This document shows, one piece after another, positions 1 through 40,386 of a stretch of 40,386 nucleotides of DNA. Within the stretch, counting starts at the first letter, position 1, and the number at the start of each line of letters is the position of its first letter. This DNA is from a virus (lineage: Duplodnaviria; Heunggongvirae; Uroviricota; Caudoviricetes). A program made the translations under genes and the position numbers. The stretch lies in the IMG/VR virus record IMGVR_UViG_649989946_000002. The stretch is one strand, 5' to 3'. Under the pieces are notes generated by a model. The model searched no databases. It worked only from the letters and a program-made list of their open reading frames with translations, and had not been told where the DNA came from.

Positions 1-423
1 TCACGGGGCTGATGTGCCGGCATCGCTAGCTGACTTCTTCGCGGCTGCCGTGTTCTGTGCCACCGCGGACGCGTTACGCGCCACCTCTTCCACCATCAGT
101 TCAAAACGGCGCAGTGCCTCAGGACGGGCATCATCCTCCGTCATGGCACCGAGAAAATCATTCAGCGTACCGGGTCGGGAATCTTCATACACGGTGATGG
201 TCCCGGCATGTGACGGCGGGAATCCTTCCACCAACAGAATAACGCTGTACTGACCGTACTCAACGTCCATGCTGTAACGCCCGGCTTCATCCGGATTTTC
301 TGAGGCCAGCGTGTTCACCACCACCGTGGTACTGTTACGTTTTGCTTTCAGCTGGATTGTGCAGTTCTGTACCGGTTTTCCTCGTGCCGTCTTTCAGTAC
401 ACCTGAAATCTTTACTGCCATAT
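1..423 (-). CDS. stf: Side tail fibre protein Stf, N-terminal portion; gene runs off the window start; reading frame broken near 382-387
   Basis: ATG at 423 gives MAVKISGVLKDGT then the frame shifts; the continuing frame (ORF 1..324) reads VVVNTLASENPDEAGRYSMDVEYGQYSV..., matching the lambda Stf N-terminus as recalled. Confidence 0.7.
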
Positions 424-432
424 TCACCCCAC

Positions 433-459
433 AAAAAAGCCCGCCTGAACCGGCGGGCT
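433..459 (-). terminator. Rho-independent terminator between lom and stf
   Basis: Minus strand reads AGCCCGCC-GGTTCA-GGCGGGCT followed by TTTTTTGT. Confidence 0.6.
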
Positions 460-485
460 GTCATAACACTGTGTTACCTGGCTAA

Positions 486-1085
486 TCAGAATTTATAACC
501 GACACCCACGATGAAACCGTCAGTGCGCCAGTCGCCACTGCCGGAACCTTCATAAGCGACATCAACGGCCACGGATTCGGTCGGGTTAAACTGCACGCCA
601 GCCCCCCACGCCAGAGACGTGTTGCTGTGGCGACCGTCATCACTTCCGATCAGCACATCGTGCGTTTTCCCCGTATTGTCGGTCACCTGCAGATAATCCC
701 CGGAGAAAGTCGACACACGGCTGTAAGCCACACCCGCCATCGCATACGCGCTGAACCATTCATTCACGCGCACAGACGGCCCCGCCATCACGCTGAACCA
801 GCGGTTACGCACGGAATCTTCATGCCAGCGGGTATCGCTGTAATGCGTTTTTTGCTCATCTTCAGCGTTGGCATAACTGAATGACGTAATCAGCCCCAGC
901 GTGTCCGTAAACTCATAACGGTATTTCACGTTAATCCCGTTCAGATTATCGCTGCCGGGAGCGTTCGTACGGGCATGAAGATACCCTGCGCTCAGTGTGG
1001 CCTGCTGCTCAGACGCCCATGCAGGCGCACCGGATACGGCCAGACAGATGGCGGTGGACAAAATGGCTGCACAAACTTTACGCAT
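486..1085 (-). CDS. lom: Outer-membrane beta-barrel protein Lom
   Basis: 199-aa ORF with signal peptide ([24 protein letters not shown]), ends in aromatic residue (GYKF); position directly downstream of J as in lambda. Confidence 0.9.
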
Positions 1086-1109
1086 AATTACCTCTCGCTT
1101 TTCTGCAAT

Positions 1110-1133
1110 AAAAAAGGCGCCATTTCTGGCGCC
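1110..1133 (-). terminator. Rho-independent terminator between J and lom
   Basis: Minus strand GGCGCCA-GAAA-TGGCGCC followed by TTTTTT. Confidence 0.6.
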
Positions 1134-1152
1134 CGTATATGGGTTATAAAAT

Positions 1153-4100
1153 TCAGCTGATACTGATGCCTGCGGTGGCTTTCTTCATCACCACAACCAG
1201 CAAATCGCTGATACTTGCTGTGGGATACCAGTCATTTACCAGCCATGATGACACCGAAAACTCCAGCGTCATGTGGCCGCGACCAGCTGGCATATCAATA
1301 ACACCACTGTAAATCAGCGTATTATCCAGCGCGGTACGGTTATAAATTTCAGCACCGTTTTTCCGTACTATCAGGCGGCATGACGAATAAATATCGTTAT
1401 TCTCCCGCTCATGTTTAGCGCCGCTGAATGCCACCGCCGGAATAACAATTTGCCTGTCAAAAGGCTGATCGTCATAAATCCTGACGGTAATGGTCCCTGA
1501 TGGCCACCGCTCCGGTGCCCGGGAGTCCCGCGGGAAAGCCTTACCCACTGTTTTGACAATATCGCCTTCAATCTGGTTGGCTGACAGTTTCCCTTTAATC
1601 TGACAGTTCTCATTTATCGTAACGTTGTTGAGCGTCCCGGAGTTCGCATTCACACTGCCACTGATATCTGCATTTTTAGCGGTCAGCTTTCCGTCCGGTG
1701 TCAGGGAAAATGCAGGAGGATTACCGCCGCTGGTAATGGTGGGAGCCGTCAGATATTTCAGGAACACTTCATTCATGAATATCTGATCACCCTGACCAAC
1801 AAACATCGGTTTTGTGTTGCCATTTGCAGGATTAATCATCGCAATCCTGTCTGCCGCCAGCAGCACCTGACTCTGCATGCCGTCGGGGGTGTTCTCAATA
1901 CCGGCACCGATACCCGCGATATAAAGGCGTCCGTCCTGCATCTGCTGCAGCTTCACAGCCCACATGCTGTTCAGATTATTATTTGTATCAACCTGAACCT
2001 TCTGTATCTGCTGGATCGCTGCACTCTGGTCTTCCAGTTTCTTATTGACGGTCTGTGTGATTTCATTGCTGACATCCGTAATGGATGTCCTGATTTCAGC
2101 CAGGTCAGGCGCAAGCTGACCGTTATCAATCTGCGTCCACAGCTCCTGAGCCAGATGGGTTTTCCCTATCTCGCCTTTGAAAAAATCCAGATAGCCGGAT
2201 GCGTCATCACTCGGCTGACCAACAGCCTCCACGAATGCCGATTTGCCAACGGTGTTCACACTGCGAACGTAAAAATAATAATTATGGCCCGGTTTGATAT
2301 TGATACTGGCGGCTATCCAGTACAGCGCCGTACCAAGATAGCGGGCTGTGGTTTCAACCTGCCTGATATCCGCAATCCGTTTTTCCGAGAACCAGAACTC
2401 AAACTGTACCGTCGGGTCATAAACCGCAAGATGTGGCGTGGCGGTTATCTGAAAATAGCCCGGTGTCAGCTCAATCCGAGACGGCGCTGCCGGTGCGGCA
2501 ATCCGGAACGATACCGATGCCGGATCGCCCTGCAGCTCCCACGCATTTACCGCCCGGACCGTCAGCATGTAACGCCCCAGCGCCAGTTGCGTGAAGCGGT
2601 ATGTGGTTTCCGTCGTCCTGGCCGTGCTGACCAGCCGCTCACTGCCATCGTCCGCTGCCACGGTCAGGCGAAGCAGGAAGCTCACGCCCTTCACCACCTT
2701 CGGCGTGTCCCAGCGCGCCAGCACCTGATATTCCCCACTGTCTGCGGTGACTTCGGCGGTCAGGTGCTGCACCGCTGGCGGCGTGACACCATTCACCGTG
2801 CCGCTCTGGTCGCCGTCAAAGTGCGCCCCGTTATCCACGATGGCTTCTTTTTCCGGTACATGCTGCACGGCAGTGATGGCATACGTGCCGTCATCGTTCT
2901 CACGGATACTCACACAGCGGAACAGGCGCTGACGCAACGTCGGCAATTTCAGCCCCCACACGCTGTATTCTGCAACGCCGTCAGGAACCCGGTTCACTTT
3001 CACCTTAAGTCCGTCGGTGACGGACTGAACCTCCACGCTGACCGGATTACCACTTCCGTCAACCAGGCTTATCAGCGTGGTACCGGAGGATGGCAGCGTG
3101 ATTTCACGGTCGAGCGTCAACGTCCGGGTCTGGCTGTTTACCGCCAGCACGCGACCACCGGTGCTGATACCGGCATAGTCATCATCGCAGATTTCAATGA
3201 CATCGCCCGGTACATGGCGAAGCCCTTCAGCACCCACGCTGAAATCCACGGTCTGCGTCTCCAGCAGTTCCGTTTTAATCAGCCACAGCCCGGCGCGGTG
3301 TGCCTGCCCCCGACTGGTACAGCCAAAGGCATCCATCTTCGTGACGTTACGACCGTAACGGGCAATGGCCTGCGTGTCCTCCACAAGCTCTGTCGCCGTC
3401 TCCCAGCCGTTATCCGGGTCAATCCAGTTCACCTCAACGGCATTATGGCGGTCTTTCAGGGCGCTGAAGCTGTAGCGGAACGGCGCGCCATCATCCGGCA
3501 TCACCACATTGCTGCGGTTATAGATCCACACCTTATCCGACGGTCGGTCCTGCACGAATGTCAGCGTCTGCCCGTTCCATACCGGCATACAGCGCATCGC
3601 CGAGCAAAAATCACTGAGAACATCCCACGCCTTGCGCTGTGTGGTCAGCCAGGCATTACAGGTGATGCGCGGCTCCGTGCCACCAAAGCCATCCGGCACC
3701 GACTGGTCGCAATTCTGGCCGATGACATACAGCGCCCATTTGTCCACATCCGCCGCACCGAGACGCTTCCCCATGCCGTAGCGCGGATGGGTCAGCATAT
3801 CCCACAGACACCAGGCCATGTTGTTGCTGTATGCTGGCTTAAACGTTCCGTCCCAGATACCGCTGTATTGCCGCGTCTGCGGGTTATAGTTCGACGGCAC
3901 CTGCAGAATGCGCCCGCGAAGATGATAATTACGGCTCACCTGCTGGCTGCCGAACTGTTCCGAGTCCACCTGCACGCCGACCAGTGCCGTGTTCGGGTAG
4001 CACTGTTTCACATCGATGATTTCGGTGTATGACGACCAGAGCGTTTTGTTCTGCAGCTGGTCTGTGGTGCTGTCCGGCGTCATTCTGCGCATCCGGATAT

Positions 4101-4632
4101 TAAACGGGCGCGGCGGCAGGTTATCCACCACCACCGAGGCCAGATACTGCGAGGTGGTTTTGCCCTTAATGGTGATGTCTTTTTCCGTCACCCAGCCACC
4201 ATTACGCTGTATCTGAACCAGCAGGCGAACTTCCGACGGATTCCGGTCCCCCTTTGAGGTGGTTTCCACCAGTGCCTGCACACCGAAGGTAAAGCGCAGT
4301 CGGTCGATGTTTGCCGACGTGATGGCGCGGGTGATCGGCGTGTCGTATTTCACTTCCGTACCCAACACCGTCTCGGAGCCGGAGGATTCAAATCCCTCCG
4401 GCGGAGTCTGCTCCTGCTCACCAGCCCGGAACACCACCGTGACACCGGCGATGTTGGTATTCCCATCACTGTCCAGCACCGGCGTACTGTTCAGCAGCAC
4501 GCTTTTTAATCCATCCACCGGACCTTCAATCGGCCCTTCACTGATGGCATCAATCACACTCAGCAACTGCGTGGACTTCAGGTTGTCCTTCGCTTCGCGC
4601 GGGGTATGCCCCTTACTGCTTCCTTTACCCAT
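1153..4632 (-). CDS. J: Tail tip / host-specificity protein J (central tail fibre)
   Basis: 1159-aa ORF, N-terminus [45 protein letters not shown] typical of lambda J; gene order I-J-lom. Confidence 0.95.
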
Positions 4633-4692
4633 TCCTCACGCTCCATAAACGACAAAACCGCCCGCAGGCGGTTTCACATAAAACATTTTGCA

Positions 4693-5364
4693 TCAGCGAC
4701 CAATCACCACAACCTGACCACCGTCCCCTTCGTCTGCCGTGCTGATCTCCTGAGAAACCACGCGTGACCCCACGCGCATTTCACCGTACAGAACCGGCAG
4801 AACATTGCCCTGGGCAACCATGTTATCCAGTGAGGAGAAATAGGTGTTCTGTTTGCCGTTATCCGTTGTCTGTGTACGGGGAGTTCTGGCTTTCGGTGCC
4901 AGCATCTGCGCCACACCACCGAGCACCATACTGGCACCGAGAGAAAACAGGATGCCGGTCATACCACCGGCCCCAATGGCTGCCCCCCATGCTGCAAGGG
5001 TGGCTCCGGCGGTAAAGAATGATCCGGCAATGGCGGCAGCCCCCAGGACAATCTGGAATACGCCACCTGACTTGGCCCCGGCGACTCTGGGAACAATATG
5101 AATCACAGCGCCATCAGGCAGAGTCTCATGTAACTGCGCCGTTAACCCGGACGTGCTGACGTCCCGCCCGGCAATCCGTACCTGATACCAGCCGTCGCTC
5201 AGTTTCTGACGAAACACCGGGAGCTGTGTGGCCAGTGCGCGGATGGCTTCAGCCCCCGTTTTCACACGAAGGTCGATGCGGCGGCCAAATCGTTGCAAAT
5301 CCCCGTAAAGGCAGATGCGCGCCATGCCCGGTGACGCCAGAGGGAGTGTGTGCGTCGCTGCCAT
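4693..5364 (-). CDS. I: Tail assembly protein I
   Basis: 223-aa ORF, same length as lambda I, overlaps 3' end of K by about 100 nt as in lambda; hydrophobic C-terminal half. Confidence 0.9.
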   Translation of the reverse strand: MAATHTLPLASPGMARICLYGDLQRFGRRIDLRVKTGAEAIRALATQLPVFRQKLSDGWYQVRIAGRDVSTSGLTAQLHETLPDGAVIHIVPRVAGAKSGGVFQIVLGAAAIAGSFFTAGATLAAWGAAIGAGGMTGILFSLGASMVLGGVAQMLAPKARTPRTQTTDNGKQNTYFSSLDNMVAQGNVLPVLYGEMRVGSRVVSQEISTADEGDGGQVVVIGR

Positions 5365-6005
5365 TTGTCGGTATACCTCTCTCGTTTGCTCAGTTGTTCA
5401 GGAATATGGTGCAGCAGCTCGCCATCACCACAGTAAATGGCGGCATGATTCGGCACCGATGAACCAAAACAGCACAGCAGCACATCGCCCGGTTGTGCTG
5501 ATGACAACGGCACCTGATACAGCCCTGTGGCCTCCAGATTATCCAGATAGAGATTCTGACCGTGACGCCACCAGTCATCCTCGCGATGAAAATCCGGCAT
5601 CTCAATCCCCGCCAGATGATAAGCATCCCGGAACAGCGTGTAACAGTCCGTCACCCCGTGCTCAAAGCGCCGCCCTGTGAGATGCGGCACACAGCGGAAC
5701 TTATGAATCGTCCCCCGGCAGACCAGCCACCACGGCAAATCACTCTGCACCTGCAGCCGCCGGTCGGCCTCACTCAGCCAGGGCAGACCACCGGGGTGGC
5801 TGTGGACCAGCGCCACAATCTCACCCTGCATTTCTGCCTGCAGCCAGTCTTCCGGCGACATACGGAAATACGCCTCCGGCTCACCGGAGATATTCACGCA
5901 GGGGAAATATCTTTCCCCCTCCGGCGTGCTTACCACGAAGCCGCACGACTCCGCTGGCGCACATCGCCGGGCGTGCGCCAGAATCGCTGATTCTGTCTGT
6001 GTCAT
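5262..6005 (-). CDS. K: Tail assembly protein K (JAB/MPN plus NlpC/P60-like); true start may be the internal Met at 5861
   Basis: 247-aa ORF MTQTESAILAHARRC... with HSHPGG (JAB) motif; follows L. Confidence 0.85.
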   Translation of the reverse strand: MTQTESAILAHARRCAPAESCGFVVSTPEGERYFPCVNISGEPEAYFRMSPEDWLQAEMQGEIVALVHSHPGGLPWLSEADRRLQVQSDLPWWLVCRGTIHKFRCVPHLTGRRFEHGVTDCYTLFRDAYHLAGIEMPDFHREDDWWRHGQNLYLDNLEATGLYQVPLSSAQPGDVLLCCFGSSVPNHAAIYCGDGELLHHIPEQLSKRERYTDKWQRRTHSLWRHRAWRASAFTGICNDLAAASTFV

Positions 6006-6010
6006 GGGAT

Positions 6011-6708
6011 TTACTGCGAAAGTTTGTTAATGGAAAGGAAGCCGCCAAAGTTGCCGACGTTATTGCGGAACTTACAACCGCTCAGGCATTTGCTGCATTT
6101 ATCCTTCGTGATATCGGACGTTGGCTGGTCATATTCATCCGCGACCGCCGGACCGTGATAACCGCACTCATCGCCGCGATAGGTCCAGGTGCAGGTGTTG
6201 GCCAGCATGATACGTCCCGGAAAAACAGCGCCGTCCGTTTCCGTCGGCGTGGACAGTACAAAAGAGGCACTCACCGCGCTCAGTTCGCTGCACTGCTCAA
6301 TGCGCCAGCGGCTGATCACCTCCTGCTCCGGATCGGCGTCACTGTTTCCGTTGACGAAGTTCACCGCATCCAGAAAACGGGCGTAAACCTTACGCCGGAC
6401 CACCGTTCCGCCGACCAGACTCTGCAGATCTTCCGCCATCCCGGTGACCATACCGTACAGGTTAGAAACCGTCAGCGTGGGGCGCGTACTGGTGCCTTTG
6501 CCATTCAGTTCAAAACCACTCCCCTGAATGGGATACGGCTGATACTGTCGCCCCTGCCAGGTGACCGGCTCACCTTTTTCGTTCTGCTCATTACAGAAAA
6601 ATAACGTTCTCCACCGACCTCTGTCAGATCGATTTCCCAGAGCACCACGCTGGCAGACTGCTCCGCACGGGTGCATTCATTCAGTGTTTCCTGCCGGATA
6701 TCCTGCAT
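6011..6708 (-). pseudogene. L: Minor tail protein L, reading frame broken by 1-nt deletion in a homopolymer (forward A5 at 6597-6601)
   Basis: ORF 6505..6708 gives MQDIRQETLNECTRAEQSASVVLWEIDLTEVGGERYF then diverges; ORF 6011..6676 carries FFCNEQNEKGEPVTWQGRQ... onward; one extra T would join them into a ~232-aa L. Confidence 0.8.
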
Positions 6709-7037
6709 CAGTTCACCACCTGTTCAAACTCTGCGCTGAACTCAACACGCAGCATACTGACCCGCGACGACCATTTTGCGCAGGTCACCTTTATCTGCCG
6801 CCACTCATAAGGCGGCGTCCACAGAAAGGATTTCCAGCCCCCGTGCTCAGCCAGAAACGACTCAAGCGCCGTGGCCTCCCAACGGGGAACAGAAAGCGTC
6901 ACGCTGTACGTTTTCAGGTCGGCATTCAGCCCGGCAGGCGCTCGCTGGGAATAGCCATCACCAAAGCGCACCTTTCTTACGGAAGGGGCCGAAGCCACAT
7001 CCATACCGGGTTTCACTTTCCAGCGGAAGGTCTTCAT
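6708..7037 (-). CDS. M: Minor tail protein M
   Basis: 109-aa ORF, lambda M length and position (between H and L). Confidence 0.9.
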   Translation of the reverse strand: MKTFRWKVKPGMDVASAPSVRKVRFGDGYSQRAPAGLNADLKTYSVTLSVPRWEATALESFLAEHGGWKSFLWTPPYEWRQIKVTCAKWSSRVSMLRVEFSAEFEQVVN

Positions 7038-9613
7038 CGTCCACCTCCGGAGAACAGACCACCATCGCGCATCTGTGCCTGAATTTCATCACGGGCACCC
7101 TTGCGGGCCATGTCATACACTGCCTTCATCATCTGTGGACCTGGCAGACCATTCGTACCGTCGTTCTGAATCACCACGTGATTGTTCTGATTAAAATTAA
7201 TGCCTTCAGCCCGCCGCATCTGCGCCGGACTTCCGGCACCGCCCACATAACCACCTTCCGCATAGCCCCGCATCAGGCGGTACAGGTTGCCGACACCAAT
7301 TCGGCTGGTTGCCTCCTTCGTGAAGACAAATTCACCACGGTGAACAATCCCCGCTGGCTCATATTTGCCGCCGGTTCCCGTAAATCCTCCGGTTGCAAAA
7401 TGGAATTTCGCCGCAGCGGCCTGAATGGCTGTACCGCCTGATGCGGATGCGCCGCCACCAACAGCCCCGCCAATGGCGCTACCGATACTCCCGACAATCC
7501 CCACCATTGCCTGCTTAAGCAGAATTTCTGTCATCATGGACAGCACGGAACGGGTGAAGCTGCGCCAGTTCTGCTCACTGCCGGTCAGCATCGCCGCCAT
7601 ATTCTGCGCAATACCATCAAAGGTCTGCGTGGCTGCACTTTTAACCTGCGACATACTGTCCGTGGCGCTCTCTTCCCACTCACTCCAGCCGGACCTGAGG
7701 CCTGCCATCCAGCTCCCGCGAAGCTGGTCTTCAGCCGCCCAGGTCTTTTTCTGCTCTGACATGACGTTATTCAGCGCCAGCGAATTATCGCCATACTGTT
7801 CCTTCAGGCGCTGTTCTGTGGCTTCCCGCGCTGCCTGCCGGTCAGTAAGCCCCCGGTTTTTCGCCTCAATGGCTGCCCGTTTTGCCCGTTGTTGCTGTGC
7901 GAACTTATCCGCCTGCTGCGCCAGCGCGTTCAGGCGCTCCTGATACGTAACCTTGTCGCCAAGTGCAGCCAGCTGGCGTTTGTACTCCAGCGTCTCATCT
8001 TTATGCGCCAGCAGGGATTTCTCCTGTGCGGACAGCTGGCGACGTTGCGCCGCCTCCTCCAGTACCGCGAACTGACTCTCCGCCTTCCACAAATCCCGGC
8101 GCTGCTGGCTGATTTTCTCATTTGCTCCGGCATGCTTCTCCAGCGTCCGGAGTTCAGCCTGAAGCGTCAGCAGGGCAGCATGAGCACTGTCTTCCTGACG
8201 ATCGCCCGCAGACACTTTCACGCCGGACTGTTTCGGCTTTTTCAGCGTCGCTTCATAATCCTTTTTCGCCGCCGCCATCAGCGTGTTGTAATCTGCCTGC
8301 AGGATTTTCCCGTCTTTCAGTGCCTTGTTCAGTTCTTCCTGACGGGCAGTATATTTCTCCAGCGGCGTCTGCAGGCGTTCGTAAGCCTTCTGCGCCTCTT
8401 CGGTATATTTCAGCCGTGATGCCTCAGACTCGGCCCAGTCATTTGCTGCCATCTCTCTGGCCTTTTCAAGATCGGCCTGCAACGTGGCGGCTGAAAGCCC
8501 AAGTTGCGCATTCGCTCTGTCCTCCCATGCTCCCCGGAGATTGGCAAGAAATGCTGAGGTTTTACCGCGCCGGTGGCTTCGGCTCTGATACCACTGCCAT
8601 TTTTTGTCCGCCTCATCAAAAGCCTTTTCTGCTTTCTCCAGCATTCCCTGGGCAGTGTCCGGGCGACCAATATCCAGCACCGAATCCCACATGGATTTGA
8701 ATGCCCGTGCTGTCCTGTCTGCCCAGGTCTCCAGCGTGCCCATGTTCTCTTTCAGGCGGCGGGTCTGGTCATCAAACCCTTTCGTTGCGGCCTCGTTCGC
8801 CGCCTGCAATGCCCCGGCTTCATCTCCGGAACGCTGCAACTGAGCAACATACGCAATCTGCTCCGCCGTCACGTTATGGAACTGACGTGCCATCGCTGTC
8901 AGTCCCGACGTCGGGTCTGTGGTCAGCTTCCCGAAGGCTTCAGCGACCTTGTCCACCTCCACGCCGGATGCAGAGGAGAAACGCGCCACACTCTGGCTGA
9001 TCGCCTCAAACTGCTCACCACCACGCACACCGGCATTCACCAGCGCCGTCAGTGACTCGCTGGTCTGGTTAAACGTCAGCCCTGCCGCCTGCCCGGCTCT
9101 GGACAGGGCCAGAATACGATCTGCCGTCAGTCCCGCCTGATTGCCGGAAAGGACCAGCGTTTTGTTGAAATCGGACAGGGTTGAGTTGCCCTGATACCAG
9201 GCATACGCCAGCGCACCGGTCGCCACCGCCAGCGAGGTGGCCCCCACCATCGGCAGGGTGATCGCACCGGCAAGCCCCCTGAACATGGGGATCATCCCGC
9301 CGAAGGAGTCCTTAACCTGACCACCCTGTTGCAGCAGGATCAGCCACGGACTTTGCCCGCCTGCAAGCTGCGTGGCCACGTCGGTGAACTGTGCAGGCAG
9401 CATACGCATGGCGGCTTTATACTGCCCGACGGAAATCCCCGCTTTCTGTGCAGCCAGCGCCTGTCGGCTCAGCGACTGTTCAACGACTGCCGCTGTTTTT
9501 TTCGCATCAGTTTCCGTACCGGAAAAATGACGCCTGACTCTGGCCATCTGCTCGTCAAATCTGGCCGCATCCAGACTTAAATCAACGACCAGATCGCCTA
9601 CCGGTTCAGCCAT
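7034..9613 (-). CDS. H: Tail tape-measure protein H
   Basis: 859-aa ORF, MAEPVGDLVVDLSLDAARFDEQMARVRRHFSG..., long coiled-coil middle, C-terminal ...RDGGLFSGGGR as in lambda H. Confidence 0.95.
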   Translation of the reverse strand: MAEPVGDLVVDLSLDAARFDEQMARVRRHFSGTETDAKKTAAVVEQSLSRQALAAQKAGISVGQYKAAMRMLPAQFTDVATQLAGGQSPWLILLQQGGQVKDSFGGMIPMFRGLAGAITLPMVGATSLAVATGALAYAWYQGNSTLSDFNKTLVLSGNQAGLTADRILALSRAGQAAGLTFNQTSESLTALVNAGVRGGEQFEAISQSVARFSSASGVEVDKVAEAFGKLTTDPTSGLTAMARQFHNVTAEQIAYVAQLQRSGDEAGALQAANEAATKGFDDQTRRLKENMGTLETWADRTARAFKSMWDSVLDIGRPDTAQGMLEKAEKAFDEADKKWQWYQSRSHRRGKTSAFLANLRGAWEDRANAQLGLSAATLQADLEKAREMAANDWAESEASRLKYTEEAQKAYERLQTPLEKYTARQEELNKALKDGKILQADYNTLMAAAKKDYEATLKKPKQSGVKVSAGDRQEDSAHAALLTLQAELRTLEKHAGANEKISQQRRDLWKAESQFAVLEEAAQRRQLSAQEKSLLAHKDETLEYKRQLAALGDKVTYQERLNALAQQADKFAQQQRAKRAAIEAKNRGLTDRQAAREATEQRLKEQYGDNSLALNNVMSEQKKTWAAEDQLRGSWMAGLRSGWSEWEESATDSMSQVKSAATQTFDGIAQNMAAMLTGSEQNWRSFTRSVLSMMTEILLKQAMVGIVGSIGSAIGGAVGGGASASGGTAIQAAAAKFHFATGGFTGTGGKYEPAGIVHRGEFVFTKEATSRIGVGNLYRLMRGYAEGGYVGGAGSPAQMRRAEGINFNQNNHVVIQNDGTNGLPGPQMMKAVYDMARKGARDEIQAQMRDGGLFSGGGR

Positions 9614-10040
9614 ACCGGACTCCTCCTGCGATCCCTTCTGATACTGTCATCAGCATTACGTCATCCTCCGTCATGTCCGCCACATCCGGGGAAGCGGGGA
9701 TAACTTCATTCCCGTCCGGGCCAAAACGAACGCCTCCGGCAAGCCCTGCCGCTTTCTGCATCAGCACATCATCTTCAGTCTCTTCGTCAGCCTCGCGCCG
9801 GTTCAGCAGACTGAAATCCAGCGGATGCATATCCGGATCGCTGAAAAACAGGCTGAGCACGGTGTACGTCAGCCCGGAAAAGTGCATATCCAGCAGAACA
9901 TCATGAAAATAATGGGTACTGTAAAAGCGGTGCCAGTCGGCATACTCCGTGGATGACATCCCGGCAAGCATGGCACGCCAGTCGGGTCGCCCCATCTCGC
10001 GCGCCAGTTTCAGGGCAAAACTCAGCTCACCGTCGAACAC
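9606..10040 (-). CDS. T: Tail assembly chaperone T segment (expressed as G-T fusion by programmed -1 frameshift)
   Basis: 144-aa ORF in -1 frame relative to G, beginning FDGELSFALKLA directly after the GGGAAAG slippery heptamer. Confidence 0.85.
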   Translation of the reverse strand: MFDGELSFALKLAREMGRPDWRAMLAGMSSTEYADWHRFYSTHYFHDVLLDMHFSGLTYTVLSLFFSDPDMHPLDFSLLNRREADEETEDDVLMQKAAGLAGGVRFGPDGNEVIPASPDVADMTEDDVMLMTVSEGIAGGVRYG

Positions 10041-10444
10041 TTTCCCGCAGAAACAGGCTCTGCAGGCCCGGCGTCCTCTGCCTGTTCAGGGGCATCATTC
10101 ACCACAAACTCATACATACCGGACAGCCGGTACACCACGTTTTCAGCATGAGAAATTGCCTCTGTAGGCCAGGTGGTAAGCACTTCCTGCTCAATCTGTT
10201 TAACGGCTTCATTCATGGAAGGCATCTGCGTCTTCTGCGGATGGTTATGCCACAGGGACATCGCCACCACACAAGCACCGGTTCTGATGGCGTCTTCCAC
10301 AGTAAACTTCCGGTTGCTGTCTGACTCCGCCTGTTCTGCCTGCCGTTTCATCAGGGCGAGATGCTCAATACGCTGCAGGGCTGACAGTTCAGAAAGCGTG
10401 ACGGTCACACCGTTATGTTCAAATGATTCGGTTTTCAGGAACAT
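10022..10444 (-). CDS. G: Tail assembly chaperone G
   Basis: 140-aa ORF MFLKTESFEHNGVTVTLSELSALQRIEHLALMKRQAEQ... ends ...AGKCSTVS; matches lambda G as recalled. Confidence 0.9.
   Translation of the reverse strand: MFLKTESFEHNGVTVTLSELSALQRIEHLALMKRQAEQAESDSNRKFTVEDAIRTGACVVAMSLWHNHPQKTQMPSMNEAVKQIEQEVLTTWPTEAISHAENVVYRLSGMYEFVVNDAPEQAEDAGPAEPVSAGKCSTVS
10040..10046 (-). promoter_or_regulatory. Programmed -1 ribosomal frameshift slippery site G GGA AAG (G to G-T)
   Basis: Minus-strand heptamer GGGAAAG across codons A-G-K near the 3' end of G; the T frame opens immediately after. Confidence 0.8.
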
Positions 10445-10459
10445 CGCTGACTCTCCGGA

Positions 10460-11200
10460 TTAACTGGCGGTGACGTTGATTTCTGCAACCGCAGCAAGTT
10501 CACCATTACCGGATACGACCGGAATGTTGACCTTGCCTGCAGCAACACCTTTCACGGTGATGGTCATACCACTGACCGACACGGTGGCTTTTGTTTTATC
10601 CGCTGACACCGCACGGAAGCTCTTGTCGGTTGCGCCTTCCGGCTGGAATGCCACGGTCAGCGTGGTGCTCTGCCCTTTCACCACCGAGGTGCTGGCAGGC
10701 GTCACGGTCATGCCGGTTGCTGCTGTGACCGTGCTGCGATCTTCTGCCATCGACGGACGGCCCACATTGGTGACCTTCACCGTGCGGGTGATCACTTCCT
10801 TCGCCGTCACCGCCTTACCGATACTGCTGACCCAGCCGCGGAACACATCGACCGTGCCATTCGGGAAGCGGATTTTATAGGCTCGGGTATCCCCTTCATT
10901 AAACCACGCCAGCAGCGCCTGCTGCCCCTGCTCTCCGGGCATCCACGCCAGCGTGAAGCTGGTATCTCCGGCAGATTTCTGCCCCTGCCCGGTCGCAGTC
11001 CAGTCCGCATCTTCATCATCGAGATAGCTGTCGTCATAGGACTCAGCGGTCAGTTCGCCGGGCGTCAGGTCTTTAACTTTAGCCAGACGCGACCAGTCAA
11101 CGTCTGAAAGCGGGTTCGCATAAGGGTCACCGTTCCCCTTATAAACCCACAGTGTGGTCCCGGCCCCTTTCACCGGCATTACTGGATTTGGTACAGGCAT
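10460..11200 (-). CDS. V: Major tail tube protein V (with C-terminal Ig-like domain)
   Basis: ORF 10460..11230; likely start [22 protein letters not shown] at 11200 (246 aa). Confidence 0.9.
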
Positions 11201-11207
11201 AGCGTCC

Positions 11208-11603
11208 TCACATTTCATAGGTAATGACATAAGTCAGATCGGCTGAACTCCACAGGCCCGCATCATCGTCGCGCCGGTAGTCATAGCCGCTGGCCACCAT
11301 ACTGGTGATCAAATCTGACAGTGCCGGGATATCGCTCATCACCGGATAAATCCGGGACTCCATCCACGAATCCAGCTCTGAATCCGGCACCTGAGCAGGC
11401 AGGAAAACTTCAATATGCAGCTCCGCCTGCCAGGTATCGCTGTCCAGCTCTTCGCCCGTGTATTCAGCGCCGGTGAGATAAACGGCAATTGCCGGAAAAT
11501 CCGCCTCATCAAAAACAGCGGGGCGACCATCAAAAAGCGTCGCCCCGGTGTCATGCTTCTCCAGTGCATCCAGTACGGCTGCACGGAGTTCAGTATGTTT
11601 CAT
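11208..11603 (-). CDS. U: Tail terminator protein U
   Basis: 131-aa ORF, lambda U length and position between Z and V. Confidence 0.9.
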
Positions 11604-12177
11604 CGCTTTATTACCATTCTCAGTTGATGCTGCAGCGCATAGCCCAGCTCTTTCGGAAGACGTTCACGCCGTATCCGTTCAATATTCTGTTTAAACGCCG
11701 TGGTCAGCGGCACCGCCATCGGGATTTTCACCACATCAATGGGGTAACGGTTTTTCCCGGCCACACGCTGCATGACATGCCACCGGCCATTTTTCAGTTG
11801 CTGAATAAACGCGCCGGGAATACGACGGTTTCCCACCACAAGCACGCTGCCGCCACCTTTCAGGGCTGAACGCTGCCCCTTTTTACGACGTCTGCGGCGG
11901 GAAAGGACAACCCGCGCGTTACCCAGCCTGATTACGGGCAAATCCCCCGGTTAACCCTGATTCTGGCCTGCGGATTTTTGACCGTGGCCCTTTTCAGCCT
12001 GGCCCTTTCCTTTACCAGTTTCCGGCGTACCTTTGTCTCACGGGCAACCTGTGCCACCGACTGCGATATCGCGGATGAAGCAACGCGGTTAATGGCCATT
12101 GCGGCGGCACCGGGCACCGCCGTTCTGCTGATACGGCTGAGGTTTTCAACGGCCTGCTCAAGACCTTTTATGGCCAT
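11600..12177 (-). pseudogene. Z: Tail completion protein Z, frame broken by 1-nt indel at a G5 run (forward C5 at 11944-11948)
   Basis: ORF 11932..12177 gives MAIKGLEQAVENLSRIS...ARIRVNRGICP*, ORF 11600..11941 gives (L)PVIRLGNARVVLSRRRRRKKGQ...; together 192 aa as in lambda Z. Confidence 0.8.
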
Positions 12178-12188
12178 ACATCCCCCTT

Positions 12189-12542
12189 TCAGCGGCGACG
12201 GTTAACGGCAGGCGGTACGCCCCGCCCAAGCCAGAGATGACAGCTTCCGCCATCATCCGGCGAAATCCGGTCTATCCAGAAGTTTTCCTCACCGATGGTC
12301 AGCGTGTCGCCGCGCCGCAGCTGCCGCACATCATCAGTCTGGACAAACAGGGACGGGCTGGAGCCTTCAACGCGCACGCCCTGTCCGGCATAGCTGATAT
12401 TTTCAGGGTCATCAAAAACACCACGTATCACAGCACCGGACTGCTCACCGGATGTCATGGTGGCTGACGTTCCCATGTACCCGCGTATCGTTTCATCGGC
12501 GCAGGCAATGGCAGCATCGAACAGGTTATCGAAATCAGCCAC
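12189..12542 (-). CDS. FII: Head-tail connector protein FII
   Basis: 117-aa ORF, lambda FII length and position. Confidence 0.9.
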   Translation of the reverse strand: MADFDNLFDAAIACADETIRGYMGTSATMTSGEQSGAVIRGVFDDPENISYAGQGVRVEGSSPSLFVQTDDVRQLRRGDTLTIGEENFWIDRISPDDGGSCHLWLGRGVPPAVNRRR

Positions 12543-12553
12543 AGCGCCTCCCG

Positions 12554-12949
12554 TTATTGCATTCTGGCCAGGCCGCGCTCTGTCATTTCAGCTGCCACAC
12601 CGGCAGAGACACGGAACGCCGTTCCCGGCAGCACAAATGCCACAGCCTCATCCCGCGTGGCGTGAAGTGCATCAGTATGCAGCGTCACCAGTGCCACAAC
12701 CGTGACCAGATCAGCCGTATCAGTCACGGTATCCGGCTGCGCTGATACAACCTCATTTTCATGTCCGGTCAGCACATTTTCCGGGCTGAGAGGGGTATCC
12801 TGACCGGCAGTGTCGCCCGTGTCATCAAGCTCTTCTTCCAGCTCTGCCACACGGAGCGCCAGTTCTTCTTTCGTCCCCGTCAGGCTGATATCACGGTTCA
12901 GTTGTTCACCCAGCGAGCGGAGACGGGCAATCAGTTCATCTTTCGTCAT
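12554..12949 (-). CDS. FI: DNA-packaging accessory protein FI
   Basis: ORF 12554..12988; start taken at MTKDELIARLRSLGEQLNRD (132 aa) as in lambda FI. Confidence 0.85.
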   Translation of the reverse strand: MTKDELIARLRSLGEQLNRDISLTGTKEELALRVAELEEELDDTGDTAGQDTPLSPENVLTGHENEVVSAQPDTVTDTADLVTVVALVTLHTDALHATRDEAVAFVLPGTAFRVSAGVAAEMTERGLARMQ

Positions 12950-12990
12950 GGACTCCTCCACAGAGAAACAATGGCCCCGAAGGGCCATGA

Positions 12991-14016
12991 TTACGCCAGT
13001 TGAACGGACACGAACTCATCAGGATCAGCCAGCAGCATCAGCGGTGCTGACTGAATCATGGTGAACTCTCGCGCCGGATCGCCGGATGTCTTCCAGTTTT
13101 TCGGATAACGGGGAGACGCATTAATACCCTCACTCAATGCATCCGCATCCTGAATACAGCCATAGGTGCGCAGACCGCGTGCATGAGTGTTACCCAGCAC
13201 CATCGTGTCGTCCGGCAGGAAGTTCTTTTTGACGCCGTTTTCCACGTACTGTCCGGAATACACGACGATGGCCACATCGCCATACATCCCCTTATAGGAC
13301 ACCGCTTTACCCAGGTCTTTCACCGCTGTCTCCAGCTCGGAATGAGAGCCGCGACGGGTATCCAGCTTCTCCTTGACGGCTTTGAAGGAACGGAACAGCG
13401 CCCAGCCTTTCGGATCAAACACGATGATATTCACCACGCCGCTGGCGTTCAGCGCGTAGGCTTCGATATCGTCGGTCGGGTCATACGTGGACTTGTCACG
13501 CTTGCTCCACTCCGTGCCGCCGGACTGCGTGATGTTGTTCGCCGCACTGCGGCCCATATCCACCTCAACCGGATCGAAGGCTTCACCGGTCATGGTGTAT
13601 TTGCCCTTGAGCACGGCAGAAACTGCCTGCATCTCTTCGACCTGAGCAATGGCCAGCTCTTCGTCACGCATGTTCTGCAGGATGATGCGACGGCGGCGGT
13701 AAGCCGGGTCCGCCAGATTCTGCGGATCTTCATCCGGCAGGCGATGCAGGGTCATCTGCGGATTCACTTCATGCTTGGGTTTGACATATCCCGGCGTAAA
13801 TTCAGAGGTGGAGCCGCCACGGGAACGGATAACCTCACCGGAAACAATCGGCGAAACGTACAGCGCCATGTTTACCAGTCCCGGAATTTGTGAGAGATAG
13901 ACTTTCTCCGTAGTGAAGGGATAGCTCTCACGGAAAAAGAGACGCAGAAACAGCGGATCAAACTTAAATTTCTGCTCATTTGCCGCCAGCAGCTGGGCGG
14001 TTGTGTACATCGACAT
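12991..14016 (-). CDS. E: Major capsid protein E
   Basis: ORF contains MSMYTTAQLLAANEQKFKFDPLFLRLFFRESYPF...; 341 aa from the MSMYT start. Confidence 0.95.
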   Translation of the reverse strand: MSMYTTAQLLAANEQKFKFDPLFLRLFFRESYPFTTEKVYLSQIPGLVNMALYVSPIVSGEVIRSRGGSTSEFTPGYVKPKHEVNPQMTLHRLPDEDPQNLADPAYRRRRIILQNMRDEELAIAQVEEMQAVSAVLKGKYTMTGEAFDPVEVDMGRSAANNITQSGGTEWSKRDKSTYDPTDDIEAYALNASGVVNIIVFDPKGWALFRSFKAVKEKLDTRRGSHSELETAVKDLGKAVSYKGMYGDVAIVVYSGQYVENGVKKNFLPDDTMVLGNTHARGLRTYGCIQDADALSEGINASPRYPKNWKTSGDPAREFTMIQSAPLMLLADPDEFVSVQLA

Positions 14017-14071
14017 AAAAAAATCCCGTAAAAAAAGCCGCACAGGCGGCCTTTAGTGATGAAGGGTAAAG

Positions 14072-14404
14072 TTAAACGATGCTGATTGCCGTTCCGGCAA
14101 ACGCGGTCCGTTTTTTCGTCTCGTCGCTGGCAGCCTCCGGCCAGAGCACATCCTCATAACGGAACGTGCCGGACTTGTAGAACGTCAGCGTGGTGCTGGT
14201 CTGGTCAGCATCAACCGCCAGAATGCCAACGGCAGCACCGTCGGTGGTGCCATCCCACGCAACCAGCTTACGGGTGGAGGTATCCAGCATCAGCGGGGTC
14301 ATTGCAGGCGCTTTCGCACTCAATCCGCCGGGCGCGGTTGCCGTATGTGCCGGGTCACTGTTGCCCAGCGGCTGGTAATGGGTAAAGGTTTCTTTGCTCG
14401 TCAT
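14072..14404 (-). CDS. D: Head decoration protein D
   Basis: [39 protein letters not shown]..., 110 aa from MTSKE. Confidence 0.9.
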
Positions 14405-14413
14405 AAACATCCC

Positions 14414-15019
14414 TTACACTGGTGTGTTCAGCAAATCGTTAACGGCATCAGATGCCGGGTTACCTGCAGCCAGCGGTGCCGGTGCCCCCTGCATCAGACG
14501 ATCCAGCGCAGTGTCACTGCGCGCCTGTGCACTCTGTGGTGCAGCTGCCAGAATGCGGCGGGCCGTTTCCACGGTCATACCGGGGGTTTCGGCCAGCACG
14601 CGGGCCTGTTCTTCGCGTCCGTGAGCCTCCTCACAGTTGAGGATCCCCATAATGCGGCTGTTTTCTGCCGCAACCGCAGCGGTGATCTGCGCGTTCACGT
14701 CCGGCTGCGCCGCGCTGGCGTTTTCGCCCTCCGTCGCTGGCACCACGTCAGTAACGTCAGTCTGCGAAGCAGTGGCTGAAACAGTTGTTGATTGAGTCTC
14801 TTTGGTCATTCGCCCTCCTGAGAGACGGGATTTACGCGCATCCAGTGCATCACGCATGACGGTGATCGCATCGGTGCTGTTAACAAGTTCATCAGCCAGT
14901 CCGGCATCAATGGCCTCCTGACCGCTGTACACTGCAGCCTCGGTATCCAGCACAGCCTGCACAGACAGGCCGGTATATGCCGACACCTTCTGTGCAAACA
15001 TCTGGCGGGTTGCGTCCAT
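14414..15019 (-). CDS. Nu3: Scaffolding protein Nu3 (in-frame C-terminal 201 codons of C)
   Basis: Internal Met MDATRQMFAQ... 201 codons before the C stop, as in lambda where nu3 shares the 3' end of C. Confidence 0.65.
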   Translation of the reverse strand: MDATRQMFAQKVSAYTGLSVQAVLDTEAAVYSGQEAIDAGLADELVNSTDAITVMRDALDARKSRLSGGRMTKETQSTTVSATASQTDVTDVVPATEGENASAAQPDVNAQITAAVAAENSRIMGILNCEEAHGREEQARVLAETPGMTVETARRILAAAPQSAQARSDTALDRLMQGAPAPLAAGNPASDAVNDLLNTPV

Positions 15020-15713
15020 CCGGGACTGCAGTGTCTCCCGGACGTCATCCGGAAGATGGCTGTAGGGATTGCCATCCACCTTATGGCTGCCGCTGTAAAT
15101 CAGCGTGATTTCCACACCCTGTTTCTCCAGGGCAGCACCGTAATTACTGTGAGCCATCATGACGCCGATGGAGCCTGTCCGGGCGGTCTGCGTGACCAGA
15201 CGCCGGGAGGCGGCACTGGCAAGCAGCTGACCTGCACTGCAGTTCATGTCGTTGGCCAGCGCCCATACCGGTTTTATGTCACGCACACGGGCGATGATGT
15301 CAGCGCAGTCAAATGCCCCCGCCACCATTCCGCCTGGCGTGTCCATATCGAGCAGAATGCCGTCCACCATCGGGTCGCTGGCAGCCTGTTGCAGACGGGC
15401 GATAATGCCGTTGTAACCGGTCATCCCCGAGTACGGCTGCAGCGCCCGCGTCCGGCTGACCAGCGTGCCGGACACCGGCAGCACGGCGATGCCGTTCATG
15501 ACCTGATAACTGCGGGCCTGTCGTGGTCCGTCATCATCACCGGATAACGCCAGCGTCGCGAGTGCCTCCTGGGCAGTCAGGCTGTCGCCGGACACCGCAT
15601 CCGTCAGGCGGCTGATCCCAAGCTGGCCTGCAAGCGCACAAAAGAAAACCCGCGCATAGGCGGGTTCAAGCATCAGCGGCTCATTAAAAGCCATACTGGC
15701 AATATGCGGGAGA

Positions 15714-15733
<20 letters not shown>
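14414..15733 (-). CDS. C: Head maturation protease / scaffold C (GTG start)
   Basis: 439 aa from GTG at 15733 (VTAELRNLPHIASMAFNEPLMLEPAYARVFF...), matching lambda C as recalled. Confidence 0.9.
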
Positions 15734-19414
<3,681 letters not shown>

Positions 19415-19440
<26 letters not shown>

Positions 19441-19960
19441 TCAGCAACCCCGGTATCAGTTCATCCAGCGCGGCTGCTTTGTTCATGGCTTTGATGATAT
19501 CCCGTTTCAGGAAATCAACATGTCGGTTTTCCAGTTCCGGAAAACGCCGCTGCACCGACAGGGGGATCCCGTCGAGAATACTGGCAATTTCACCTGCGAT
19601 CCGCGACAGCACGAAAGTACAGAATGCGGTTTCCACCACTTCAGTGGAGTCTCTGGCATTTTTCAGCTCCTGTGCGTCGGCCTGCGCACGCGTAAGTCGA
19701 TGGCGTTCGTACTCAATAGTCCCTGGCTGGAGATCTGTCTCGCTGGCCTGCCGCAGTTCTTCAACTTCCCGGCGCAGCTTTTCGTTCTCAATTTCAGCAT
19801 CCCTTTCGGCATACCATCTTATAACGGCGGCAGAGTCATAAAGCACCTCATTACCCTTGCCACCGCCTCGCAGAACGGGCATTCCCTGTTCCTGCCAGTT
19901 CTGAATGGTACGGATACTCGCACCGAAAATGTCAGCCAGCTGCTTTTTGTTGACTTCCAT
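19415..19960 (-). CDS. Nu1: Terminase small subunit Nu1
   Basis: 181-aa ORF MEVNKKQLADIFGASIRTIQNWQEQGMPVLRGGGKGNEVLYDSAAVI... (winged HTH). Confidence 0.95.
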
Positions 19961-20137
19961 TGTTCATTCCACGGCCAAAAACAGAGAAAGGAAACGACAG
20001 AGGCCCAAAAGCTCGTTTTCAGCACCTGTCGTTTCCTTTCTTTTCAGGGGGTATTTTAAATAAAAACATTAAGTTACGACGAAGAAGAACGGAAATGCCT
20101 TAAACCGGAAAATTTTCATAAATAGCGAAAACCCGCG

Positions 20138-20149
20138 AGGTCGCCGCCC
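20138..20149. other. cos site: 12-nt cohesive-end sequence (cosN core); cosB lies between here and Nu1
   Basis: Forward AGGTCGCCGCCC is the reverse complement of the lambda cohesive end GGGCGGCGACCT; flanked by CGCGGGTTTTCGCTATTTATGAAAATTTTCCGGTTTAAGGC in reverse complement. Confidence 0.85.
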
Positions 20150-20348
20150 CGTAACCTGTCGGATCGCCGGAAAGGACCCGCAAAATGATAATAATTATCA
20201 TCTACATGTCACAACGTGCATCTACGCCATCAAACCACGTCAAATAATCAATTATGACGCAGGTATCGTATTAATTGATCTGCATCAACTTAACGTAAAA
20301 ACAACTTCAGACAATACAAATCAGCGACACTGAATACAGGGCAACCTC

Positions 20349-20543
20349 ATGTCAACGAAGAACAGAACCCGCAGAACAACAACCCGCAACATCCGCTTTC
20401 CTAACCAAATGATTGAACAAATTAACATCGCTCTTGATCAAAAAGGGTCCGGGAATTTCTCAGCCTGGGTCATTGAAGCCTGCCGCCGGAGACTAACGTC
20501 AGAAAAGAGAGCATATACATCAATCCAGAGTGATGATGGATGA
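20349..20543 (+). CDS. YnfO/YlcI-like small protein (DUF3950 family)
   Basis: 64-aa ORF MSTKNRTRRTTTRNIRFPNQMIEQINIALDQKGSGNFSAWVIEACRRRL...; position just inside cos as in lambda/Qin right ends. Confidence 0.75.
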   Translation: MSTKNRTRRTTTRNIRFPNQMIEQINIALDQKGSGNFSAWVIEACRRRLTSEKRAYTSIQSDDG

Positions 20544-20928
20544 ACATCCCGGTTTCTTGACCTTCCCTCCCTCCCCGCACAGAACTGGCGAGCGTGAGGG
20601 ACCAATATGTGAGCCATAAATGCCTTATCTTCAGAAATGTAGTTGGTATCCGAATAGAACGATATTGTAAATTCACCTAAATACGAGGCATTGCTGTAGT
20701 TGAATTGCAGTACTGTATTAGCCTGACAGTGACAGAATACGATATTGACTCTGTCACTTGTGAAATGGTCAGAATGGTTAGCAGTTATGGTGATCAGTCA
20801 ACCACCAGGGAATAATCCTTCGTATTCTTATCGTGCTTTACTAACGCGGCCTCAATTGCCCTGTGATCTTACCCAGCAATAGTGGACACGCGGCTAAGTG
20901 AGTAAACTCTCAGTCAGAGGTGACTCAC

Positions 20929-21228
20929 ATGACAAAAACAGTATCAACCAGTAAAAAACCCCGTAAACAGCATTCGCCTGAATTTCGCAGTGAAGCCCTG
21001 AAGCTTGCTGAACGCATCGGTGTTACTGCCGCAGCCCGTGAACTCAGCCTGTATGAATCACAACTCTACAACTGGCGCAGTAAACAGCAAAATCAGCAGA
21101 CGTCTTCTGAACGTGAACTGGAGATGTCTACCGAGATTGCACGTCTCAAACGCCAGCTGGCAGAACGGGATGAAGAGCTGGCTATCCTCCAAAAGGCCGC
21201 GACATACTTCGCGAAGCGCCTGAAATGA
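20929..21228 (+). CDS. insE: IS3 OrfA (InsE-like, HTH/leucine zipper)
   Basis: [54 protein letters not shown]... Confidence 0.9.
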
Positions 21229-22091
21229 AGTATGTCTTTATTGAAAAACATCAGGCTGAGTTCAGCATCAAAGCAATGTGCCGCGTGCTCCGGGTGGCCC
21301 GCAGCGGCTGGTATACGTGGTGTCAGCGGCGGACAAGGATAAGCACGCGTCAGCAGTTCCGCCAACACTGCGACAGCGTTGTCCTCGCGGCTTTTACCCG
21401 GTCAAAACAGCGTTACGGTGCCCCACGCCTGACGGATGAACTGCGTGCTCAGGGTTACCCCTTTAACGTAAAAACCGTGGCGGCAAGCCTGCGCCGTCAG
21501 GGACTGAGGGCAAAGGCCTCCCGGAAGTTCAGCCCGGTCAGCTACCGCGCACACGGCCTGCCTGTGTCAGAAAATCTGTTGGAGCAGGATTTTTACGCCA
21601 GTGGCCCGAACCAGAAGTGGGCAGGAGACATCACGTACTTACGTACAGATGAAGGCTGGCTGTATCTGGCAGTGGTCATTGACCTGTGGTCACGTGCCGT
21701 TATTGGCTGGTCAATGTCGCCACGCATGACGGCGCAACTGGCCTGCGATGCCCTGCAGATGGCGCTGTGGCGGCGTAAGAGGCCCCGGAACGTTATCGTT
21801 CACACGGACCGTGGAGGCCAGTACTGTTCAGCAGATTATCAGGCGCAACTGAAGCGGCATAATCTGCGTGGAAGTATGAGCGCAAAAGGTTGCTGCTACG
21901 ATAATGCCTGCGTGGAAAGCTTCTTTCATTCGCTGAAAGTGGAATGTATCCATGGAGAACACTTTATCAGCCGGGAAATAATGCGGGCAACGGTGTTTAA
22001 TTATATCGAATGTGATTACAATCGGTGGCGGCGGCACAGTTGGTGTGGCGGCCTCAGTCCGGAACAATTTGAAAACAAGAACCTCGCTTAG
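21225..22091 (+). CDS. insF: IS3 OrfB (InsF-like DDE transposase; made as OrfAB by -1 frameshift)
   Basis: 288-aa ORF overlapping orfA in the -1 frame; DDE integrase-core motifs (WAGDITYL..., HTDRGGQY..., [17 protein letters not shown]). Confidence 0.9.
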
Positions 22092-22556
22092 GCCTGTGTC
22101 CATATTACGTGGGTAGGATCACTGAATGCTTCCAGAGATACTTGATGTTCTATACATGCAATTACAACATCCGGGTAACCCATCGAAATGGTGCTATTAA
22201 GCATAGTTTTTACACGAACCTGCTCCTGGGAGGGGGCATCAATGTATTGATCTTTATGCATTTTGTCGCTCCATTCGTTTGCTCTTCACTTGCGGCTAAA
22301 AATATAACGTCAAATCACTCAGCATGAAAGAGTGAAAGTTTCAGCGCGTTTCCCTTACATAATCTGTCGTTTGTATTCTCTTCAGGCATACCGGAAAGAC
22401 TAGGTATTGTCACACAACCAATACCATCGACAATCGAGATTTATATCTATTCGGTAATGTTTAAATATAACAAAACCCCGTAAAAACGAGGTTTATGGGT
22501 AATTTGTATTGTTGAATAGCATCTGATGAGAAATTGATGCTAATACTATAAACATA

Positions 22557-22733
22557 CTAGATTAAATCAATCTTGATATCATAGCTTTCAAGACCAGTCA
22601 TTTTTTCCCGTGCAGTAAACTGGATACTGGTAACTTCTTTCCCGGTCTTTTTCTTAAGCTCAATGATTTTTTTTGTTATATATTCAGAAATATCTGCTTC
22701 TGTTTTTGTTTTTAACTCTTCAATGTTCATCAT
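22557..22733 (-). CDS. gnsB: GnsB-like small protein (GnsA/GnsB family)
   Basis: MMNIEELKTKTEADISEYITKKIIELKKKTGKEVTSIQFTAREKMTGLESYDIKIDLI with AGAGGA RBS. Confidence 0.75.
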   Translation of the reverse strand: MMNIEELKTKTEADISEYITKKIIELKKKTGKEVTSIQFTAREKMTGLESYDIKIDLI

Positions 22734-22902
22734 TTCCTCTTTTAGTCTGTTATGACTTTCTTGGTACACAGTAGTGTCAATTATATGGAGCAAACGTATA
22801 AAAGATAAGATGAAACATCGCAATAATCAACATACGACGGTCTAAATTTCACACAAACAGATAAAGATGATTATCATTTATTATCAATGCATTAGAATCA
22901 AA

Positions 22903-23058
22903 TCAATTCAAGAGTCTCATTGCTGCTTCCAGAATTTCTTCTGAAGTTACATGTCGATCCGCTGCTACATAAATGACTTTATGATCTCCGGTCAGAGATG
23001 GAAACCCTGCAGCCATTACAGTGAGGTGTGTTGTTTCGCCATTTGGGTATTCACGCAT
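22903..23058 (-). CDS. ynfN: YnfN-like small protein (51 aa)
   Basis: MREYPNGETTHLTVMAAGFPSLTGDHKVIYVAADRHVTSEEILEAAMRLLN; position between gnsB and cspI as in Qin; start inferred. Confidence 0.5.
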   Translation of the reverse strand: MREYPNGETTHLTVMAAGFPSLTGDHKVIYVAADRHVTSEEILEAAMRLLN

Positions 23059-23173
23059 GATGGTGTTAACTCCGGTCATCACTGGCACTACCATTGCTGG
23101 TTCAGAGTTAAAAAAACTATTATTTTTTCATATGTTACCGTAATATGTGAGTATCCATCGACTAGACACTAAG

Positions 23174-23196
23174 CAAAAAAGCTCCCGAAGGAGCCT
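23174..23196 (-). terminator. Rho-independent terminator downstream of cspI
   Basis: Minus strand GGCTCC-TTCG-GGAGC followed by TTTTTTGC. Confidence 0.5.
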
Positions 23197-23401
23197 TCAT
23201 TTTCACTTTCTTAAATCTAACGACAGATGGCTAACATTTAAGTATTGTGAAATATTATCAAATGTAATCATCATTGATTTACAAAAGATACATTTTGCCC
23301 CGAAAGGATTTCTGTCAGAAACATCAAAAGATGATGTTCTATACTGAGAACCATGGCAACACGGGCATCTAAAGTGAATATGGTTTGTAATATTTTCTAC
23401 C

Positions 23402-23614
23402 TCAAAGTGCCACTACATGAACAGCTGCAGGGCCTTTAGGTCCGTTCTCAATACCAAATTCGACTTCCTGATTCTCAGTTAACGTTTTGAAATCGTTGCT
23501 CTGAATAGCTGAGAAATGCACAAACACATCTTTGCTACCATCTTTCGGCGTGATGAAACCAAAACCTTTTTCAGGGTTAAACCATTTCACTAAACCAGTC
23601 ATTTTGTTAGACAT
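23402..23614 (-). CDS. cspI: Cold-shock protein, CspI-like
   Basis: 70-aa [41 protein letters not shown]... with RNP1/RNP2 motifs. Confidence 0.9.
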
Positions 23615-23977
23615 TATTATTACCTTTTGAAGAAGTTAGCCCTTGGGCAGAATGGTCCGAAAAAAAATATCAGAGAGAAAAACCAACAAGGAAATCTCAA
23701 GAGGTACAAATAATAAAATTATAACAATGACTGCTTCAGATAATTTTGTAACAAACCAGAACACCATTAACGCATGATTAACCAACCATAGCAAGGATTA
23801 CTTTTGTAAAGAAAAACACACGAATGAAACAATAGCTTTATTTATTAATAAAACGTGTCATTCTGTCTAATGACCTTTTATCTTACCCTTAAGATTTCAA
23901 GGATTTTGACTCATGGAAGAGTCCTTTTTATTTAAATTTCACATTCAGCGCTAAAAATAATCCGATTTAATATTAAT

Positions 23978-24470
<493 letters not shown>

Positions 24471-24474
<4 letters not shown>

Positions 24475-25004
24475 TGTTCTATCCCCCAGCAGGTTAATGC
24501 ACTCTCCTGGTCACGACGAATAACCTGACCGTAACAATTATTTGAACGAATGCGGCAATCACGTCCACCGTCCTTTATCCACCAGCGAATCGCCTCGCAT
24601 GCGCCTTTACGATCACCGGCATTAAGCCGCTTATAAAACGTCGACGGAAAACACTTACCAGGGCCAATGTTATAGGGACAGAATGACGCGATACCGGCTT
24701 TCTGTGGCTCGGTCAGTGGAACTTTTATATTGCGCTCCACCCATGCCAGCGCCTTATCCCGCTCAATGGCGTTAACCTGGGCGCATTTTTCCTTCGACAG
24801 CTTCATTTCCGGTATGACGGGCTTACCATCCACCATTGTGGCACCACGACAGATGGTCCATATACCGGAACCATCGCGGTATGCCGTAGTGTGGTTACCT
24901 TCTTTTTCATCCAAAAACTGGTCGAGAATATCAGGCGCAGGCGCACCGACGGCAATCAGTGCCAGAACAGCAGCCGACAGGCCGTATCTGATTTTAGTAT
25001 TCAT
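24471..25004 (-). CDS. SAR endolysin (lysozyme with signal-arrest-release N-terminus), RrrQ/R21-like
   Basis: 177-aa ORF MNTKIRYGLSAAVLALIAVGAPAPDILDQFLDEKEGNHTTAYRDGSGIWTICRGAT... (T4-lysozyme-like catalytic E-8aa-D-5aa-T region after a weakly hydrophobic SAR helix). Confidence 0.9.
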
Positions 25005-25059
25005 GGATATTTATCAGGATGCTACCAATGAAAGATACTGGAAAGCCAACTGCAAAAAG

Positions 25060-25374
25060 CTAACAACCCGTAATCGAGTTATCTGAACTGTTAATTTTTA
25101 TGGTATACCGAGCCTCTGAACAGGGTCGCGTTTCTGGCAACAGCTCGTCCCCTTCACATAACCCGGCAGCAACATCCAGGAAGACCTGTCTGATGCTCCT
25201 TCTGGCTGCTGCCTCATAAAACTCCAGCGCGGCACCTTCAACATGGTCCAGCGAGATGTCCAGGTCAAAAATTTCACCGTCAAAGCGTTCTTTGTCCTGT
25301 AAGGCTACAGTTACCGTAACTTTATTCTCAAAATTACGGACTCCTTTCACAACCAGTTCATAGTCTTGAGTCAT
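25060..25374 (-). CDS. YdfR-like protein (DUF1327), sited between holin and endolysin
   Basis: 104-aa ORF MTQDYELVVKGVRNFENKVTVTVALQDKERFDGEIFDLDISLDHVEGAALEFYEAAARR... Confidence 0.7.
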   Translation of the reverse strand: MTQDYELVVKGVRNFENKVTVTVALQDKERFDGEIFDLDISLDHVEGAALEFYEAAARRSIRQVFLDVAAGLCEGDELLPETRPCSEARYTIKINSSDNSITGC

Positions 25375-25378
25375 TGGA

Positions 25379-25594
25379 TTACTCTCCTCTCGCAGCCTTA
25401 CGCCTGTCTTCTTTAATCTTGAAATAAAGATTTGTCAGATACGTCAGCAGGCCAAAAACCAGGCTACCCAGCACACCGATTGCAGCCCACTGTGACGGAG
25501 TTACTTTATCGAGTAACTGCAATGCCCAGAAACCAGCATTACCCGCCGATGTGCCATAGGCAACACCTGTTGTTAACTTATCCATTGATTTCAT
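25379..25594 (-). CDS. Phage-21-type pinholin (S21/EssQ-like) with dual-start motif MKSM
   Basis: [71 protein letters not shown]; two TM segments, charged C-terminus; ORF track extends it to 25669. Confidence 0.85.
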
Positions 25595-25810
25595 ATCCTC
25601 ACCCCGATGTACACGGATGGTGCAATATGTTTGAAAAGATCGGAGTCTACGGGGTAGTTTTGACAGCACACGTTGTTCTCAACGGCGCTAAAAAAACATA
25701 CACATTAAAAATGTGGGTAATTATTTTGAAAGAAAGTCATATATAAAATAATAATACGAGAAATGTTTTCATATTTAGTGTACTGTATACGGCCATTTAT
25801 ACAGGAAAAG

Positions 25811-25984
25811 CCTATGTCAGAACGTAAAAACTCAAAATCACGCCGTAATTATCTCGTTAAATGTTCCTGCCCAAACTGCACCCAAGAGTCAGAACACAGT
25901 TTTTCAAGAGTACAAAAAGGTGCCCTTTTGATCTGCCCTCATTGCAACAAAGTATTCCAGACAAATCTTAAAGCTGTAGCCTGA
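25811..25984 (+). CDS. Small zinc-ribbon protein (CxxC...CxxC), possibly YnfU-like
   Basis: MSERKNSKSRRNYLVKCSCPNCTQESEHSFSRVQKGALLICPHCNKVFQTNLKAVA (56 aa); followed by a hairpin terminator. Confidence 0.55.
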   Translation, partial: PMSERKNSKSRRNYLVKCSCPNCTQESEHSFSRVQKGALLICPHCNKVFQTNLKAVA

Positions 25985-26041
25985 TTGATTTTATTAGTAA
26001 CAAGTATTTTTTATATTTTAATAATATATTTAAAGCAGATA

Positions 26042-26066
26042 ATAAAAAACCCGCCTGAGCGGGTTT
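26042..26066. terminator. Bidirectional hairpin terminator (zinc-ribbon gene on + and cspB on -)
   Basis: AAAAAACCCGC-CTGA-GCGGGTTT with A/T runs on both sides. Confidence 0.5.
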
Positions 26067-26347
26067 GAGATTGTGGTGCTTTTTGTGGGAGTCATCCACT
26101 TACGCACTTTGTTTTGCCATGCCAGCAGTTAGCTTCTGCTGTAAAACTATTCATGCAGCAAACCTGCACTTCACCACAATGGTTAGCATACTTTTCCTGA
26201 TTAAGATTTTGCCAAATATGCTAGCCATTGTTTCATGTATTGGACCTCCTTACTTTTTATTAAAGAGATCCAATATTCACTACTCTGTCCGTATCTCTAC
26301 TCAGGCATCAGCCTTCTTCGTTATCGTATACAGACGAGCGATGAATT

Positions 26348-26563
26348 TTAATCAGTAATGATGACATTTGCTGCTGCAGGACCTTTAGCACCACTCTCTA
26401 TAGAGAAGGTAACCTTTTGACCTTCAAATAAGGTTCGATAATTATCATTCTGAATCGCAGAAAAATGCACAAACACATCTTTACTACCATCAACAGGAGA
26501 AATAAAGCCGAAACCTTTATCAGCGTTAAACCATTTTACTAAACCAGTCATTTTATTTGACAT
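26348..26563 (-). CDS. cspB: Cold-shock protein, CspB-like
   Basis: 71-aa [70 protein letters not shown]... Confidence 0.9.
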
Positions 26564-26862
26564 TCTACATTCCTTAACTTGAGCCTTTCGGCATAAATGG
26601 TTTGCATAACAGAAACGACTTCGTACTTAATTGGAGAGACTCAAAGAAGGAATAAGTGAATAACACCTGAAATGAGAACTGCTTTAGTAAACTACTTCGT
26701 ATATCGTCTGTTCTTCAAACCGACGCAATCATTAACGCATAGTTGAACATATGAAGCAATGTTTATTTTAGACATCCAGCCGTCTTCAACCCCATCAAAA
26801 AACTATAGCTTTCTTCAGGAACGTGTGTATAGTGCGCCAAGTTATCAGTATTAAGGAATTTT

Positions 26863-27075
26863 TTGTCCCGTAAAATGACAGGAATTGTCAAAACCTTTGA
26901 CGGCAAAAGCGGCAAGGGTCTTATCACCCCATCCGATGGTCGTATCGATGTCCAGCTTCATGTTTCAGCGCTCAATCTCCGCGATGCAGAAGAAATTACC
27001 ACCGGATTACGCGTGGAATTTTGCCGGATAAATGGTCTGCGTGGCCCTTCAGCTGCCAATGTTTACCTTTCATGA
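26863..27075 (+). CDS. cspF: Cold-shock-domain protein, CspF-like (divergent)
   Basis: 70-aa [73 protein letters not shown]. Confidence 0.85.
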
Positions 27076-27374
27076 GCTATATTAAAGCTTTAATTTCAGG
27101 CCCCATCGGATCACACATGGAGAGTTTTTATGAATAACCCCGTCTGTCTTGATGACTGGTTGATTGGCTTTAAAAGCTTATGCTGTACTTTGGCCGTAAT
27201 AGCTCTGCTAATAATATAATAAGCAGACTCATTGTGTTTAGGGACATTGTACTGGAAGAAAACATTTTAAACATCAGGCAAATAACCAAGTCACCAGCTA
27301 AATAATAAGTTAACAGACATGAGTCCCGGGATGAGATTCAACATTACCATTGCCCCATTTAAAGCACAAAACCC

Positions 27375-27405
27375 GCTCATCAGCGGGTTTTCTACTTTTT
27401 CTTAA
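27375..27405 (-). terminator. Hairpin terminator downstream of Q (tR'-like position)
   Basis: AAAACCCGCT-CATC-AGCGGGTTTT with flanking A/T runs, about 200 nt downstream of the Q stop on the minus strand. Confidence 0.45.
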
Positions 27406-27605
27406 CGTCGGGTATACAAAGCCCATCGTTGAAAAATTTTATCCATATTTTTTGAAAAATGCAAACATCATGTCGCCATCTTCAGCAAAAATCATTTATC
27501 TCGTCACCTTCCTCAATTGCGCTTCCGCGTATGCTTCTTCCTGCCAGCACTTTGTTACCAGTTTACCAATGACGTCCGCATACCCCTTATACCACTGATA
27601 ATCGG

Positions 27606-28277
27606 TCAGGTCTGGTACCAGCTTCTGGACATGACGTCGTGCCAGCGTGGTCGGTAAACGACTAAACCGGTTTCCATTACAACGCCCACAAATCTTATAT
27701 ACCGGTACGCCATGAAACCGGGTTCTTTTTCATCCAGAACAATCCCTTTACCCTTACACCCTCTGCACGCTGTGCTGGCTTCGCCCTTACCATGGCAATG
27801 CTGACATAGTTCCTTCACCCATTCTTCCTTGATTACAGATTCCCCGCGTCTGTAGTGTTTCACCACTTCGCGCAATACATTATAAAATCCCGTACCTGAA
27901 CAATGCTCACAGCGAGCCTTACTTGCCGCAGACCTGGAGTAATCAGCAAAGGCAAAACTCACGAGGTAAGGAATAATCTGTAACCGGATTTCTTCACTCA
28001 ATTTGTTCAATGTCGGGTTATCCAGTGCCATCGCGTAATTTAGCAGGCCTTCAATCGCAAACTGAGGGTCCTGAACACCAACTTTTGCCAGAAATAAGGC
28101 CAACCCAAGTGGTGCTTTCGACTGCACCATCCCCTGCGCTGCCATTACATCCGTAATTGTTAAACAACCGGTGCCTGTCGCTGGAGCGTCATCGCTCAAT
28201 TTTGGAGATTTTGGGGAGTAATATTTTGGTAAGGCTTCAAGGTTCATGCTCGTTCTCCACTTACGCCAGTACGCCAA
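27606..28277 (-). CDS. Late-gene antiterminator Q (QuuQ/phage-82-type, zinc-binding)
   Basis: 223-aa ORF with CxxC...CxxC cluster (CEHCSGTG...CQHCHGKGEASTACRGCKGKG); position between nin-like genes and lysis cassette. Confidence 0.75.
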   Translation of the reverse strand: MAYWRKWRTSMNLEALPKYYSPKSPKLSDDAPATGTGCLTITDVMAAQGMVQSKAPLGLALFLAKVGVQDPQFAIEGLLNYAMALDNPTLNKLSEEIRLQIIPYLVSFAFADYSRSAASKARCEHCSGTGFYNVLREVVKHYRRGESVIKEEWVKELCQHCHGKGEASTACRGCKGKGIVLDEKEPGFMAYRYIRFVGVVMETGLVVYRPRWHDVMSRSWYQT

Positions 28278-29097
28278 TTGCCAGCGCGCGATCGATAAAA
28301 CGAAATATCAGCTCCAGTTGGGAGCCATACTTATCTTCAAATGCCACTGTATCCGTATGCAGCTCGTTGTGATGCTTTCTGCACAAAGGCAACACAAAGA
28401 GATCATGTGCTTTTGTTCCCATTCCGCCCTGCCCGTGACCAATCAGATGATGCGGATCGTCGGCTGGCATACCGCAGCAAGCACACGGCTGTGTCTTAAC
28501 CCAACGTGTGTATTTCTCCTTAACCCAGCGGCGACGTTTAGGCAGCTTCATGAAAGATTCCGGAGACTCTGGATCAACGGTGATGCTTACCACCGTCTTT
28601 TCCTGTGGTGATTTTTGTTGCTGGTGGGCGTAAGGCAACGGTGCAAGATTTTTTGTGCGTTGTTTCAATATGCTGGTGGCGGTCTGCTCTCCCGGTACGA
28701 TGTCGCTTTCGCGGTACACCGAGCAGATTTTTTCCGCTGGTAATCCCAGCGAACGACGCGATACAGCCTCAGGTAGTGCATCCACCACCTGATTGCAGAC
28801 CGCCCACCAGGATAATTCAGCCAAAGATAATTCCCGCTCCTGCGTACCGCTTATTGCGTGACGGATGACGTCAATCACCCATGCTGTCAGATTTTGTTGA
28901 GCAAGCAGCTCCAGTGATTCCGATGTCTGGTCACGCAGTTGGTTGTCGCAGTGCCAGCACAACACCATTGCGCCGGTACCATAACGGTGAATGACTGTTT
29001 CAGTGTGATGGTAATCGCCATTAGGCCACTGGCAGGATGTAACATGACGTAATAGCCAGTCGGACAATGCGCCAACGCCGCCAGCAGCACGAATCAC
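28261..29097 (-). CDS. YdfU-like DUF968 protein with C-terminal HNH-like motif
   Basis: 278-aa ORF; C-terminus CACCGMPADDPHHLIGHGQGGMGTKAHDLFVLPLCRKHHNELH; ATG overlaps the upstream ORF stop (ATGA). Confidence 0.65.
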   Translation of the reverse strand: MIRAAGGVGALSDWLLRHVTSCQWPNGDYHHTETVIHRYGTGAMVLCWHCDNQLRDQTSESLELLAQQNLTAWVIDVIRHAISGTQERELSLAELSWWAVCNQVVDALPEAVSRRSLGLPAEKICSVYRESDIVPGEQTATSILKQRTKNLAPLPYAHQQQKSPQEKTVVSITVDPESPESFMKLPKRRRWVKEKYTRWVKTQPCACCGMPADDPHHLIGHGQGGMGTKAHDLFVLPLCRKHHNELHTDTVAFEDKYGSQLELIFRFIDRALAIGVLA

Positions 29098-29348
29098 CCG
29101 TTCGTTACTAAAAACGGCAGCAATGTTTTGTCTTCCGCCAGCGGCTGGCGAACGGCAGGAACGACTCCGGATGGCAGATTACGCATGCTTTTTGGTTCCG
29201 GTTCCACCAGCACTCGAGGATTATGAAATATCTGTATGGATTCACGGCCCGGCTTAAGGACCACCAGCCCAAGCTCAGGCACCAGAACAGGTCTAAGTAA
29301 TACCCGCACGTTACCTCCAGATCCGTTGCTGGAAAGTGCGGGACGCAC
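29094..29348 (-). CDS. Hypothetical protein (84 aa), possibly the N-terminal part of the DUF968 gene
   Basis: ORF whose stop overlaps the DUF968 ATG; low-complexity sequence, weak support. Confidence 0.3.
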   Translation of the reverse strand: MRPALSSNGSGGNVRVLLRPVLVPELGLVVLKPGRESIQIFHNPRVLVEPEPKSMRNLPSGVVPAVRQPLAEDKTLLPFLVTNG

Positions 29349-29589
29349 GTGGTGGGCGTTCGGAATAAGGCAGCCTGACAGAGATTATCCAGTGCCGATA
29401 GTCGAGACTGAGAGCTTTCTTAACCTCGAACCCGCGCCTGCGGTAAGAATGAATCAGCCATTCGGCCTGTTCTGCAGTGCATGGAGGGTGCTGGAACCAT
29501 TCAGACTTGAATGCGTGAGAATACCGCCCGTGCGTGCAGGCAAGAACGGGCGAATTATCAGAATTGTAATATTTTGCGTTGCGTGCCAT
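29311..29589 (-). CDS. Hypothetical protein (92 aa)
   Basis: ORF MARNAKYYNSDNSPVLACTHGRYSHAFKSEWFQHPPCTAEQAEWLIHSYRRRGFEVKKAL...; nin-region position. Confidence 0.4.
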   Translation of the reverse strand: MARNAKYYNSDNSPVLACTHGRYSHAFKSEWFQHPPCTAEQAEWLIHSYRRRGFEVKKALSLDYRHWIISVRLPYSERPPRASRTFQQRIWR

Positions 29590-29655
29590 CGGTTTTCTCC
29601 GGTGGCACGGTGTTACTCAGCGGGAGTTCAGCCCCGCGCAAGATTGTAGATGAGT

Positions 29656-29907
29656 TTATTCTCCTGAAAAAGCAGAAAAGCCAGCTTTTATTCCGATCTC
29701 TTTCAATGCCTGTAATGAAGTGACAAACTCACCTTCGCGCAAGATAAATCCGTCCGTGACCCGAGCATCCACAAAATTAATTAACGCAGCCCCATTCTTT
29801 CGCAAACACATAATGCGGTAATGACTAACAAGATTTCCATTTTCAACGCACACAGCATAGAGGCCATCTTCACAAAAAATTTTACGCAGTTCTTCGATGT
29901 TCATCAT
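29656..29907 (-). CDS. Hypothetical 83-aa protein (position and length fit Qin Rem; identity not verified)
   Basis: ORF MMNIEELRKIFCEDGLYAVCVENGNLVSHYRIMCLRKNGAALINFVDARVTDGFILREGEF... Confidence 0.5.
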   Translation of the reverse strand: MMNIEELRKIFCEDGLYAVCVENGNLVSHYRIMCLRKNGAALINFVDARVTDGFILREGEFVTSLQALKEIGIKAGFSAFSGE

Positions 29908-30123
29908 CAGAATCCTTCCGGATAATTAGCTCTCCCCTTTAAGGGACCATCCCTCTTATCCCTGCGCGCTACTTAAGTATTTTTGATTCTATTCCGGCAC
30001 CGTCCAGAACTTCAAACGCGTTGAAAATAAAAACAAAAACCCGCCGAAGCGGGTTAAGTGCGGGTGCGTTGAGGATGCCTGCCACATCAGAGGTGGCGAG
30101 GGATTTCTCCCCCGCCGGGTCTC

Positions 30124-30279
30124 TTACTCCTCAGGTTCGTAAGCTGTGAAGACAGCGACCTCCGTCTGGCCGGTTCGGATTCGTACCTCGCAGAGGTCTT
30201 TCCTCGTTACCAGTGCCGTCACTATGACGGTTAAACAGATGACGATCAGGGCGATTAACATCGCCTTTTGCTGCTTCAT
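30124..30279 (-). CDS. hokD: Hok-family membrane toxin HokD (RelF), 51 aa; absent from the ORF track
   Basis: Hand translation of the minus strand: MKQQKAMLIALIVICLTVIVTALVTRKDLCEVRIRTGQTEVAVFTAYEPEE*. Confidence 0.9.
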   Translation of the reverse strand: MKQQKAMLIALIVICLTVIVTALVTRKDLCEVRIRTGQTEVAVFTAYEPEE

Positions 30280-30350
30280 AGCCTGCTTCTCCTGTCAACG
30301 CAAAGCAGAAGTGTCACCTTCGGTGCGAAACAGAGATGTCATGCTTTGGT

Positions 30351-30638
30351 TCAGAGAATGCGTTTGACCGCCTCGCTATATACTTCCGAGCGTTCTCTTT
30401 TCCCAACAGAAATCACGAAAACGACAACTTTCTCGTCTATAACCTGGTATACAAGGCGATAGCCTGAAGACCGGAGCTTAATCTTGTAACAATCAGGCAT
30501 ACCACGGAGCTTGTTTGCTTCAATCCGGGGTGACTCAAGTACTTCAACCAGCTTCTTTTTCAACTGTTCACGTACCGTCGAGCCCAGCTTTCGCCATTCC
30601 TTTAGTGCCCGCTCGTCAAAATCCAGAAAATACGCCAT
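30351..30638 (-). CDS. relE: mRNA interferase toxin RelE
   Basis: 95-aa ORF MAYFLDFDERALKEWRKLGSTVREQLKKKLVEVLESPRIEANKLRGMPDCYKIKLRSSGYRLVYQVIDEKVVVFVISVGKRERSEVY... Confidence 0.95.
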   Translation of the reverse strand: MAYFLDFDERALKEWRKLGSTVREQLKKKLVEVLESPRIEANKLRGMPDCYKIKLRSSGYRLVYQVIDEKVVVFVISVGKRERSEVYSEAVKRIL

Positions 30639-30877
30639 CAGAGTTCATCCAGCGTCACACGTACTGGCTTAGGATTACGAAGCCGTTCTTTCACTATCTC
30701 CACAAGTTCAGCATCTTCATCACTCAGGAGTGTCTGTTTGAACGGCAAGCGTTCATTGTCAGCGATATACTCGAGCATGAGACGAAGCGCTTCAGAAGGA
30801 GTTACACCCATTTTTTCAAGCGCGGCGTAAGAACGCGCTTTAAGTTCATCGTCAATACGCAGGTTAATGCTACCCAT
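30638..30877 (-). CDS. relB: Antitoxin RelB
   Basis: 79-aa ORF MGSINLRIDDELKARSYAALEKMGVTPSEALRLMLEYIADNERLPFKQTLLSDEDAELVEIVKERL...; stop overlaps relE start. Confidence 0.95.
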   Translation of the reverse strand: MGSINLRIDDELKARSYAALEKMGVTPSEALRLMLEYIADNERLPFKQTLLSDEDAELVEIVKERLRNPKPVRVTLDEL

Positions 30878-30887
30878 GTCTTACACC

Positions 30888-30916
30888 TATTGTAATTACA
30901 AATGTCATTACAAGTA
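30888..30916 (-). promoter_or_regulatory. relBE operator (relO) / promoter region
   Basis: Adjacent imperfect palindromes TTGTAATTACAA and TTGTCATTACAAG immediately upstream of relB. Confidence 0.6.
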
Positions 30917-31359
30917 TCGCACTACAACATGCTTAGGGCAAGTCACGAAGGAAGTCAGAAAGTAGTCGTAAGAACGGTGATCACTGTCCGCTTTGTGCCA
31001 GGAGCAGCCATTGCTAAGTCCATCCTGTATTGTGCAGGTCAGCTCGTTTTTAAAGAGTCCGGCCATCATCTTACTGGTACAGACACCATATACTTTGTGA
31101 CGGTCAGGCTACATATGCACAACTCAACTTATTCATCTATTTTTTGCTTTAGCATGTCAGTGTTGCTTTCTCGTCGGCGGGTGAGCGGTGACCTGACCTG
31201 TCGATAAAGGAACGTAGCACGTTTTATGCAACACCCGCATGCGGCAGAAAATTATTGCCGAACGTTTACCCCTGTCAACAAGCTTTACTTTCTGAGGCGC
31301 GCCAGCCCGCGAGGAAAACAATCTGAACATCAAACAATTAATGACACAAGAAATACGAT

Positions 31360-31385
31360 TAAAGATTTTTTGTGCATGCCGATAG
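31360..31385 (+). promoter_or_regulatory. Sigma-28 (FliA)-type promoter upstream of flxA
   Basis: TAAAGATT-N10-GCCGATAG resembles the TAAAGTTT-N11-GCCGATAA consensus, about 25 nt upstream of the flxA ATG. Confidence 0.6.
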
Positions 31386-31408
31386 TGCTTTTTTAAAAGG
31401 AGAAATCT

Positions 31409-31726
31409 ATGTCTGTCACAATTCAGGGAAATACCTCAACCGTTATTTCAAACAACTCCGCCCCGGAAGGAACATCAGAAATAGCCAAAATCACAAGACA
31501 AATTCAGGTGCTGACTGAAAAGCTTGGGAAAATCTCATCGGAAGAGGGGATGACGACACAGCAGAAAAAAGAAATGGCTGCATTGGTACAGAAGCAAATT
31601 GAAAGCCTCAGGGCTCAACTGGAGCAGTTGTTAAGGCAGCAGGCAGAGAAAAAGAATAAAGACGCGACAGTTCAGCCTGATAAAAAGAAGAGAAAAAGAC
31701 GATACAAATACCGCTGGCACCATTGA
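31409..31726 (+). CDS. flxA: FlxA-like protein
   Basis: 105-aa ORF MSVTIQGNTSTVISNNSAPEGTSEIAKITRQIQVLTEKLGKISSEEGMTTQQKKEMAALVQKQIESL... with basic C-terminal tail. Confidence 0.8.
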   Translation: MSVTIQGNTSTVISNNSAPEGTSEIAKITRQIQVLTEKLGKISSEEGMTTQQKKEMAALVQKQIESLRAQLEQLLRQQAEKKNKDATVQPDKKKRKRRYKYRWHH

Positions 31727-31753
31727 TATTTACGTCTAAGTGACAGCCGTATT

Positions 31754-31776
31754 GTGGCCCTCATCGGGCCACTTTT
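31754..31776 (+). terminator. Rho-independent terminator after flxA
   Basis: GTGGCCC-TCATC-GGGCCAC followed by TTTT. Confidence 0.6.
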
Positions 31777-31939
31777 CGCCATCAGCCTTTTCTTTAAAGA
31801 CATATTATCTTTGTATCATTTCTGATAGTTAACATTACAAGATATAAGTAATGGACGCACTCCCAATTAGTCTATTTAAATCGCCACGAGTTTAACTGAC
31901 AACCCATGATCAATTATGAATTGCAACTATTTCTGTAGT

Positions 31940-33600
31940 CACTTTTGTGGGGACAGTCCACAAAACTGCCAACTTCCGCTTCTTGCTCTTAGCGGACATT
32001 AGCATAGGCTATTTACCATAACGCCTCATTACGCGCACCGCCCAGACTGACTCAGCGCGTTTCTGGCATATCCCCGGTAAAACAAGTAACAAACCACCCG
32101 AAAATGAACACCAGAAACGCGACTTAAGAATCTACCCTATGAATGGATATGCACTCAACCGAATCGATCTTGGTTTCAATCTATTTTATCGGGATCAGGC
32201 TTCTTTTTAGGTAACTTCGGGGGCTTAACTTGCTGATGACTTTGCGTTCGGCGCGTAAGCCAGGGATGGTCAGCTTTAGATTTAACATAGTATTTTGAGC
32301 GTAAATCAATACGGGCATTATCCACTCGTTCATGGACACTCTTTTCATCATCCAGTGGTATAGGCTCCGGGCCATCAACATACTTTTCCCAGCCCAGCGC
32401 TTTCCCGTCATACAGAACGTTAATTTCACCGTCAAAGTTCTCACATACAGTAACAACCGAATGCCTAAGTCGATATCCCCGGCCCTCACTGCGTACCTGA
32501 AACGCACTGCTTTTGTACTGGAAAGTGAGATTTTTAGACAGAACGCGCTTCGCCTGTAGGCTGAAGATATAACCCAGTTCCTCTTCAGAATGGTGCACAT
32601 CAAGATGAGCATTATCAGTAGTACGAGGCGACGTAGCGAACCGGTTGTTATAGGCTTCAATAAAGGTCGGCAACCATGCATTTGCTGTTTCAATATCACT
32701 GATATTCTGAAGCCGCATTTCTTTGACCAGCCTGTCCTGTAGTGTCTGATTGGCGCGCTCTACCCGCCCTTTTGCCTGCGGGCTGTTGGCATGGATTGGC
32801 TCGATGCCCTGTGTCTTTATCGCACGAGTGAACTGGGTCAGCTCACCTTCCCGCTCTGGGTTATTTACCCTGAATATACTGTGTCTATCAGAGTAGAGAG
32901 CGAGCGGTACGCCATGATCATTAAGGTAACCCCGGAGGGTTTCCATGTAAGCCCGGGTTGTTTCAGCAGGCACAAAACGCAACGCCATCAACGCACTGGT
33001 GGCATCATCAATGAAAACGATCAGTGTACATCTGGGGCCTCGATTTTCAAACCAGTCATGAGGTGAGCCATCAATCTGGATCAGTTCACCGTAAGATGGT
33101 CGTCGCATGCGGCGTTGATATATACGGGCAATTTTACGACGGCGTTCACGCCATAACCCCTCTTCTATCATCCACTTTCTGAGAGTTTCAACGGATAAAG
33201 ATAAACCGTGTATCTCGCGCAATTTTTCGCACGCAAACGTAGGTCCAAAATCAGCGTAACGGCCTTTGAGGAGTGAAATTACTGTTGCTCTGAATTCAGT
33301 AGAAAAGGAATTATTAGGATGCTTTCCACGTCGGTGGGAAACCAGACCAGAAGGCCCTTCATTTCTATACCGTTGCACCAGACGTTTAACCTGCCGAATA
33401 GAAATGCCAATGCGTGCCGCAGCTTGTTCCTGAGTAATATGTCGATTAATTGACTCCTGAATAATCTGAAGTCGGTGGAGTTCCTTATGACTCATCGTAA
33501 CAGTCTCTTTGATCATGAAAAATCCCCCAGAGAATTGTCTGGGGACATTTTAGAATGGTTCAAAGGGGACATTACAGCTTGGTGTTAACAATAGCCTGCT
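31940..33600 (-). mobile_element. Second IS element (rve/DDE transposase, IS481- or ISNCY-like); ends not resolved
   Basis: Single large transposase ORF flanked by non-coding DNA; GGGGACA-containing motifs near both flanks; no terminal inverted repeats could be confirmed by eye. Confidence 0.35.
32176..33516 (-). CDS. DDE-type (integrase-core, rve) transposase with N-terminal HTH
   Basis: 446-aa ORF: HTH (ITQEQAAARIGISIRQVKRLVQRY), DDE core (LIQIDGSPHDW..., LIVFIDDATS..., ALYSDRHSIF..., RVERANQTLQDRLVKEMR). Confidence 0.85.
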   Translation of the reverse strand: MIKETVTMSHKELHRLQIIQESINRHITQEQAAARIGISIRQVKRLVQRYRNEGPSGLVSHRRGKHPNNSFSTEFRATVISLLKGRYADFGPTFACEKLREIHGLSLSVETLRKWMIEEGLWRERRRKIARIYQRRMRRPSYGELIQIDGSPHDWFENRGPRCTLIVFIDDATSALMALRFVPAETTRAYMETLRGYLNDHGVPLALYSDRHSIFRVNNPEREGELTQFTRAIKTQGIEPIHANSPQAKGRVERANQTLQDRLVKEMRLQNISDIETANAWLPTFIEAYNNRFATSPRTTDNAHLDVHHSEEELGYIFSLQAKRVLSKNLTFQYKSSAFQVRSEGRGYRLRHSVVTVCENFDGEINVLYDGKALGWEKYVDGPEPIPLDDEKSVHERVDNARIDLRSKYYVKSKADHPWLTRRTQSHQQVKPPKLPKKKPDPDKID

Positions 33601-33969
33601 TCTCCTTGCCTTCCGGCACTCGCGACAGATTATGTTTAGACGACTGTCGTAGCGACGTATTTCTCCGTCAGGTAATGACCAGATAAGGTCCGGATCAACC
33701 ACAGCAGGTTTCTTCACCTTTGCCCTCGAGAGTTTTTTGCGGGCGTTTTGCCAGTCCTTACGCGCCTGTTCAGACGGGAATAACCCGTAACCAGAGCTGT
33801 ATACATCGCCACTGGCAACCAGCTCTCTGGCCAGAACGCTCATCAGATATCTTGTTGCCCCAGTTTTAGCTTCCAGTTGTCGTAACGTCTCGCGCCCACT
33901 CTGGCGTACGAGTTCCACCACCTGCCCTTTAATTTTTTCCCGCTCTTCTTGTGTAAAAACTTTTGCCAC
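33550..33969 (-). CDS. Hypothetical replication-module protein (position of a helicase-loader gene); C-terminus may be altered by the adjacent IS
   Basis: 139-aa ORF MAKVFTQEEREKIKGQVVELVRQSGRETLRQLEAKTGATRYLMSVLARELVASGDVY...; last codons lie in the IS-proximal sequence. Confidence 0.4.
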   Translation of the reverse strand: MAKVFTQEEREKIKGQVVELVRQSGRETLRQLEAKTGATRYLMSVLARELVASGDVYSSGYGLFPSEQARKDWQNARKKLSRAKVKKPAVVDPDLIWSLPDGEIRRYDSRLNIICRECRKARRSRLLLTPSCNVPFEPF

Positions 33970-34009
33970 AAGTCCTCCTGAACATTACTTTATACCCTAA
34001 AATCAACAC

Positions 34010-35029
34010 TTATCCCCTGAAACCAGGCGGAATTTCTGTATCCGGTTCAGAAATATGATTCACACAACGCTGTACAGGTGAACGTCCCAGGCGGATGACC
34101 AGTTCGTCCCATTTTTCGCGGAGTTTTGACGGGCTCATGATGTTTTTTACCCAGAATTGATCTCGCTGTACCCGACCAAACATTTCGCAAATTTGTCTGT
34201 GGCTTCTGCCATCCAGCATCCGCATTGTGCGCACGTCATTGGCCCAGGCTGTCCAGTTAGGCTCTTTTGGTCGCATGATCTCTCCATCGTCGCTGGCAGC
34301 CTGTTCGTAAAGGTTCACGATCCGCCCCCAAATCCACTGCGCACACGCCAAATCCTCCCTGCTACCCCACTGGCGTTTTTTCGCACTAAACACAACCGCG
34401 TCGGGGTTCCGGGTTAAAAAATCCTGTTCAGCGGTCTGCGGGTCCGGTTGCGAAGCTTCCGGACGAAAAGTGTTTTTATTCTCTGTAGTAATCTCTGTTG
34501 TATTCTCTGTAAGATCATCAGGCCATTTTGACCCGATGACATTGGGTCGTTTTGAACCAATGGAGCGTTTCATTTTGACCTCTTCCATCGTGTCATTTTG
34601 ACCTGATGGAGCGGCGCATTTTAAACCGATGGATTCGCTCAATTTGCCACCATCTAAAAGCTCGCTCCCGTAGTTGATCGTGTAGAAATTGGTCATATCG
34701 CGCTTTGATTTATTGAGCTTTTCACAACGCAAAAGCCCCAGCGTTTTCAGACTTGCAAACGCGCGCTTTAACGTTGACTCTGACCAGAATGGGAACTGTT
34801 CCAGCCATTGTTCCGTTGTGTTGTAAATCCAGCGAACACCATCACATTCCATGCCGGAATTGGTATCTCTCAACCAGTAATGCAACTGCTGCAACACAAT
34901 GGCTTCATTTAAGCCAATCTTCATCGCAAGCTGTGTGTTTATAACCAGTGGGCGTTCAGCAAAAAGAAGGCTCATAATTCCATCCAGCTTTTTGTTGGTA
35001 TTGCTGTCGATACGCAAGCTTGAAAGCAA
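34010..35029 (-). CDS. Replication initiator, lambda O-like (replisome organiser) with internal origin iterons
   Basis: 339-aa ORF in the O position downstream of the cro-like dicC; six 23-bp iterons lie within its coding sequence; true start may be the internal Met at 34975. Confidence 0.7.
   Translation of the reverse strand: MLSSLRIDSNTNKKLDGIMSLLFAERPLVINTQLAMKIGLNEAIVLQQLHYWLRDTNSGMECDGVRWIYNTTEQWLEQFPFWSESTLKRAFASLKTLGLLRCEKLNKSKRDMTNFYTINYGSELLDGGKLSESIGLKCAAPSGQNDTMEEVKMKRSIGSKRPNVIGSKWPDDLTENTTEITTENKNTFRPEASQPDPQTAEQDFLTRNPDAVVFSAKKRQWGSREDLACAQWIWGRIVNLYEQAASDDGEIMRPKEPNWTAWANDVRTMRMLDGRSHRQICEMFGRVQRDQFWVKNIMSPSKLREKWDELVIRLGRSPVQRCVNHISEPDTEIPPGFRG
34524..34662. repeat. Origin-of-replication iterons: 6 direct repeats, 23-bp period, consensus CATTTTGACC-N-GATGGAG
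   Basis: Repeat units start at 34524, 34548, 34571, 34594, 34617 and 34640 (CATTTTGACC / CGTTTTGAAC / CATTTTAAAC / CAATTTGCCA); adjacent A/T-rich stretch with 3x TCTCTGT at 34470-34520. Confidence 0.75.
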
Positions 35030-35477
35030 TTGCTTTTTCTATAAGTTCGTCAGTTTCACGATCCACTACGGCAGGATCAGCAAAAAGCAGTCCGGACTCC
35101 ACCACATCGCCATATTCTTTGTTTAACCCGGCGATCATGCACGTGATGCTTTTTCCGTCAGTAATTTCACGATACAACCTGAAATCACTAATCCGGATAG
35201 CCTCCATAATCGCAGGCACTAGCGCCGTGAACTTTTCACGCTTATCCCTGGTATCGATAGCCTTCCAGCGTTCGAATATCTTCACTCGATTAACACCAAG
35301 CGCTCGCTGATCAACCGCGCCACCTTCATCTGTGACACGCTGAACATCGATGTTCGGGCGCTCTTTCAAAGCCCAGAATGCTTCAGTGATTAATATCGTC
35401 GCCTGCTCCTGTGTCATTCCTGGTCGACATATCCAGGCATCCAGAGCCTCACGAGCCTGTTCAGGAGTGATTTTCAT
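34956..35477 (-). CDS. Hypothetical early-region protein in the cII/YdaT position
   Basis: 173-aa ORF MKITPEQAREALDAWICRPGMTQEQATILITEAFWALKER... between dicC and the O-like gene. Confidence 0.5.
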   Translation of the reverse strand: MKITPEQAREALDAWICRPGMTQEQATILITEAFWALKERPNIDVQRVTDEGGAVDQRALGVNRVKIFERWKAIDTRDKREKFTALVPAIMEAIRISDFRLYREITDGKSITCMIAGLNKEYGDVVESGLLFADPAVVDRETDELIEKAIAFKLAYRQQYQQKAGWNYEPSFC

Positions 35478-35688
35478 TGTTCAACCGCCCCGCCCGCTTC
35501 GTCTTACGATATTCATCATAAACTTTGGGATCATACTGAAGCTCCCCGCCAGATGCCTCCTGTAGACGCATCGCGCGACCTTCAGGAACCAGTATCCCCC
35601 AAGCAGCAACACTTGCCAGCCTCACTCCTGCGGCATTGGCAAGCTTTGTTTTGCTGCCAAAAAAAGTAATTGCGTCAACTTTAAGCAT
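35461..35688 (-). CDS. dicC: Cro-like regulator DicC
   Basis: MLKVDAITFFGSKTKLANAAGVRLASVAAWGILVPEGRAMRLQEASGGELQYDPKVYDEYRKTKRAGRLNNENHS (75 aa), divergent from dicA. Confidence 0.85.
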   Translation of the reverse strand: MLKVDAITFFGSKTKLANAAGVRLASVAAWGILVPEGRAMRLQEASGGELQYDPKVYDEYRKTKRAGRLNNENHS

Positions 35689-35701
35689 CAAAGCCCCCCT
35701 C

Positions 35702-35720
35702 TTGTTAGATTTTTCTAACA
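35702..35720. promoter_or_regulatory. DicA/DicC operator palindrome in the dicC-dicA intergenic region
   Basis: TTGTTAGA-TTT-TCTAACA inverted repeat. Confidence 0.6.
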
Positions 35721-35769
35721 TTATTGTGCGCGGGATACCTAAGTCAAGAAAAATTAGAATTACCTAACT

Positions 35770-36177
35770 ATGGATACAAGAACCCTGGGCCAGCGAGTTC
35801 TGGCGCGACGAAAAGAATTACGCTTAACACAACGAGAAGCCGCGCGCCTCGCTGGAGTTGCTCACGTCACAATTTCACAATGGGAAAGAGACGAAACCCA
35901 GCCAGTCGGAAAACGATTGTTTGCTTTAGCGGATGCTCTGAAGTGCTCACCTACATGGCTAATGTTTGGTGACGAAGACAAGGCACCAGTGCCTGCACAA
36001 GAACTTCATGTGGAAACAGAGCTAACTCCCAACCACAAAGAATTGATCGAATTATTCGATGCTCTTCCATCTTCCGAGCAGGAAGCCTTGCTGTCTGAAA
36101 TGCGCGCAAGAGTAGAAAACTTCAACAAACTCTTCGAAGAAATGCTTAAAGCGCGTAAAAATAAATCAATAAAATAA
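35770..36177 (+). CDS. dicA: Repressor DicA (HTH_XRE, cI-like immunity repressor)
   Basis: 135-aa ORF MDTRTLGQRVLARRKELRLTQREAARLAGVAHVTISQWERDETQPVGKRLFALADAL... Confidence 0.95.
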   Translation: MDTRTLGQRVLARRKELRLTQREAARLAGVAHVTISQWERDETQPVGKRLFALADALKCSPTWLMFGDEDKAPVPAQELHVETELTPNHKELIELFDALPSSEQEALLSEMRARVENFNKLFEEMLKARKNKSIK

Positions 36178-36212
36178 CATTCTTTTCAAGTGATTAGTTG
36201 CGCCCACCCTTT

Positions 36213-36232
36213 TTGTTAGATCAATCTAACAA
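36213..36232. promoter_or_regulatory. Second DicA operator palindrome upstream of the ydfA-dicB operon
   Basis: TTGTTAGA-TCAA-TCTAACAA perfect inverted repeat. Confidence 0.6.
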
Positions 36233-36345
36233 AAAACACTTGCCTCTCATGTTAGGTTATTCTAAATTATTTTCCATCAAGACACCGCACGGTGTTCTCA
36301 GCAAACAGTTCCGCTACCCCGGCGTTAAGGGGAAATGAGGTCAGC

Positions 36346-36501
36346 ATGGATACTATCGATCTTGGCAACAACGAATCTCTGGTATGTGGCGTGTTTCCAA
36401 ACCAGGACGGCACGTTCACCGAAATGACGTATACCAAAAGCAAAACGTTTAAAACCGAATCTGGAGCGCGTCGCTGGCTGGAAAGAAATTCAGGTGGGTG
36501 A
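36346..36501 (+). CDS. ydfA: YdfA-like small protein (51 aa)
   Basis: MDTIDLGNNESLVCGVFPNQDGTFTEMTYTKSKTFKTESGARRWLERNSGG with GAGG RBS. Confidence 0.7.
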   Translation: MDTIDLGNNESLVCGVFPNQDGTFTEMTYTKSKTFKTESGARRWLERNSGG

Positions 36502-36502
36502 T

Positions 36503-36631
36503 ATGGATTTCGACACAATCATGGAAAAGGCTTACGAAGAATACTTCGAAGGCCTTGCCGAAGGCGAAGAAGCTCTCAGCTTCAGCGAATTTAAACAGGC
36601 GCTTTCCAGTTCGGCAAAATCTAACGGCTGA
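36503..36631 (+). CDS. ydfB: YdfB-like small protein (42 aa); absent from the ORF track
   Basis: Hand translation: MDFDTIMEKAYEEYFEGLAEGEEALSFSEFKQALSSSAKSNG*; start immediately after the ydfA stop. Confidence 0.65.
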   Translation: MDFDTIMEKAYEEYFEGLAEGEEALSFSEFKQALSSSAKSNG

Positions 36632-36660
36632 TAAGCGAAACAGCACCGCGAGGAATCAGT

Positions 36661-36879
36661 ATGCAGAAACGAGAACCCGTCATCATCGCGCCAGACTATA
36701 CCGATGATGAACTTTATGAGTGGATGCGCCAGAAAATTAATGCAGCGCAGGATCTGAAATGGGCTAATGAAGCCAGGGCTAAGCAGGCTGAAAATCTGTC
36801 CGCTCTGGAGCAGGATATCACCAATCTGGAAAAAGCAGCGGCATTAAGCATTGCCAGAATGATTACATACCCGCGTTAG
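36661..36879 (+). CDS. ydfC: YdfC-like protein (72 aa)
   Basis: MQKREPVIIAPDYTDDELYEWMRQKINAAQDLKWANEARAKQAENLSALEQDITNLEKAAALSIARMITYPR. Confidence 0.8.
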   Translation: MQKREPVIIAPDYTDDELYEWMRQKINAAQDLKWANEARAKQAENLSALEQDITNLEKAAALSIARMITYPR

Positions 36880-37219
36880 TAGCTAATCAACAAAGCTAAG
36901 GTTAGTAATTAAGGAGTTCTCCACGGGTGAGGTGGAGTGCGTGCGCCGGACACGGGTGCGCATCCGGAACTGACAGTTTACTGAAAGGATATTTCCCTGA
37001 AAAGTCAGACCATAACGCGAAAGCGCACGGCGAGGTAGCTGGTTCATAGATAGCCTGTCGTTAAATTTTCGTCGACCGTGCGCTTCCGGTTGTGGCAACC
37101 CGCGAAATGGCGCGGCGGTAAGTATGGCGGGGTTATTCCTTCCCCGTTGAGGACACCGGGTTGTCAGGTTGACCATACGCTTAAGTGACAACCCCGCTGC
37201 AACGCCCTCTGTTATCAAT

Positions 37220-37277
37220 TTTCTGGTGACGTTTGGCGGTATCAGTTTTACTCCGTGACTGCTCTGCCGCCCTTTTT
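37220..37277 (+). ncRNA. dicF: DicF small regulatory RNA (ftsZ/division-inhibiting sRNA) including its terminator hairpin
   Basis: TTTCTGGTGACGTTTGGCGGTATCAGTTTTACTCCGTGACTGCTCTGCCGCCCTTTTT matches the DicF sequence as recalled; between ydfC and dicB. Confidence 0.85.
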
Positions 37278-37446
37278 AAAGTGAATTTTGTGATGTGGTG
37301 AATGCGGCTGAGCGCACGCGGAACAGTTAAAACCAAAAACAGTGTTATGGGTGGATTCTCTGTATCCGGCGTTAATTGTTAACTGGTTAACGTCACCTGG
37401 AGGCACCAGGCACTGCATCACAAAATTCATTGTTGAGGACGCGATA

Positions 37447-37635
37447 ATGAAAACGTTATTACCAAACGTTAATACGTCTGAAGGTTGTTTTGAAATTGGT
37501 GTCACTATCAGTAACCCAGTATTTACTGAAGATGCCATTAACAAGAGAAAACAAGAACGGGAGCTATTAAATAAAATATGCATTGTTTCAATGCTGGCTC
37601 GTTTACGTCTGATGCCAAAAGGATGTGCACAATGA
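37447..37635 (+). CDS. dicB: Cell-division inhibitor DicB
   Basis: MKTLLPNVNTSEGCFEIGVTISNPVFTEDAINKRKQERELLNKICIVSMLARLRLMPKGCAQ (62 aa). Confidence 0.9.
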   Translation: MKTLLPNVNTSEGCFEIGVTISNPVFTEDAINKRKQERELLNKICIVSMLARLRLMPKGCAQ

Positions 37636-37823
37636 ATTCAGCATTTGTGCTTGTTCTGACAGTTTTTCTTGTTTCCGGAGAGCCAGTTGATATTGCAGTC
37701 AGTGTTCACAGGACAATGCAGGAGTGTATGACTGCAGCAACCGAACAGAAAATTCCCGGTAACTGTTACCCGGTCGATAAAGTTATTCACCAGGATAATA
37801 TCGAAATCCCGGCAGGTCTTTAA
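37632..37823 (+). CDS. ydfD: YdfD-like small membrane protein
   Basis: MNSAFVLVLTVFLVSGEPVDIAVSVHRTMQECMTAATEQKIPGNCYPVDKVIHQDNIEIPAGL; ATGA overlap with the dicB stop. Confidence 0.8.
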   Translation: MNSAFVLVLTVFLVSGEPVDIAVSVHRTMQECMTAATEQKIPGNCYPVDKVIHQDNIEIPAGL

Positions 37824-37915
37824 AACAGTTCCGTAATAAATATCCGGTTTCATTCTTATATGCCAGCAATGGCAGGGATTTGTTCATCCTTAAATCTGTC
37901 ATGAGGTTAAAACAA

Positions 37916-38890
37916 ATGAGTAAAGTCTTTATTTGCGCCGCTATTCCTGACGAACTGGCAACAAGGGAAGAAGGCGCTGTGGCTGTAGCCACAGCCATTG
38001 AAGCTGGCGACGAACGCCGTGCTCGAGCAAAATTTCACTGGCAATTCCTGGAACATTATCCGGCTGCTCAGGACTGCGCTTATAAATTTATTGTCTGCGA
38101 GGATAAACCTGGCATACCCCGCCCTGCCCTCGATTCATGGGATGCTGAATATATGCAGGAAAACCGCTGGGATGAGGAGTCTGCTTCTTTTGTCCCGGTT
38201 GAGACTGAATCCGATCCGATGAACGTCACTTTTGACAAGCTGGCCCCTGAAGTACAGAACGCTGTCATGGTTAAGTTCGACACATGTGAAAACATCACCG
38301 TTGATATGGTTATTAGCGCACAGGAATTGTTGCAGGAAGACATGGCAACATTCGACGGACATATCGTTGAAGCGTTGATGAAAATGCCAGAAGTTAACGC
38401 CATGTATCCGGAGCTTAAGTTGCACGCCATTGGGTGGGTTAAGCATAAATGTATTCCTGGTGCTAAATGGCCCGAAATTCAGGCAGAGATGCGCATCTGG
38501 AAAAAACGTCGCGAAGGTGAACGCAAGGAAACCGGAAAATACACGTCTGTTGTTGATCTCGCCCGCGCCAGAGCCAATCAACAGTACACTGAAAATTCAA
38601 CAGGAAAAATCAGCCCGGTCATTGCTGCCATTCATCGCGAATACAAGCAGACATGGAAAACACTGGATGACGAACTGGCCTACGCTCTCTGGCCTAGTGA
38701 TGTGGATGCCGGAAACATTGACGGCAGCATCCATCGCTGGGCAAAAAAGAAGTTATCGACAACGACCGCGAAGACTGGAAGCGTATCTCGGCATCAATGC
38801 GCAAACAGCCTGATGCCCTTCGCTACGACCGCCAAACTATTTTTGGCCTTGTCCGTGAGCGTCCGATCGACATTCACAAAGATCCCGTAG
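37916..38890 (+). CDS. YdfE-like protein, N-terminal part of a large leftward-operon protein (frame break at 38743-38748)
   Basis: MSKVFICAAIPDELATREEGAVAVATAIEAGDERRARAKF...; GAGG RBS; sequence after ...SIHRWAKK looks out of frame. Confidence 0.6.
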   Translation: MSKVFICAAIPDELATREEGAVAVATAIEAGDERRARAKFHWQFLEHYPAAQDCAYKFIVCEDKPGIPRPALDSWDAEYMQENRWDEESASFVPVETESDPMNVTFDKLAPEVQNAVMVKFDTCENITVDMVISAQELLQEDMATFDGHIVEALMKMPEVNAMYPELKLHAIGWVKHKCIPGAKWPEIQAEMRIWKKRREGERKETGKYTSVVDLARARANQQYTENSTGKISPVIAAIHREYKQTWKTLDDELAYALWPSDVDAGNIDGSIHRWAKKKLSTTTAKTGSVSRHQCANSLMPFATTAKLFLALSVSVRSTFTKIP

Positions 38891-40386
38891 CACTGAACAA
38901 ATATATCTGCGAATACCTGACGACAAAGGGCGTGTTTGAGAATGAAGAAACAGACCTGGGCACTGTTGATGTTCTCCAGTCATCAGAAACACAAACTGAT
39001 GCAGTGGAAACTGAGGTATCTGATATCCCAAAAAATGAAACCGCGCCGGAAGCTGAACCATCTGTAGAGCGTGAGGGGCCGTTCTATTTCCTCTTCGCAG
39101 ATAAGGACGGAGAAAAATACGGTCGCGCAAACAAACTCTCTGGTCTGGATAAGGCACTGGCTGCTGGCGCCACTGAAATCACAAAAGAAGAATATTTTGC
39201 CCGAAAAAATGGCACATACACGGGCTTACCGCAAAATGTAGATACCGCTGAAGATTCAGAACAACCAGAGCCGATAAAAGTTACCGCTGACGAAGTAAAC
39301 AAAATTATGCAGGCAGCCAATATCAGCCAGCCTGACGCCGATAAGTTGCTTGCTGCATCACGTGGTGAATTTGTTGAAGGGATTAGTGACCCGAATGATC
39401 CGAAATGGGTTAAGGGGCTCCAGACCCGCGATTCTGTGAACCAGAACCAGCATGAATCGGAACGGAACTACCAAAAAGCGGAACAAAACAGTCCAAATGC
39501 GTTACAAAACGAGCCAGAAACGAAACAGCCTGAACCAGTAGCGCAACAGGAAGTGGAAAAAGTCTGCACCGCCTGCGGTCAGACCGGCGGCGGCAACTGC
39601 CCTGATTGTGGCGCGGTGATGGGCGACGCAACATACCAAGAAACATTCGATGAAGAGTATCAGGTTGAAGTTCAGGAAGATGATCCGGAGGAAATGGAAG
39701 GCGCTGAACATCCACACAAGGAGAACACTGGCGGCAATCAGCATCACAATAGCGATAATGAAACTGGCGAGACGGCAGATCACCCAATTAAGGTGAACGG
39801 TCATCACGAAATCACATCCACCAGCAGGACGTGTGACCATCTAATGATCGACCTTGAAACCATGGGAAAAAATCCTGATGCCCCGATCATCTCAATAGGT
39901 GCAATATTTTTCGATCCGCAAACCGGAGATATGGGACCGGAATTTAGTAAGACTATCGATCTGGAAACTGCTGGCGGAGTCATTGATCGGGACACCATTA
40001 AATGGTGGCTTAAGCAATCACGCGAAGCGCAATCTGCCATTATGACCGATGAAATCCCGTTAGATGATGCACTGTTACAATTGCGAGAATTTATCGACGA
40101 AAACTCCGGTGAATTTTTTGTTCAGGTTTGGGGAAATGGAGCCAACTTCGACAACACGATTTTGCGCCGTTCATACGAACGGCAGGGGATCCCCTGCCCG
40201 TGGCGTTACTACAACGATCGCGATGTACGCACAATCGTTGAGCTGGGGAAAGCCATAGACTTCGATGCCAGAACGGCTATTCCATTCGAAGGTGAGCGCC
40301 ATAATGCACTTGATGACGCCCGTTACCAGGCAAAATACGTTTCAGTTATCTGGCAAAAACTGATCCCGAGTCAGGCTGATTCTTAA
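38797..40386 (+). CDS. C-terminal part of the same protein, carrying a DnaQ-like DEDDh 3'-5' exonuclease domain
   Basis: Motifs LMIDLETMG (Exo I), VWGNGANFD (Exo II), HNALDDARYQAKY (Exo III); frame open upstream of the Met back through the A-run at 38743-38748. Confidence 0.7.
   Translation: MRKQPDALRYDRQTIFGLVRERPIDIHKDPVALNKYICEYLTTKGVFENEETDLGTVDVLQSSETQTDAVETEVSDIPKNETAPEAEPSVEREGPFYFLFADKDGEKYGRANKLSGLDKALAAGATEITKEEYFARKNGTYTGLPQNVDTAEDSEQPEPIKVTADEVNKIMQAANISQPDADKLLAASRGEFVEGISDPNDPKWVKGLQTRDSVNQNQHESERNYQKAEQNSPNALQNEPETKQPEPVAQQEVEKVCTACGQTGGGNCPDCGAVMGDATYQETFDEEYQVEVQEDDPEEMEGAEHPHKENTGGNQHHNSDNETGETADHPIKVNGHHEITSTSRTCDHLMIDLETMGKNPDAPIISIGAIFFDPQTGDMGPEFSKTIDLETAGGVIDRDTIKWWLKQSREAQSAIMTDEIPLDDALLQLREFIDENSGEFFVQVWGNGANFDNTILRRSYERQGIPCPWRYYNDRDVRTIVELGKAIDFDARTAIPFEGERHNALDDARYQAKYVSVIWQKLIPSQADS

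Follow-up and report, generated by a model that had tools for sequence, protein, structure and literature searches.

An apparent frame break at codon 13 of a prophage side tail fibre gene is probably an artefact of an error-rich draft contig

Introduction

Is the side tail fibre gene stf at the edge of this lambdoid prophage really interrupted shortly after its start codon, or does the interruption exist in the sequence record alone? The initial annotation reported a frame break 13 codons into the gene and pointed out that lambda PaPa has a frameshifted stf as well. In that laboratory phage stf is split by a frameshift into orf-401 and orf-314 (PMC9659904), and a comparable natural lesion in an Escherichia coli prophage was thereby implied.

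The window, i.e. the whole stretch of DNA analyzed here (40,386 nucleotides), is part of the draft WGS contig ADUK01000015.1 (384,963 bp; assembly GCA_000165655.2), with the stf fragment lying at the beginning of the contig. It contains a Qin-site lambdoid prophage in reverse orientation, in which the late operon Nu1-A-...-H-M-L-K-I-J runs on the minus strand and is followed by lom and then by the start of stf. The genes int and xis were found outside the window. Both window ends coincide with stop codons of the terminal open reading frames (TGA at 3-1 on the minus strand, TAA at 40384-40386 on the plus strand), indicating that the window represents a predicted prophage region trimmed at the boundaries of called genes.

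Results

The stf locus and its reading frame as written

The gene order J-lom-stf of the window is the order found in annotated relatives, so that the broken gene occupies the position of a lambdoid Stf. Between lom and stf a strong terminator-like hairpin was observed, which is annotated as a terminator in the phages Ayreon and mEp460; it is part of the context of the locus and plays no role in the stf break. The coordinates of all features are summarized in Table 1. Alignment with the annotated Stf starts corrected the position of the start codon, as the initial annotation had placed the ATG at 423, off by 2 from the actual A. From there the minus strand reads ATG GCA GTA AAG ATT TCA GGT GTA CTG AAA GAC GGC AC[G] AGG AAA ACC ... 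TAA, where the base in brackets is the one at issue. Translation yielded MAVKISGVLKDGT, followed by 15 out-of-frame codons (RKTGTELHNPAESKT) and the TAA, while recognizable Stf sequence (GKPVQNCTIQLKAKRNSTTVVVNTL...) resumes in another frame and reaches window position 1. Translation, open reading frames and alignments thus agree with the initial annotation on the frame break after codon 13, on the continuation of Stf in the frame of ORF 1..324 and on the stop of the original frame 15 codons later. The stf product as written gave no match in a Pfam domain search.

Table 1. Coordinates of the stf locus, of its neighbors and of the single-base differences found in the window and in the adjacent host DNA.
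Feature	Position in window	Strand	Description	Evidence
J	4632-1153	minus		ORF list
lom	486-1085	minus	Ail/Lom outer-membrane protein; intact upstream neighbor, fixes the identity of the locus	ORFs and annotated relatives
Terminator-like hairpin	438-459	minus	between lom and stf; 8 pairs (7 G-C), then T6	identical in relatives
stf start codon	419-421	minus	true ATG, A at 421	aligns with annotated Stf starts of phages 640R1, PhiR30_1 and Kati, prophages VG1046-3E9 and STEC276, and lambda orf-401
First private insertion	383	minus	1 nt, minus-strand G (plus-strand C); nucleotide 39 of stf, in the third position of codon 13	alignments
Premature TAA	335-337	minus	in the shifted stf frame; product of 28 aa	translation of the window
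Rest of the Stf N-terminal (PF08400) coding sequence	1-382	minus	+1 frame relative to the ATG, down to the window end	ORF 1..324 and repaired product
Second private insertion	5-8	minus	1 nt, CCC to CCCC; 23-26 nt from the contig end	alignments with phages and prophages
Homopolymer deletions (about 14)	38748, 33160, 31692, 31686, 31371, 29114, 27730, 27436, 26864, 24395, 23128, 23116, 11948, 6601		nearly all in runs of at least 6	comparison with near-identical prophages
Genes split by homopolymer deletions, intact elsewhere	6601 (L); 11948 (Z-like tail gene); 24395 (Rz); 27730 (Q antiterminator); 29114 (ydfU)
Further genes split by homopolymer deletions, intact elsewhere	31686 and 31692 (flxA); 38748 (exonuclease)
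Host-flank deletions	outside the window		xis A7 to A6; int A5 to A4; rspA C4 to C3; upstream of rspA A6 to A5	comparison with four genomes

Two private insertions in stf

The cause of the frame break was located by alignment with three intact phages (640R1, PhiR30_1, Kati), with two near-identical prophages (of E. coli VG1046-3E9 and STEC276) and with lambda. It is a single extra G at window 383, GGCAC[G]AGGAAAACC; across this site the window reads GGCACGAGGAAAACC, and GGCACAGGAAAACC without the extra base. The inserted G sits between C and A (context C-G-A) and extends no homopolymer, in line with the initial annotation, which had described the break as lying outside any simple homopolymer. 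Deletion of the extra G restored a continuous frame, the product of which was identical at 138 of 139 positions to the intact 1176-aa Stf shared by the prophages of VG1046-3E9 and STEC276 (WP_000279149.1).

A second private single-base insertion, absent from the initial annotation, was found 375 nt downstream of the first. It shifts the stf frame again and creates the TGA at the window end. No other window-private single-base insertions were observed. With the two inserted bases removed, the product matched PF08400 (prophage tail fibre N-terminal) over positions 1-134 of 134 with an E-value of 1.3e-73 and 245.8 bits (curated cut-off 26.6). Together with the gene order, this full-length match confirmed the naming of the gene as stf. 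As written, no continuous full-fibre reading frame is present, the frame being broken at 383 and again at 8-5; the rest of stf lies beyond the contig end and is absent from the record.

Beyond window position 1 the contig continues for only 18 nt, in which it still matches the intact relatives. The distance to the contig end is thus about 400 nt for the first insertion and about 25 nt for the second. Ending inside stf, the contig marks a place where the assembly broke within a multi-copy gene: in complete E. coli genomes, the 5' part of stf was found at up to 13 places per genome by the 60-mer search described below. In 520 nt around stf, 0 private substitutions were counted next to the 2 private indels, which fits error and not evolution; the T at window 28 is common to VG1046-3E9 and STEC276, and the G at window 18 is common to PhiR30_1 and Kati. 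Real decay would be expected to produce mostly substitutions.

Search for the insertion allele

A 60-mer centered on the insertion hit 8,621 places, distributed over 3,103 of the 5,426 complete E. coli genomes, as well as 165 phage records, and none of these matches was exact. The best matches all showed 98.3% identity, meaning that the inserted base is missing from them. Using an exact 23-mer with the insertion, no match was obtained in viral, species-representative genome and metagenome contig collections, while the control 22-mer without the extra G had at least 120 matches in viral contigs. The exact 107-aa fragment encoded by window positions 324-1 is on record for one contig only, again ADUK01000015.1 of assembly GCA_000165655.2. 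Judged by these sequence searches, the extra-G allele is private to one draft contig.

Single-base indels across the prophage

Over the whole window, about 16 single-base indels were counted in 40.4 kb, namely about 14 homopolymer deletions and the 2 insertions in stf. Their character became most visible in the comparison of window positions 22122-29646 with strain VG1046-3E9: along 7,532 nt we found 0 substitutions and 7 single-base deletions, all of them in A/T runs of at least 6. About 20-50% of the runs of at least 6 were one base short and the loss tracked run length, the affected share being approximately 20-30% for reference runs of 6, 2 out of 7 for runs of 7 and 2 out of 4 for those of 8. 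Shorter runs in the window showed almost no single-base deletions, and none in the alignments with VG1046-3E9 and STEC276. Among the genes split in this way (Table 1), the tail gene L is broken by a T6 to T5 change and the Z-like gene by a G6 to G5 change; both are otherwise about 99% identical to intact relatives.

One of the homopolymer differences has to be read separately. The T7 to T6 change at 38748 leaves a 324-aa N-terminal exonuclease fragment (window 37916-38890), and an identical fragment is encoded by at least 24 further public contigs (41 index blocks), some of them likewise with fragmented gene calls. Rather than being a private error, the difference at 38748 may reflect a true state that is widespread, or a miscall that recurs.

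Further differences to relatives were of another kind. In the tape-measure gene H, in-frame 3-nt indels were found at window 7456 (GGC unit) and 8769 (ACC unit); they preserve the frame and seem to reflect genuine variation in the length of the tape measure gene. The IS3 copy at window 20864-22125 has another insertion point and the opposite orientation compared to the two closest prophages, which also differ from each other in their IS3 site, giving three insertion points within about 180 bp. Either a hot spot or a local rearrangement or misassembly accounts for this placement. Compared to E. coli ET745, about 2 kb are missing at window positions ~33610-33619, between a DUF977 gene and the region of an ISEsa1-like transposase; in the ET745 locus (12778-14758) the missing part holds a decayed methyltransferase gene and hypothetical pseudogenes.

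Host DNA on the same contig

Via the 324-aa exonuclease fragment, 8.5 kb of host flank just outside the window became accessible (ADUK01000015.1, positions 40405-48908). Compared to four mutually concordant genomes, this flank carries 4 more private homopolymer deletions. The core gene rspA was called as 362 aa versus 404 aa, and the integrase as two pieces of 329 and 87 aa. The density of private indels amounted to 1 per 2.1 kb in the host flank versus 1 per 2.5 kb in the prophage. Extrapolated, such a density corresponds to thousands of frameshifts per genome and is incompatible with a living E. coli. Private 1-nt indels thus exceed substitutions in this record, essential genes and host core genes included, and the contig-wide indels are the signature of base-calling or consensus error. 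Prophage decay as the source of the bulk of the window indels was ruled out by the 0 substitutions against 7 indels in 7.5 kb and by the equal density in host core DNA.

Discussion

An artefact at a contig end

The stf frame break is very probably a base-calling or assembly artefact, that is, one base too many in the consensus sequence of a draft contig of low quality. The insertion is present in the record, unique to the record, close to the contig end and surrounded by an assembly-wide error signature. The extra G itself is probably one of the errors of the record. It is the only non-homopolymer insertion in the approximately 49 kb examined and in this respect unlike the dominant error mode, so that it was the context, and not the type of change, that led to its assignment as an error. 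As for a systematic miscall at a methylation motif, inspection showed neither a Dam (GATC) nor a Dcm (CCWGG) site across the insertion, and the stretch contains no second non-homopolymer indel that might reveal a miscall motif.

From the position of the two insertions we infer a course of events involving the contig end and a collapsed repeat. The assembler would have failed to pass stf, a gene with many near-identical copies per E. coli genome, and the contig would have stopped 18 nt past the window for that reason. Contig ends usually have the poorest coverage and consensus quality, and two spurious single-base insertions would have entered the final ~400 nt. The true stf would then possess a continuous frame and encode a normal Stf N-terminal collar domain.

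Weighing the alternatives

A real mutation private to this strain appears unlikely to us, even though several observations would suit it. It would mean that a spontaneous +1 change at codon 13 inactivated stf, that the particles lack side fibres and adsorb via J, like lambda PaPa, and that the insertion at window 8-5 came later, as decay of an already dead gene. Inactivation of stf would be tolerated, since the gene is non-essential in lambdoid phages; in laboratory lambda it is itself frameshifted (PMC12617516, PMC9659904). The fibre is attached to the tail by a collar made of Stf residues 1-94 (PMC12617516), and a break as early as codon 13, removing this collar, would amount to a clean null. 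Moreover, the insertion is not of the homopolymer-deletion type which dominates the errors of the record. The prophage also contains an IS3 copy, and its location, the Qin site, often harbors decayed prophages. These points have to be set against an allele seen in no other sequence searched, two private indels accompanied by zero private substitutions in 520 nt, and a break only about 400 nt from the contig end. The equal density of private 1-nt indels in host core DNA weighs on the same side, as these indels cannot all be real. It is rather improbable that the extra G is real and that the prophage represents an E. coli stf null by spontaneous non-homopolymer insertion, an independent natural parallel to lambda PaPa. 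If so, such a knock-out would suggest that side fibres are lost in the wild too. It would nevertheless be a minor and unsurprising inactivation of a dispensable prophage gene, with nothing new on tail fibres or recoding.

We give practically no weight to a functional frame break, in which a +1 shift at the newly created rare AGG (ACG AGG A) would allow low-level synthesis of full-length Stf, or in which stf would be switched by phase variation. In E. coli AGG is a rare codon, and rare AGGs are able to induce a +1 shift. That the insertion puts such a codon at the very place where slipping into the +1 frame would bring Stf back into register is circumstantial. A P-site ACG, however, cannot re-pair in the +1 frame (CGA), and even a successful shift would be followed by the second frameshift 375 nt downstream, which still truncates the product. 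As a programmed frameshift site the sequence was rejected: the insertion occurs in none of thousands of relatives (0 alleles in the 8,621 E. coli places, the 165 phage records and the three contig collections), leaving nothing conserved and nothing selectable, and by inspection ACG AGG AAA ACC contains no in-register X XXY YYZ heptamer. A phase-variable contingency locus based on slippage was likewise rejected, as no tandem or simple-sequence repeat exists at the site, no tandem repeat was found in window positions 1-600, and the inserted G stands between C and A.

Returning to the artefact as the preferred explanation, its consequences exceed stf. Since the window derives from an error-rich draft contig, each of its frame breaks (stf, L, Z, Q antiterminator, Rz, exonuclease) should be taken as a probable artefact unless independently supported. 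The natural stf lesion comparable to that of PaPa, as implied by the initial annotation, did not hold up against a private allele about 400 nt from a contig end and indel errors all along the contig, host core genes included.

Comparison with known systems

The closest relatives of the locus show what an undisturbed version looks like. The prophages of VG1046-3E9 and STEC276 and the phages 640R1, Kati and PhiR30_1 share the J-lom-terminator-stf layout of the window, and across the lom-stf junction the window DNA is 98.7-99.2% identical to the three phages. The stf frame is continuous in all five, whereas the window alone has one additional nucleotide at 383 and another at 8-5.

Compared to the known indel errors of draft assemblies, with their homopolymer miscalls and poor contig ends, the record shows the same length-dependent loss from runs, free of substitutions and alike in prophage and host. 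The stf break likewise lies about 400 nt from a contig end, within a multi-copy gene. It differs in being a non-homopolymer insertion.

The similarity to lambda PaPa is clear with respect to the gene and to the possible outcome. Lambda PaPa, in comparison to Ur-lambda, has a single-base frameshift in the same gene, which likewise follows J and lom, and if the break in the window were real, the result would be the same: no side fibres and viability through J (PMC12617516, PMC9659904). The initial annotation rightly stated that the PaPa frameshift lies at a different place. The lambda break falls between the end of orf-401 at 20855 and the start of orf-314 at 21029, about 1.2 kb past the beginning of stf; the PaPa lesion is thus found at about codon 400, the one in the window at codon 13. 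The alignment check that the initial annotation had proposed was run against lambda, which was found normal at the insertion site, with the extra G absent at the position of window 383. Identity of the two lesions was therefore rejected. Furthermore, the lesion of lambda PaPa is a verified heritable mutation, whereas that of the window is private to an error-rich draft contig and probably not real, and for this reason the parallel between the two is probably empty.

Follow-up and report, generated by a model that had tools for sequence, protein, structure and literature searches.

The window, i.e., the whole stretch of 40,386 nucleotides of caudoviral DNA analysed here, carries a block of tail-tip genes in the order H-M-L-K-I-J, as indicated by the map of open reading frames (ORFs), the annotation of related genomes and Pfam searches with the neighbouring genes on the source contig. 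The ORF map places H at 7034-9613, M at 6708-7037, K at 5262-6005, I at 4693-5364 and J at 1153-4632, all on the minus strand, and the interval between M and K is occupied by a pair of overlapping ORFs that correspond to a single gene, the homologue of the phage lambda gene L encoding the tail-tip hub protein (6011..6708, minus strand). The gene is 698 nt long in the window, as compared with 699 nt elsewhere. Its counterpart in phage lambda (J02459.1, positions 13429-14127, annotated as L, 699 nt, 232 aa) shares 98.1% DNA identity with it, and this identity, together with a full-length match to the Pfam family PF05100 (Phage_tail_L), confirms the assignment to lambda L that the first-pass annotation had made from the letters of the sequence.

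The frame of the L homologue is broken in the sequence as deposited. The coding strand reads TAT TTT TCT, with five T residues (five A residues on the forward strand, 6597-6601), where codons Phe37-Phe38 (TTT TTC) form a run of six in lambda and in the relatives. No uninterrupted single L frame is present in the deposited 698 nt, which are split at 6597-6601; since the break is read directly from the sequence, chance is not at issue. The upstream ORF (6505..6708, minus strand, 67 aa) starts MQDIRQETLNEC...GGERYF and comprises the true residues 1-37 of L followed by 30 out-of-frame residues. The downstream ORF (6011..6676, minus strand, 221 aa) contains a spurious out-of-frame leader of 25 residues, one coincidental Phe and then residues 38-232 of L, including ...FFCNEQNEKGEPV... 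and the normal C-terminus ...SINKLSQ. The break had originally been placed at this A5 run, and the coordinates of the run and of both ORFs were all correct; a comparison with the homologous lambda site, suggested at the same time, gave six T residues in lambda and five here.

The proposal that one extra base restores the protein was likewise borne out, as the insertion of one T after TAT TTT yields a full-length 232-aa product reading ...GGERYFFCNEQNEKGEPV.... A search with the repaired protein against PF05100 gave 336.8 bits over positions 1-206 of the 206-position profile, and the unrepaired 221-aa fragment scored 328.3 bits (gathering cut-off, 25 bits). The repaired L possesses Cys173, Cys182, Cys205 and Cys212, the positions of the [4Fe-4S] ligands in lambda gpL. 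No other damage was found in L, and the 195 codons downstream of the break are open.

The 221-aa product is identical to the GenBank entry EFQ02918.1, "phage minor tail protein L [Escherichia coli 1827-70]", and the exact product was found on a single contig, ADUK01000015.1, of the draft assembly GCA_000165655.2. Position 1 of the window lies 18 nt inside this contig, so that window positions 6597-6601 correspond to contig positions 6615-6619. We take GCA_000165655.2 to be a pyrosequenced, 2010-era draft of the Human Microbiome Project; a search of the literature on strain 1827-70 for the sequencing platform returned nothing relevant. The complete genomes nearest to the window are those of the strains VG1046-3E9 (99.5%) and STEC276, both with an intact L gene of 699 nt. 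In both genomes, the prophage is located at the Qin site, with ydfJ/ydfK/pinQ on one flank and cspI, rzpQ, rrrQ, essD, cspB/F, ydfT, ydfU, relBE, flxA and dicB on the other.

Several further features of the prophage deserve separate mention. An IS3 element at 20864-22125 lies 93 bp from the IS3 of VG1046-3E9 and in the opposite orientation, and the IS3 of STEC276 occupies a third position, which suggests that IS3 has inserted independently at nearby points between the ynfO-like gene and gnsB. The exact IS3 junction of the window was found in no complete genome; two matches scored as "100%" consist of split pieces spanning 450-520 bp. At position 383, the window has a one-base insertion outside any homopolymer (CACGAGG vs. 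CACAGG in VG1046-3E9), which frameshifts the side-tail-fibre gene stf (minus strand, start near 419) at about codon 14, about 400 nt from the contig end; this is an error or a mutation of a type distinct from the run contractions described below. Gene H (minus strand) differs from that of VG1046-3E9 by an in-frame 3-nt indel (GCC, 7454-7456), which is probably real allelic variation, because H of STEC276 has the same length as H of the window (2580 nt, 859 aa).

The indels of the window were listed from its alignments to VG1046-3E9 (window positions 1-25791) and to NADC1036 (25169-40386). Thirteen single-letter runs proved to be one base shorter in the window, and no run was counted as expanded (two-sided binomial p = 0.0002). 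Within the tail genes, the L run (6597-6601) has A5 where the relative has A6, and a run in the homologue of the tail completion gene Z (11944-11948, minus strand) has C5 instead of C6. Further along, runs of the relative are shortened from A8 to A7 at 23110-23116, in a stretch without substitutions, from T7 to T6 at 23123-23128 and from T8 to T7 at 24389-24395. Six further runs are one base shorter than in both NADC1036 and K-12: T6 vs. T7 just upstream of cspF (26859-26864), A5 vs. A6 in an intergenic run (27432-27436), T5 vs. T6 in ydfT (27726-27730, minus strand), A5 vs. A6 in ydfU (29110-29114, minus strand), and A5 vs. A6 in each of two runs within flxA (31682-31686 and 31693-31697, plus strand), the K-12 genome compared being that of MG1655. 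The remaining two contractions are T6 vs. T7 in a run between ydfV and flxA (31366-31371) and A3 vs. A4 at 37914-37916, each in comparison with the relative. The lone candidate expansion (G3 to G4) is located close to the end of the contig, at 5 nt from the beginning of the window.

A tally of every run in the relatives by its length, against its length in the window, indicates a strong dependence of contraction on run length. No run of three (0/1374) or five (0/136) was shortened, and a single one was among the 410 runs of four; the counts rise to 7 of 45 for runs of six, three of nine for runs of seven and two of four for runs of eight, an enrichment in runs of six or more over shorter ones with a Fisher p of 1.6e-18. 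The flanking DNA is nearly identical between the genomes compared: no more than one substitution lies within 500 bp on either side of 10 of the 13 sites, and segment 22122-25791 contains three contractions and no substitutions. K-12 MG1655 has the same run length as NADC1036 at all seven of the run sites that it covers, and the window is therefore the outlier.

The contractions break or alter other conserved genes as well. The Z homologue is split into products of 81 aa and 113 aa (ORFs 11932-12177 and 11600-11941, minus strand), and the gene call of the source assembly for Z comprises the 113 aa only. ydfU is split into 84 aa and 278 aa, the C-terminus of ydfT, a homologue of the Q antiterminator, is altered, and so is the C-terminus of flxA, which contains both of its contracted A runs. 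The relatives have intact versions of all four genes, and so does K-12 for ydfT, ydfU and flxA.

The five-T allele of L is very rare. When 61 nt with the run in the middle were searched against 5426 complete E. coli genomes, 4112 of them gave a total of 7955 homologous places; an exact match to the five-T form occurs in no more than two records, and the remaining matches listed have the extra base. The allele occurs in none of 175 phage records, and the exact five-T 43-mer has no match in the GTDB species-representative genomes. Searches with the entire gene gave the same picture: among the matches listed, L is 699 bases long against the 698-base query, with the sole exception of CP025902.1, which was rejected as a second 698-nt carrier, as it has six T residues at the site and has lost a G elsewhere. 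The best full-length match, in CFSAN018748 (99.9% over 698/699), differs from the window by the gap alone, and thus L shows no other decay. Neither of the features that would mark a pseudogene, inheritance of the lesion by relatives or additional decay within L, was observed; the exact product is confined to one contig, and the gene is otherwise the intact allele.

Proteins truncated in the same way do occur in other data. A protein cluster of 15 members breaks at the same ...GGERYF|S point in varied L backgrounds, as compared with a full-length cluster of about 10,000 members, which marks the site as liable to slippage of some kind, whether cellular or arising during sequencing. Two other T5 carriers were examined as DNA, and each has a second run-length error within 140 nt. 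In the complete genome of strain 377323_2f (NZ_CP039404.1, 1696714-1702774), GGG is called as GGGG 37 nt upstream of T5, restoring the frame, and a frameshift is flagged in each of H, M, K, I and J; this assembly looks error-ridden. In a Logan contig from ERR5984418, GGG is called as GG 140 nt downstream of T5. The T6 to T5 change at the L site is thus seen repeatedly in data sets with an evident tendency to error. As a separate observation, the L gene of 377323_2f is annotated as intact only by virtue of two opposite run-length errors that cancel each other, and these would scramble a stretch of 12 residues locally.

Taken together, these data make it very probable that the frameshift in L is a homopolymer under-call introduced at base calling or assembly, and not a biological defect. 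The indels considered are confined to runs and become more frequent with run length (13 sites), they have one direction (13 contractions, no expansions within runs), and independent genomes are consistent among themselves and differ from the window, both at the seven sites shared by K-12 and NADC1036 and at the L run, which is T6 in lambda and in thousands of genomes. As the L break is one among at least 12 one-base run losses in the window, a sequencing error is almost certain. The attribution to sequencing rather than to mutation is strongly supported by the nature of the lesions, their direction and length dependence, the conserved genes hit and the private character of the allele. The method behind the 1827-70 draft would have read long homopolymers systematically one base short, and in codons 37-38 of L it would have turned T6 into T5. 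The DNA of the organism itself most likely lacks the frame break, and would then contain an intact 699-nt L gene encoding a normal 232-aa tail-tip hub protein. The run-length error probably accounts for the truncated entry EFQ02918.1.

A genuine T6 to T5 slippage mutation, which would have destroyed the function of L in a Qin-type prophage undergoing decay and left particles without a functional tail tip, appears unlikely against this background. A lesion of this kind would be in keeping with the position of the prophage at the Qin locus, where decay is common and where the relatives show degraded genes of the replication region, and with the presence of the IS3 insertion (20864-22125). Homopolymers are natural hot spots of indels; replication slippage in cells likewise favours runs and increases with run length, a point that counts against the artefact reading, and the truncated L stubs share their break codon on about 15 sequence backgrounds. 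However, a mutational origin would need 13 independent contraction-only events in DNA that is nearly free of substitutions relative to its neighbours, and would have to affect 16-50% of all runs of six or more; such a ratio of indels to substitutions, with such a bias of direction, fits no known mutational process. Moreover, a second lesion in L is absent, none of the related complete genomes has inherited the allele, and the other T5 carriers examined look error-ridden. The origin of the window in a mutator strain was also considered and rejected, as the contractions far outnumber the substitutions in the same stretches and go in one direction only. The first-pass annotation was thus right about the identity of the gene, the position of the break and its repair, but its suggestion of a real L defect giving tail-less particles is unsupported, since the L break belongs to a set of 13 run-length differences over the 40-kb window, all of them contractions and dependent on run length, a pattern that points to an assembly error instead.

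It is highly improbable that the five-T allele is real in 1827-70 and that a low level of -1 slippage in the P site, a "saviour" frameshift, supplies enough gpL for tail assembly, a scheme that presupposes the allele. The sequence TA[T TTT T]CT would let tRNA-Phe re-pair one base back, with TTC as the next codon and the wild-type ...Y F F C N... as the product, and stuttering of the RNA polymerase would be an alternative route to wild-type gpL; a run of five, however, is too short for efficient transcriptional slippage. A GGAG motif is located 7 nt upstream, and three copies of gpL suffice per virion, where the protein is a trimer (PMC10721106). Nevertheless, the heptamer U UUU UCU is not of the canonical X XXY YYZ type, and the A-site UCU cannot re-pair as UUC, which leaves slippage in the P site only. 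The predicted fold of 6500-6640 (minus strand) has a z-score of -0.72, with 49 of 200 shuffled sequences being at least as stable, and the upstream GGAG is part of the Gly-Glu coding sequence common to every in-frame homologue. The two-frame arrangement is found in at most two of the 7955 places, and nearly all homologues have T6 in frame. With no canonical heptamer, no structure and no conservation, a programmed or leaky -1 frameshift was rejected.

Under the preferred reading, a run-length error in the draft, the biological weight of the break is small, as L is most likely intact. The error load of the window (ADUK01000015.1, GCA_000165655.2) amounts to roughly one run-length error per 3 kb, and apparent frameshifts at runs of six or more in this assembly, including those in L, Z, ydfT, ydfU and flxA, should be treated as suspect; the breaks in these five genes should not be counted as pseudogenes, phase-variable switches or recoding sites.

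A comparison with the Qin prophage of K-12 reveals a similarity in gene content, with the nohA/ynfO region, cspI, rzpQ, rrrQ, essQ, cspB/F, ydfT, ydfU, rem, hokD, relBE, flxA and dicB having 97-99.6% identity. Unlike K-12 Qin, the window has a complete lambda-like head and tail module, running from Nu1 to J and followed by lom and stf, which has been lost in K-12 between nohA and stfQ. This module lies within window positions 1-20511, where stf is represented by its start, and in K-12 Qin nohA is fused beside stfQ (locus positions 5840-6919). The prophage of the window looks like a less-deleted form of Qin, because it keeps the head and tail module, of which K-12 retains only nohA next to stfQ.

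The L gene itself is a typical representative of the lambda gpL family. Lambda gpL is a trimeric tail-tip hub protein composed of an HDI-like domain (residues 1-166) and a C-terminal Fe-S domain, with Cys173, 182, 205 and 212 as the ligands of the [4Fe-4S] cluster (PMC10721106). The window gene resembles it in the DNA identity of 98.1%, the M-L-K-I-J gene order, the full-length Pfam match after repair and the four cysteines, and differs in lacking one T in codons 37-38, which splits the ORF into parts encoding 67 aa and 221 aa. With the programmed -1 sites of lambda G/GT and of dnaX, the L site shares a T-rich slippery stretch within a lambda tail gene, and the protein would be restored by a -1 shift, but the site has neither the canonical heptamer, nor a stimulatory structure, nor a conserved out-of-frame arrangement. 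We know of no recoding or phase-variation system that the L frame break fits. That single-nucleotide repeats may vary in length through artefact is an acknowledged concern for bacterial genomes sequenced at high throughput (PMC4746626), and it is the homopolymer errors of flow-based or noisy reads that the window matches in every respect compared: the differences are confined to runs, depend on run length, go in one direction, create spurious frameshifts in conserved genes and are surrounded by identical flanks, a pattern with no difference from this class of error.

Follow-up and report, generated by a model that had tools for sequence, protein, structure and literature searches.

An interrupted tail completion gene and a probable homopolymer error

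Deletion of the lambda tail completion gene Z gives normal-looking virions of much lower infectivity, with the DNA end apparently misinserted into the tail (PMC11784142), and the gene product, gpZ, has been found in virions by mass spectrometry but is unresolved in the structure (PMC10721106). Miscounted homopolymers are described as the commonest error of pyrosequencing assemblies (PMC2847712), and homopolymer miscalls have been voiced as a concern elsewhere (PMC4746626).

The window analysed here, the whole stretch of 40,386 nucleotides, is a Qin-type E. coli prophage at the rspB/ydfJ locus whose head and tail genes form a complete lambda-like module. It is part of contig ADUK01000015.1 of the draft assembly GCA_000165655.2, and positions 27916-40386 are identical to that contig. 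To our knowledge, the Qin prophage of K-12 lacks head and tail structural genes. The late operon lies on the minus strand and includes E (12991-14043), FI (12554-12988), the head-tail joining gene FII (12189-12542), the tail terminator gene U (11208-11603) and V (10460-11230). Z sits between FII and U, and both the order of the open reading frames and the annotation of the two closely related loci of E. coli STEC276 and VG1046-3E9, in which all of the structural genes are annotated as intact, support the synteny E-FI-FII-Z-U-V-G/T-H. The segment FII-Z-U-V-G/T-H is also the gene order of lambda, and the region has 97-98% DNA identity to lambda-group phages. As recorded, Z departs from its lambda counterpart in that the gene is one base short at the codons CGG GGG GAT and is divided between two open reading frames.

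The cluster contains a programmed frameshift of its own. On the minus strand, the lambda G/GT -1 frameshift site GGGAAAG is preserved at 10046-10040, where G (10022-10444) and T (9606-10040) meet. All relatives share this shift, which depends on a canonical heptamer, whereas about 99% of them lack the shift in Z, for which there is no heptamer and no stimulatory structure.

Structure of the interrupted Z gene

As recorded, Z (lambda-type tail completion, PF06763) occupies 578 nucleotides on the minus strand (11600..12177), against 579 in the intact gene, and an uninterrupted frame of about 192 codons is absent. The preliminary description had taken the open reading frames 11932..12177 and 11600..11941 to be the N- and C-terminal halves of one Z protein lying in different frames, and we agree: the coordinates are exact, the frames differ, and the family profile is split across both, with profile positions 1-76 on the N-terminal product and 79-190 on the C-terminal one. 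The N-terminal fragment of 81 amino acids (11932..12177, minus) comprises residues 1-77 of Z proper and then reads out of frame, adding ICP before it ends at a TAA stop, four codons past the G run. The C-terminal frame (11600..11941, minus), a mechanical open reading frame of 113 codons with a TTG start, corresponds approximately to Z residues 80-192. Their translations end in RVNRGICP-stop and begin with (M)PVIRLGNARVV, respectively.

The break had been placed at CGGGGGA, and this run can be read directly from the sequence. The forward CCCCC at 11944-11948 is flanked by T and G, which gives CGGGGGA on the minus strand; the relatives compared have six bases here (C6 forward, G6 minus), and in this wild-type context the codons CGG GGG GAT encode R-G-D. 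Inserting one C after 11948 restores a 579-nucleotide frame of 192 codons whose product contains VNRGDLPVI, as had been proposed, and this product is identical at 192/192 positions to WP_016245263.1, the intact 'phage tail protein' of STEC276 and VG1046-3E9. The PF06763 (Minor_tail_Z) profile covers the repaired protein along its full length (1-190/190, E = 1.5e-81). Because the repair and the profile coverage fit one another, we conclude that this is a single-base frameshift inside one Z gene and not a chance pair of open reading frames; the deposited sequence does contain the frameshift. The repaired protein presumably differs from lambda gpZ at six residues.

How the missing base is to be explained is a separate matter. 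We consider it quite probable that the Z frameshift is a homopolymer under-call in the reads and the consensus of GCA_000165655.2. The true prophage would then carry CGG GGG GAT with six Gs and an intact 192-residue tail completion protein; the read platform would tend to drop one base from long single-letter runs, the consensus would inherit the under-call at a fraction of runs of six or more, and Z would be affected because it happens to hold one of the structural region's few six-base G/C runs.

Contracted homopolymers elsewhere in the window

The window was compared base by base with the STEC276 and VG1046-3E9 loci over 1-30159 and with the H15 locus over 29101-40386. The preliminary description treated the Z frameshift as an isolated event, and while its diagnosis of the sequence stands, this part does not, since Z is one of about 14 look-alike contractions in the window. 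Thirteen single-base homopolymer differences could be scored cleanly; all are contractions, all occur in runs of at least six, and there are no expansions.

In the structural region the contraction in Z (C6 to C5, 11944..11948) is accompanied by one in gene L (6011-6708, minus), where A6 has become A5 at 6597..6601 and the frame is shifted after codon 37. Repaired L has 232 residues, 230 of which are identical to the VG1046-3E9 protein, and the break is masked by a mechanical 221-residue open reading frame (6011-6676). Two contractions fall at the 5' end of ynfN, A8 to A7 at 23110-23116 and, six nucleotides from that A7 run, T7 to T6 at 23123-23128; a further one frameshifts rzpQ, a lysis gene of the DUF2514 family (T8 to T7, 24389..24395), and another lies just upstream of, and overlaps, the TTG start of cspF (T7 to T6, 26859..26864). 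In the remaining portion there is an intergenic A6 to A5 at 27432..27436, a T6 to T5 at 27726..27730 that frameshifts the Q-type antiterminator gene ydfT, an A6 to A5 at 29110..29114 that frameshifts ydfU, and a T7 to T6 at 31366..31371 upstream of flxA. Inside flxA itself are two A6 to A5 contractions separated by GAAGAG (31682..31697, ending at 31686 and covering 31693-31697). The last (A7 to A6, 38743..38748) splits an 823-residue exonuclease gene into a 324-residue fragment (37916-38890) and a second fragment that extends from 38797 past the window's end. The genes broken by contractions are thus L, Z, ynfN, rzpQ, ydfT, ydfU, flxA and the exonuclease gene. There is also a further, more complex change relative to the relatives at 33157-33160.

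The window's contractions are missing from all 14 related loci with which it was compared base by base, and in 5,426 complete genomes there is no gap-free match to the 7.5-kb stretch 22122-29646; because of these two results, the window's deletions are not inherited alleles. One candidate for a common real allele was considered and dropped. A 278-residue ydfU fragment appears in 33 blocks of the public collection, but the carriers reach this product by other lesions: of seven compared, six are readable at 29114, and five of these have A6 and one A7.

The frequency of contraction climbs with the length of the run in the reference. There are none among 409 runs of four or 135 runs of five, and the counts then rise to 7/45 for runs of six, 4/10 for seven and 2/4 for eight, that is, from 16% to 50%. 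Gaps also far outnumber substitutions. Over 22122-29646 (about 7.5 kb) the window differs from VG1046-3E9 by seven gaps and no substitutions, whereas a control comparison of two complete genomes over the same prophage gives 53 substitutions, one single-base gap and one 3-nucleotide gap (7:0 versus 2:53, Fisher p = 7e-8).

The pattern continues beyond the prophage. The contig extends 8.5 kb past the window through genes for an excisionase and an integrase and the chromosomal genes rspB, rspA, ynfA-E and speG, and comparison of this flank with NCTC9008 shows four contractions (A7 to A6 in xis, A5 to A4 in int, C4 to C3 in rspA and an intergenic A6 to A5) and three substitutions. The control, NCTC9008 against 19SZHZ713Rt, shows eight substitutions and no gaps. 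Because the flank, including chromosomal rspA, is affected, we attribute the contractions to the assembly and not to decay of the prophage. All 17 scored events, 13 in the window and four in the flank, are contractions (binomial p = 1.5e-5).

These figures bear on the main rival to an under-call, which is a genuine mutation in which replication slippage in G6 dropped one G and truncated gpZ after residue 77. On the contig, no fewer than 16 other contractions are indistinguishable from the event in Z, at least five of them are contradicted by a second assembly of the strain, and both the 7:0 ratio of indels to substitutions and the 17 contractions with no expansions fit natural mutation poorly. 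A mismatch-repair mutator was entertained as a source of many real slippage events and is disfavoured by the same 17:0 bias, by the near-absence of substitutions and by the disagreement between assemblies of one strain. Seventeen contractions with no expansions would be unlike the mutation-accumulation spectra even of mismatch-repair mutators.

The strain may nonetheless carry some genuine frameshifts, as the rspA (C4 to C3) and int (A5 to A4) contractions occur in short runs and are called in both assemblies. The rspA frameshift (position 16499 of locus L021, which belongs to contig ADUK01000015.1, beyond the window) shortens the product to 362 residues from 404 and is present in both strain assemblies; as its run is short for an under-call, it could be a real mutation.

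A second assembly of the same strain

Contigs of the Logan assembly of SRR040453 cover the window from 6619 to 20891 and from 26871 to about 8.5 kb past its end. Over about 36 kb there are no substitutions between these contigs and the GenBank contig, and there are eight discordant sites, all of them homopolymers. The GenBank contig is the shorter at five (27436, 27730, 31371 and two beyond the window) and the Logan contig at three (14116, 30033 and one integrase site); at all eight the longer call is the one that matches the compared relatives. At the first three of these sites the Logan assembly thus has A6, T6 and T7, respectively. Five genes, ydfT, relE, hokD, a CI-like repressor gene and cro, are full-length in the Logan assembly but not in GenBank, and the break in ydfT, which encodes an intact 250-residue product in Logan, is that at 27730. 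Since assemblies of the same strain disagree only at homopolymers, the run lengths must be ambiguous in the reads, with errors that lean towards contraction.

At Z the two assemblies do not disagree: the run is G5 both in the GenBank contig and in contig SRR040453_82 of the Logan assembly, and this is the first point in favor of a genuine mutation. They also agree at ydfU, at the two sites in flxA, at the exonuclease gene, at int and at rspA. Most reads of that sequencing run must therefore favor G5 at Z, as they would also do after a real mutation. The two assemblies probably share reads, however, and for this reason their agreement on G5 is weak evidence.

The resemblance to homopolymer miscalls of flow-based and long-read drafts is otherwise close. 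The losses occur in long runs and depend on run length, they are contractions only, indels greatly exceed substitutions, coding and non-coding sequences are both affected, and assemblies of one strain disagree with one another. A difference is that both assemblies concur at Z. The platform was probably of the pyrosequencing (454) type, as the era of the accession numbers suggests. We infer that the Z site belongs to the same class of error as the other contractions.

The Z site in related phages and prophages

With an 801-nucleotide query taken from around Z, matches were obtained in 108 phage records and 3,987 E. coli records; all of the close matches listed from either group span 802 nucleotides, having one extra G. 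The two best genomes are 99.9% identical to the query and differ from it solely by the G gap. With an 80-nucleotide query across the site we recovered 3,902 places in 3,026 complete genomes, and no complete E. coli genome contains an exact match to the window's 80-mer. A 40-nucleotide query that is able to seed only across G5 found 36 places in 30 of 5,426 complete E. coli genomes. The in-frame G6 form therefore accounts for about 99% of Z homologue places and G5 for about 1% (3,902 versus 36), all of the phage matches listed are in frame, and five and six are the only tract lengths found at the site. G5 by descent is not seen in the most closely related prophages, the closest genomes being G6; that no relative has G5 by descent counts against a genuine mutation in this prophage.

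This distribution also bears on the possibility of recoding or phase variation, in which full-length Z would be produced from G5 through either a -1 ribosomal slip at CGG GGG or slipped-strand mutation that can revert. The pairing itself is agreeable to such a slip: a -1 P-site slip of tRNA-Gly on C-GGG-GG-A re-pairs perfectly and brings GAU into position as the next codon, so that NRGDLPV is read, and G5 does recur in independent assemblies. However, the frameshift is not conserved, the zero frame AAC CGG GGG AUU is without an X XXY YYZ heptamer, and the 111 nucleotides that span the run and the roughly 90 nucleotides downstream fold no more stably than shuffled sequence (z = -0.05). The occurrence of two tract lengths only, in a tract of six nucleotides that is far below known contingency tracts, is similarly unfavorable, and the real programmed frameshift of the cluster, in G/GT, is present and separate from Z. 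We regard recoding or phase variation as very unlikely and as the least probable of the three explanations.

The G5 allele in other genomes

The exact 81-residue product is encoded on ten contigs of a public collection. In four of the five contigs shown that are not from this strain there are other single-base losses, at places where gpA, portal, E, H or C genes are split; one locus, L008, lies on a clean-looking contig and carries G5 as well. In the 30 complete genomes with G5, for example 2012C-4606 and 13KWH46, the annotation pipeline PGAP marks Z as a 'frameshifted' pseudogene. These have the identical G5 at the identical position, differing from the case described here in that they lie in other prophage backgrounds and in that three of them also have a contraction in gpA. 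The identities of their flanks range from 95 to 100%, and because the prophage backgrounds differ it follows that the G5 alleles of finished genomes arose independently; they may be real or may be residual long-read errors.

This recurrence counts in favor of a real mutation. An identical G5 is found in varied backgrounds and in complete genomes, and in 13KWH46 it is a lone lesion, Z being the only broken gene among 29 neighbours. Together with the clean-looking L008, the 30 finished genomes indicate that real G6 to G5 events may occur at the Z site. A control contraction gives a different impression. A T7 to T6 loss in gpA was found in nine complete genomes (a count only, without a denominator), and three of these nine, RM8352, RM8995-C1 and ET220, are also among the genomes with G5 in Z, where about 0.1 would be expected (p ~7e-5). 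The co-occurrence points to a factor that acts on the whole record, most simply assembly quality, and to nothing specific to Z, and it favors assembly quality over selection on Z.

The gpA run itself, near the 3' end of the terminase large subunit gene (17715-17721), is T7 in the window. It is contracted to T6 in loci L004, L005, L006 and L026, the first two of which do not share the altered gene length of 655 residues, as against 641, seen in L006 and L026.

A more far-reaching proposal is that the G6 run is a genuine mutational hotspot which time and again, independently, inactivates tail completion in prophages, in about 1% of E. coli Z genes, and could act as a slippage-reversible switch of infectivity; this strain would then be a real instance. 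We think this very improbable.

Two further considerations favor a genuine mutation. The prophage has already suffered IS insertions, one of IS3 (20864-22121) and one of an element of the ISEsa1 type (32176-33516), and may therefore be decaying; and loss of Z should be tolerable in a lysogen, as lambda with Z deleted makes normal-looking virions of low infectivity (PMC11784142). A rough Bayesian estimate, with contraction at 16% of the six-base runs in this assembly and a prior probability no higher than 0.9% that G5 is real, leaves 6-8% for a real allele, a figure we have widened to about 17% because the error rate at sites where both assemblies agree is uncertain. A genuine loss of one G in this strain is thus unlikely in our estimation, and a homopolymer under-call in GCA_000165655.2 is the reading that we prefer.

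Were the frameshift real, the tails of this prophage would lack the completion protein and its particles would be poorly infectious, a common fate of resident prophages. With an under-call as the preferred reading the consequences are of another kind, since at least eight genes in the window mimic pseudogenes only through homopolymer contractions, and pseudogene, frameshift or 'defective prophage' calls made from this contig or from similar drafts are to be regarded as unverified.

Insertion sequences and other differences from close relatives

The IS3-family element at 20864-22121 lies upstream of nu1 and has GAT on both sides (20861-20863 and 22119-22121), a possible 3-bp target duplication. 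In STEC276 and VG1046-3E9 this element is found at two other sites within about 180 bp, inverted relative to that in the window, which suggests that this short intergenic region has seen either three separate insertions or local rearrangements. The second element is represented by an intact 446-residue transposase gene of the ISEsa1 type (IS1202-like) on the minus strand (32176-33516), in the early region of the prophage; its counterpart in H15 is annotated as partial.

Two single-base insertions relative to both close relatives were also noted, at position 5 (G4 versus G3) and at position 383 (an extra C in CCTCGTG). Both are less than 400 nucleotides from the end of the contig, in the tail-fibre/lom region.

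Follow-up and report, generated by a model that had tools for sequence, protein, structure and literature searches.

An IS3 insertion in a ybcW/lambda p79-family gene of a probable Qin-type Escherichia coli prophage

The window, by which we mean the whole 40,386-nucleotide stretch of viral DNA analysed here (IMG/VR record IMGVR_UViG_649989946_000002), is occupied by a full-length lambdoid prophage lying on the minus strand. Its gene order runs from J and lom through the tail and head genes, the terminase genes, nohA and cosN to ynfO and an ORF that is split by an insertion sequence, the subject of this report. Beyond the split ORF come gnsB, ynfN, cspI, rzpQ, rrrQ, a holin gene, cspB/cspF and Q (27606-28277), followed, in the same arrangement as in the Qin-type prophage of STEC276, by ydfU, a complete ISNCY-type transposase ORF (32176-33516), a DUF977 gene, a ydaT-family gene and dicA; an exonuclease ORF is also present. 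Qin-type prophages are characterised by the genes dicA, relBE, hokD, rem, ydfU, Q/ydfT, cspB/F, essD, rrrQ, rzpQ, cspI, gnsB and nohA and by a chromosomal location between rspB and ydfJ. Positions 7000-35000 of the window are collinear with the STEC276 prophage at 99.6-99.9% identity. The STEC276 prophage is situated between rspB and ydfJ and is about 50 kb long, including an IS21; the window stops short of the attachment sites, and its prophage, without that IS21, would be about 48 kb in length and within the packaging range of a lambda-like phage. The features around the insertion, in window coordinates, are listed below.

19415-19960, minus strand: nohA, a Nu1-type small terminase gene and the first packaging gene past the insertion (from the ORF list)
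20138-20149, minus strand: cosN core (GGGCGGCGACCT), an exact single match
20349-20543, plus strand: intact ylcI/ynfO-family gene (DUF3950), convergent with the split ORF (Pfam DUF3950, E 5e-20; NCBIfam YlcI_YnfO_N)
20794-20863, minus strand: 3' part of the split ORF, starting with the third base of codon 46 and running through codons 47-68 to the stop codon
20861-20863: left copy of the target-site duplication, CTG, read from the sequence
20864-22121, plus strand: complete IS3, 1258 bp, with 0 mismatches in 1258 to K-12 IS3C
20864-20903, plus strand: left terminal inverted repeat of IS3 (IRL), beginning 5'-TGATC
20929-21228, plus strand: IS3 orfA, insE-type, 99 aa, with a helix-turn-helix (ORF list; Pfam HTH_Tnp_1, E 5e-10)
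21191-21195, plus strand: A-AAA-G motif (AAAAG; context CCAAAAGG from 21189) in the orfA/orfB overlap region
21225-22091, plus strand: IS3 orfB, insF-type, 288 aa, with the DDE/rve catalytic domain (Pfam rve, E 5e-28)
22082-22121, plus strand: right terminal inverted repeat of IS3 (IRR), finishing GATCA-3'
22122-22124: right copy of the target-site duplication, CTG, read from the sequence
22125-22261, minus strand: 5' part of the split ORF, comprising codons 1-45 plus bases 1 and 2 of codon 46
22473-22494, minus strand: terminator-like hairpin between gnsB and the split ORF, from a consensus scan only

The ylcI/ynfO-family gene is also annotated in a collinear locus (L002), and nohA is annotated as 'DNA-packaging protein' in that locus and in a second one (L003).

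The sequence-only reading of this DNA had described a 1258 bp IS3 with intact orfA and orfB and terminal repeats, and the description is confirmed. The element is base-for-base equal to the curated reference, the feature 'insertion sequence:IS3C' of E. coli K-12 MG1655. It starts with TGATCTTACCC and finishes with GGGTAGGATCA, giving the 5'-TG...CA-3' ends expected for IS3 (longer reads of the two edges are TGATCTTACCCAGC from 20864 and ACGTGGGTAGGATCA up to 22121), so that the ends of the element agree with IS3 termini, a check that the same reading had proposed. The inverted repeats are imperfect, with 28 ungapped matches in 40 between IRL and the reverse complement of the right end. The coordinates of orfA within the element equal those of K-12 insE3; the orfB product matches Pfam rve and rve_2 as well as NCBIfam transpos_IS3 (E 3e-101, 339 bits against a cutoff of 160), and the two genes overlap by ATGA. 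We take the AAAAG at 21191 to be the -1 programmed frameshift site from which the OrfAB transposase is predicted to be made, and RefSeq labels identical IS3 copies 'programmed frameshift', with a joined CDS of 1163 nt. As judged from its sequence this is a canonical and apparently functional copy, which shares with the IS3 elements of K-12 (for example IS3C in DLP12, insE/insF; IS3 family, IS3 group) its sequence, ends, gene overlap, AAAAG motif and 3 bp target duplication, and differs from IS3C in location alone, lying inside a ybcW-family gene of a Qin-type prophage. Of 5426 complete E. coli genomes, 3817 gave full-length IS3 copies by megablast, and copies 100% identical to the window element occur in thousands of E. 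coli genomes. The element is one of low activity in mutation-accumulation lines of K-12, where it contributed 10 of 758 new insertions (PMC5009759).

The range 20861-22124 given in the sequence-only reading corresponds to IS3 together with both copies of CTG, and the perfect 3 bp duplication claimed there holds both in the sequence and by comparison with the empty site. Identity of 3 bp flanks is by itself expected by chance once in 64 cases; what is decisive is the match to the empty site. Deletion of IS3 and one CTG in silico yielded a reconstructed query of 1200 bp, which is present at full length and with 100% identity in four E. coli records (Ecol_AZ147 and three of ST540), while some 20 further records match it at 99.9%. 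The empty site in Ecol_AZ147 and ST540 contains a single CTG. Comparison with an uninterrupted Qin-type locus, which had been suggested as a check, shows flanks that are collinear to the base. The Ecol_AZ147 and ST540 prophages have the same order of nohA, ynfO, ORF, gnsB, ynfN, cspI and rzpQ, with no IS3; that of Ecol_AZ147 breaks off beyond the terminase genes, while in the window prophage the full head and tail block is retained.

These observations also bear on how the element arrived. Homologous recombination between IS3 copies, an IS-mediated rearrangement or an assembly artefact might each place an IS3 here, and there are genomes (REL606, PD7, DAX4, WCHEC050613 and 2018-05-5CC) in which IS3 in this neighbourhood is accompanied by an adjacent deletion or foreign flank, with no duplication. 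In the window, however, both flanks follow the empty site base for base and the 3 bp duplication is perfect, the signature of simple insertion, and we consider an origin of these kinds to be extremely unlikely. Taken together, the perfect duplication, the collinearity of the flanks and their 100% identity to empty sites argue instead for a simple and recent transposition.

Removal of the element rejoins 22261-22125 to 20863-20794 and restores a minus-strand ORF of 68 codons and a stop (207 nt), with GGAG 7 nt 5' of its ATG at 22261. The earlier claim that excision restores a minus-strand ORF with a good RBS is thus borne out, although its length was put at 67 codons and is in fact 68. In Ecol_AZ147 the uninterrupted ORF is annotated as a hypothetical protein of 68 aa (WP_020239410.1, 207 nt), situated between gnsB and a convergent ylcI/ynfO-family gene, after which come nohA and the large terminase gene. 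The insertion point lies in codons 46/47, coding strand TT[C AG]G, and the present-day gene reads into IS3 to give a 57-aa ORF (22088-22261), of which the product consists of 46 native residues and 11 that are specified at the junction and inside IS3.

The database search that had been proposed for the reconstructed product places it in the YbcW/lambda p79 family, with a match to phrog_657 ('unknown function') at E 2e-47 over positions 1-68 of 68. The restored protein is identical at 54 of 68 positions (79%) to YbcW of K-12 (b0559, in DLP12) and has 79.4% identity by tblastn to lambdap79 of lambda (NP_597782, 47738-47944); the YbcW and lambdap79 proteins are identical to each other. All three are 68 aa long, lie on the late-operon strand and are the last late-strand ORF before cos, and with the uninterrupted Qin-type prophages they substantiate the view of this ORF as a conserved one of the right end. 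In DLP12 ybcW stands immediately upstream of ylcI/ynfO, cos and the nohA-type gene nohD, the same place as that of the window ORF; in lambda, no annotated late-strand gene lies between lambdap79 and cos, and no ylcI/ynfO gene is annotated in the stretch that was read. In the window gnsB adjoins the ORF on the lysis side, a place taken by ybcV/lambdap78 (DUF1398) in DLP12 and lambda. The window protein is also set apart from YbcW and lambdap79 by a divergent N-terminal segment of 16 residues, within which most of the replacements fall, and the window gene by its interruption after codon 46.

It might be argued that the split ORF is no real gene, and that the insertion is merely intergenic with nothing functional lost. 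The restored ORF has no match in Pfam, NCBIfam or, by profile search, among PDB sequences. When 1.84 billion representatives were scanned exhaustively with HMMER, 113 hits came back, all of them close relatives, with no remote families. P0002, a sequence 96% identical to the restored ORF, stood in for it in the representative search. An AlphaFold model built from eight sequences has three helices and a mean pLDDT of 78, and a Foldseek comparison of it with PDB and BFVD returned nothing at E < 3. The family was found only in enterobacterial lambdoid phages. Many relatives from the HMMER and word-indexed searches seem more divergent and sit on ENA contigs of about 3.5 kb; we rejected these as true diversity, for they look like error-ridden lambda sequence. 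Against the view that the ORF is spurious, it is conserved at full length and in the same position in lambda, DLP12 and Qin-type prophages, and its comparison with ybcW and lambdap79, at about 88% nucleotide identity, gives a pN/pS of about 0.45. Length is approximately kept in two divergent homologues (63 and 68 aa), which are 40-56% identical to the first sequence of the alignment and retain the core YPDVV..ACI..VS.E.F.AIEA; the GGAG ribosome-binding site is in place, and the model is confident in its core (pLDDT 88-93 for residues 11-50). In K-12, moreover, ybcW is induced by Hha (PMC2408971) and its expression depends on PdhR (PMC7660256); what the literature search yielded on ybcW was confined to expression of this kind. 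We therefore regard a merely intergenic insertion as very improbable; on the basis of the conserved position, the pN/pS and the retention of length and core in the divergent homologues, the split ORF is taken to be a real gene under moderate constraint.

The gene is nevertheless best treated as a non-essential accessory gene. In K-12-like variants of Qin the interval is occupied by ydfO and no such ORF is annotated, most of the ORF is deleted in WCHEC050613, and two independent IS3 insertions have knocked it out, all of which fits with dispensability.

We are thus very nearly certain that a canonical IS3 inserted simply into the ybcW/lambda p79 homologue of a Qin-type prophage, with duplication of CTG and reduction of the gene product to 57 aa. 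Members of the IS3 family transpose by a copy-out/paste-in route via a circular intermediate, and this is presumably the route that was taken here. The element would have transposed by simple insertion into codons 46/47 of the 68-codon gene, the last late-strand gene before cos, and staggered cleavage of the target with subsequent gap repair would account for the 3 bp duplication of CTG. The most likely consequence is the loss of a non-essential accessory protein. The event is a textbook one and the element is fully known. The insertion may be seen as a further stage in the decay or domestication of a lambdoid prophage that is still of full length, and it supplies a natural knockout of lambda p79/YbcW, an uncharacterised gene.

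Queries of 240 bp spanning the left and right junctions found no identical junction in 5426 complete E. coli genomes, and yielded two-piece matches with larger spans that reflect IS3 nearby at other sites. The exact 57-aa truncated product is absent from a large gene catalogue, and an exact 35-mer of the junction is absent from genome_contigs (one genome per species) and from JGI metagenome contigs. As the flanks have kept 100% identity to empty sites and the junction was seen in no other searched record, the insertion looks recent and strain-specific, and a unique junction of this kind would serve as a clean, datable strain marker.

The sequence-only reading had also raised the possibility that the insertion is polar on packaging-gene expression. 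IS3 lies on the presumed path of the late transcript, from Q by way of the lysis genes and morons to the split ORF, cos and nohA. The element is in antisense orientation to that transcript, some 715 bp upstream of cosN on the late-transcript strand, and it lengthens the interval from the lysis/moron block to cos by 1261 bp. A polar effect on the packaging genes is therefore geometrically plausible. A simple terminator scan, however, detected no terminator-like site on the minus (antisense) strand within IS3, and the late transcript must already cross the terminator-like hairpin that follows gnsB. RNA polymerase modified by Q resists terminators. From these considerations polarity during induction is probably weak under Q antitermination, and a mild effect at most on late transcription into the packaging genes is the most likely outcome.

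IS3 is found repeatedly in this part of related prophages. When the IS3 copies of 22 related loci were placed on window coordinates, at least 17 different junction configurations were seen at 20671-24349 in other E. coli genomes, and seven junction positions fall within 193 bp (20671, 20688, 20738, 20785, 20797, 20816 and 20861, the last being that of the window). The configurations read in detail are as follows.

20688-20690: simple insertion with duplication of GCA, in STEC276, in the opposite orientation
20797-20799: simple insertion with duplication of GTC
20816-20818: simple insertion with duplication of TCC, inside the same ybcW-family ORF and 45 bp from the CTG site
22473-22475: simple insertion with duplication of AAA
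between ydfO and gnsB in a K-12-like variant: simple insertion with duplication of GAC
23049-23051: simple insertion with duplication of ATT, in ynfN
23861-23863: simple insertion with duplication of TTC
24132-24134: simple insertion with duplication of GTT, in rzpQ
24347-24349: simple insertion with duplication of ATT, in rzpQ
2456 joined to 20671: IS3 with an adjacent deletion or foreign flank, in the REL606/B lineage
right junction at 20738: IS3 with an adjacent deletion or foreign flank, in PD7
20785 joined to 22185: IS3-flanked deletion, in WCHEC050613
22406 joined to 22993: IS3 with an adjacent deletion or foreign flank, in DAX4

The insertions in STEC276, EC21Z-063, AST19 and REL606/B, and that giving the fusion protein P0004, share with the window the same IS3, the 3 bp duplication rule and the neighbourhood, but differ from it in position, and several have adjacent deletions.

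Such recurrence, with at least 17 junction configurations, seven junction positions within 193 bp and a second insertion in the same ORF, raises the question of whether the right end from ynfO to rzpQ is a preferred target of IS3, or whether insertions there are selected, for example because they cripple late or packaging functions or remove ybcW. A control query, in which IS3 was placed artificially between 600 bp flanks from ydfU-rem, gave at least eight spans in 10 fully covered genomes, the control region being present in 2686 genomes; the query for the real locus gave at least 12 distinct spans in 23 genomes, and the block of the ORF and gnsB is present in about 966. By this rough normalisation the right end is at most weakly enriched over the control, by a few fold, in counts uncorrected for phylogeny. 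The recurrence of IS3 around the control indicates that the element is common across these prophages in general, while the clustering and the apparent orientation bias are partly artefactual, as the search joined only same-strand pieces near the query; on these two grounds we rejected a firm IS3 hot spot or orientation bias. The duplicated triplets (GCA, GTC, TCC, CTG, AAA, GAC, ATT, TTC and GTT) differ and have no apparent common motif, cryptic prophages are expected to tolerate IS insertions, and a literature search on IS3 together with the Qin prophage found nothing. We conclude that preferential targeting of, or selection for insertions in, the ynfO-rzpQ interval is unlikely, and that tolerance of insertions in dispensable prophage DNA is the economical explanation for the recurrence of IS3.

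The more specific proposal that the lysis-to-cos right end, and the ybcW-family gene especially, is a preferred landing zone for IS3 we hold to be decidedly unlikely. Were it true, the cause would be sought in local features of the DNA or in selection for disabling late or packaging functions, and IS3, otherwise an element of low activity, would emerge as one that repeatedly drives prophage domestication. That IS3 recurs in these prophages is the one broader point raised by the window, with a possible bearing on the target choice of IS3 or on prophage inactivation. The ybcW-family gene has been hit independently by IS3 at least two times, in addition to the one IS3-flanked deletion, and the fusion protein that results from the TCC insertion (P0004) has 59 member sequences and carries the same IS-encoded tail as that of the window.

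IS3 has entered the right end of Qin-type prophages of other E. coli on many independent occasions, at positions equivalent to window 20671-24349 (mapped from the related loci L001, L003-L008, L010, L012 and L015-L024). These hits include at least nine simple insertions, each with its own 3-bp duplication, and at least six copies with adjacent deletions or foreign flanks; seven IS3 junction positions fall within 193 bp, beside or inside the ybcW-family ORF. Since IS3 is also recurrent in the ydfU-rem flanks, which serve as a control region, no more than a weak enrichment of the element at the right end is suggested.

The 68-codon ybcW-family ORF has itself been struck by a second, independent IS3, with the target-site duplication TCC at the equivalent of window 20816-20818 (loci L021-L024) and in the same orientation as the window copy. 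The protein that arises from the TCC insertion (P0004) is a 72-aa fusion that ends with the same IS-encoded tail of ten residues as the window product, and its cluster has 59 member sequences, two genomes of ~4.6 Mb among them. The closest relative of the window prophage, that of STEC276 (L003; 99.6-99.9% identity), carries IS3 at L003 13693-14950, 173 bp from the window's insertion site, with a GCA duplication at window 20688-90 and in the opposite orientation. The STEC276 prophage further contains an IS21, placed between rrrQ and ydfR (L003 18110-20079), that is absent from the window; each strain has gained its own IS load, in prophages that are otherwise near-identical. The IS3C copy of K-12 MG1655 (L029, 566777-568034) differs in that it sits in renD of DLP12 and is flanked by ATC and ACC, with no perfect 3-bp duplication, whereas the window copy has one.

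IS3 is associated with a large deletion in E. coli B and elsewhere. In REL606 the element (L001 6001-7258) joins window 2456 to 20671, and in this strain, in the B derivative B-DolR and in ATCC 8739 it fuses the J tail gene directly to DNA that borders the ybcW-family ORF on its left, with loss of ~18 kb that comprised the head and terminase genes, cos and ynfO. This join is also present in other genomes that have the REL606 match.

The cos-gnsB interval of Qin-type prophages occurs as two alternative cassettes (window 20349-20543 versus loci L010-L013). The window type has a ynfO variant of 195 nt together with the ybcW-family ORF, whereas the K-12 type has a ynfO of 234 nt and ydfO (DUF1398); the right end of the prophage has thus undergone mosaic replacement. 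In metagenome protein databases the YbcW family looks diverse, but a large part of this diversity derives from ENA contigs of ~3.5 kb (hits P0020-P0120 and P0128-P0227), which contain lambda-like sequence that is frameshifted and full of errors. These hits are probably sequencing-control lambda DNA rather than real YbcW homologues, and only P0143 and P0185 look like genuine divergent members.

Two further features of the window are:

22473-22494, minus strand: terminator-like hairpin between gnsB and the split ORF, immediately downstream of the former
32176-33516, minus strand: complete transposase ORF of 446 aa with helix-turn-helix domains and rve_3

In strain AST19, IS3 landed exactly at the edge of this hairpin (duplication AAA, 22473-75). 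The transposase marks a second IS-type element of the prophage, which appears to be full length here; the ORF corresponds to a RefSeq-annotated truncated ISNCY/IS1202-like ISEsa1 pseudogene of related prophages.

Follow-up and report, generated by a model that had tools for sequence, protein, structure and literature searches.

The relB-relE-hokD unit and its promoter

The window analysed here, a 40,386-nucleotide stretch of a Caudoviricetes virus (IMG/VR record IMGVR_UViG_649989946_000002), carries on its minus strand the genes of the antitoxin RelB and of the toxins RelE and HokD (Table 1). The sequence-only reading of this DNA had claimed a hokD-relE-relB unit, and three intact open reading frames are indeed found where it placed them. 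A frameshift or a stop codon within hokD, which that reading had named as grounds for refutation, is absent, and its remark that hokD had been missed by the ORF track is plausible, because 51 amino acids fall below the 60-aa default of ORF lists; RefSeq does annotate the gene. All three proteins are 100% identical to those of E. coli K-12 MG1655 (the hokD, relE and relB set bears the identifiers WP_000813254.1, WP_000323025.1 and WP_000534858.1). The region from 29950 to 31000 differs from K-12 by one base in 1,051 bp (99.9% DNA identity), so that the proteins, the operator, the gene overlap, the 71-nt gap between relE and hokD and the terminator are those of relBEF in the Qin prophage. The same region is 100% identical to that of strain STEC276; the window is free of the IS21 insertion of STEC276, the tail genes of the two differ by 0.85%, and the base that departs from K-12 is common to both, so that the window stems from another strain with the 30889 variant. 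The full locus is present in 1,162 of 5,426 complete E. coli genomes. The unit is a K-12-type relB-relE-hokD transcription unit and, as a locus, already known.

Table 1. Features of the relBE-hokD region and of the surrounding element in the window
Feature	Position	Strand	Description
Intrinsic terminator of the hok target locus	30038-30055	minus	AACCCGCTTCGGCGGGTT followed by a T-run
fbi-like 3' element of hok mRNA	30062-30074	minus	CCUCAACGCACCC; its 5' partner tac is absent from the transcript
hokD (relF)	30124-30279	minus	51 aa, Hok/Gef membrane toxin gene
Probable target-site duplication, right copy	30278-30292	minus	15 bp, GGAGAAGCAGGCTAT; contains the hokD SD and the AT of its ATG
Right inverted repeat (IRR)	30293-30318	minus	...GGTGACACTTCTGCTTTGCGTTGACA, tip ACA-3'
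Right subterminal repeat	30325-30341	minus	second copy of the internal part of the inverted repeat; 13/17 match, reached by 17/2,000 shuffles
relE	30351-30638	minus	95 aa, ribosome-dependent mRNA endonuclease toxin
relB	30638-30877	minus	79 aa, ribbon-helix-helix antitoxin and repressor
Rare variant	30889	minus	about +18 of the mRNA; first base of the relB SD
relO operator	30890-30913	minus	TTGTAATGACAT + TTGTAATTACAA, four hexads; two 12-bp units, 30890-30901 and 30902-30913
ydfV	30902-31207	plus	cargo, divergent from relB; other element copies also have a ydfV-like gene beside relBE
PrelB (predicted)	30913-30941	minus	-35 TTGCCC 30941-30936, 17-nt spacer, -10 GATACT 30918-30913
flxA	31409-31726	plus	cargo specific to the E. 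coli 3.3-kb copy
Transposase ORF, IS1202/ISEsa1 family	32176-33516	minus	intact, 446 aa
Left subterminal repeat	33541-33559	minus	ACCATTCTAAAATGTCCCC (direct repeat D8); 15/19 match, reached by 0/2,000 shuffles
Left inverted repeat (IRL)	33565-33590	minus	TGTTAACACCAAGCTGTAATGTCCCC, tip 5'-TGT; the same IRL occurs in at least 20 other contexts
hok leader 3' remnant with the left duplication copy	33591-33620	minus	remnant GTGCCGGAAGGCA; duplication copy at 33591-33605

The family assignment of the three proteins is clear. HokD matches Pfam HOK_GEF (82.9 bits, E = 1.2e-23), RelE matches Pfam ParE_toxin (51 bits) and TIGR02385 RelE_StbE (54.7 bits) and aligns over its full length with PDB chains 4FXE, 4V7J, 4V7K and 2KC8, and RelB matches Pfam RelB (112.3 bits) and the NCBIfam equivalog NF008412 (133 bits, cut-off 96). 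Residues K52, K54, R61, R81 and Y87 of RelE, to which the literature assigns a role, are present in the sequence. A toxin of the RelE/ParE fold is thus paired with a ribbon-helix-helix antitoxin of the RelB family, as in type II RelBE modules. The gene order also follows that of RelBE: the antitoxin comes first, the two genes are coupled through a 1-nt overlap of the relB stop codon and the relE ATG at 30638, and an operator lies in the promoter.

This operator, read on the coding strand, is the published relO sequence, to which RelB2-RelE binds and for which mutagenesis has been reported (PMC2812701). Its units follow each other at 12-bp spacing, and the pattern TTGTAATNACA is matched four times where 0.11 matches are expected. 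Paired operator repeats had been proposed upstream of relB from the sequence alone, and they are real, but the second unit was quoted as TTGTCATTACAAG and in the window it reads ATGTCATTACAAG. PrelB was placed from the published protected region of -10 to +17 (PMC2812701), which puts the probable transcription start at about G30906. The promoter matches the consensus at 8 of 12 positions and stays below the threshold of the promoter scan.

The single base that distinguishes the region from K-12 (A on the plus strand at 30889, C in K-12) changes the relB SD from GAGGUG to UAGGUG. The predicted pairing of the SD with the anti-SD drops from -9.7 kcal/mol with the K-12 base to -6.3 kcal/mol with the variant. 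Of the 1,247 E. coli genomes that have the region, 1 carries the variant, and none of 73 copies on viral contigs does.

The regulation of the unit has been studied with identical K-12 proteins. RelB neutralises RelE, and RelB2-RelE represses PrelB at relO by conditional cooperativity; the degradation of RelB by Lon frees RelE, which cleaves mRNA in the A-site, and derepresses PrelB (PMC2812701, PMC3507626). It was shown experimentally for the identical K-12 sequence that relB, relE and relF (hokD) are co-transcribed from PrelB, and that the hokD part of the mRNA is the one that accumulates most after toxin-induced cleavage (PMC3598666). In the window, no terminator was found between relE and the tip of the transposon described below, so that transcription of relBE runs on into hokD as its third cistron. 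The only terminator-like site downstream of PrelB, up to and including that site, is at 30055-30038. The extent of 30124-30930 initially assigned to the operon is consequently too small, given this site and a predicted promoter that reaches to about 30941.

hokD without its leader

From 30293 downstream, the window is 90-98% identical in nucleotide sequence to the intact hokD-type loci L003, L008 and L009. It shares with intact hok/sok loci the toxin ORF, its SD, a 3' UTR with the fbi-like element and the terminator; the homology to intact loci reaches 30062 and, in the case of L008, extends down to 30037. In front of hokD, unlike in intact hok/sok loci, there is no hok promoter, no tac, no ucb, no mok SD or start, no Sok target and no sok gene (elements as defined in PMC9841398). 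The homology to five other hok loci begins at 30293-30295, only 14-16 nt before the hokD ATG.

A search for mok/sok-like elements at 30280-30350, suggested by the sequence-only reading, came out negative: the Rfam hok-leader model RF01794 gave no match at E<=10 in 29900-31000 or in the isolated spacer. The same model scores 81-114 bits in 12 intact loci (L003, L004, L007-L009, L091, L092, L094, L098, L101, L112 and L127). The mok frame in the spacer is closed by a stop codon and has no ATG or GTG start. Sok is likewise missing: no promoter-like site was found on the plus strand of 29900-31100, and the Sok-encoding leader region is lacking beside hokD. In the intact locus L008, the 5' sequence GGGUGCUUGAGG pairs with CCUCAAUGCACCC (z = -9.9).

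Three other readings of this region were rejected. The relE-hokD spacer could have been a decayed hok leader with mok and the Sok target, but in alignments to three leaders 152-449 of 1,000 shuffles reach the score of the spacer, and therefore this reading was dropped. A substitute fold-back between UGCGUUGA (30302-30295) and the fbi-like element is seen only when the RNA is folded from the relE stop codon; in the full 873-nt mRNA the two pair with a probability of about 0, thus the fold-back is an artefact of the chosen 5' end. A match to Rfam isrK at 30034-30115 was treated as chance, because it consists mainly of the terminator hairpin and its score is low (25 bits against a gathering score of 50).

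hokD is therefore an orphan toxin gene that falls short of a full type I system. It would be freed from control by antisense RNA, and any synthesis of HokD would depend on the derepression of PrelB and on its own SD. This SD has a predicted pairing energy of -7.4 kcal/mol with the 16S 3' end, and its predicted accessibility is unremarkable, with a probability of being unpaired of 0.25-0.39 and 20% of shuffled controls at least as occluded. Translational coupling, in which the relE 3' end GCAUUCUCUGA would mask the hokD SD, was considered and is not supported: the pair probabilities are 0.4-0.75 in the full mRNA and 0.2-0.27 in a shorter context. The Tyr47 codon of hokD (UAC, 30139-30141) lies in the sequence UUACGAA, the kind of site at which A-to-I editing has been reported to turn Tyr into Cys (bioRxiv 10.1101/2025.08.07.668861).

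A probable IS1202-family insertion at the start of hokD

The DNA on the relE side of hokD has the anatomy of a transposon. The segment from 33590 to 30293 (3,298 bp) is an IS1202-family element with the layout IRL, 446-aa transposase, flxA, ydfV, relB, relE, subterminal repeat and IRR. The two inverted repeats match at 19 of 26 positions, which none of 300,000 random 26-mer pairs reaches, and both ends carry the subterminal repeats that are a described feature of the IS1202 family (PMC10132070). Because relBE sits at the right end of the element, the relE-hokD spacer is the transposon end: IRR and the right subterminal repeat fill most of the 58 nt from the relE stop codon to the tip. The element is flanked by an exact 16-nt direct repeat (D11), the copies of which are 3,313 nt apart. 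The transposase contains N-terminal helix-turn-helix domains (Pfam HTH_28, HTH_23, HTH_29 and HTH_32) and the rve_3 DDE core, and RefSeq names such proteins IS1202-like ISEsa1-family or ISNCY transposases. In E. coli, RefSeq splits the gene into a pseudogene and ydfW, yet the ORF is open, ydfW being its last 49 codons, and plasmid genes of identical length are annotated as intact transposases. The 3' end of flxA is frameshifted in the window assembly by two single-base losses in A-runs.

Other strains preserve the left junction better than the window. In L091 and L092 a complete hok leader (RF01794 scores of 104 and 100 bits) ends at this junction, and in E. coli H15 and K_EC180 the complete leader ends with ...GGCAAGGAGAAGCAGGCTAT directly before TGTTAACACC at the left end of the element. 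The empty counterpart is present in APEC O78, where an uninterrupted hok locus lies in the same Qin-type context. The window keeps a leader remnant of 29 nt, located 3.3 kb from hokD and identical to the intact L008 leader at 27 of its 29 positions; the remainder of the leader has been deleted, so that these 29 nt are now joined to the 3' end of a DUF977 gene. In K-12 the leader is absent, and the part of the window from 32361 to 35197 has no counterpart, which means that the left half of the element has been lost there. Compared with K-12, the window thus retains the transposase, IRL, the left duplication copy and the leader remnant.

Taken together, these comparisons make us fairly sure that relBE was brought to the start of hokD as the right-end cargo of an IS1202-family transposon, and that this insertion explains the order relB-relE-hokD. 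The transposon would have entered a prophage hok/sok locus precisely at the SD/start-codon region and duplicated 15 bp of it (GGAGAAGCAGGCTAT). Such an insertion would have cut hokD from its own promoter and from the whole leader with tac, ucb, mok, the Sok target and the sok gene; the leader would have stayed at the left end of the element, as in the other strains, been reduced to 29 nt here and been lost in K-12. The right copy of the duplication would regenerate the SD and ATG of hokD, and this target gene, decapitated by the insertion, would then be transcribed from the relBE promoter as a third cistron. The earlier description of a prophage toxin-antitoxin operon is accordingly to be amended: its gene identities and operator are right, but relBE is probably cargo of a transposon and not a native prophage module.

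One would argue that relB, relE and hokD are a native three-gene prophage operon, joined through an undefined "major genetic rearrangement" such as illegitimate recombination or deletion, by which relBE took the place of the hok leader, with no transposable element involved. K-12 gives such an impression: the left part of the element is missing there, and all that can be seen is the point at which hok homology breaks off. RefSeq, moreover, annotates no mobile element around relBE and treats the transposase as a pseudogene. However, a native operon does not account for the 15/16-bp direct repeat at both ends of the segment, for an open transposase ORF between inverted repeats, both terminal (with TGT...ACA tips) and subterminal, or for the full hok leader that other strains have beside the left end. 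The same ends at no fewer than five other loci, with locus-specific duplications, already contradict it, and we give this origin almost no credence.

These other loci suggest that the insertion in the window is one of many. The same 3.3-kb element is present in the IncI1 plasmid pDEC9B-1 (99.5% identity) with its own duplication TGGAGGGGCTATGATG, a 7,082-bp element in a Klebsiella IncFIB/HI1B plasmid with GGAGAAAAAGGCTAT, a 6,093-bp element in an IncHI2 plasmid with GGAGAAGAAGGCCAT, and another copy in Kluyvera (L112) with GATGTTAGCCATG, which is shorter or imperfect. In all, at least five further hok alleles, found on plasmids and in other genera, have a member of the element family at their SD/start codon, each with a duplication of its own of 13-16 bp. 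Locus-specific duplications of 15 or 16 bp were found for the insertion of the window, L091 and L092 and for L093, L172, L173, L104 and L125, the last two being non-hok sites with 16 and 15 bp, respectively; some duplications are 13-14 bp long or imperfect (L112, L163). The TGT and ACA boundaries are exact to the base in all copies, while the sequence to the right of the IRR tip differs from locus to locus. relB and relE are situated just inside IRR in L104, L105, L109, L110, L112, L134, L163 and L173. In L109 the arrangement is a complex tandem one. Deletions in L037 and L043 begin exactly at the IRR tip; these deletions and the multiple insertion sites suggest that the element is mobile. Distant relatives of RelE on viral contigs (55-80% identity) have no hok gene downstream, therefore it is only with this element that relE and hok are linked.

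Among the distinct left flanks in enterobacteria, about 20 in number, about 12 are hok SD/start regions. Insertion has thus been repeated at the same position in different hok genes, which makes hok starts a preferred target; as about 8 of the sites are not hok, the targeting is a strong preference and not an absolute one.

The recurrence at hok genes could also be ascribed to an exchange of cassettes, the relBE segment spreading between hok loci by homologous or microhomology-mediated recombination instead of transposition. The SD regions of hok genes do share short conserved blocks (AGGAG...GGCTATG), hok genes are multi-copy, with a median of 2 and up to 9 places per genome, contigs break at the junction (L047), and E. 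coli annotations list the transposase as a pseudogene. However, recombination would not leave 15-16 bp of the recipient's own sequence duplicated at either side, and the duplications differ by locus. The non-hok sites L104 and L125 have such duplications as well, and boundaries that are exact at TGT and ACA in all copies are not what recombination would leave. We therefore regard the exchange of cassettes as highly improbable and retain transposition.

Relation to known elements and the role of hokD

According to PMC10132070 and bioRxiv 10.1101/2022.12.17.520857, the IS1202 family includes the ISAjo2/ISAba32 group, the ISTde1 group and ISEsa1, with transposases of 394-507 aa, a range into which the 446 aa of the window element fall. 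The likeness extends to the N-terminal HTH and DDE core, imperfect TIRs of about 24-26 bp with 5'-TGT/ACA-3' tips, an additional internal repeat near each end and a long target duplication. Some members carry passenger genes and are called "transporter IS" (PMC10132070, bioRxiv 10.1101/2022.12.17.520857); the element type of the window differs in that it carries relBE together with variable cargo, for a total of 3.3-7.1 kb. Harmer and Hall found no target duplication for ISEsa1 (PMC10132070), therefore the present element type, with its 15-16 bp, differs from its named relative. The only known targets in the family are dif/pdif sites, used by the ISAjo2 group, and none were found for the groups with long or without target duplications (PMC10132070, bioRxiv 10.1101/2022.12.17.520857). 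In contrast, the present element type strongly prefers hok SD/start-codon regions.

Insertion sequences next to hok genes are not new as such. Pedersen and Gerdes are said to have described in 1999 that hokA, hokC and hokE of K-12 are inactivated by insertion sequences, with IS150 or IS186 nearby; these loci are mentioned in PMC7232551. The likeness is that a mobile element disables the hok locus while it lies close to the toxin gene and not inside it. Unlike in those loci, the element found here sits exactly at the start codon, belongs to a different IS family and recurs at this position in many hok alleles, and the toxin gene is put under the promoter of a type II module.

On balance, we lean towards a more general reading, in which hok/sok loci would serve as landing pads for a family of IS1202-type transposons of Enterobacteriaceae. 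The transposase would recognise the conserved end of the hok leader, a hairpin ...GCCGAAAGGCAA followed by the SD, and insert at the hok start codon, so that the toxin gene is decapitated and put under the relBE promoter. The paradigm "chromosomal" relBE of K-12 would then be the addiction module of a transposon. The relBEF operon would have arisen as a by-product of targeted transposition, unless the second toxin was captured under selection, which is possible too. For the ISEsa1 subgroup, a target and a duplication length would thereby be defined.

Whether hokD does more than follow relBE is a separate question, since a working second effector is compatible with a transposon origin. HokD could act jointly with RelE: when RelB is degraded, PrelB would fire, and HokD would depolarise the membrane and so reinforce growth arrest, addiction to the element or abortive infection. 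This is consistent with the preservation of the hokD ORF, SD and terminator in the 1,162 genomes and in about 70 copies on viral contigs, with the co-transcription and mRNA accumulation cited above, with the toxicity of overexpressed HokD (bioRxiv 10.1101/2025.08.07.668861) and with the recurrence of a relE pointing at hok in independent insertions. However, chromosomal hok loci do not cause post-segregational killing according to the literature as cited in bioRxiv 10.1101/2025.08.07.668861, hokD-less variants exist (the deletions in L037 and L043), one insertion has the opposite orientation (L108), and the orientation bias could just reflect target recognition by the transposase. Stabilisation of the element or phage exclusion had been suggested as possible roles in the sequence-only reading; PADLOC defence models gave no match for HokD, RelE or RelB at E<=0.01. 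Thus we consider a function as second effector doubtful.

That relBE integrated into hokD was already stated by Ramisetty and Santhosh in 2016, as their work is cited in PMC6379469. The reason for the adjacency of relBE and hokD appears to be new, although a part of it may already be described. The insertion provides a testable mechanism both for the lack of hok regulatory elements at hokD and for the position of a type I toxin gene behind a type II module. In K-12 it cannot be recognised, because the left half of the element has been lost there. Two annotations are corrected as well, ydfW being the C-terminus of an intact transposase and the relE-hokD spacer a transposon end. A branch of the IS1202 family for which neither target nor duplication was known gains a target preference and a 15-16-bp duplication. 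Finally, the model relBE module would travel as cargo of a transposon that 647 plasmids and about a fifth of E. coli genomes contain, which bears on the long debate about chromosomal toxin-antitoxin modules, seen either as stress regulators or as selfish addiction modules.

Gene content and promoter region of the relB-relE-hokD locus

The gene identities and coordinates that the sequence-only reading had proposed for relB, relE and hokD are borne out by our data. The NCBIfam assignments are consistent with Pfam, each protein is 100% identical to that of E. coli K-12 MG1655, and the match of RelE to the solved RelE chains 4FXE, 4V7J, 4V7K and 2KC8 spans the entire protein. The hokD frame contains neither a frameshift nor a stop, and it is plausible that the ORF track missed it, since 51 aa is below a 60-aa cut-off. 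Between 29950 and 31000 the window differs from K-12 at one base and from STEC276 at none. The full relBE-hokD locus occurs in 1,162 of 5,426 complete E. coli genomes and is near-clonal (at least 98.7% identity across 74 viral contigs). Among these 74 cassettes the hokD 3' UTR (30082-30121) is a polymorphism hotspot with recurrent variants at 30082, 30110, 30112, 30117 and 30118, and relB, relE and hokD carry singletons only; this variation could come from recombination with other hok copies or from relaxed or compensatory evolution of the 3' hairpin.

Features of the window
Feature	Position	Strand	Description
relB	30638-30877	-	intact ORF, 79 aa; Pfam RelB, 112 bits
relE	30351-30638	-	intact ORF, 95 aa; Pfam ParE_toxin/RelE, 51 bits
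hokD	30124-30279	-	intact ORF, 51 aa; Pfam HOK_GEF, 83 bits
relO units	30890-30901, 30902-30913		12 bp each
Putative PrelB	30941-30936, 30918-30913, ~G30906		-35 TTGCCC, -10 GATACT, start
IS1202-family element	33590-30293	-	3,298 bp: IRL, transposase, flxA, ydfV, PrelB/relO, relB, relE, subterminal repeat, IRR
cspA-type thermoregulator leaders	23356-23761, 26332-26724	-	Rfam, 111 and 159 bits, above gathering score; at prophage cold-shock genes
DicF antisense RNA	37221-37272	+	Rfam, 77 bits, above gathering score

The paired operator repeats reported upstream of relB are also real, although one base had been misquoted: the base preceding GTCATTACAAG is A in the window, where T had been given. 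On the coding strand the units read TTGTAATGACAT and TTGTAATTACAA, exactly the relO half-sites known from mutagenesis and footprinting (PMC2812701), and the operator pattern has 4 matches against 0.11 expected. PrelB was placed by laying the published protected region (-10 to +17) onto the window sequence; the putative promoter scores 8/12, slightly below the threshold of the consensus scan. The sole difference from K-12, at 30889 (about +18), changes the relB SD from GAGGUG to UAGGUG, a sequence predicted to pair less strongly with the 3' end of 16S rRNA (-6.3 against -9.7 kcal/mol). It is found in 1 of 1,247 E. coli genomes having the region and in none of 73 viral-contig copies. It is common to two independent assemblies, the window not being STEC276, and is therefore a real variant.

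The window represents a strain related to, but distinct from, STEC276. It is without the IS21 insertion of STEC276, the tail genes differ by 0.85%, and an IS3 copy at ~20864-22121 is oriented opposite to the surrounding alignment. Compared with its K-12 counterpart, the prophage is a much more complete Qin-type lambdoid, with a full terminase-to-tail-fibre module; its cspA-type leaders and DicF are expected Qin-prophage features. Nine single-base deletions relative to both K-12 and STEC276 (6601, 11948, 26864, 27436, 27730, 29114, 31371, 31686 and 31692) all lie in homopolymer runs of 6-7, mostly A/T, and are typical of long-read assembly errors. They make flxA (31686, 31692), ydfU (29114) and the antiterminator gene ydfT (27730) look frameshifted, and relB, relE, hokD and the transposon ends are free of them.

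The boundary between relBE and hokD

The mok/sok-like elements looked for near hokD are absent by RF01794, by alignment and by reading of the mok frame. The Rfam model RF01794, which covers the entire hok mRNA leader from its 5' end to the hok AUG, had no match in 29900-31000 (E<=10), nor in the isolated relE-hokD spacer with truncated matches allowed; at twelve other loci it lies directly 5' of hok with 81-114 bits. Five other hok loci share homology with the window only from 30293-30295 onward, 14-16 nt 5' of the hokD ATG, and the 54 nt 5' of this point resemble hok leaders no more than shuffled sequence does. The mok frame 5' of hokD has a stop and no ATG or GTG start. Because the promoter, tac, ucb, mok, Sok target and sok gene are all absent, hokD is an orphan toxin gene, which retains its SD, ORF, terminator and 3' UTR with an fbi-like element. 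This 3' UTR also gives a weak isrK-like Rfam match (25 bits, below threshold). Intact hokD-type loci with the full leader are present in 4,018 of 5,426 genomes, and APEC O78 has one in the same Qin-type context without relBE.

The end of a leader is found on the other side of relBE. At 33620-33591 (minus strand), 27 of 29 nt agree with the last part of an intact hok leader; this stretch terminates in AGGAGAAGCAGGCTAT, the 16-mer preceding hokD at 30293-30278, and the two copies are identical direct repeats spaced 3,313 nt from each other. The segment between them has the anatomy of an IS1202-family element. Its tips are 5'-TGT...ACA-3', its terminal inverted repeats match at 19/26 positions (reached by none of 300,000 random 26-mer pairs), and the internal portion of these is repeated ~24 bp inside each end (left 15/19, reached by 0/2,000 shuffles; right 13/17, reached by 17/2,000). 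An open 446-aa ORF encodes N-terminal HTH domains and an rve_3 core. The same tips, inverted and subterminal repeats and transposase features have been described for the family (PMC10132070; bioRxiv 10.1101/2022.12.17.520857). Given the extent of the element, the 58 nt from the relE stop to its tip are transposon end sequence, which rules them out as a hok remnant. The right copy of the duplication provides the hokD SD and AT(G).

E. coli H15 and K_EC180 have the whole hok leader (RF01794 full model, 100 and 104 bits), which ends in ...AAGGCAAGGAGAAGCAGGCTAT and is directly adjoined by the IRL, TGTTAACACC...; taking out the element and one repeat copy yields the uninterrupted locus as in APEC O78. 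Most of the leader at the left end was later deleted in the window. In K-12 nothing to the left of window 32360 remains, and that strain therefore shows just an unexplained homology break. RefSeq splits the transposase ORF in E. coli into a truncated ISEsa1-family pseudogene (32453-33502, 'missing C-terminus') and 'ydfW' (32176-32325), whose 49 aa are encoded by the final 49 codons of the unbroken ORF. Genes of identical length are annotated as intact transposases on plasmids, and the split appears to be a K-12-derived annotation artefact spread to hundreds of genomes.

Independent insertions and target choice

Insertions of the element and its relatives
Site	Element	Duplication
Window and other E. 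coli Qin-type hokD loci	3,298 bp	GGAGAAGCAGGCTAT (15 bp)
IncI1 plasmid pDEC9B-1, hokA/pnd-like locus	same element, 99.5% identical, 3.3 kb	TGGAGGGGCTATGATG (16 bp)
Klebsiella IncFIB/HI1B plasmid, hok allele	7,082 bp	GGAGAAAAAGGCTAT (15 bp)
IncHI2 plasmid, hok allele	6,093 bp	GGAGAAGAAGGCCAT (15 bp)
Kluyvera L112, hok allele	~4.5 kb	GATGTTAGCCATG (13-14 bp)
L104, non-hok site	~4.6 kb	TACCAAAACAAGCCCC (16 bp)
L125, non-hok site	divergent, ~4.3 kb	CATTAAGCTGCAAAT (15 bp)

About 12 of the ~20 distinct enterobacterial left flanks are SD/start regions of different hok alleles, with one in reversed orientation, and ~40% of insertion sites are not hok. In five further species the hok leader adjoining the IRL is full-length and confirmed by Rfam. 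Most sites carry GGCAA, or a motif like it, just 5' of the duplicated bases; some duplications are short or imperfect. All copies with a visible right end carry relB-relE directly inside the IRR, pointing outward, and the cargo in the middle differs between copies. Few genomes have the IncI1 arrangement (4/5,426, all on plasmids; comparison contigs L062 1846-2009 and L093, pDEC9B-1, 5147-5313), which joins the same relBE element to a HokA/Pnd-like toxin 35% identical to HokD. With its own 16-bp duplication, this copy is therefore a second relBE-hok 'operon' of independent origin.

Judged from sequence, the element is probably mobile; it is present on 647 plasmids, and its transposase region in 802 of 5,426 E. 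coli genomes. Deletions in loci L037 and L043 begin exactly at the IRR tip, as expected in the neighbourhood of an active IS end. In Leclercia sp. EMC7 (L109, ~5554-5600) the IRR is immediately followed by a 10-nt duplication remnant and then by the left end of another, related member of the IS1202 family (TGTTAATCCTATGTAGTAATGTCCC), a complex tandem arrangement suggesting that the same hok site was hit repeatedly. At the non-hok site of Kluyvera sp. (L104, 3837-3950) a match to the Rfam sRNA family isrO (58.8 bits, gathering score 42) extends across the left junction of the element. In the IncHI2 copy (pSPRC-Echo1, L173, 10837-12075 and 12551-14246) the transposase and relBE are separated by ISEsa2, a nested IS110-family element, together with genes for cytochrome b and for a cation-diffusion-facilitator transporter; the Klebsiella copy has genes for DUF1471, SDR oxidoreductase and LysR regulator proteins.

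In three unrelated bacteria, Hahella sp. SMD15-11 (L113-L123, L140), a Rhabdochlamydiaceae MAG (L129-L137, L151-L152, L158) and Massilia luteola (L143-L150), each genome has 8-12 copies of distant transposase relatives with 44-62% identity; this IS subgroup is therefore active well beyond Enterobacteriaceae. The left flanks of distant relatives tend to have CAA/ACA ~15-17 nt from the IS tip.

The relBEF locus itself is fully known, and integration of relBE into hokD was stated by Ramisetty and Santhosh (2016), as cited in PMC6379469. The openly searchable literature (ISfinder and subscription papers being outside this scope) yielded no account of the transposase or the inverted repeats, and none of the target duplications, the preference for hok or the relBE cargo; as far as that literature shows we rate the transposon-junction reading of relBE-hokD as new. 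For ISEsa1, Harmer and Hall reported neither duplication nor target (PMC10132070), whereas the element described here has target duplications and hok sites.

Proposed working of the composite unit

RelE, identical here to the K-12 protein, is an endonuclease that cuts mRNA at the A site; PrelB is repressed by RelB2-RelE, which binds relO with conditional cooperativity, and Lon removes RelB (PMC2812701, PMC3507626). In K-12 one PrelB transcript carries relB, relE and relF (hokD), and its relF portion builds up after toxin-induced cleavage (PMC3598666). A terminator scan of the window region found none between relE and hokD. Overexpression of HokD kills, and A-to-I editing of hokD mRNA has been reported at a Tyr codon, changing it to Cys (bioRxiv 10.1101/2025.08.07.668861); in the window this codon lies at 30139-30141 in the context UUACGAA. 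As its transcript is without the Sok-complementary region, hokD would have escaped antisense control, and any expression of it would now depend on PrelB. The relBE pair, in turn, may be an addiction module serving the transposon.

Follow-up and report, generated by a model that had tools for sequence, protein, structure and literature searches.

The analysed stretch of DNA, 40,386 nucleotides of a Caudoviricetes record (IMGVR_UViG_649989946_000002; hereafter the window), carries between positions 30293 and 33590, on the minus strand, a 3,298-bp unit that is very probably a transposon with passenger genes. It belongs to the IS1202 family, in the clade labelled 'ISEsa1' by RefSeq. The element is inserted in the Shine-Dalgarno/start region of hokD, and this insertion explains the origin of the E. 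coli relB-relE-hokD operon. A preliminary description of the window had proposed an insertion sequence (IS) of about 1.8 kb, lying between flxA and the replication genes. While the presence of a mobile element and the existence of prophages without it are borne out, the element is better described as a 3,298-bp transposon, and flxA, ydfV, relB and relE are passengers inside it.

Ends, target-site duplication and empty site

The insertion is defined by the following features:

30293-33590, minus strand: whole transposon, in the order left end (IRL), tnp, flxA (opposite strand), ydfV (opposite strand), relB, relE, right end (IRR)
33521-33590, minus strand: IRL, starting 5'-TGTTAACACCAAGCTGTAATGTCCCC at 33590
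30293-30350, minus strand: IRR, filling the 58 nt after the relE stop and terminating ...CTTCTGCTTTGCGTTGACA-3' at 30293
33591-33605, minus strand: target-site duplication, copy 1, GGAGAAGCAGGCTAT, reaching from the hok Shine-Dalgarno sequence to the AT of the start codon
30278-30292, minus strand: target-site duplication, copy 2, which provides the hokD Shine-Dalgarno sequence and the A and T of its ATG
30124-30279, minus strand: hokD, the target gene, now downstream of relE
33591-33619, minus strand: hok/sok leader remnant, the last 29 nt and all that is left of the leader in the window

The whole block, which measures 3,301 bp in most other genomes, has no counterpart in the Qin-type prophage of E. 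coli 2 HS-C, which is otherwise collinear with that of the window. This empty site holds only one copy of the 15-bp sequence, whereas the two copies in the window are identical and form a perfect direct repeat flush with the termini. The boundary of IRL is fixed to the base by unrelated flanks at more than eight loci and by 43 distinct flanks on metagenome and viral contigs. The termini have the form 5'-TGT...ACA-3', with IRL starting TGT at 33590 and IRR ending ACA at 30293, and both ends carry AATGTCCCC-type blocks at their positions 18-26 and 42-50. In IRL, these blocks are two subterminal AATGTCCCC repeats (33565-33573 and 33541-33549), which are conserved in six elements with verified duplications; the GGGGACA motifs noticed earlier, at 33541-33547 and 33565-33571, are part of this 24-nt-spaced repeat. 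In IRR, the corresponding repeats at 30309-30318 and 30334-30342 (GTGTCACC and GATGTCAT) are degenerate compared to those of IRL, which we count against the transposon reading. IRL and IRR agree in 22 of 30 bases. On either strand, no other place in the 40-kb window matches IRL as well, and none of 200 shuffles reached 22. An IRR-type end followed by a matching duplication is also found at loci L087, L037 and L075.

The 2 HS-C prophage has the order O protein, DUF977, small ORFs, hokD, rem, with tnp, flxA, ydfV and relBE all absent, and its intact hok/sok leader is contiguous with hokD (Rfam sok, 107.8 bits, abutting hokD). Joining the leader to hokD in silico yields a 538-nt sequence for which many E. 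coli genomes have an unbroken match at 98.9%. A simple insertion with the full leader kept is seen in Shigella flexneri (L017), where sok scores 104.1 bits to the left of IRL; L017 and L084 together span 104-108 bits, while the same search finds no sok match in the window. The element is accordingly inserted in the start region of hokD, which in the uninterrupted prophage lies about 1.8 kb downstream of DUF977, and not in the replication module as previously assumed; the insertion-site evidence has no bearing on the origin of replication. The insertion has cut hokD off from its own promoter, from mok and from the sok leader. The hokD ORF of the window matches NCBIfam models below their cut-off.

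Related elements and insertion at hok loci

Related elements with the same pair of ends occur at other sites with comparable duplications. On the IncHI2 plasmid pGW1, an element of 6,093 bp with the duplication GGAGAAGAAGGCCAT sits inside a different, R1-like hok, at the same position as in hokD. A 4,275-bp element in Scandinavium (L037) has a perfect 15-bp duplication at a non-hok site, a 1,437-bp element in Chromatiales (L033) likewise has a perfect 15-bp duplication, that of the 2,575-bp element at L075 matches at 13 of 15 positions, and in Hahella each of nine copies of 1,449 bp is flanked by a duplication of 15-17 bp. A length of 15-17 bp holds across the nine Hahella copies, L033, L037, L075 and L087. 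At L204 (IMGVR_UViG_2912051188_000002), a 3,301-bp copy of the window unit, 99.6% identical and ending in the same termini, lies at another site. It is flanked by a 6-bp repeat only and not by 15 bp, which counts against the transposon reading; the flank of this copy is short, and a search for its empty site gave no match in plasmids and, among E. coli relatives, only sequences 82% identical and too diverged at the junction.

It is conceivable, albeit improbable, that the present arrangement arose in two or more steps, with a relBE-IRR remnant and a transposase element residing at separate hok loci and being joined by recombination between the hok Shine-Dalgarno regions. Since the 15-bp sequence is conserved among hok genes, its presence at two hok loci would not require a duplication; moreover, the cargo between the transposase module and relBE is variable, tandem IRR-15 bp-IRL junctions are known, and Siguier et al. 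invoked intra-replicon recombination for IS1202 copies lacking repeats. However, the leader to the left of IRL and hokD to the right of IRR are exactly the two halves of one locus, which is contiguous at this same prophage position in the empty site, and on IncHI2 a different hok holds the arrangement IRL...relBE-IRR again, likewise with a matching duplication. In addition, perfect 15-bp duplications are found at non-hok sites, where recombination between hok loci could not have created them. A single transposition event is the reading that we retain.

The lineage is found repeatedly at hok start sites, with at least ten distinct leaders. At the Rfam gathering threshold, sok was not detected in the leaders of the IncHI2, L020, L038 and L021 loci, whose hok identity is defined by their Hok ORFs and by leader similarity. 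These sequence comparisons tip the balance slightly towards a broader view, in which the enterobacterial branch would be a site-specific transposon, with a lone transposase that takes the hok translation-initiation region for its attachment site, and would carry its own relBE or tacAT-like pair at the right end, relBEF would be one such event, and the curated ISEsa1 would be a truncated description. If so, each insertion frees a type I toxin from antisense control and places it behind a type II module. The family itself is known; its cargo structure, duplication length and hok targeting appear to be undescribed.

Transposase module, passengers and secondary deletions

Further features concern the interior of the transposon and its left flank:

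32176-33516, minus strand: transposase gene tnp, 446 aa, intact
31973-32175, minus strand: non-coding tail of the transposase module, conserved, ending in a hairpin at 31973-31998
31943-31965, no strand assigned: palindrome TTTTGTGG-GGACAGT-CCACAAAA, in the variable cargo just past the transposase module
31409-31726, plus strand: flxA, passenger (Pfam FlxA)
30902-31207, plus strand: ydfV, ORF within the element, overlapping the upstream region of relB, known from annotation
30638-30877, minus strand: relB antitoxin, passenger
30351-30638, minus strand: relE toxin, passenger adjoining IRR
33550-33969, minus strand: DUF977 fusion ORF, residues 1-120 native, residues 121-139 from the leader remnant and IRL

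That the ORF at 33516-32176 encodes a DDE transposase of 446 aa had been recognized from the outset, and the family match agrees: the protein covers positions 1-365 of the 368 in the NCBIfam model NF033594, 'ISNCY family transposase', with 459.9 bits (cut-off 250), contains the Pfam domains HTH_28/29/23/32 and rve_3, and is named 'IS1202-like element ISEsa1 family transposase' by RefSeq. ORFs of equal length on Klebsiella and Enterobacter plasmids are 99.3% identical over residues 1-430; the tblastn alignment probably stops there owing to low-complexity filtering of the lysine/proline-rich tail. PGAP flags the copy in O26 as 'missing C-terminus', but a truncated gene can be discounted, as 446 aa is also the length of the plasmid copies annotated as intact. 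Likewise, a frameshift in tnp, suspected from a 2-bp length difference to other genomes, was discarded when this difference was located in flxA homopolymers.

The gene and its non-coding tail form a 1.6-kb module that is also found on many plasmids. Its tail hairpin has the form TGTCCGC-N12-GCGGA(A/C)(G/A), and similarity to eight different contexts ends at the boundary at 31973. At 31973-31981, none of these eight contexts shows a duplication, and the match to IRL is just 12/30; at L037 and L087, the sequence past the module boundary sits inside elements with verified duplications. Position 31973 is thus best read, from these alignments, as the border between a conserved module and variable cargo and not as a transposon end. 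The statement that there are no convincing terminal inverted repeats holds for 31780-33610, because the right end lies outside this interval, at 30293, but it does not hold for the full element. A right end within the interval was sought and rejected, as the repeat search gave nothing convincing and the boundary at 31973-31985 is without inverted repeat or duplication. On many of the plasmids with the 1.6-kb module, no right end was recognizable within 20 kb, which also counts against the transposon reading; this includes the pKpQIL-type copy, downstream of which, at the ncr nickel-resistance cluster, we specifically looked for one, and which appears to be truncated or rearranged. The palindrome described previously exists, but at 31943-31965, 9 nt away from the position first given (31934-31956), and it is not an element end: as an end or transposase-binding site it was dismissed, since GGGGACA is wrongly oriented for a right end and the alignment to IRR reaches only about 10/26 by eye. 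In the minus-strand transcript, the palindrome and the module hairpin form neighbouring stem-loops (-26.4 kcal/mol, z = -3.06).

These observations bear on a simpler account, by which a plain 1.6-kb IS (ISEsa1 within the limits given by ISfinder and PGAP, about 31973/31981-33590) lies between flxA and DUF977, with flxA, ydfV and relBE as residents. We consider this highly improbable, even though the block is the unit conserved across many contexts, RefSeq annotates it under the ISEsa1 name given above, and Harmer et al. give ISEsa1 as 1,609 bp. Its inner boundary shows neither duplication nor inverted repeat in the eight contexts, Harmer et al. report no duplication for ISEsa1 either, and the empty-site prophage lacks the whole 3.3 kb, not merely 1.6 kb. 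In pGW1, moreover, an ISEsa2 is inserted 1,610 bp away from the left end, a spacing suggesting that the length published for ISEsa1 reflects this ISEsa2 junction. Finally, a phage-owned or domesticated gene of the Qin-type prophage, to which the fixed, single-copy position in about 790 E. coli genomes and the placement of tnp, 33 nt behind the DUF977 fusion ORF and in the same orientation as the early-right operon, might point, is next to inconceivable given near-identical copies in unrelated contexts on Klebsiella, Enterobacter and Serratia plasmids and in other genera, defined ends with a duplication, and otherwise collinear prophages without the transposase, for which reason it is not the phage's own.

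Among the passengers of the transposon, flxA is missing from the empty-site prophage; compared with O26 strain 11368, the gene of the window has two 1-bp deletions in homopolymers, which shift the reading frame of its 3' end. A family search with ydfV gave no match. RelB (NF008412, 133 bits, cut-off 96) has one RefSeq protein accession in common between O26 strain 11368 and the IncHI2 plasmid copy; relB is directly followed by relE (TIGR02385, 54.7 bits, cut-off 27.9), with an overlap of 1 nt. The relBE pair also adjoins IRR at L075, L087 and L021, so that a toxin-antitoxin pair at the right end is relBE in four elements and tacAT-like in L037, while the cargo between it and the transposase module differs among elements.

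The ORF at 33550-33969, previously placed in the helicase-loader position, encodes a DUF977 protein by family match. It does end in IS-proximal sequence, as had been observed: up to residue 120 it is near-identical to DUF977 of the uninterrupted prophage, with four substitutions, and its last 19 residues are read from the hok-leader remnant and the transposon left end. A 1.8-kb deletion beside the left end, at the 10-nt microhomology GTGCCGGAAG (positions 33610-33619), took the 3' end of DUF977, several small ORFs and nearly the whole hok leader. Of 5,426 complete E. coli genomes, 105 share this deletion, compared to 678 with the full hok leader beside the left end. The suspected disruption next to the replication genes is thus real as far as the truncation of DUF977 is concerned, but judging from these junctions it goes back to a separate, later deletion and not to the insertion. 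In K-12, a different deletion, of 2.84 kb, took away the left end together with most of tnp, and the 'ydfW' of K-12 is the last 49 codons of that gene (32176-32325); over 28506-32360, window and K-12 are 99.7% identical.

History of the locus and comparison with known systems

We infer that a lone DDE transposase, with two N-terminal HTH domains and an RNase-H-like core, would recognize each end by its pair of AATGTCCCC-type repeats and cleave at the terminal TGT/ACA. The element would then be joined to a target opened by cuts staggered by 15-17 nt. In one event, as the sequence shows, the element entered the hok/sok Shine-Dalgarno/start-codon region of a Qin-type lambdoid prophage and duplicated GGAGAAGCAGGCTAT; the promoter of hok, the start of mok and sok itself stayed upstream of its left end. 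The duplicated Shine-Dalgarno sequence and AT restored the translation start of hokD just past the right end, which made hokD the third gene behind relBE and the relB-relE-hokD operon a product of this insertion. Later, a 1.8-kb deletion between 10-nt microhomologies fused DUF977 to the left end in the lineage of the window, and a 2.84-kb deletion in the K-12 lineage left ydfW. The E. coli copies are single (median 1, maximum 3 places per genome) and occupy one ancestral position, and therefore give no sign of current activity; any present-day mobility would have to be inferred.

This history provides a base-resolved origin for a much-studied toxin-antitoxin locus, identifying E. coli relBE as transposon cargo, hokD as a gene without mok and sok control, and ydfW and ydfX of K-12 as debris of the insertion history; it thereby bears on the reading of relBE/hokD deletion strains and of polar effects. 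For the prophage of the window, it means that the element did not hit the replication module and that DUF977 was truncated by a secondary deletion. ISEsa1-type elements, so far listed without duplication, have duplications of 15-17 bp. Their right end is distant, and on IncHI2 plasmids they mobilize genes for metal transport and for toxin-antitoxin pairs. For the IS1202 family, hok insertion would be a second case of precise targeting by a one-protein transposon, after the dif/pdif sites.

The window transposase belongs to the same clade as that of ISEsa1 (IS1202 family, formerly ISNCY), and an ISEsa1-type copy on an IncHI2 plasmid of Cronobacter sakazakii has the same left end. To this Cronobacter-plasmid type, which serves as a proxy for the ISfinder ISEsa1, the window copy is about 91% identical in nucleotides and 93% in amino acids, and we take it to be probably distinct from ISEsa1 by ISfinder naming criteria. 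Published ISEsa1 has 1,609 bp, 15/22 inverted repeats, no duplication and a 439-aa transposase, and is assigned to a separate small subgroup 'with no detectable TSD' (Harmer et al.). In contrast, the window unit with matching ends and a 15-bp duplication comprises 3.3 kb and four passenger genes, and the right inverted repeat expected for the curated ISEsa1 at about 1.6 kb from the left end is not found there. With one transposase of 400-500 aa, an HTH and DDE/RNase-H core, TGT...ACA termini, imperfect inverted repeats, a second block at about position 20 and a further internal copy, the element shows the traits of the IS1202 family, and its 15-bp duplication falls within the lengths of the subgroups (5-6, 15-17 or 27-28 bp). 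Unlike the compact members of 1.3-2.0 kb, which carry tnp only or, in a few cases, one passenger, it has 3,298 bp and four passengers, and the most fitting name for it is an IS with passengers, or a small transposon, of this family. The ISTde1 subgroup shares TGT...ACA, the conserved block at about position 20 and duplications of 15-17 bp, a likeness drawn from ends and duplication length; the accounts of this subgroup (Harmer et al., Siguier et al.) describe neither hok targeting nor toxin-antitoxin cargo.

The ISAba32/ISAjo2 subgroup, which targets the XerC/D sites dif and pdif, offers the parallel of a one-protein element of the family that inserts in fixed orientation and at fixed distance relative to a particular short sequence, with the left end proximal, and some of its members carry a passenger gene. 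Its duplications are 5-6 bp long and its members lie 5-6 bp from Xer sites, whereas the window element has a 15-bp duplication and a hok Shine-Dalgarno/start target. In Tn3-family transposons, a type II toxin-antitoxin pair is an integral passenger beside the transposition functions; these elements differ in transposase family and mechanism, and here the pair adjoins the right end and lands in another toxin-antitoxin locus. Tn7-like elements resemble it no further than in having TGT/ACA ends and internal sites that are repeated (Harmer et al.); they combine a TnsB-type transposase with TnsA, TnsC and a target selector, whereas 30293-33590 contains a single transposition ORF. As to relBEF of the K-12 Qin prophage, hokD is reported to be co-transcribed with relBE (Gotfredsen and Gerdes 1998, cited in PMC5120126), and relBE to have been integrated, from plasmids, into an ancestral, longer hokD/mok reading frame (Ramisetty and Sudhakari 2019); in their passages on the locus, PMC5120126 and Ramisetty and Sudhakari (2019) name no vehicle for the arrival of relBE. 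In contrast to K-12, where the 2.84-kb deletion removed them, the window retains the left end and an intact transposase, and the vehicle, its ends and the duplication can therefore be read directly.

The transposon and its insertion site at hokD

The preliminary description had placed a second insertion sequence at 31780-33610, in the replication module. The region 31400-34200 and its surroundings contain the following features.

Features of the locus and of the prophage
33516..32176, minus strand: tnp, ORF of 446 aa, transposase
33969..33550, minus strand: ORF of 139 aa upstream of tnp on the same strand, DUF977 protein by domain search
37221-37272: DicF sRNA, as expected in a Qin-type prophage
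23356-23761 and 26332-26724: two cspA-type thermoregulator leaders, likewise expected

The observation itself was correct, in that a transposase gene lies between flxA, which is downstream and convergent, and DUF977. Its product matches NCBIfam NF033594 ('ISNCY family transposase') at 459.9 bits, above the cut-off of 250 and over model positions 1-365 of 368, and contains Pfam HTH_28/29/23/32 and rve_3 domains. The RefSeq annotation, 'IS1202-like element ISEsa1 family transposase', is given to this gene in hundreds of E. coli genomes. Given the surrounding gene set, with hokD, relE, relB, ydfV and flxA on one side and DUF977, an O-like protein, a YdaT-like protein, Cro/CI and DicF on the other, the prophage is Qin-type lambdoid. 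An IS3-family transposase orfB at 21225-22091 (339 bits) is presumably the 'first IS' implied by the earlier title.

When the window was compared with plasmid copies and with 78 loci, each species being represented by one genome, similarity started at the identical base in many unrelated contexts, with 5'-TGTTAACACCAAGCTGTAATGTCCCC from 33590 on the minus strand. An exact-match scan of metagenome and viral contigs returned 147 further occurrences of this left-end 26-mer, with 43 distinct flanks. The two GGGGACA motifs noticed near the left flank are real, forming a subterminal repeat with 24-nt spacing in a repeat search. On the tnp strand, 3.3 kb downstream, lies hokD, and the sequence directly upstream of its ATG reads ...CTTCTGCTTTGCGTTGACA, then GGAGAAGCAGGCTAT, then G. 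The 15 bases preceding this G recur unchanged directly outside the left end (33591-33605 = 30278-30292). The adjoining sequence, which ends in ACA at 30293, matches the inverted left end at 22 of 30 positions, the single best match on both strands of the 40-kb window. The best match per shuffled window never reached 22 (n=200; maximum 21, in 4 of the 200). Because of the 15-base identity and this unique end match, the element is 30293-33590, 3,298 bp; it contains tnp, flxA, ydfV, relB and relE, and its right end occupies the 58 nt that follow the stop codon of relE. The earlier statement that there were 'no convincing terminal inverted repeats' thus holds for the interval to which it referred, the right end lying outside it.

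On the flxA side, similarity to other contexts already ends at 31973-31985, just past a hairpin that in most copies reads TGTCCGC-N12-GCGGACA. Taken as a right end, this boundary agrees with the left end at just 12 of 30 positions, and no target duplication was found there in eight different contexts. For ISEsa1, Harmer et al. 2023 (PMC10132070) likewise give a length of 1,609 bp and 15/22 inverted repeats, without a detectable duplication. The IS110-family element ISEsa2 sits in the hairpin closing the transposase module (15837-17327 in the Cronobacter sakazakii plasmid pGW1, locus L087; also in loci L007, L010, L013 and L020), and the distance from left end to ISEsa2 junction is 1,610 bp, compared with the published 1,609 bp; the curated right end of ISEsa1 may be this junction.

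Relative to E. coli O26:H11 strain 11368, the window has four single-base homopolymer deletions (~29060, ~31366, ~31687 and ~31694), two of which shift the 3' end of flxA (105 aa, as opposed to 110 aa). Their pattern resembles an artefact of long-read sequencing more than a biological difference, and they explain why the element measures 3,298 bp here instead of the usual 3,301 bp.

For the empty site, the leader of the Shigella flexneri locus L017 was joined to the window hokD with a single copy of the 15-mer (538 nt) and searched against complete E. coli genomes, many of which contain it uninterrupted at 98.9% identity. E. coli 2 HS-C has the site in this same prophage, which there has the gene order dicB, ydfA, repressor, Cro, YdaT, O protein, DUF977 (423 bp), small ORFs, hokD, rem, ydfU, Q, and lacks the transposase, flxA, ydfV, relB and relE; an Rfam sok match (107.8 bits) abuts hokD. 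The window aligns collinearly with it on either side of the element, and the sole difference between L017 and this prophage is the insertion, together with an overlap of 15/16 bp that represents the target duplication. The initial reading was right about the kind of event, a mobile-element insertion absent from related prophages, but not about its extent, which includes relBE/flxA/ydfV cargo, or its target, which the empty site shows to be the hokD Shine-Dalgarno/start region.

Related elements and their cargo

The IncHI2 plasmid pGW1 has a 6,093-bp element with the same end pair, containing tnp, an inserted ISEsa2, a cytochrome b gene, a cation-diffusion-facilitator (CDF) gene, relB and relE. 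Flanked by a perfect GGAGAAGAAGGCCAT duplication, it lies between a different, R1-like hok and the leader of that gene, at the position homologous to that in the window. In Scandinavium hiltneri (L037), a 4,275-bp element with a perfect 15-bp duplication occupies a non-hok site, and its cargo beside the right end includes a TacA-like antitoxin and a GNAT toxin; in locus L075, relBE adjoins the right end of a 2,575-bp element with a 13/15 duplication. Cargo-free relatives with equivalent ends are found in a Chromatiales MAG (1,437 bp, perfect 15-bp duplication) and in Hahella (nine copies of 1,449 bp, each with a 15-17-bp duplication). Six end pairs give a good alignment that takes in two internal AATGTCCCC-type blocks. 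More hok-flanked copies, of 4,237, 4,600 and 7,694 bp and again bordered by matching duplications, were present among the metagenome and viral loci.

Each cargo-bearing element examined has a type II toxin-antitoxin pair directly inside its right end (L037 6275-7020; L075 4881-5407; L087 19736-20262): relBE in L075, L087, L021 and the window, TacA-like/GNAT in L037. The middle cargo is variable, consisting of flxA, of cytochrome b and the CDF transporter, of GrpB and a hexapeptide acetyltransferase, or of a 333-aa orphan ORF.

On pKpQIL-type and related Klebsiella, Enterobacter and Serratia plasmids (L002-L006, L085), a transposase module with 99% identity is adjacent to the ncrABCY nickel-resistance cluster and close to Tn4401/blaKPC. 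Some of these copies have, left of the module, a hok leader that ISKpn38 or ISKpn28 often interrupts; a search of 20 kb revealed no right end for the plasmid copies.

Target preference for hok

In many independent loci, a hok/sok leader lies directly outside the left end. Matches to Rfam sok (RF01794) in the left flanks, at 81-104 bits, end precisely at the junction, and the flank terminates in the hok Shine-Dalgarno sequence followed by AT or ATG. Since the leaders share only ~75-185 nt at 77-88% identity and have different surroundings, while the elements are 91-99% identical, the leaders represent separate hok loci. The hok Shine-Dalgarno/start region accounts for ~10 of ~19 independent contexts in species-representative genomes, and at least 10 distinct hok leaders occur among the 43 distinct metagenome and viral flanks. 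Other sites are also used (L037, L075, the viral contig L204 and several singletons), and the nine Hahella copies show no hok preference.

Random insertion followed by selection might be invoked for the bias, but would not hit one base repeatedly, and all hok insertions are at one nucleotide position. This repeated use of the identical base leads us to favour sequence-directed targeting of hok by the enterobacterial lineage. The 15-mer lies ~16 nt beyond a conserved leader hairpin in most cases, and the left end faces the leader in all hok insertions but one, the exception (L020) being inverted and abutting an intact R1-like hok.

Tandem junctions also occur (in L021, 2891-2936, and in one metagenome/viral locus): between the right end of an element bearing relE and the left end of a second element lie 10-15 bp of hok Shine-Dalgarno sequence. 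They suggest either repeated insertion at one target or a dimer- or circle-like junction. In L004 (~2350-2426) and one metagenome/viral locus, an end of the IS481-family element ISKpn28 (...GAACTTACACA) abuts the left edge of the hok 15-16-mer (GGAG...) bordering the left end; the site may also be preferred by a second, related transposase family.

Secondary deletions, activity and comparison with known elements

Compared with the empty-site prophage and L017, the window has lost a 1.8-kb stretch that runs from DUF977 codon 120 to the final 29 nt of the hok leader, GTGCC(G/A)GAAG being common to both breakpoints. Owing to this deletion, DUF977 is native up to residue 120, and its remaining 19 codons are foreign, read from the leader remnant and the left end. 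The upstream ORF does run into IS-proximal sequence, as had been described, but it was this separate deletion and not the insertion that truncated it. The sok gene and the hok promoter are gone, with no Rfam sok match in the window. Among 5,426 complete E. coli genomes, 105 have the DUF977-to-left-end junction, 678 the full leader adjoining the left end, and 360 the K-12-type junction. In K-12, a 2.84-kb deletion (window 32361-35197) took the left end, the first ~385 tnp codons, DUF977 and the O-like gene. Two gene fragments remain, at 3675-4137 in the MG1655 locus L086 (= window 32176-32360 and 35198 onward): ydfW, made up of the final 49 tnp codons, and, near the fusion point, ydfX, the remnant of the YdaT-like gene left by this deletion.

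The tnp ORF, the two ends and the duplication are all intact in the window, the ORF showing a handful of residue differences from the plasmid copies. In E. coli, essentially one copy of the element is present, at one inherited position. A 99.6% identical, 3,301-bp relBE/flxA transposon occupies a non-hok site beside a prophage Q (antiterminator) gene in one viral contig (IMGVR_UViG_2912051188_000002, L204, 1345-4645), flanked by only a 6-bp repeat (CGCCTT), compared with 15 bp in the window.

For the IS1202 family, duplication classes of 5-6, 15-17 and 27-28 bp, TGT/ACA ends, a few passenger-carrying members and, in one subgroup, dif/pdif targeting have been described (Harmer et al. 2023, PMC10132070; Siguier et al.); neither paper mentions hok or toxin-antitoxin cargo, and nothing linking ISEsa1 or IS1202 with relBE or hok was found in the open-access full-text literature. 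According to Ramisetty and Sudhakari 2019, earlier work cited there has relBE, of plasmid origin, integrated into an ancestral, longer hokD frame. Related literature treats such modules as mobile with no defined vehicle, and a recent Hok survey refers to IS elements near hok loci in general terms only. The delimitation of the element, its relBE/flxA cargo, its 15-bp duplication and the recurrent targeting of hok appear to be undescribed so far, within a family, IS1202, that is itself already known.

Follow-up and report, generated by a model that had tools for sequence, protein, structure and literature searches.

A putative replication origin of 23-bp iterons within the O-like initiator gene of an mEp460-like lambdoid prophage

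Direct repeats that lie inside a replication-initiator gene raise the question of whether they serve as DNA, as the binding sites of an origin, or are a consequence of the protein that they encode. This question is posed by the O-like gene of IMG/VR virus record IMGVR_UViG_649989946_000002, the whole 40,386-nucleotide stretch of which was analysed here and is referred to as the window. A preliminary description had noticed six direct repeats of strict 23-bp periodicity within this gene, followed by an A/T-rich stretch with three TCTCTGT repeats, and had proposed an origin of the lambda type with repeats unlike those of lambda and a distinct initiator specificity. The design of an origin within its own initiator gene is textbook knowledge; the version present here is very common in E. 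coli and, apparently, undescribed in detail and experimentally uncharacterised. Searches of the literature returned no experimental evidence for this initiator family, and nothing relevant on mEp460 replication, the ACAGAGA/TENTTE motif, PPGFRG or DnaT-like phage proteins. From the sequence comparisons set out below, we consider it very probable that the repeats are the vegetative replication origin of this mEp460-like lambdoid prophage and occupy the central, linker-encoding part of the gene for its own initiator. This reading is supported by the iterons, by the adjacent, easily melted element and by their position within the initiator gene.

The window is a lambdoid prophage with most of its genes on the minus strand; tail, head and terminase ORFs lie at low coordinates and the early region (33.5–38 kb) follows the lambda gene order. 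A cI-like HTH repressor gene (35770–36177, plus strand) is neighboured, on the minus strand, by a pR-like sigma-70 promoter (35720–35747; 10/12 in a consensus scan, a consensus match alone) upstream of a P22-Cro-like gene (35461–35721), then by a cII/YdaT-like gene (34956–35477) and the O-like replication initiator gene (34010–35029). The place of lambda P is taken by a DUF977/Ren-like gene (33550–33969, minus strand; Pfam DUF977, E = 4e-22; PHROG 142 'Ren-like'), which is not a helicase loader, and an IS transposase gene (32176–33516) lies just beyond it. The 3' end of the Ren-like gene is unlike that of its relatives; terminal inverted repeats of the IS were looked for and were not found. 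At the repeats themselves no DnaA-box cluster, internal promoter or Rfam match was detected.

The ORF list gives the O-like gene 339 amino acids from a TTG at 35029, and the start annotated in relatives corresponds to the ATG at 34975, which yields an O-like protein of 321 amino acids. The gene is 99.7% identical at the nucleotide level to that of phage mEp460_ev081 and 97–98% identical to those of HannyBb (97.6%) and PhiR42_1, in which it is named 'replication initiation O-like protein' or 'DNA replication protein O', and the protein matches PHROG 391 'replication initiation O-like' (E = 5e-93). The N-terminal domain (residues 1–107 from the ATG; 34655–34975, minus strand), presumed to bind the iterons, is predicted to be a winged helix whose nearest counterparts are the RepA_N and DnaD initiators. 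At the sequence level it has no match to Pfam Phage_rep_O (PF04492) even at E ≤ 10, a family matched by lambda O itself at 5.7e-36, and none to Pfam RepA_N (PF06970) or Phage_rep_org_N; apart from the match of the DnaT-like tail described below, Pfam and NCBIfam searches with the initiator returned nothing useful. Comparison by hhalign gave no profile similarity to the N-terminal domain of lambda O (probability 0.05%), and an E value of 0.011 with a probability of 3.7% for that of the Stx-type O. The C-terminal domain (about residues 207–315 of the 339-residue reading; 34085–34411, minus strand) is lambda-O-like by BLASTP and by PHROGs 2357 and 277. The C-terminal half is 34% identical to lambda O over 148 amino acids (E = 3e-28), and by this alignment it is homologous to lambda O. 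Similarity to Klebsiella phages stops within the ACAGAGA element described below, a boundary that fits a module composed of the N-terminal domain, the iterons and the element. A protein search with the N-terminal domain returned mostly truncated or 'partial' proteins and a scan of viral contigs for relatives yielded only near-identical E. coli copies; 1,957 complete E. coli genomes out of 5,426 (36%) carry the module, and in these RefSeq labels the initiator gene 'hypothetical protein'.

The repeats were recovered by a repeat finder, which reported 23-bp families at 34516–34645, and by autocorrelation of 34500–34670, in which lags of 23, 46 and 69 gave peaks of 0.49, 0.49 and 0.42 over a background of about 0.25. 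Formal repeat analysis thus bears out the six direct repeats of the preliminary description as being beyond chance; their periodicity is not strict, the steps in gene sense being 23, 23, 23, 23 and 24 bp. The six units occupy 34516–34654 on the minus strand, mid-gene at codons 108–154 of 321. Each has the form of two dyad-symmetric arms around a CAAAWTG centre; the consensus, CATCGGGTCAAAATGACCCGATG, is palindromic around an A-tract and is matched by the individual units at 15–20 of 23 positions. In gene sense, unit 1 (GATGGTGGCAAATTGAGCGAATC; 34632–34654; 15/23) is weak and lies in the 23-nt register, and it is followed by unit 2 (CATCGGTTTAAAATGCGCCGCTC; 34609–34631; 18/23). Unit 3 (CATCAGGTCAAAATGACACGATG; 34586–34608; 20/23) is strong and palindromic, with 16 self-complementary positions and the full pattern with one mismatch, unit 4 (GAAGAGGTCAAAATGAAACGCTC; 34563–34585; 16/23) has an exact GGTCAAAATG core, and unit 5 (CATTGGTTCAAAACGACCCAATG; 34540–34562; 18/23) is palindromic, again with 16 self-complementary positions. 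Unit 6 (CATCGGGTCAAAATGGCCTGATG; 34516–34538; 20/23), which adjoins the putative unwinding element, is strong and palindromic and fits the pattern without a mismatch. The palindromes are good in units 3, 5 and 6 (at 34608, 34562 and 34538), units 1, 2 and 4 being degenerate; about three of the six count as strong sites. The core GGTCAAAATG occurs exactly three times in the 40 kb, each time within the array, and the array is the sole place in the window at which the full iteron pattern matches (0 expected). With a z of 7.6 it is the second-strongest periodicity of the whole window. The strongest (39411, lag 21) was rejected as a DNA element, being a low-complexity Q/E/N-rich protein stretch.

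Reading frame and codon position both bear on the level at which the repeats are maintained. The centres of the six iterons fall in frames 2, 1, 0, 2, 1 and 1, and the units encode different peptides; as the units are spread over all three frames, the iterons are not a peptide repeat. Among 12 enterobacterial relatives aligned without indels, conservation at codon positions 1, 2 and 3 is 0.90, 0.95 and 0.70 in the N-terminal domain and 0.89, 0.92 and 0.88 in the iteron region (Mann–Whitney p = 5e-8 for the third position, 0.88 versus 0.70), and third-position conservation reaches 0.98 in the ACAGAGA element. At the amino-acid level, the linker of the same relatives is less well conserved (0.80) than the N-terminal domain (0.88). 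This pattern argues that the repeats are constrained as DNA and not as peptide, and the coincidence of codon usage in a repetitive protein motif, which the preliminary description had named as a finding that would refute it, is contradicted by the three frames together with the third-position conservation. Between core and spacer within the 23-bp unit the difference in conservation is 0.02, which is not significant (shifted registers reached 0.034); the whole 23-bp unit is conserved.

A scan of one genome per species yielded 263 relatives of the N-terminal domain, 78 of which were examined. In most of the full-length genes among these 78, the strongest periodicity of the ORF falls at a lag of 22–24 around nucleotides 300–400, directly after the N-terminal domain, and the array is usually followed by two to four ACAGAGA repeats. 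Arrays occur in Enterobacterales, Pseudomonas, Comamonas, Gilliamella, a Desulfuromonas MAG, Anoxybacillus, Staphylococcus and Limosilactobacillus; none was detectable in several short relatives from Bacillus/Neobacillus (L133, L138, L139, L145, L146, L150 and L162). The centre CAAAWTG is constant in about 60 species-level relatives, which come from several phyla, and the arms are lineage-specific, changing symmetrically: the arms are GGT/ACC in E. coli, Xenorhabdus and Staphylococcus, GGG/CCC and GTG/CAC in Pantoea, Pseudomonas and Comamonas, GGA/TCC in Pantoea and Mixta, GAT/ATC in Limosilactobacillus and Brevibacillus, and TAT/ATA in the relatives L161 and L166. Between the two arms of a unit 2.25 of 4 positions are complementary (292 units), a value of 1.68 ± 0.05 being obtained with shuffled partners, and arm similarity correlates with N-domain identity (rho = 0.34, reached by none of 2000 permutations), shared ancestry being ignored in both calculations. 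Six symmetric arm types would be expected of a DNA-binding protein that acts as a dimer; for a peptide they would be meaningless. The distinct initiator specificity suggested in the preliminary description is favoured, as far as sequence can tell, by an N-terminal domain that is not Phage_rep_O, by arms that are unlike those of lambda and by an arm type that tracks the sequence of the N-terminal domain.

Downstream of the iterons in gene sense, and still inside the O-like gene, lies the ACAGAGA element (TCTTACAGAGAATACAACAGAGATTACTACAGAGAATAAAAACAC; 34470–34514, minus strand), a putative DNA-unwinding or loading region of three 12-bp ACAGAGAWTAMW repeats, which the repeat finder reported as a 12-bp family at 34477–34512 and TRF likewise as a 12-bp array. 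These are the three TCTCTGT repeats noticed earlier; they are indeed present, although they come after the iterons in gene sense alone and precede them on the plus strand, and their A/T-richness is moderate and not extreme (69% A+T over 34470–34514). Purines make up 64% of its sense strand; no 41-mer of the gene is less stable, and within the window the element stands at the 98.8th percentile. It is in frame and encodes LTENTTEITTEN, with a repeated TExT, and it lies within a replication-initiator gene in 32 of 32 phage records. Among 59 relatives, the threonine codons of the element are ACA or ACT in 99% of cases, compared with 45% elsewhere in the same genes, and the glutamate codon is GAG in 98%, compared with 44%; these codons are fixed also in Firmicutes despite a different codon usage. 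GAG is preferred although GAA is richer in A/T, which indicates selection on the sequence of the element and not on low stability alone. Codon-fixed from Enterobacterales to Firmicutes, the ACAGAGA repeat is common to initiators with different N- and C-terminal domains.

The initiator ends in a 20-residue tail (QRCVNHISEPDTEIPPGFRG; 34013–34072, minus strand) that is a near-copy of the C-terminus of host DnaT. It is 70% identical to the last 20 amino acids of E. coli K-12 DnaT (E = 1e-7) and is matched by positions 160–179 of NCBIfam NF002770, with 16 bits against a cutoff of 201. Nothing else of the two proteins aligns, the N-terminal oligomerisation and C-terminal ssDNA-binding domains of DnaT being absent from the initiator, and the RAST-style label 'Primosomal protein I' given to these phage genes is due to the DnaT-like tail alone. 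The 63-nt tail segment is common to other O types. Neither in the window nor in isolated phages is the initiator followed by a gene of the P, DnaC or DnaB type, and the same loader-less order, with the DUF977/Ren-like gene next, is found in mEp460_ev081, HannyBb, mEp460_4F5, Klebsiella phages and Pantoea AH07. For want of a P-type partner gene, the module falls short of a complete lambda O/P system. A tail of the form G[FW][RKN]x is carried by 22 of the 78 relatives, on at least two different C-terminal domains. A loader, helicase or primase gene adjoins the initiator in none of these 22, whereas one does so in 22 of the 56 tail-less relatives (16 IstB/DnaC-like, two lambda P, three Toprim and one DnaB; Fisher's exact p = 1.9e-4 over the 78 relatives, phylogeny being ignored). 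We hypothesize that the tail stands in for a phage loader. Recruitment of DnaB/DnaC by DnaT is stated to be unknown in recent papers (PMC11087952; PMC13377028), and in the literature searched there was no report of a DnaT-like tail on phage initiators and, for DnaT itself, nothing on the extreme C-terminal tail.

A wider proposal would join the last two features. The 12-bp ACAGAGA repeat would be a sequence-specific unwinding or loading site for a conserved factor and not a passive A/T tract, and loader-less initiators would recruit host DnaB–DnaC, or another replisome component, through the DnaT-copied C-terminal peptide (...PPGFRG). We put this joint proposal forward tentatively and are inclined to doubt that both parts will hold together. 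If its reading of the tail is true, DnaT, too, would recruit by means of this peptide in replication restart.

For the origin proposed here we infer that the initiator binds the iterons, that the element unwinds, that the tail recruits the helicase and that the site is active as an origin; the steps may be as follows. Dimers of the N-terminal winged-helix domain would bind the 23-bp iterons, of which the two or three closest to the element are the strongest, and an O-some-like nucleoprotein complex would form that bends or wraps the DNA. The resulting stress would open the adjacent low-stability ACAGAGA element, at which the C-terminal part of the initiator, comprising the lambda-O-like domain and the DnaT-copied tail, would bring in the host helicase with no phage P, DnaC or DnaB. 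Transcription from pR would cross the origin, as in lambda. Against this reading it can be held that three of the six units are degenerate, that the A/T tract has an A+T content of only 69%, that GAG is favoured over GAA in the element, which selection simply for easy melting would not give, that several short Bacillus/Neobacillus relatives show no array, that the arm statistics ignore phylogeny, and that helicase recruitment is assumed, a loader gene being absent.

Some of these counterpoints would also suit an array devoted to control. Plasmid iterons commonly hold control as well as origin roles, half of the units here are degenerate and there is no dedicated loader gene. The repeats might bind the same protein mainly for regulation or incompatibility, through autoregulation, handcuffing and copy control (Rep_3 handcuffing is summarised in PMC5703833) or the exclusion of related phages, while initiation takes place elsewhere or is recombination-dependent or transcription-primed. 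We regard this as improbable: the pairing of the array with a low-stability ACAGAGA element downstream is the arrangement of origins and not of operators, the array lies far from the promoter, the early region yielded no other origin-like feature, and the homologous lambda and pSK41 architectures are proven origins (PMC7466680, PMC5703833). A further explanation denies origin function altogether and takes the periodicity and the ACAGAGA repeats as by-products of a low-complexity linker peptide (SIGxK..., TENTTEITTEN), or takes the conserved 40-bp element as being kept only as a recombination joint in the shuffling of modules. The 12-bp element is in frame and encodes the repeated TExT peptide, as a by-product would, and the mosaic boundaries coincide with the element, which does serve as a patch of shared homology. 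Such an origin of the repeats is nevertheless highly improbable, given 23-bp units that lie in three frames with different peptides, third positions as conserved as the first and second, a peptide less conserved than its DNA, threonine and glutamate codons of the element that are fixed even in Firmicutes, and a symmetric change of arms that has no meaning for a peptide.

The lowest probability is given to the module being a decayed remnant of a defective prophage, its features real and non-functional here. Decay would agree with the IS transposase gene beyond the Ren-like gene, the 3' end of which differs from relatives, and with the want of a P/DnaC gene. The initiator ORF is intact, however, with 99.7% identity to that of the isolated phage mEp460_ev081 and 97.6% to that of the plaque-forming HannyBb, and both of these phages share the loader-less gene order. 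The occurrence of this order in 22 of 22 tail-bearing relatives points to design and not to decay.

An origin in which the initiator gene holds its own iterons and unwinding element thus remains our preferred reading. As the confirmation of a textbook architecture it is unsurprising and its importance is modest. Prophage annotation would gain from a defined ori and initiator, which would also help to predict incompatibility or exclusion among lambdoid phages. The natural series of arm variants paired with variants of the N-terminal domain could be used to study initiator–DNA specificity, and solo initiators with a copy of the DnaT tail and no adjoining loader offer a testable handle on the recruitment of DnaB/DnaC by DnaT.

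Comparison with known systems supports a lambda/RepA_N-style origin inside the initiator gene, with a specificity that appears to differ from that of lambda. The likeness to the lambda ori architecture that had been proposed is upheld by the central position of dyad-symmetric iterons in the initiator gene, by the low-stability element that follows them and by conservation at the DNA level in relatives. In lambda and in Stx-phage variants with six iterons, the origin likewise lies in the middle of the initiator gene (PMC7466680). Lambda-type origins have four to six dyad-symmetric iterons at a spacing of 20–24 bp, roughly two helical turns, with an A-tract centre (TCCCTCAAAACGAGGGA, CCCTCAAATTGGGGG), for which the counterpart here is GGGTCAAAATGACCC; lambda itself has four (ATCCCTCAAAACGAGGGA and variants) at codons 117–145 of 299, compared with codons 108–154 of 321 here. 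An A-rich tract follows the lambda iterons in gene sense, as a low-stability tract does here; the lambda tract is generic A/T, whereas the present one is a sequence-conserved 12-bp repeat. The preliminary description had called the repeats different from those of lambda, which is true of the arms but less so of the centre, CAAAATG/CAAATTG here and CAAAACG/CAAATTG in lambda, a resemblance for which no homology is claimed. The two systems share the gene order pR, cro, cII-like, O and a homologous C-terminal domain (34% identity), in lambda the half that interacts with P. Unlike lambda, the present system has an N-terminal domain that is not Phage_rep_O, different iteron arms, no P gene and a DnaT-like tail. 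Unwinding in vitro needs, in lambdoid phages, no more than the two iterons closest to the A/T tract, and the distal ones bind weakly (PMC7466680), which fits the strong proximal and weak distal units observed here.

The RepA_N initiators (pSK41 Rep; PDB 4pta) and the winged-helix fold of the DnaD/DnaB N-terminal domains offer a second comparison, in which the three-part layout and the predicted fold appear to be shared with the initiator described here. In pSK41 Rep, of about 320 amino acids, the repeats bound by the N-terminal domain lie in the centre of the gene itself, the ori DNA codes for the central linker and the C-terminal domain is host-specific; the centre of the binding site is A/T-rich and bent, and the N-terminal domain has been swapped together with the ori as a module of about 500 bp (pPR9; PMC5703833). 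Unlike pSK41 Rep, the present initiator has no sequence-level match to Pfam RepA_N, belongs to a lambdoid phage of a Gram-negative host, has a lambda-O-like C-terminal domain in place of one that binds DnaG, and is accompanied by the ACAGAGA element. In Firmicute phage replisome organisers of the SPP1 G38P type, which have an internal origin, the initiator gene also holds its own repeats and an A/T-rich region. Relatives of the N-terminal domain in Bacillales and Lactobacillales have 22-bp iterons that are followed by ACAGAGA-like repeats.

The probable origin region of the initiator gene contains, beside its iterons, a 12-bp repeat, ACAGAGAWTAC (34470-34514), which is near-identical across initiator genes that differ in their iterons, N-terminal domains and C-terminal domains. 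The element (compared across records L004-L008 and L089-L168) spans Enterobacterales as well as Anoxybacillus, Staphylococcus and Limosilactobacillus, and a Xanthomonas phage has it too. Codon choice in the element is fixed, with GAG used over GAA, and junctions of phage mosaicism are located within it. The bottom strand of the element presents CTG at 12-nt intervals; a link between this trinucleotide and primase recognition is possible, as pure speculation. Neither a 22-24-bp array nor ACAGAGA repeats could be detected in the short Bacillus/Neobacillus homologues of the N-terminal domain (L133, L138, L139, L145, L146, L150 and L162), which are 225-250 aa long and have a conserved ORF of about 113 aa downstream. 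The origin of these array-less homologues may lie elsewhere.

The last 20 residues of the initiator (34013-34072, minus strand) are a near-copy of the C-terminus of host DnaT, with 70% identity. Among the 78 relatives, none of the 22 bearing this GFRG tail is followed by a gene for a loader, a helicase or a primase, compared with 22 of the 56 tail-less relatives (Fisher p 1.9e-4, not corrected for phylogeny). The tail is carried by two different C-terminal domains, one lambda-O-like and the other Phg_2220_C.

Downstream of the initiator, the DUF977/Ren-like gene (33550-33969, minus strand) directly adjoins an IS transposase gene (32176-33516, minus strand), whose 446-aa product has HTH_28/HTH_29 and rve_3 domains. 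The C-terminus of the Ren-like product departs from its relatives after ...CRECRK, suggesting that the 3' end of the gene was clipped by the IS. The ends of the IS were sought and not located. The same region of mEp460_ev081 also holds an ORF of about 450 aa, in the opposite orientation.

Among 5,426 complete E. coli genomes, 1,957 carry the module of N-terminal domain and iterons (34470-34975), in up to four copies each, and its gene is named 'hypothetical protein' in RefSeq. Many of the initiator proteins returned by the N-domain search (P0001-P0120) are 'partial' fragments of 110-190 aa or are frameshifted, ending in the origin region; these fragmentary records are consistent with assembly breaks at the iterons or the shared ACAGAGA element where multiple prophages are present.

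Elsewhere in the window, the leftward early region contains a full-length Rfam match to the DicF sRNA (37221-37272, plus strand; 76.7 bits), and related phages have dicB-like genes close to this position. The strongest periodicity of the whole window, with a lag of 21, is found at 39411-39550 (plus strand) and corresponds to a low-complexity Q/E/N-rich part of the large ORF in the exonuclease region; TRF called no tandem repeat there.

The iterons of lambda (L003; lambda 39034-39118) and those of the window family (34516-34654) have in common a central CAAAAYG/CAAATTG motif. Despite these like iteron centres, no sequence relationship is detectable between the N-terminal domains of lambda and of the window family.

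Follow-up and report, generated by a model that had tools for sequence, protein, structure and literature searches.

The exonuclease locus and its two overlapping reading frames

The window (the whole stretch of DNA analysed here, 40,386 nt) carries the leftward dicBF operon of a Qin-type lambdoid prophage, and an exonuclease gene is located at the end of this operon. We made the operon assignment because the DicF small RNA lies upstream at 37221-37272 on the + strand (Rfam RF00039, 76.7 bits) and because of the gene order of annotated relatives, in which the exonuclease gene stands after dicA-ydfA-ydfB-ydfC-dicF-dicB-ydfD and before xis-int. K-12 has the same gene order around DicF.

In the deposited window, the 823-residue exonuclease is not encoded by a single uninterrupted ORF, as it is split into products of 324 and 529 aa at a run of six adenines (A6; 38743-38748, + strand), which is A7 in otherwise identical records. 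According to the ORF listing, the + strand contains ORF1 at 37916-38890, starting with ATG, and ORF2 at 38797-40386. The two lie in different frames and share 94 nt, in agreement with the original prediction. The longest mechanical version of ORF1 begins at a TTG at 37880, and the stop codon of ORF2 is the exact end of the window. Codons 1-278 of ORF1 (324 aa) correspond to the native N-terminus of the exonuclease, the YdfE_N/YdfE_C region, while its last 46 codons, from 38750 onward, are out-of-frame read-through. The rest of the exonuclease gene (residues 279-823 and the stop codon) occupies 38749-40386 on the + strand, shifted by -1 from the frame of ORF1. As listed mechanically, ORF2 (529 aa) begins at the codon of an internal methionine (Met295) at 38797, but its frame stays open upstream to 38722, that is, across the A6, as had been claimed from the sequence. 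Independent expression of ORF2 from Met295 was considered and rejected, since no evident Shine-Dalgarno sequence precedes 38797 (GTATCTCGGCATCAATG).

Repair of the reading frame and distribution of the intact gene

When one A was added to the A6, a single ORF of 823 aa was obtained, which is identical to WP_000048342.1 at 823 of 823 residues and reads ...SIHRWAKK/EVIDNDREDWKRISASMRKQPDAL... (WAKK/EVIDND) at the junction. This is the fusion of about 820 aa that had been predicted from a single indel in the A-run, with the predicted junction. We ran megablast with 37880-40386 as the query, and the same DNA turned up, with match spans of 2508 nt, in thousands of E. coli chromosomes as well as in phage PhiR42_1. 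Between the window (2507 nt) and the copies in PhiR42_1 and E. coli cq9 (2508 nt) there are no substitutions, and A6 versus A7 is the sole difference. The two copies are annotated as a single CDS of 823 aa, namely XSB42569.1 (“exodeoxyribonuclease VIII”, PhiR42_1) and WP_000048342.1 (“exonuclease”, cq9). In homologues with 87-92% identity, and in NADC1036, the site of the A-run reads AAAAAAT.

The intact form is also by far the more widespread. The exact intact protein of 823 aa was found on at least 1000 contigs versus 37 contigs for the exact frameshifted product of 324 aa, and ADUK01000015.1 is among these 37. The gene was found in about 4800 of 5426 finished E. coli genomes, and about 3500 finished genomes contain it at a coverage of at least 80%. 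Besides, PHROG 2082 covers residues 1-822 of the 823 residues of the repaired ORF with a score of 1827 bits. The original prediction had proposed a search for full-length homologues of the fused translation, and such homologues with a single ORF are abundant. The two ORFs are thus one gene, an ordinary and widespread exonuclease of 823 residues of Qin-type lambdoid prophages, and the gene itself is already known and common.

Shortened homopolymers across the window

The window was compared with near-identical finished genomes, and 13 single-base deletions were found in homopolymers with true lengths of 6-8 nt, each site being compared with one to three independent references (two or three for most of them). 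Ten of the 13 are located in genes (L, Z, ynfN twice, Rz/rzpQ, ydfT/Q, ydfU, flxA twice and the exonuclease), and the other three are intergenic. Among homopolymers of at least 5 nt in the window, there is no case of lengthening.

Among the genic sites, A5 at 6597-6601 breaks the tail gene L and C5 at 11944-11948 breaks the tail gene Z, where three references have A6 and C6 respectively. Two shortened runs, A7 for A8 and T6 for T7, are located 13 nt apart inside ynfN (23110-23128). Compared with the references, rzpQ (Rz) is broken by T7 in place of T8 at 24389-24395, ydfT (antiterminator Q) by T5 in place of T6 at 27726-27730, and ydfU by A5 in place of A6 at 29110-29114, while flxA contains two A5 runs in place of A6, which are 11 nt apart (31682-31697). 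The intergenic sites are T6 at 26859-26864 (T7 in the references), A5 at 27432-27436 (A6 in the references) and T6 at 31366-31371, which is T7 both in the references and in a Logan re-assembly of the same strain. A further candidate, the C-run site at 33157, was rejected as an error, because the variant is common to finished genomes and represents a real polymorphism.

The original prediction had counted five single-base frame breaks (L, Z, Rz, stf and the exonuclease), which falls short of the 13 homopolymer deletions (10 genic) and two insertions in stf that we found. Of its five sites, L, Z, Rz and the exonuclease are homopolymer breaks as described, but stf is broken by insertion outside a run. 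At the 5' end of stf (1-419, - strand), the window has one additional base at two places compared with two references: the run at 5-8 is G4 where they have G3, and at 383 there is an inserted C outside any run. The frame changes after MAVKISGVLKDGT. This break is probably a sequencing or assembly error too.

The dependence on run length can be seen in the comparison with NZ_CP128594.1. Over 7.5 kb of the window (22122-29646) there are no substitutions and seven gaps, and each gap is one base missing from a run of the window (A8 to A7, T7 to T6, T8 to T7, T7 to T6, A6 to A5, T6 to T5 and A6 to A5). Of the roughly 21,750 runs of up to 5 nt compared with this reference, not one has lost a base, whereas shortening affects 5 of 26 six-nt runs, 2 of 7 seven-nt runs and 2 of 4 eight-nt runs.

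Source of the window and its closest finished relative

Over its last 12.5 kb (27916-40386), the window is 100.000% identical, with no gaps, to contig ADUK01000015.1 of the E. coli 1827-70 assembly (GCA_000165655.2), so this draft assembly is the source of the window. Beyond the end of the window, the contig contains xis, int, rspB and rspA. A 7-kb query from this contig, from the exonuclease to ynfA, matched dozens of finished genomes, nearly all of them over a span of 7005 nt, which exceeds the query by 5 bases, and these genomes annotate the exonuclease, the integrase and rspA as intact.

The best finished relative is NCTC9008. Over 12.3 kb from ydfC to ynfE, the draft differs from it by 3 substitutions and 5 one-nt deletions in runs, which are located in the exonuclease (A7 to A6), xis (A7 to A6), int (A5 to A4), rspA (C4 to C3) and an intergenic segment (A6 to A5). 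NCTC9008 itself has A7 and intact genes. We also compared the draft with the Logan re-assembly of SRR040453, which represents the same strain, as there are no substitutions over 21 kb. Five homopolymer lengths differ between the two assemblies, in both directions, and because of this disagreement the homopolymer lengths from the underlying reads are unreliable. At the exonuclease site, however, the two assemblies (GenBank draft and Logan) agree on A6. A literature search on strain 1827-70 and accession ADUK returned nothing relevant on the sequencing platform; we assume that the 2010 draft was pyrosequenced.

Origin of the A6

The split is very probably a one-base under-call of a homopolymer, that is, an assembly artefact and not a real biological feature. 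A true A7 would have been read as A6 in the draft of E. coli 1827-70, which would make the exonuclease gene look broken. The same systematic and length-dependent under-calling would also have shortened at least 12 further runs in the window (true lengths 6-8 nt), together with runs in the adjacent host chromosome. Such an error would have to be systematic in the reads, because both assemblies give A6. We infer that sequencing chemistry or consensus calling is the cause rather than mutation, probably through pyrosequencing. As a rough weighting, about 30% of true 7-mers are mis-called in the assembly versus a natural A6 frequency of about 0.2-0.3%, which gives odds of roughly 100 to 1 for error over a real A6. 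The original prediction had left the choice between systematic homopolymer sequencing error and a prophage accumulating inactivating indels, and the pattern of deletions only, confined to long runs, strongly favours the former.

The alternative is that the change from A7 to A6 is a real replication-slippage mutation in 1827-70 and that the exonuclease is a frameshifted pseudogene in a decaying prophage. Real A6 alleles do occur elsewhere. With a 91-nt probe, the exact A6 allele was found in 7 of the 3579 finished E. coli records examined. In three finished genomes with A6 (BR1220, NCTC9104 and KFu024) the neighbouring genes are intact and the gene is labelled “frameshifted” by PGAP. BR1220 and NCTC9104 share a common 5'-truncated remnant with A6, and the BR1220 copy matches the window exactly from nt 489 on, A6 included. 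In KFu024 the A6 is on a background 14 substitutions away, in the context GGGCAAAAAAGAAG. The gene has also been disrupted in other ways, such as by IS2 in K-12, by IS3 in VG888-46E9 and by a different frameshift in PPompW, and the two assemblies of 1827-70 concur on A6. In view of the real A6 alleles, a genuine pseudogene in 1827-70 keeps a small probability, but it is unlikely. The nearest finished relative, NCTC9008, has A7 and is only 3 substitutions away in 12.3 kb, while BR1220 is farther (17 in 9.8 kb), so inheritance of the A6 from the BR1220/NCTC9104 lineage was rejected.

Moreover, the 40 kb contain 13 homopolymer changes, this one included, all of which are deletions, and substitutions are almost absent. 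Intergenic runs are included and the pattern extends into the host gene rspA, so decay specific to the prophage was rejected as well. A real process that made about one change every 2.5-3 kb would disrupt more than a thousand genes across the genome. A mismatch-repair mutator produces many more transitions than indels, and a mutator or a phase-variable tract was rejected because the indel to substitution ratio is 12:3 or worse, with deletions only. In diverged homologues, AAAAAAT takes the place of the A7.

The least credible reading is that ribosomes express the A6 allele by a -1 frameshift at A_AAA_AAG, which would make the split a functional one, or at any rate a leaky one. A_AAA_AAG works as an efficient slip heptamer in E. 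coli, as in dnaX and the transposases of the IS3 family. The frame of ORF1 reads GCA AAA AAG, which places the heptamer (38743-38749) in the correct phase with ORF2 in the -1 frame, and a -1 slip at this site would give ...WAKK/EVIDND..., which is exactly the intact protein. This phase, however, is an automatic consequence of the loss of one base from an in-frame A7G. The two-frame layout is not conserved, given the rarity of A6 among the 3579 finished records and the in-frame A7 or AAAAAAT of homologues. The 81 nt downstream fold at -20.1 kcal/mol (z -1.08) and are no more stable than shuffled sequences, 31 of 200 of which fold equally well. Compared with a site of the dnaX/IS3 type, the heptamer and its phase are identical, but here the site is unconserved and has no stimulatory structure. 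The A6 in the window is, besides, most likely unreal. A frameshift selected for at the A6 is thus extremely improbable. There is an equally slight chance that the A6 is real here and that -1 slips would yield the wild-type exonuclease of 823 aa at a reduced level, which would make it a down-tuned allele and not a dead one.

Consequences for annotation

With an under-called A7 as the preferred explanation of the split, the frame breaks in the window, which concern the exonuclease, L, Z, ynfN, Rz, Q, ydfU and flxA, should not be taken as evidence of pseudogenisation, of programmed frameshifting or of a new gene architecture. The split products of 324 and 529 aa have separate database entries, one of which is labelled “YafQ toxin protein”. 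A PHROG family of 529/530 residues matches exactly residues 295-822, which is ORF2, and the existence of this family indicates that fragmentary gene calls are already present in reference collections. What may deserve interest is the gene, whose DexA-like domain could be viewed in the light of the 2025 report on HREX, and not the split.

Domains of the intact protein

The original prediction had described a YdfE-like N-terminus and a DEDDh exonuclease C-terminus, and Pfam matches to YdfE_N, YdfE_C and PF16473 bear this out. YdfE_N and YdfE_C are recorded on the exact product of 324 aa, which represents the N-terminus of the protein. The C-terminal match is an Rv2179c-like DEDDh 3'-5' exonuclease domain at residues 642-813 (39838-40353, + strand; PF16473, 226.5 bits, E-value 2.4e-67), which is far above the gathering cutoff of 27 bits and spans profile positions 2-177 of 177. 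The DEDDh motifs were located by pattern as DLET (D646, E648), NFDN (D746) and HNALDD (H796, D801). Among solved structures, T4 DexA (8KEL) is the nearest, with a phmmer E-value of 1.5e-6 over residues 643-776, and in PADLOC there was only a weak and generic DEDDh match. Sequence inspection also revealed a CxxC...CxxC motif at residues 551-566 (CTACGQTGGGNCPDCG; 39565-39612, + strand), which is possibly a zinc ribbon.

Judged from these domain matches, the C-terminal Rv2179c/DexA-like domain most likely makes the intact protein a 3'-5' DEDDh exonuclease, and the YdfE region and the region similar to the middle of RecE would serve as non-catalytic modules. The latter similarity comes from the RecE profile NF007259 (NCBIfam), in which residues 246-623 align with positions 271-600 at 281.6 bits, while the cutoff is 1269. 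Profile positions beyond 600 (to about 877), which we take to be the RecE nuclease domain, have no match in the repaired protein, where the DEDDh domain is located instead. Because the score is far under the cutoff and the C-terminal part is absent, the label “exodeoxyribonuclease VIII”, although common in records, does not mean membership of the RecE family as judged by this profile.

Comparison with known systems

Compared with WP_000048342.1 and PhiR42_1, the gene in the window encodes the same protein after repair and occupies the same locus, and the deposited sequence is one A short of A7. In K-12 the corresponding gene is truncated. The K-12 ydfE (b1577, an annotated pseudogene) consists of the first 767 nt of the exonuclease gene, which is why the N-terminus appears YdfE-like. 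An IS2E insertion interrupts it 61 nt upstream of the A-run, and the remainder is lost, whereas the window retains the whole gene. Up to the IS2E junction, the window (36059-38682) is 96.6% identical to K-12.

The gene resembles recE, which encodes exodeoxyribonuclease VIII of the Rac prophage, in its equivalent early-left position adjoining xis/int, and no RecT-like partner was found by product name among the genes annotated around it in the related records examined. As for the catalytic domain, the protein shares with T4 DexA and the E. coli protein EcD (“HREX”) the Rv2179c-like DEDDh family with the D-x-E, D and H-x4-D motifs. The similarity to T4 DexA (8KEL) is remote, and unlike DexA, the DEDDh domain here is fused to about 640 N-terminal residues. 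EcD (HAK9828821.1), the E. coli homologue of DexA, was reported in 2025 to degrade 5hmC DNA and to provide protection against T4 (PMC12153337).

Variation of the exonuclease A-run, and gene fragments in databases

For the A-run at which the prophage exonuclease gene is split (A6 in the window, A7 in relatives), it turned out that the A6 allele was carried by 7 of 3,579 records, and among the finished genomes it occurred in at least two sequence backgrounds. The true A6 alleles came from the finished E. coli genomes BR1220 and NCTC9104 (locus 5697-7687 in both) and KFu024 (5217-7687). Because these alleles are found in finished genomes with at least two backgrounds, natural slippage also takes place at the A7 run, at low frequency.

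The artefactual 529-aa product of ORF2, the 3' piece of the split gene (window 38797-40386; protein P0017), has database entries of its own, one of which is labeled “YafQ toxin protein”, and is covered from end to end by the PHROG family phrog_20376 (530 positions). These matches indicate that fragments of the exonuclease now circulate as though they were separate proteins.

Other differences from reference genomes

The frame break in stf, a gene on the minus strand, lies outside any homopolymer. Two references lack one C that is present in the window on the plus strand at position 383, where the gene orientation reads ACGAGG instead of their ACAGG; they also have G3 where the window has G4, at positions 5-8. 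The break at 383 is outside the under-calling pattern of single-base deletions in homopolymer runs, and may be an error of another kind or a true variant.

Besides, the IS3 copy at 20864-22125 has the opposite orientation to that in the two nearest finished relatives, and its insertion point is shifted by 93 nt relative to NZ_CP128594.1 and by 176 nt relative to NZ_CP091022.1, with otherwise identical flanks. Such a pattern suggests either that IS3 inserted independently into a small hotspot lying between the lysis and terminase regions, or that the locus was rearranged.

RNA elements and likeness of the exonuclease to DexA

DicF sRNA was located at 37221-37272 on the plus strand (RF00039, 76.7 bits), and dicB-ydfD and the exonuclease gene all lie downstream of it, an arrangement that bears out the dicBF operon context. 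The minus strand carries two cspA-type thermoregulator 5' leaders (RF01766), at 23356-23761 (110.6 bits) and 26332-26724 (158.8 bits); they are the leaders of cspI and cspB, which are cold-shock genes of the prophage.

The gene encoding the DexA-like domain is a very common prophage gene. The C-terminal domain of the exonuclease (residues 642-813, window 39838-40353) is a remote homologue of T4 DexA. EcD, an E. coli DexA homologue, is reported to break down 5hmC DNA and so protect against T4 (2025; PMC12153337).

Follow-up and report, generated by a model that had tools for sequence, protein, structure and literature searches.

A predicted DEDDh exonuclease domain joined to a RecE-like scaffold in the last early-operon gene of a Qin-like prophage

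Introduction

The RecE protein (exodeoxyribonuclease VIII) encoded by the Rac prophage has a 5'-3' PD-(D/E)XK nuclease at its C-terminal end, and recT lies next after its gene; full-length RecE has been widely reported as being needed for linear-linear recombineering. Exonucleases of the DEDDh type include T4 DexA (exonuclease A; PDB 8kel/8ken), a stand-alone protein of 227 aa from a lytic phage, with extra loops and without a RecE-like N-terminal extension, and its E. coli homologue EcD ('HREX'), which reportedly cuts DNA containing 5-hydroxymethylcytosine (5hmC) and protects against T4 (PMC12153337, 2025); both are reported to be 3'-5' DNases (PMC12153337). A further member, Rv2179c of Mycobacterium tuberculosis (PDB 4hec), is a chromosomal exoribonuclease with a 155-residue chain, and differs in its setting from the prophage gene described here. 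The closest counterpart of that gene encodes WP_000048342.1 (PHROG 2082) of Qin-like E. coli prophages, and lies after dicB-ydfD and before xis-int, the same place in the operon.

We have analysed a 40,386 bp stretch of viral DNA (IMG/VR record IMGVR_UViG_649989946_000002), referred to below as the window, near the end of which the original prediction placed a DnaQ-like DEDDh exonuclease domain. We consider it highly probable that this is the catalytic C-terminal domain of a prophage exonuclease built on a RecE-type scaffold, encoded by the last gene of a leftward operon and split in the window by loss of a single A.

Results and Discussion

A predicted DEDDh exonuclease domain

The domain and its catalytic motifs are positioned as follows:

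39838..40353, + strand: predicted DEDDh 3'-5' exonuclease domain of the Rv2179c/DexA-like family (PF16473), ORF residues 348-519
39850..39858, + strand: Exo I motif, D-L-E in MIDLETMG (IDLET at nt 39847-39861), catalytic Asp and Glu
40150..40152, + strand: Exo II catalytic Asp in GANFDN
40300..40317, + strand: Exo III motif HNALDD, general-base His with an Asp five residues on (H-x4-D, the 'h' subtype)

The match to Pfam family PF16473 (Rv2179c-like 3'-5' exoribonuclease domain) is far beyond chance (E=1.3e-67, 227.3 bits, model positions 2-177 of 177) and far above the gathering threshold of 27 bits, whereas the generic RNase_T family PF00929 scores 22.4 bits, below its own threshold of 24. 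We interpret the likeness to PF00929 as lying at the superfamily level only, with PF16473 as the specific family. Structure prediction, proposed along with profile searches as a check on the domain, agrees with this, in that an AlphaFold model built for the C-terminal 195 residues (pLDDT 85, pTM 0.82) has the RNase H-like alpha/beta fold of the DEDDh superfamily, and its best matches among solved structures are T4 DexA, a DnaQ domain, RNase T, Orn, and REXO2. A phmmer search of PDB sequences recovers DexA at E=6e-8, and gives no match between Rv2179c and the window protein at E<=1. The location given originally (39800-40386) does contain the domain, but the reading frame begins at 39799 or 39802; a translation from 39800 contains seven stop codons.

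The three motifs described in the original prediction (DxE, D, and H-x4-D) can be read directly from the sequence and are conserved in an alignment of 27 homologous sequences. The Exo I aspartate D18 (nt 39850-52) is invariant and the glutamate E20 (nt 39856-58) is conserved in 90% or more of the sequences, and these align to DexA D7 and E9; the Exo II aspartate D118 is invariant and aligns to DexA D119; and in Exo III both H168 (nt 40300-02) and D173 (nt 40315-17) are invariant, aligning to DexA H186 and D191. All five catalytic residues are present, and we assign the domain, as predicted from its sequence, to the DEDDh (DnaQ-like, RNase H-fold) exonucleases of the Rv2179c/DexA family. By analogy with the solved DEDDh enzymes, the D, E, D, and D carboxylates are predicted to hold two Mg2+ ions, which together with the histidine as general base would remove nucleotides singly from a free 3'-OH end.

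The exonuclease gene is interrupted in the window

The domain was originally described within an ORF of 529 codons, which is the 3' part of a prophage gene of 823 codons rather than a whole gene. Its parts are as follows:

37916-40386, + strand: whole exonuclease gene, 823 codons in intact relatives
37916..38749, + strand: 5' segment, codons 1-278 (MSKVFICAAIPDE...HRWAKK)
38743..38748, + strand: A6 run, A7 in intact relatives, the 1 nt deletion that splits the gene
38750..38890, + strand: out-of-frame tail (KLSTTTAKTG...FTKIP*) of the upstream ORF 37880..38890, as seen by comparison with the intact protein
38797..40386, + strand: 529-aa ORF, running from a Met codon inside the gene to the TAA stop codon that ends the window

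The upstream and downstream ORFs take positions 1-279 and 295-822, respectively, of the 823 positions in PHROG 2082, and the tail at 38750..38890, which carries no conserved protein sequence, is a product of the frameshift. When one A is added to the run the translation is 100% identical to WP_000048342.1, annotated as 'exonuclease', the gene for which has an A7 run where the window copy has A6 and reads as two ORFs; the start codon of the 5' segment agrees with that of WP_000048342.1 in a related locus, L001. Only 141 homologues of the N-terminal region were found, every one of them in Escherichia or Shigella, and we regard this region as restricted to Escherichia on current sequences and as corresponding to the K-12 pseudogene ydfE. 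K-12 ydfE is an IS2-truncated form of the same gene, cut by IS2E, and the window gene is the full-length form of ydfE, albeit split by the frameshift.

This is a very common E. coli prophage gene, already annotated as an exonuclease in thousands of genomes, and some 3485 of the 5426 complete E. coli genomes carry a copy that spans 80% or more of the query. A comparison of three intact relatives gives dN/dS values of 0.08-0.39 across all three parts of the gene, as expected of purifying selection. Searches of the literature (for Rv2179c, for ydfE/Qin, and for RecE with DEDDh in prophages) found no experimental work on the protein, which PGAP names '3'-5' exoribonuclease domain-containing protein'.

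Over 2788 nt, nothing but the gap in the A run distinguishes the window from E. coli cq9 and many other genomes. A 67 nt query around the run is matched at >=99% identity, a level that requires A6, by 14 of 3570 records, while 3554 of the 3570 differ from the query, consistent with A7; in strain AR_452, PGAP labels the A6 copy 'frameshifted'. Five homopolymer indels separate the window from its nearest relative, and in each it is the window that is shorter, in a run of A or T; besides the run in the exonuclease gene, the runs concerned are at 29110, 31366, 31687, and 31693. The frameshift may therefore be a homopolymer sequencing error, in which case the gene is intact, or else a very recent inactivating mutation; as 14 complete genomes share the A6 allele, it could be real.

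A further result of the deletion is a heptamer, A_AAA_AAG (38743-38749), that is in phase with the upstream ORF (gcA_AAA_AAG) and has the sequence of the E. coli dnaX slippery site. Programmed -1 ribosomal frameshifting on this heptamer could in principle decode the A6 allele to yield the full-length exonuclease as well as a truncated N-terminal protein, and a -1 slip on the 0-frame codons GCA AAA AAG restores exactly the intact ...WAKKEVID... sequence. We regard this as extremely unlikely and have set it aside, given the rarity of A6 and the folding of the downstream RNA, which does not stand out from that of shuffled controls (z=-1.08); moreover, the stretch 10-14 nt before the heptamer has no SD-like stimulator, the heptamer is just what remains of an A7 run after loss of one A, and error or decay is suggested by the four further homopolymer deletions in the window.

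Nor does the 529-aa ORF appear to be an independent gene, composed of the RecE-like linker described below and the DEDDh domain and translated from its own ATG. The ATG at 38797 does open 529 codons, and PHROG 20376 (530 positions) matches the product end to end, such pieces sometimes being called as proteins. However, the members of PHROG 20376 are probably calls of this same frameshifted or partial kind, the ATG is an internal Met codon of the 823-aa protein in about 3500 genomes, and the upstream ORF carries the same protein onward as far as the A run. The 15 nt before the ATG (tatctcggcatcaATG) contain no Shine-Dalgarno-like sequence, and for this reason we have set aside independent translation as very unlikely. 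On the preferred reading of a single interrupted gene, the 529-aa ORF should not be annotated as a separate gene.

A RecE-like middle region precedes the nuclease

The middle part of the protein, encoded immediately upstream of the DEDDh domain, includes these features:

38699..39795, + strand: RecE-homologous central region, full-length residues 262-627 against RecE 278-592
39565..39609, + strand: four-Cys motif C-x2-C-x7-C-x2-C (CTACGQTGGGNCPDCG), read from the sequence

A BLASTP comparison with K-12 RecE gives 39% identity (E=2e-61), rising to near identity over residues 465-625, and the homology stops at RecE residue 592, where the RecE nuclease begins. The DEDDh domain thus replaces RecE's own nuclease. 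The NCBIfam RecE-type model NF007259 behaves similarly, in that it scores 256.6 bits against a cut-off of 1269 and is matched only at positions 324-600 of 877, short of a full-length match that would include the C-terminal PD-(D/E)XK nuclease. The name 'exodeoxyribonuclease VIII' is misleading for this protein. Other long forms match NF007259 positions 1-603 and then continue into a DEDDh domain.

The central region is acidic and mostly predicted to be disordered, although the pLDDT profile for the full-length model shows one small folded element, residues 388-432. Aligned with the four-Cys motif, RecE has CNACGQTGGDNCPDCG, and we suggest that this is a putative zinc ribbon common to both proteins. 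The protein as a whole is in three parts, namely an Escherichia-specific N-terminal region, a largely disordered acidic RecE-like middle, and the DEDDh domain. The original prediction had noted a nuclease of a different fold from those of lambda Exo or RecE, and the nuclease domain is indeed distinct from that of RecE; the protein is not unrelated to RecE, however, as its residues 262-627, including the four-Cys motif, are homologous to RecE 278-592. It is thus a RecE-type scaffold bearing a nuclease of opposite polarity, predicted to be 3'-5' rather than the 5'-3' of the RecE PD-(D/E)XK domain.

When genome contigs were scanned with a protein joining a complete RecE N-terminus to a DEDDh domain, only YdfE-type relatives were recovered, matching from residue ~245, and phage records contain 813-aa variants in the same dicB-ydfD-exonuclease-int slot. 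The joining of a RecE-like region to a DEDDh nuclease is directly observed. A possible though doubtful extension of it is that the ~600-residue non-catalytic RecE region is a portable targeting or assembly module that has been joined to nucleases of opposite polarity, with the DEDDh chimeras forming an uncharacterised class of annealase-independent, early-lytic DNA-end nucleases; the functional side of this idea is speculation. If it is correct, the chimeras might degrade the DNA ends of competitors or of the host, or counter host defence. That the long and poorly understood N-terminal part of RecE is common to a nuclease of opposite polarity may also help to explain that part.

The gene lies at the end of a DicA-type operon

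The window is a Qin-like lambdoid prophage, as judged from the following genes around its early region:

35461..35721, - strand: Cro-like partner of the dicC type, divergent from the DicA-type gene, with relatives annotated dicC or Cro
35770..36177, + strand: DicA-type (cI-like) repressor gene heading the leftward side, an ORF with relatives annotated dicA or cI
37221..37272, + strand: DicF small RNA, upstream of dicB in the same operon (Rfam RF00039, 76.7 bits, E=2.3e-15)
37447-37635, + strand: dicB, an ORF with DNA 100% identical to L001, where it is annotated
37632-37823, + strand: ydfD, an ORF with DNA 100% identical to L001, lying with dicB directly upstream of the exonuclease gene

The exonuclease gene is the last in a DicA-repressed leftward operon containing ydfABC, DicF, dicB, ydfD, and the exonuclease gene, DicA presumably acting as the repressor in lysogens. 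In every relative inspected the exonuclease gene lies directly before xis-int, and the distal position in a repressor-controlled early operon that was first proposed for it is borne out. The gene would be expressed only upon derepression or induction.

Recombination provides one possible role for a nuclease at this location, and the original prediction spoke of a recombination or anti-host position. The place in the operon was correctly identified and is equivalent to that of recE in Rac, a related defective lambdoid prophage; the notion of a recombination module is weakened, as the relatives show no RecT or Bet partner beside it. The protein could nonetheless be a functional counterpart of RecE or lambda Exo in resection, paired with an annealase whose gene lies at another locus, and sharing both the RecE position in a Rac/Qin-type early operon and the non-catalytic region of RecE would be in keeping with this, as would the situation in Vibrio phage H188, where a stand-alone homologue lies among genes for a RecA-like NTPase, a Cas4-domain exonuclease, and a helicase. 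In Rac, recT comes directly after recE, whereas no recT, bet, or erf gene is annotated beside the exonuclease gene in any enterobacterial relative examined, as judged from the annotation of neighbouring genes in the relatives, the window itself ending at the stop codon; the relatives have xis-int in that place. Degradation with 3'-5' polarity also leaves 5' overhangs, which are the wrong product for RecT/Bet-type annealing. We therefore regard a role in resection as quite improbable, and suggest instead that the protein would work on its own, trimming or degrading DNA ends in the metabolism of phage DNA or in competition between phages, and not as the resection half of an exonuclease/annealase recombinase.

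Substrate and possible role in defence

The naming of the family bears on whether the substrate is DNA or RNA. Pfam and PGAP name it after Rv2179c, described as a 3'-5' exoribonuclease, and RNase T, Orn, and REXO2 are among the structural neighbours, such that the protein could be an exoribonuclease acting on host or phage RNA during lytic growth. However, RNase T and related enzymes cut DNA too, the domain is fused to the scaffold of the DNA exonuclease RecE, and the nearest relatives to have been solved and tested are the DNases DexA and EcD. Largely because of these last two relatives we lean towards the 3' ends of DNA as the probable substrate, and consider a dedicated role in RNA degradation to be conceivable but not favoured.

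The similarity to EcD raises the question of whether the DEDDh domain degrades the 5hmC-containing DNA of superinfecting T-even phages. We inferred the sequence of EcD from the primers reported in PMC12153337, which lead to a protein of 189 aa encoded by P2-like prophages; the match to the forward primer is exact, that to the reverse primer is off by one A, and the presence of A78 fits. The 23-mer sequence of the reverse primer has no match in IMG/VR or in E. coli genomes, and a 20-mer from it has one match, at an unrelated locus, such that the EcD-like gene was found with the forward primer instead. The EcD-like protein belongs to PF16473 (E=1.6e-48) and shares 37% identity over 182 aa with the window domain, and both are encoded in prophage early regions; it differs in being stand-alone and in residing in another type of prophage, beside genes for a replication gene A protein and Dam.

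In a three-way alignment with DexA and the EcD-like protein the catalytic DEDDh residues are conserved. At the positions proposed to recognise 5hmC (PMC12153337), DexA W152 (a Trp in EcD) is replaced by Tyr in the window protein and D169 (a Glu in EcD) by Lys, so that the Trp/acidic pair is not retained, although these positions are in loops where the MAFFT alignment is uncertain. The tetramer-forming residue D90 of DexA is still an Asp in the window protein (in PLDDAL), whereas the EcD-like protein has Ala78 and has lost it. The presumed repression of the operon by DicA in lysogens would also be at odds with a defence function, and PADLOC places the protein in no known defence system, its sole match being a generic Cas-associated DEDDh model. 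Thus, while the shared family, the common early-region location, and the activity and anti-T4 protection reported for EcD (PMC12153337) all favour a defence nuclease of this type, we think it rather unlikely for the window protein. Modification-dependent DNA degradation has been reported for DexA and EcD, as has protection against T4 (PMC12153337), and this opens the function of the widespread prophage form to direct experimental tests.

Stand-alone Rv2179c-like exonucleases of ~180-190 aa are also present in prophages of Salmonella, Citrobacter, Klebsiella, and Enterobacter, with 57-87% identity to the domain; these lack the N-terminal 630 residues, and their genes occupy the same slot directly upstream of xis-int.

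The terminal DEDDh domain

The window closes with an ORF for which the original prediction was a DnaQ-like DEDDh exonuclease domain at 39800-40386, and a strong Pfam match lies at that place.

38797..40386, plus strand: last ORF of the window, 529 aa, its TAA forming the last three bases of the window
39838-40353, plus strand: PF16473 domain (Pfam), ORF residues 348-519

The match is to PF16473, the 'Rv2179c-like 3'-5' exoribonuclease domain' (E=1.3e-67; 227 bits, with a cut-off of 27 bits), while the generic RNase_T profile scores 22.4 bits, slightly below its threshold of 24. The motifs that had been noted are all real (Exo I 'MIDLETMG', Exo II 'GANFDN' and Exo III 'HNALDD'). An alignment of 27 homologues of 57–87% identity shows no variation at the catalytic Asp, His and Asp, and at least 90% of the sequences retain the Exo I Glu. 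AlphaFold models the last 195 residues with confidence (pLDDT 85, pTM 0.82), and the solved structures that this model most resembles by Foldseek are those of T4 exonuclease A, DexA (8kel/8ken; E=6e-11, TM 0.71–0.73), followed by a DnaQ domain, RNase T, oligoribonuclease and REXO2. The profile match, the motifs and the structural comparison together confirm the domain where it was predicted, the sole coordinate correction being that its reading frame begins at 39799 rather than 39800.

An 823-codon gene split in the window

PHROG 2082 ('exonuclease', 823 positions) spans two ORFs, its positions 1–279 matching the upstream ORF (37880..38890) and 295–822 the 529-aa ORF. By megablast, the region 37600-40386 is found in 4800 of 5426 complete E. 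coli genomes, with 80% or more of the query covered at one place in 3485 of them; the best matches are reported as '100% identical', yet are longer by one base. Direct comparison with E. coli cq9 reveals a single difference, a run of six A residues (A6) at 38743-38748 where cq9 has seven. Once the missing A is put back, the translation is an 823-aa protein identical to WP_000048342.1. Real or not, the frameshift leaves the 823-codon gene as the biological unit.

The A6 allele is rare: a 67-nt query around the run is matched at an identity of 99% or more, which requires A6, in just 14 of 3570 genome records. Relative to E. coli MEI005, to which the last 12.4 kb of the window are most closely related (99.2% identity), there are five single-base indels away from the alignment ends, all of them deletions in the window and in runs of A or T (at 29110, 31366, 31687, 31693 and 38743); their effects are to break ydfU, change how flxA ends and divide the exonuclease gene in two. 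Deletions on one side only, all within homopolymers, are as expected from under-calling by the sequencer, and the split may be a sequencing artefact, although a decaying cryptic prophage would show much the same picture. The deletion also creates an in-phase A_AAA_AAG heptamer at 38743-38749, the slippery sequence of dnaX, and slippage by -1 there would bring back exactly the intact sequence; programmed frameshifting in the A6 allele is nevertheless very improbable, given the scarcity of the allele, a downstream RNA fold no stronger than in shuffled controls (z=-1.08), and the absence of an SD-like element upstream of the heptamer, no stimulatory elements being found. An independent start at ATG 38797 was also considered and rejected as unlikely, there being no ribosome-binding site.

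Other copies are interrupted as well. The K-12 copy is the pseudogene ydfE, cut short by IS2E; those of AR_452 and PPompW_EH1846 are annotated as 'frameshifted' and 'frameshifted by deletion' respectively; and that of vB_EcoM-606R7 is split into two CDSs. The gene is thus recurrently disrupted in various ways (IS2, frameshifts, split), despite low dN/dS among the three intact copies compared.

A nuclease exchanged on a RecE-type scaffold

Residues 262–627 of the intact protein align with residues 278–592 of RecE, exodeoxyribonuclease VIII of the Rac prophage, at 39% identity (E=2e-61), and identity is nearly complete over residues 465–625, which include a C-x2-C-x7-C-x2-C motif.

39565-39609: four-cysteine motif CTACGQTGGGNCPDCG, near-identical to the RecE motif CNACGQTGGDNCPDCG

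The motif, which may be a zinc ribbon, lies within an otherwise acidic, predicted disordered region. The NCBIfam exodeoxyribonuclease VIII model is matched only at positions 324–600 of 877 (257 bits; cut-off 1269 bits). Homology to RecE ends at its residue 592, close to the start of the PD-(D/E)XK nuclease domain in the published RecE structure. The DEDDh domain stands approximately where RecE has this nuclease, in agreement with the original prediction of a nuclease distinct from that of RecE. The gene product is a DEDDh 3'-5' exonuclease on a RecE-type scaffold; its substrate and biological role we infer.

An exhaustive HMMER search for the DEDDh domain found 12,150 cluster representatives at E<=0.001, among them several long forms of 555–901 aa in which the part N-terminal of the domain aligns with differing stretches of the RecE model between positions 1 and about 600; one of these, P0361, matches positions 3–603 in a single stretch. 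Both types of nuclease are therefore found in combination with the non-catalytic region of RecE. Homologues of the first 275 residues of the window protein number just 141 and come without exception from Escherichia or Shigella. The full-length AlphaFold model (pLDDT 53) has just three folded parts, the remainder being predicted to be disordered; no solved structure resembling either of the first two was found.

Residues 101–210: helical
Residues 388–432: small hairpin and helix
C-terminal: DEDDh domain

Comparison with phages mEp460 and Evi gives dN/dS of 0.08–0.13 for the N-terminal part, 0.33–0.39 for the middle part and 0.16–0.20 for the DEDDh domain, so that all three are under purifying selection. 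In the Evi gene (L043 1586-4066, aligned with window 37916-40386), dS is about 1.1 in the DEDDh module and 0.19–0.31 in the N-terminal and middle parts, a disparity indicating that this gene is a mosaic in which recombination within the gene has swapped the nuclease module.

The observation and its interpretation both hold, and they concern the catalytic end of a widespread prophage gene whose product is already known and annotated, and hence little new. Its PGAP name is 'exonuclease' or '3'-5' exoribonuclease domain-containing protein', and the 'exodeoxyribonuclease VIII' of several phage records is a mislabel. Its interest lies in the nuclease swap on the RecE scaffold, and in its being a common gene yet without experimental characterisation in the literature found.

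Prophage context and the lack of an adjacent annealase gene

As a Qin-like lambdoid prophage, the window has the following features.

35770-36177: DicA-type repressor
Minus strand: Cro-like gene, divergent
Minus strand: YdaT/cII-like gene
Minus strand: O-like gene
Plus strand, in order: ydfA, ydfB, ydfC, DicF sRNA, dicB, ydfD, exonuclease gene
37221-37272, plus strand: DicF antisense sRNA (Rfam RF00039, 76.7 bits, E=2e-15)
23356-23761 and 26332-26724, minus strand: cspA-type thermoregulator 5' leaders (Rfam RF01766, 110.6 and 158.8 bits)

The location of DicF between ydfC and dicB confirms a dicBF-type operon. In relatives with identical DNA the exonuclease gene is followed by xis, int and then chromosomal rspB, and this order, from the DicA side through the exonuclease gene to xis-int, justifies its description as the distal end of the pL-type operon. 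The window itself ends with the TAA stop of the gene (40384-40386), and xis and int, next in every close relative, lie outside it. The two cspA-type leaders imply two cold-shock-protein genes, such as Qin carries in K-12; the Qin toxin-antitoxin genes hokD and relBE are apparently at ~30125-30878, by a 99.7% alignment to an annotated locus (L044 2326-3079).

Stand-alone versions of the domain, about 180–190 aa, lie directly before xis-int in Salmonella prophages, Salmonella phage 118970_sal3 and Citrobacter phage phiNP, and fused versions share this slot in mEp460, 689R5 and 606R7. At none of these loci is recT, bet or erf annotated next to the exonuclease gene, a departure from Rac, where recE is followed by recT. 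A 3'-5' nuclease would leave 5' overhangs, the wrong product for annealase-based recombination, and with no adjacent annealase gene annotated at these loci a canonical two-component recombinase is quite unlikely.

The family is found in 642 of 50,697 phage records. In Vibrio phage H188 (L040 3995-4537) a stand-alone homologue lies between a RecA-like NTPase and a Cas4-domain exonuclease and helicase; the family may be part of a replication and recombination module in some lytic phages, and roles may thus differ across it.

Comparison with DexA and EcD

The paper that solved the structure of T4 DexA (2025, PMC12153337) reports that DexA degrades both host DNA and 5hmC phage DNA, whereas its E. 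coli homologue EcD acts on 5hmC DNA alone and gives protection against T4, which the authors name 'HREX'. It also reports that 5hmC is read by W152 and D169 of DexA, that D90 is what drives the formation of tetramers, and that EcD has Ala at position 78. Using the primers in the supplement of that paper, we searched IMG/VR contigs for EcD and recovered a 189-aa protein ('MIDTETLGNG...TTPFLNI') whose Ala at position 78 fits the description. It is probably EcD, though not certainly, because the printed reverse primer has one A more than the recovered sequence.

The window domain is 37% identical to this protein and 28% to DexA, and it has Tyr, Lys and Asp at the positions aligned with W152, D169 and D90, a combination that departs from the published HREX signature as far as the uncertain loop alignment allows. 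PADLOC reports only a generic DEDDh match. We consider an HREX-like defence role unlikely, and RNA a rather unlikely substrate.

L035 6404-6970, minus strand: EcD-like gene, also present in L014, L019, L029, L030 and L032 (all IMG/VR viral contigs)

The EcD-like protein is itself a member of PF16473, and in L035 its gene lies in a P2-like prophage early region, adjoining those for the replication gene A protein and Dam. Though described as a 'bacterial' defence exonuclease, it appears to be the product of a prophage early gene.
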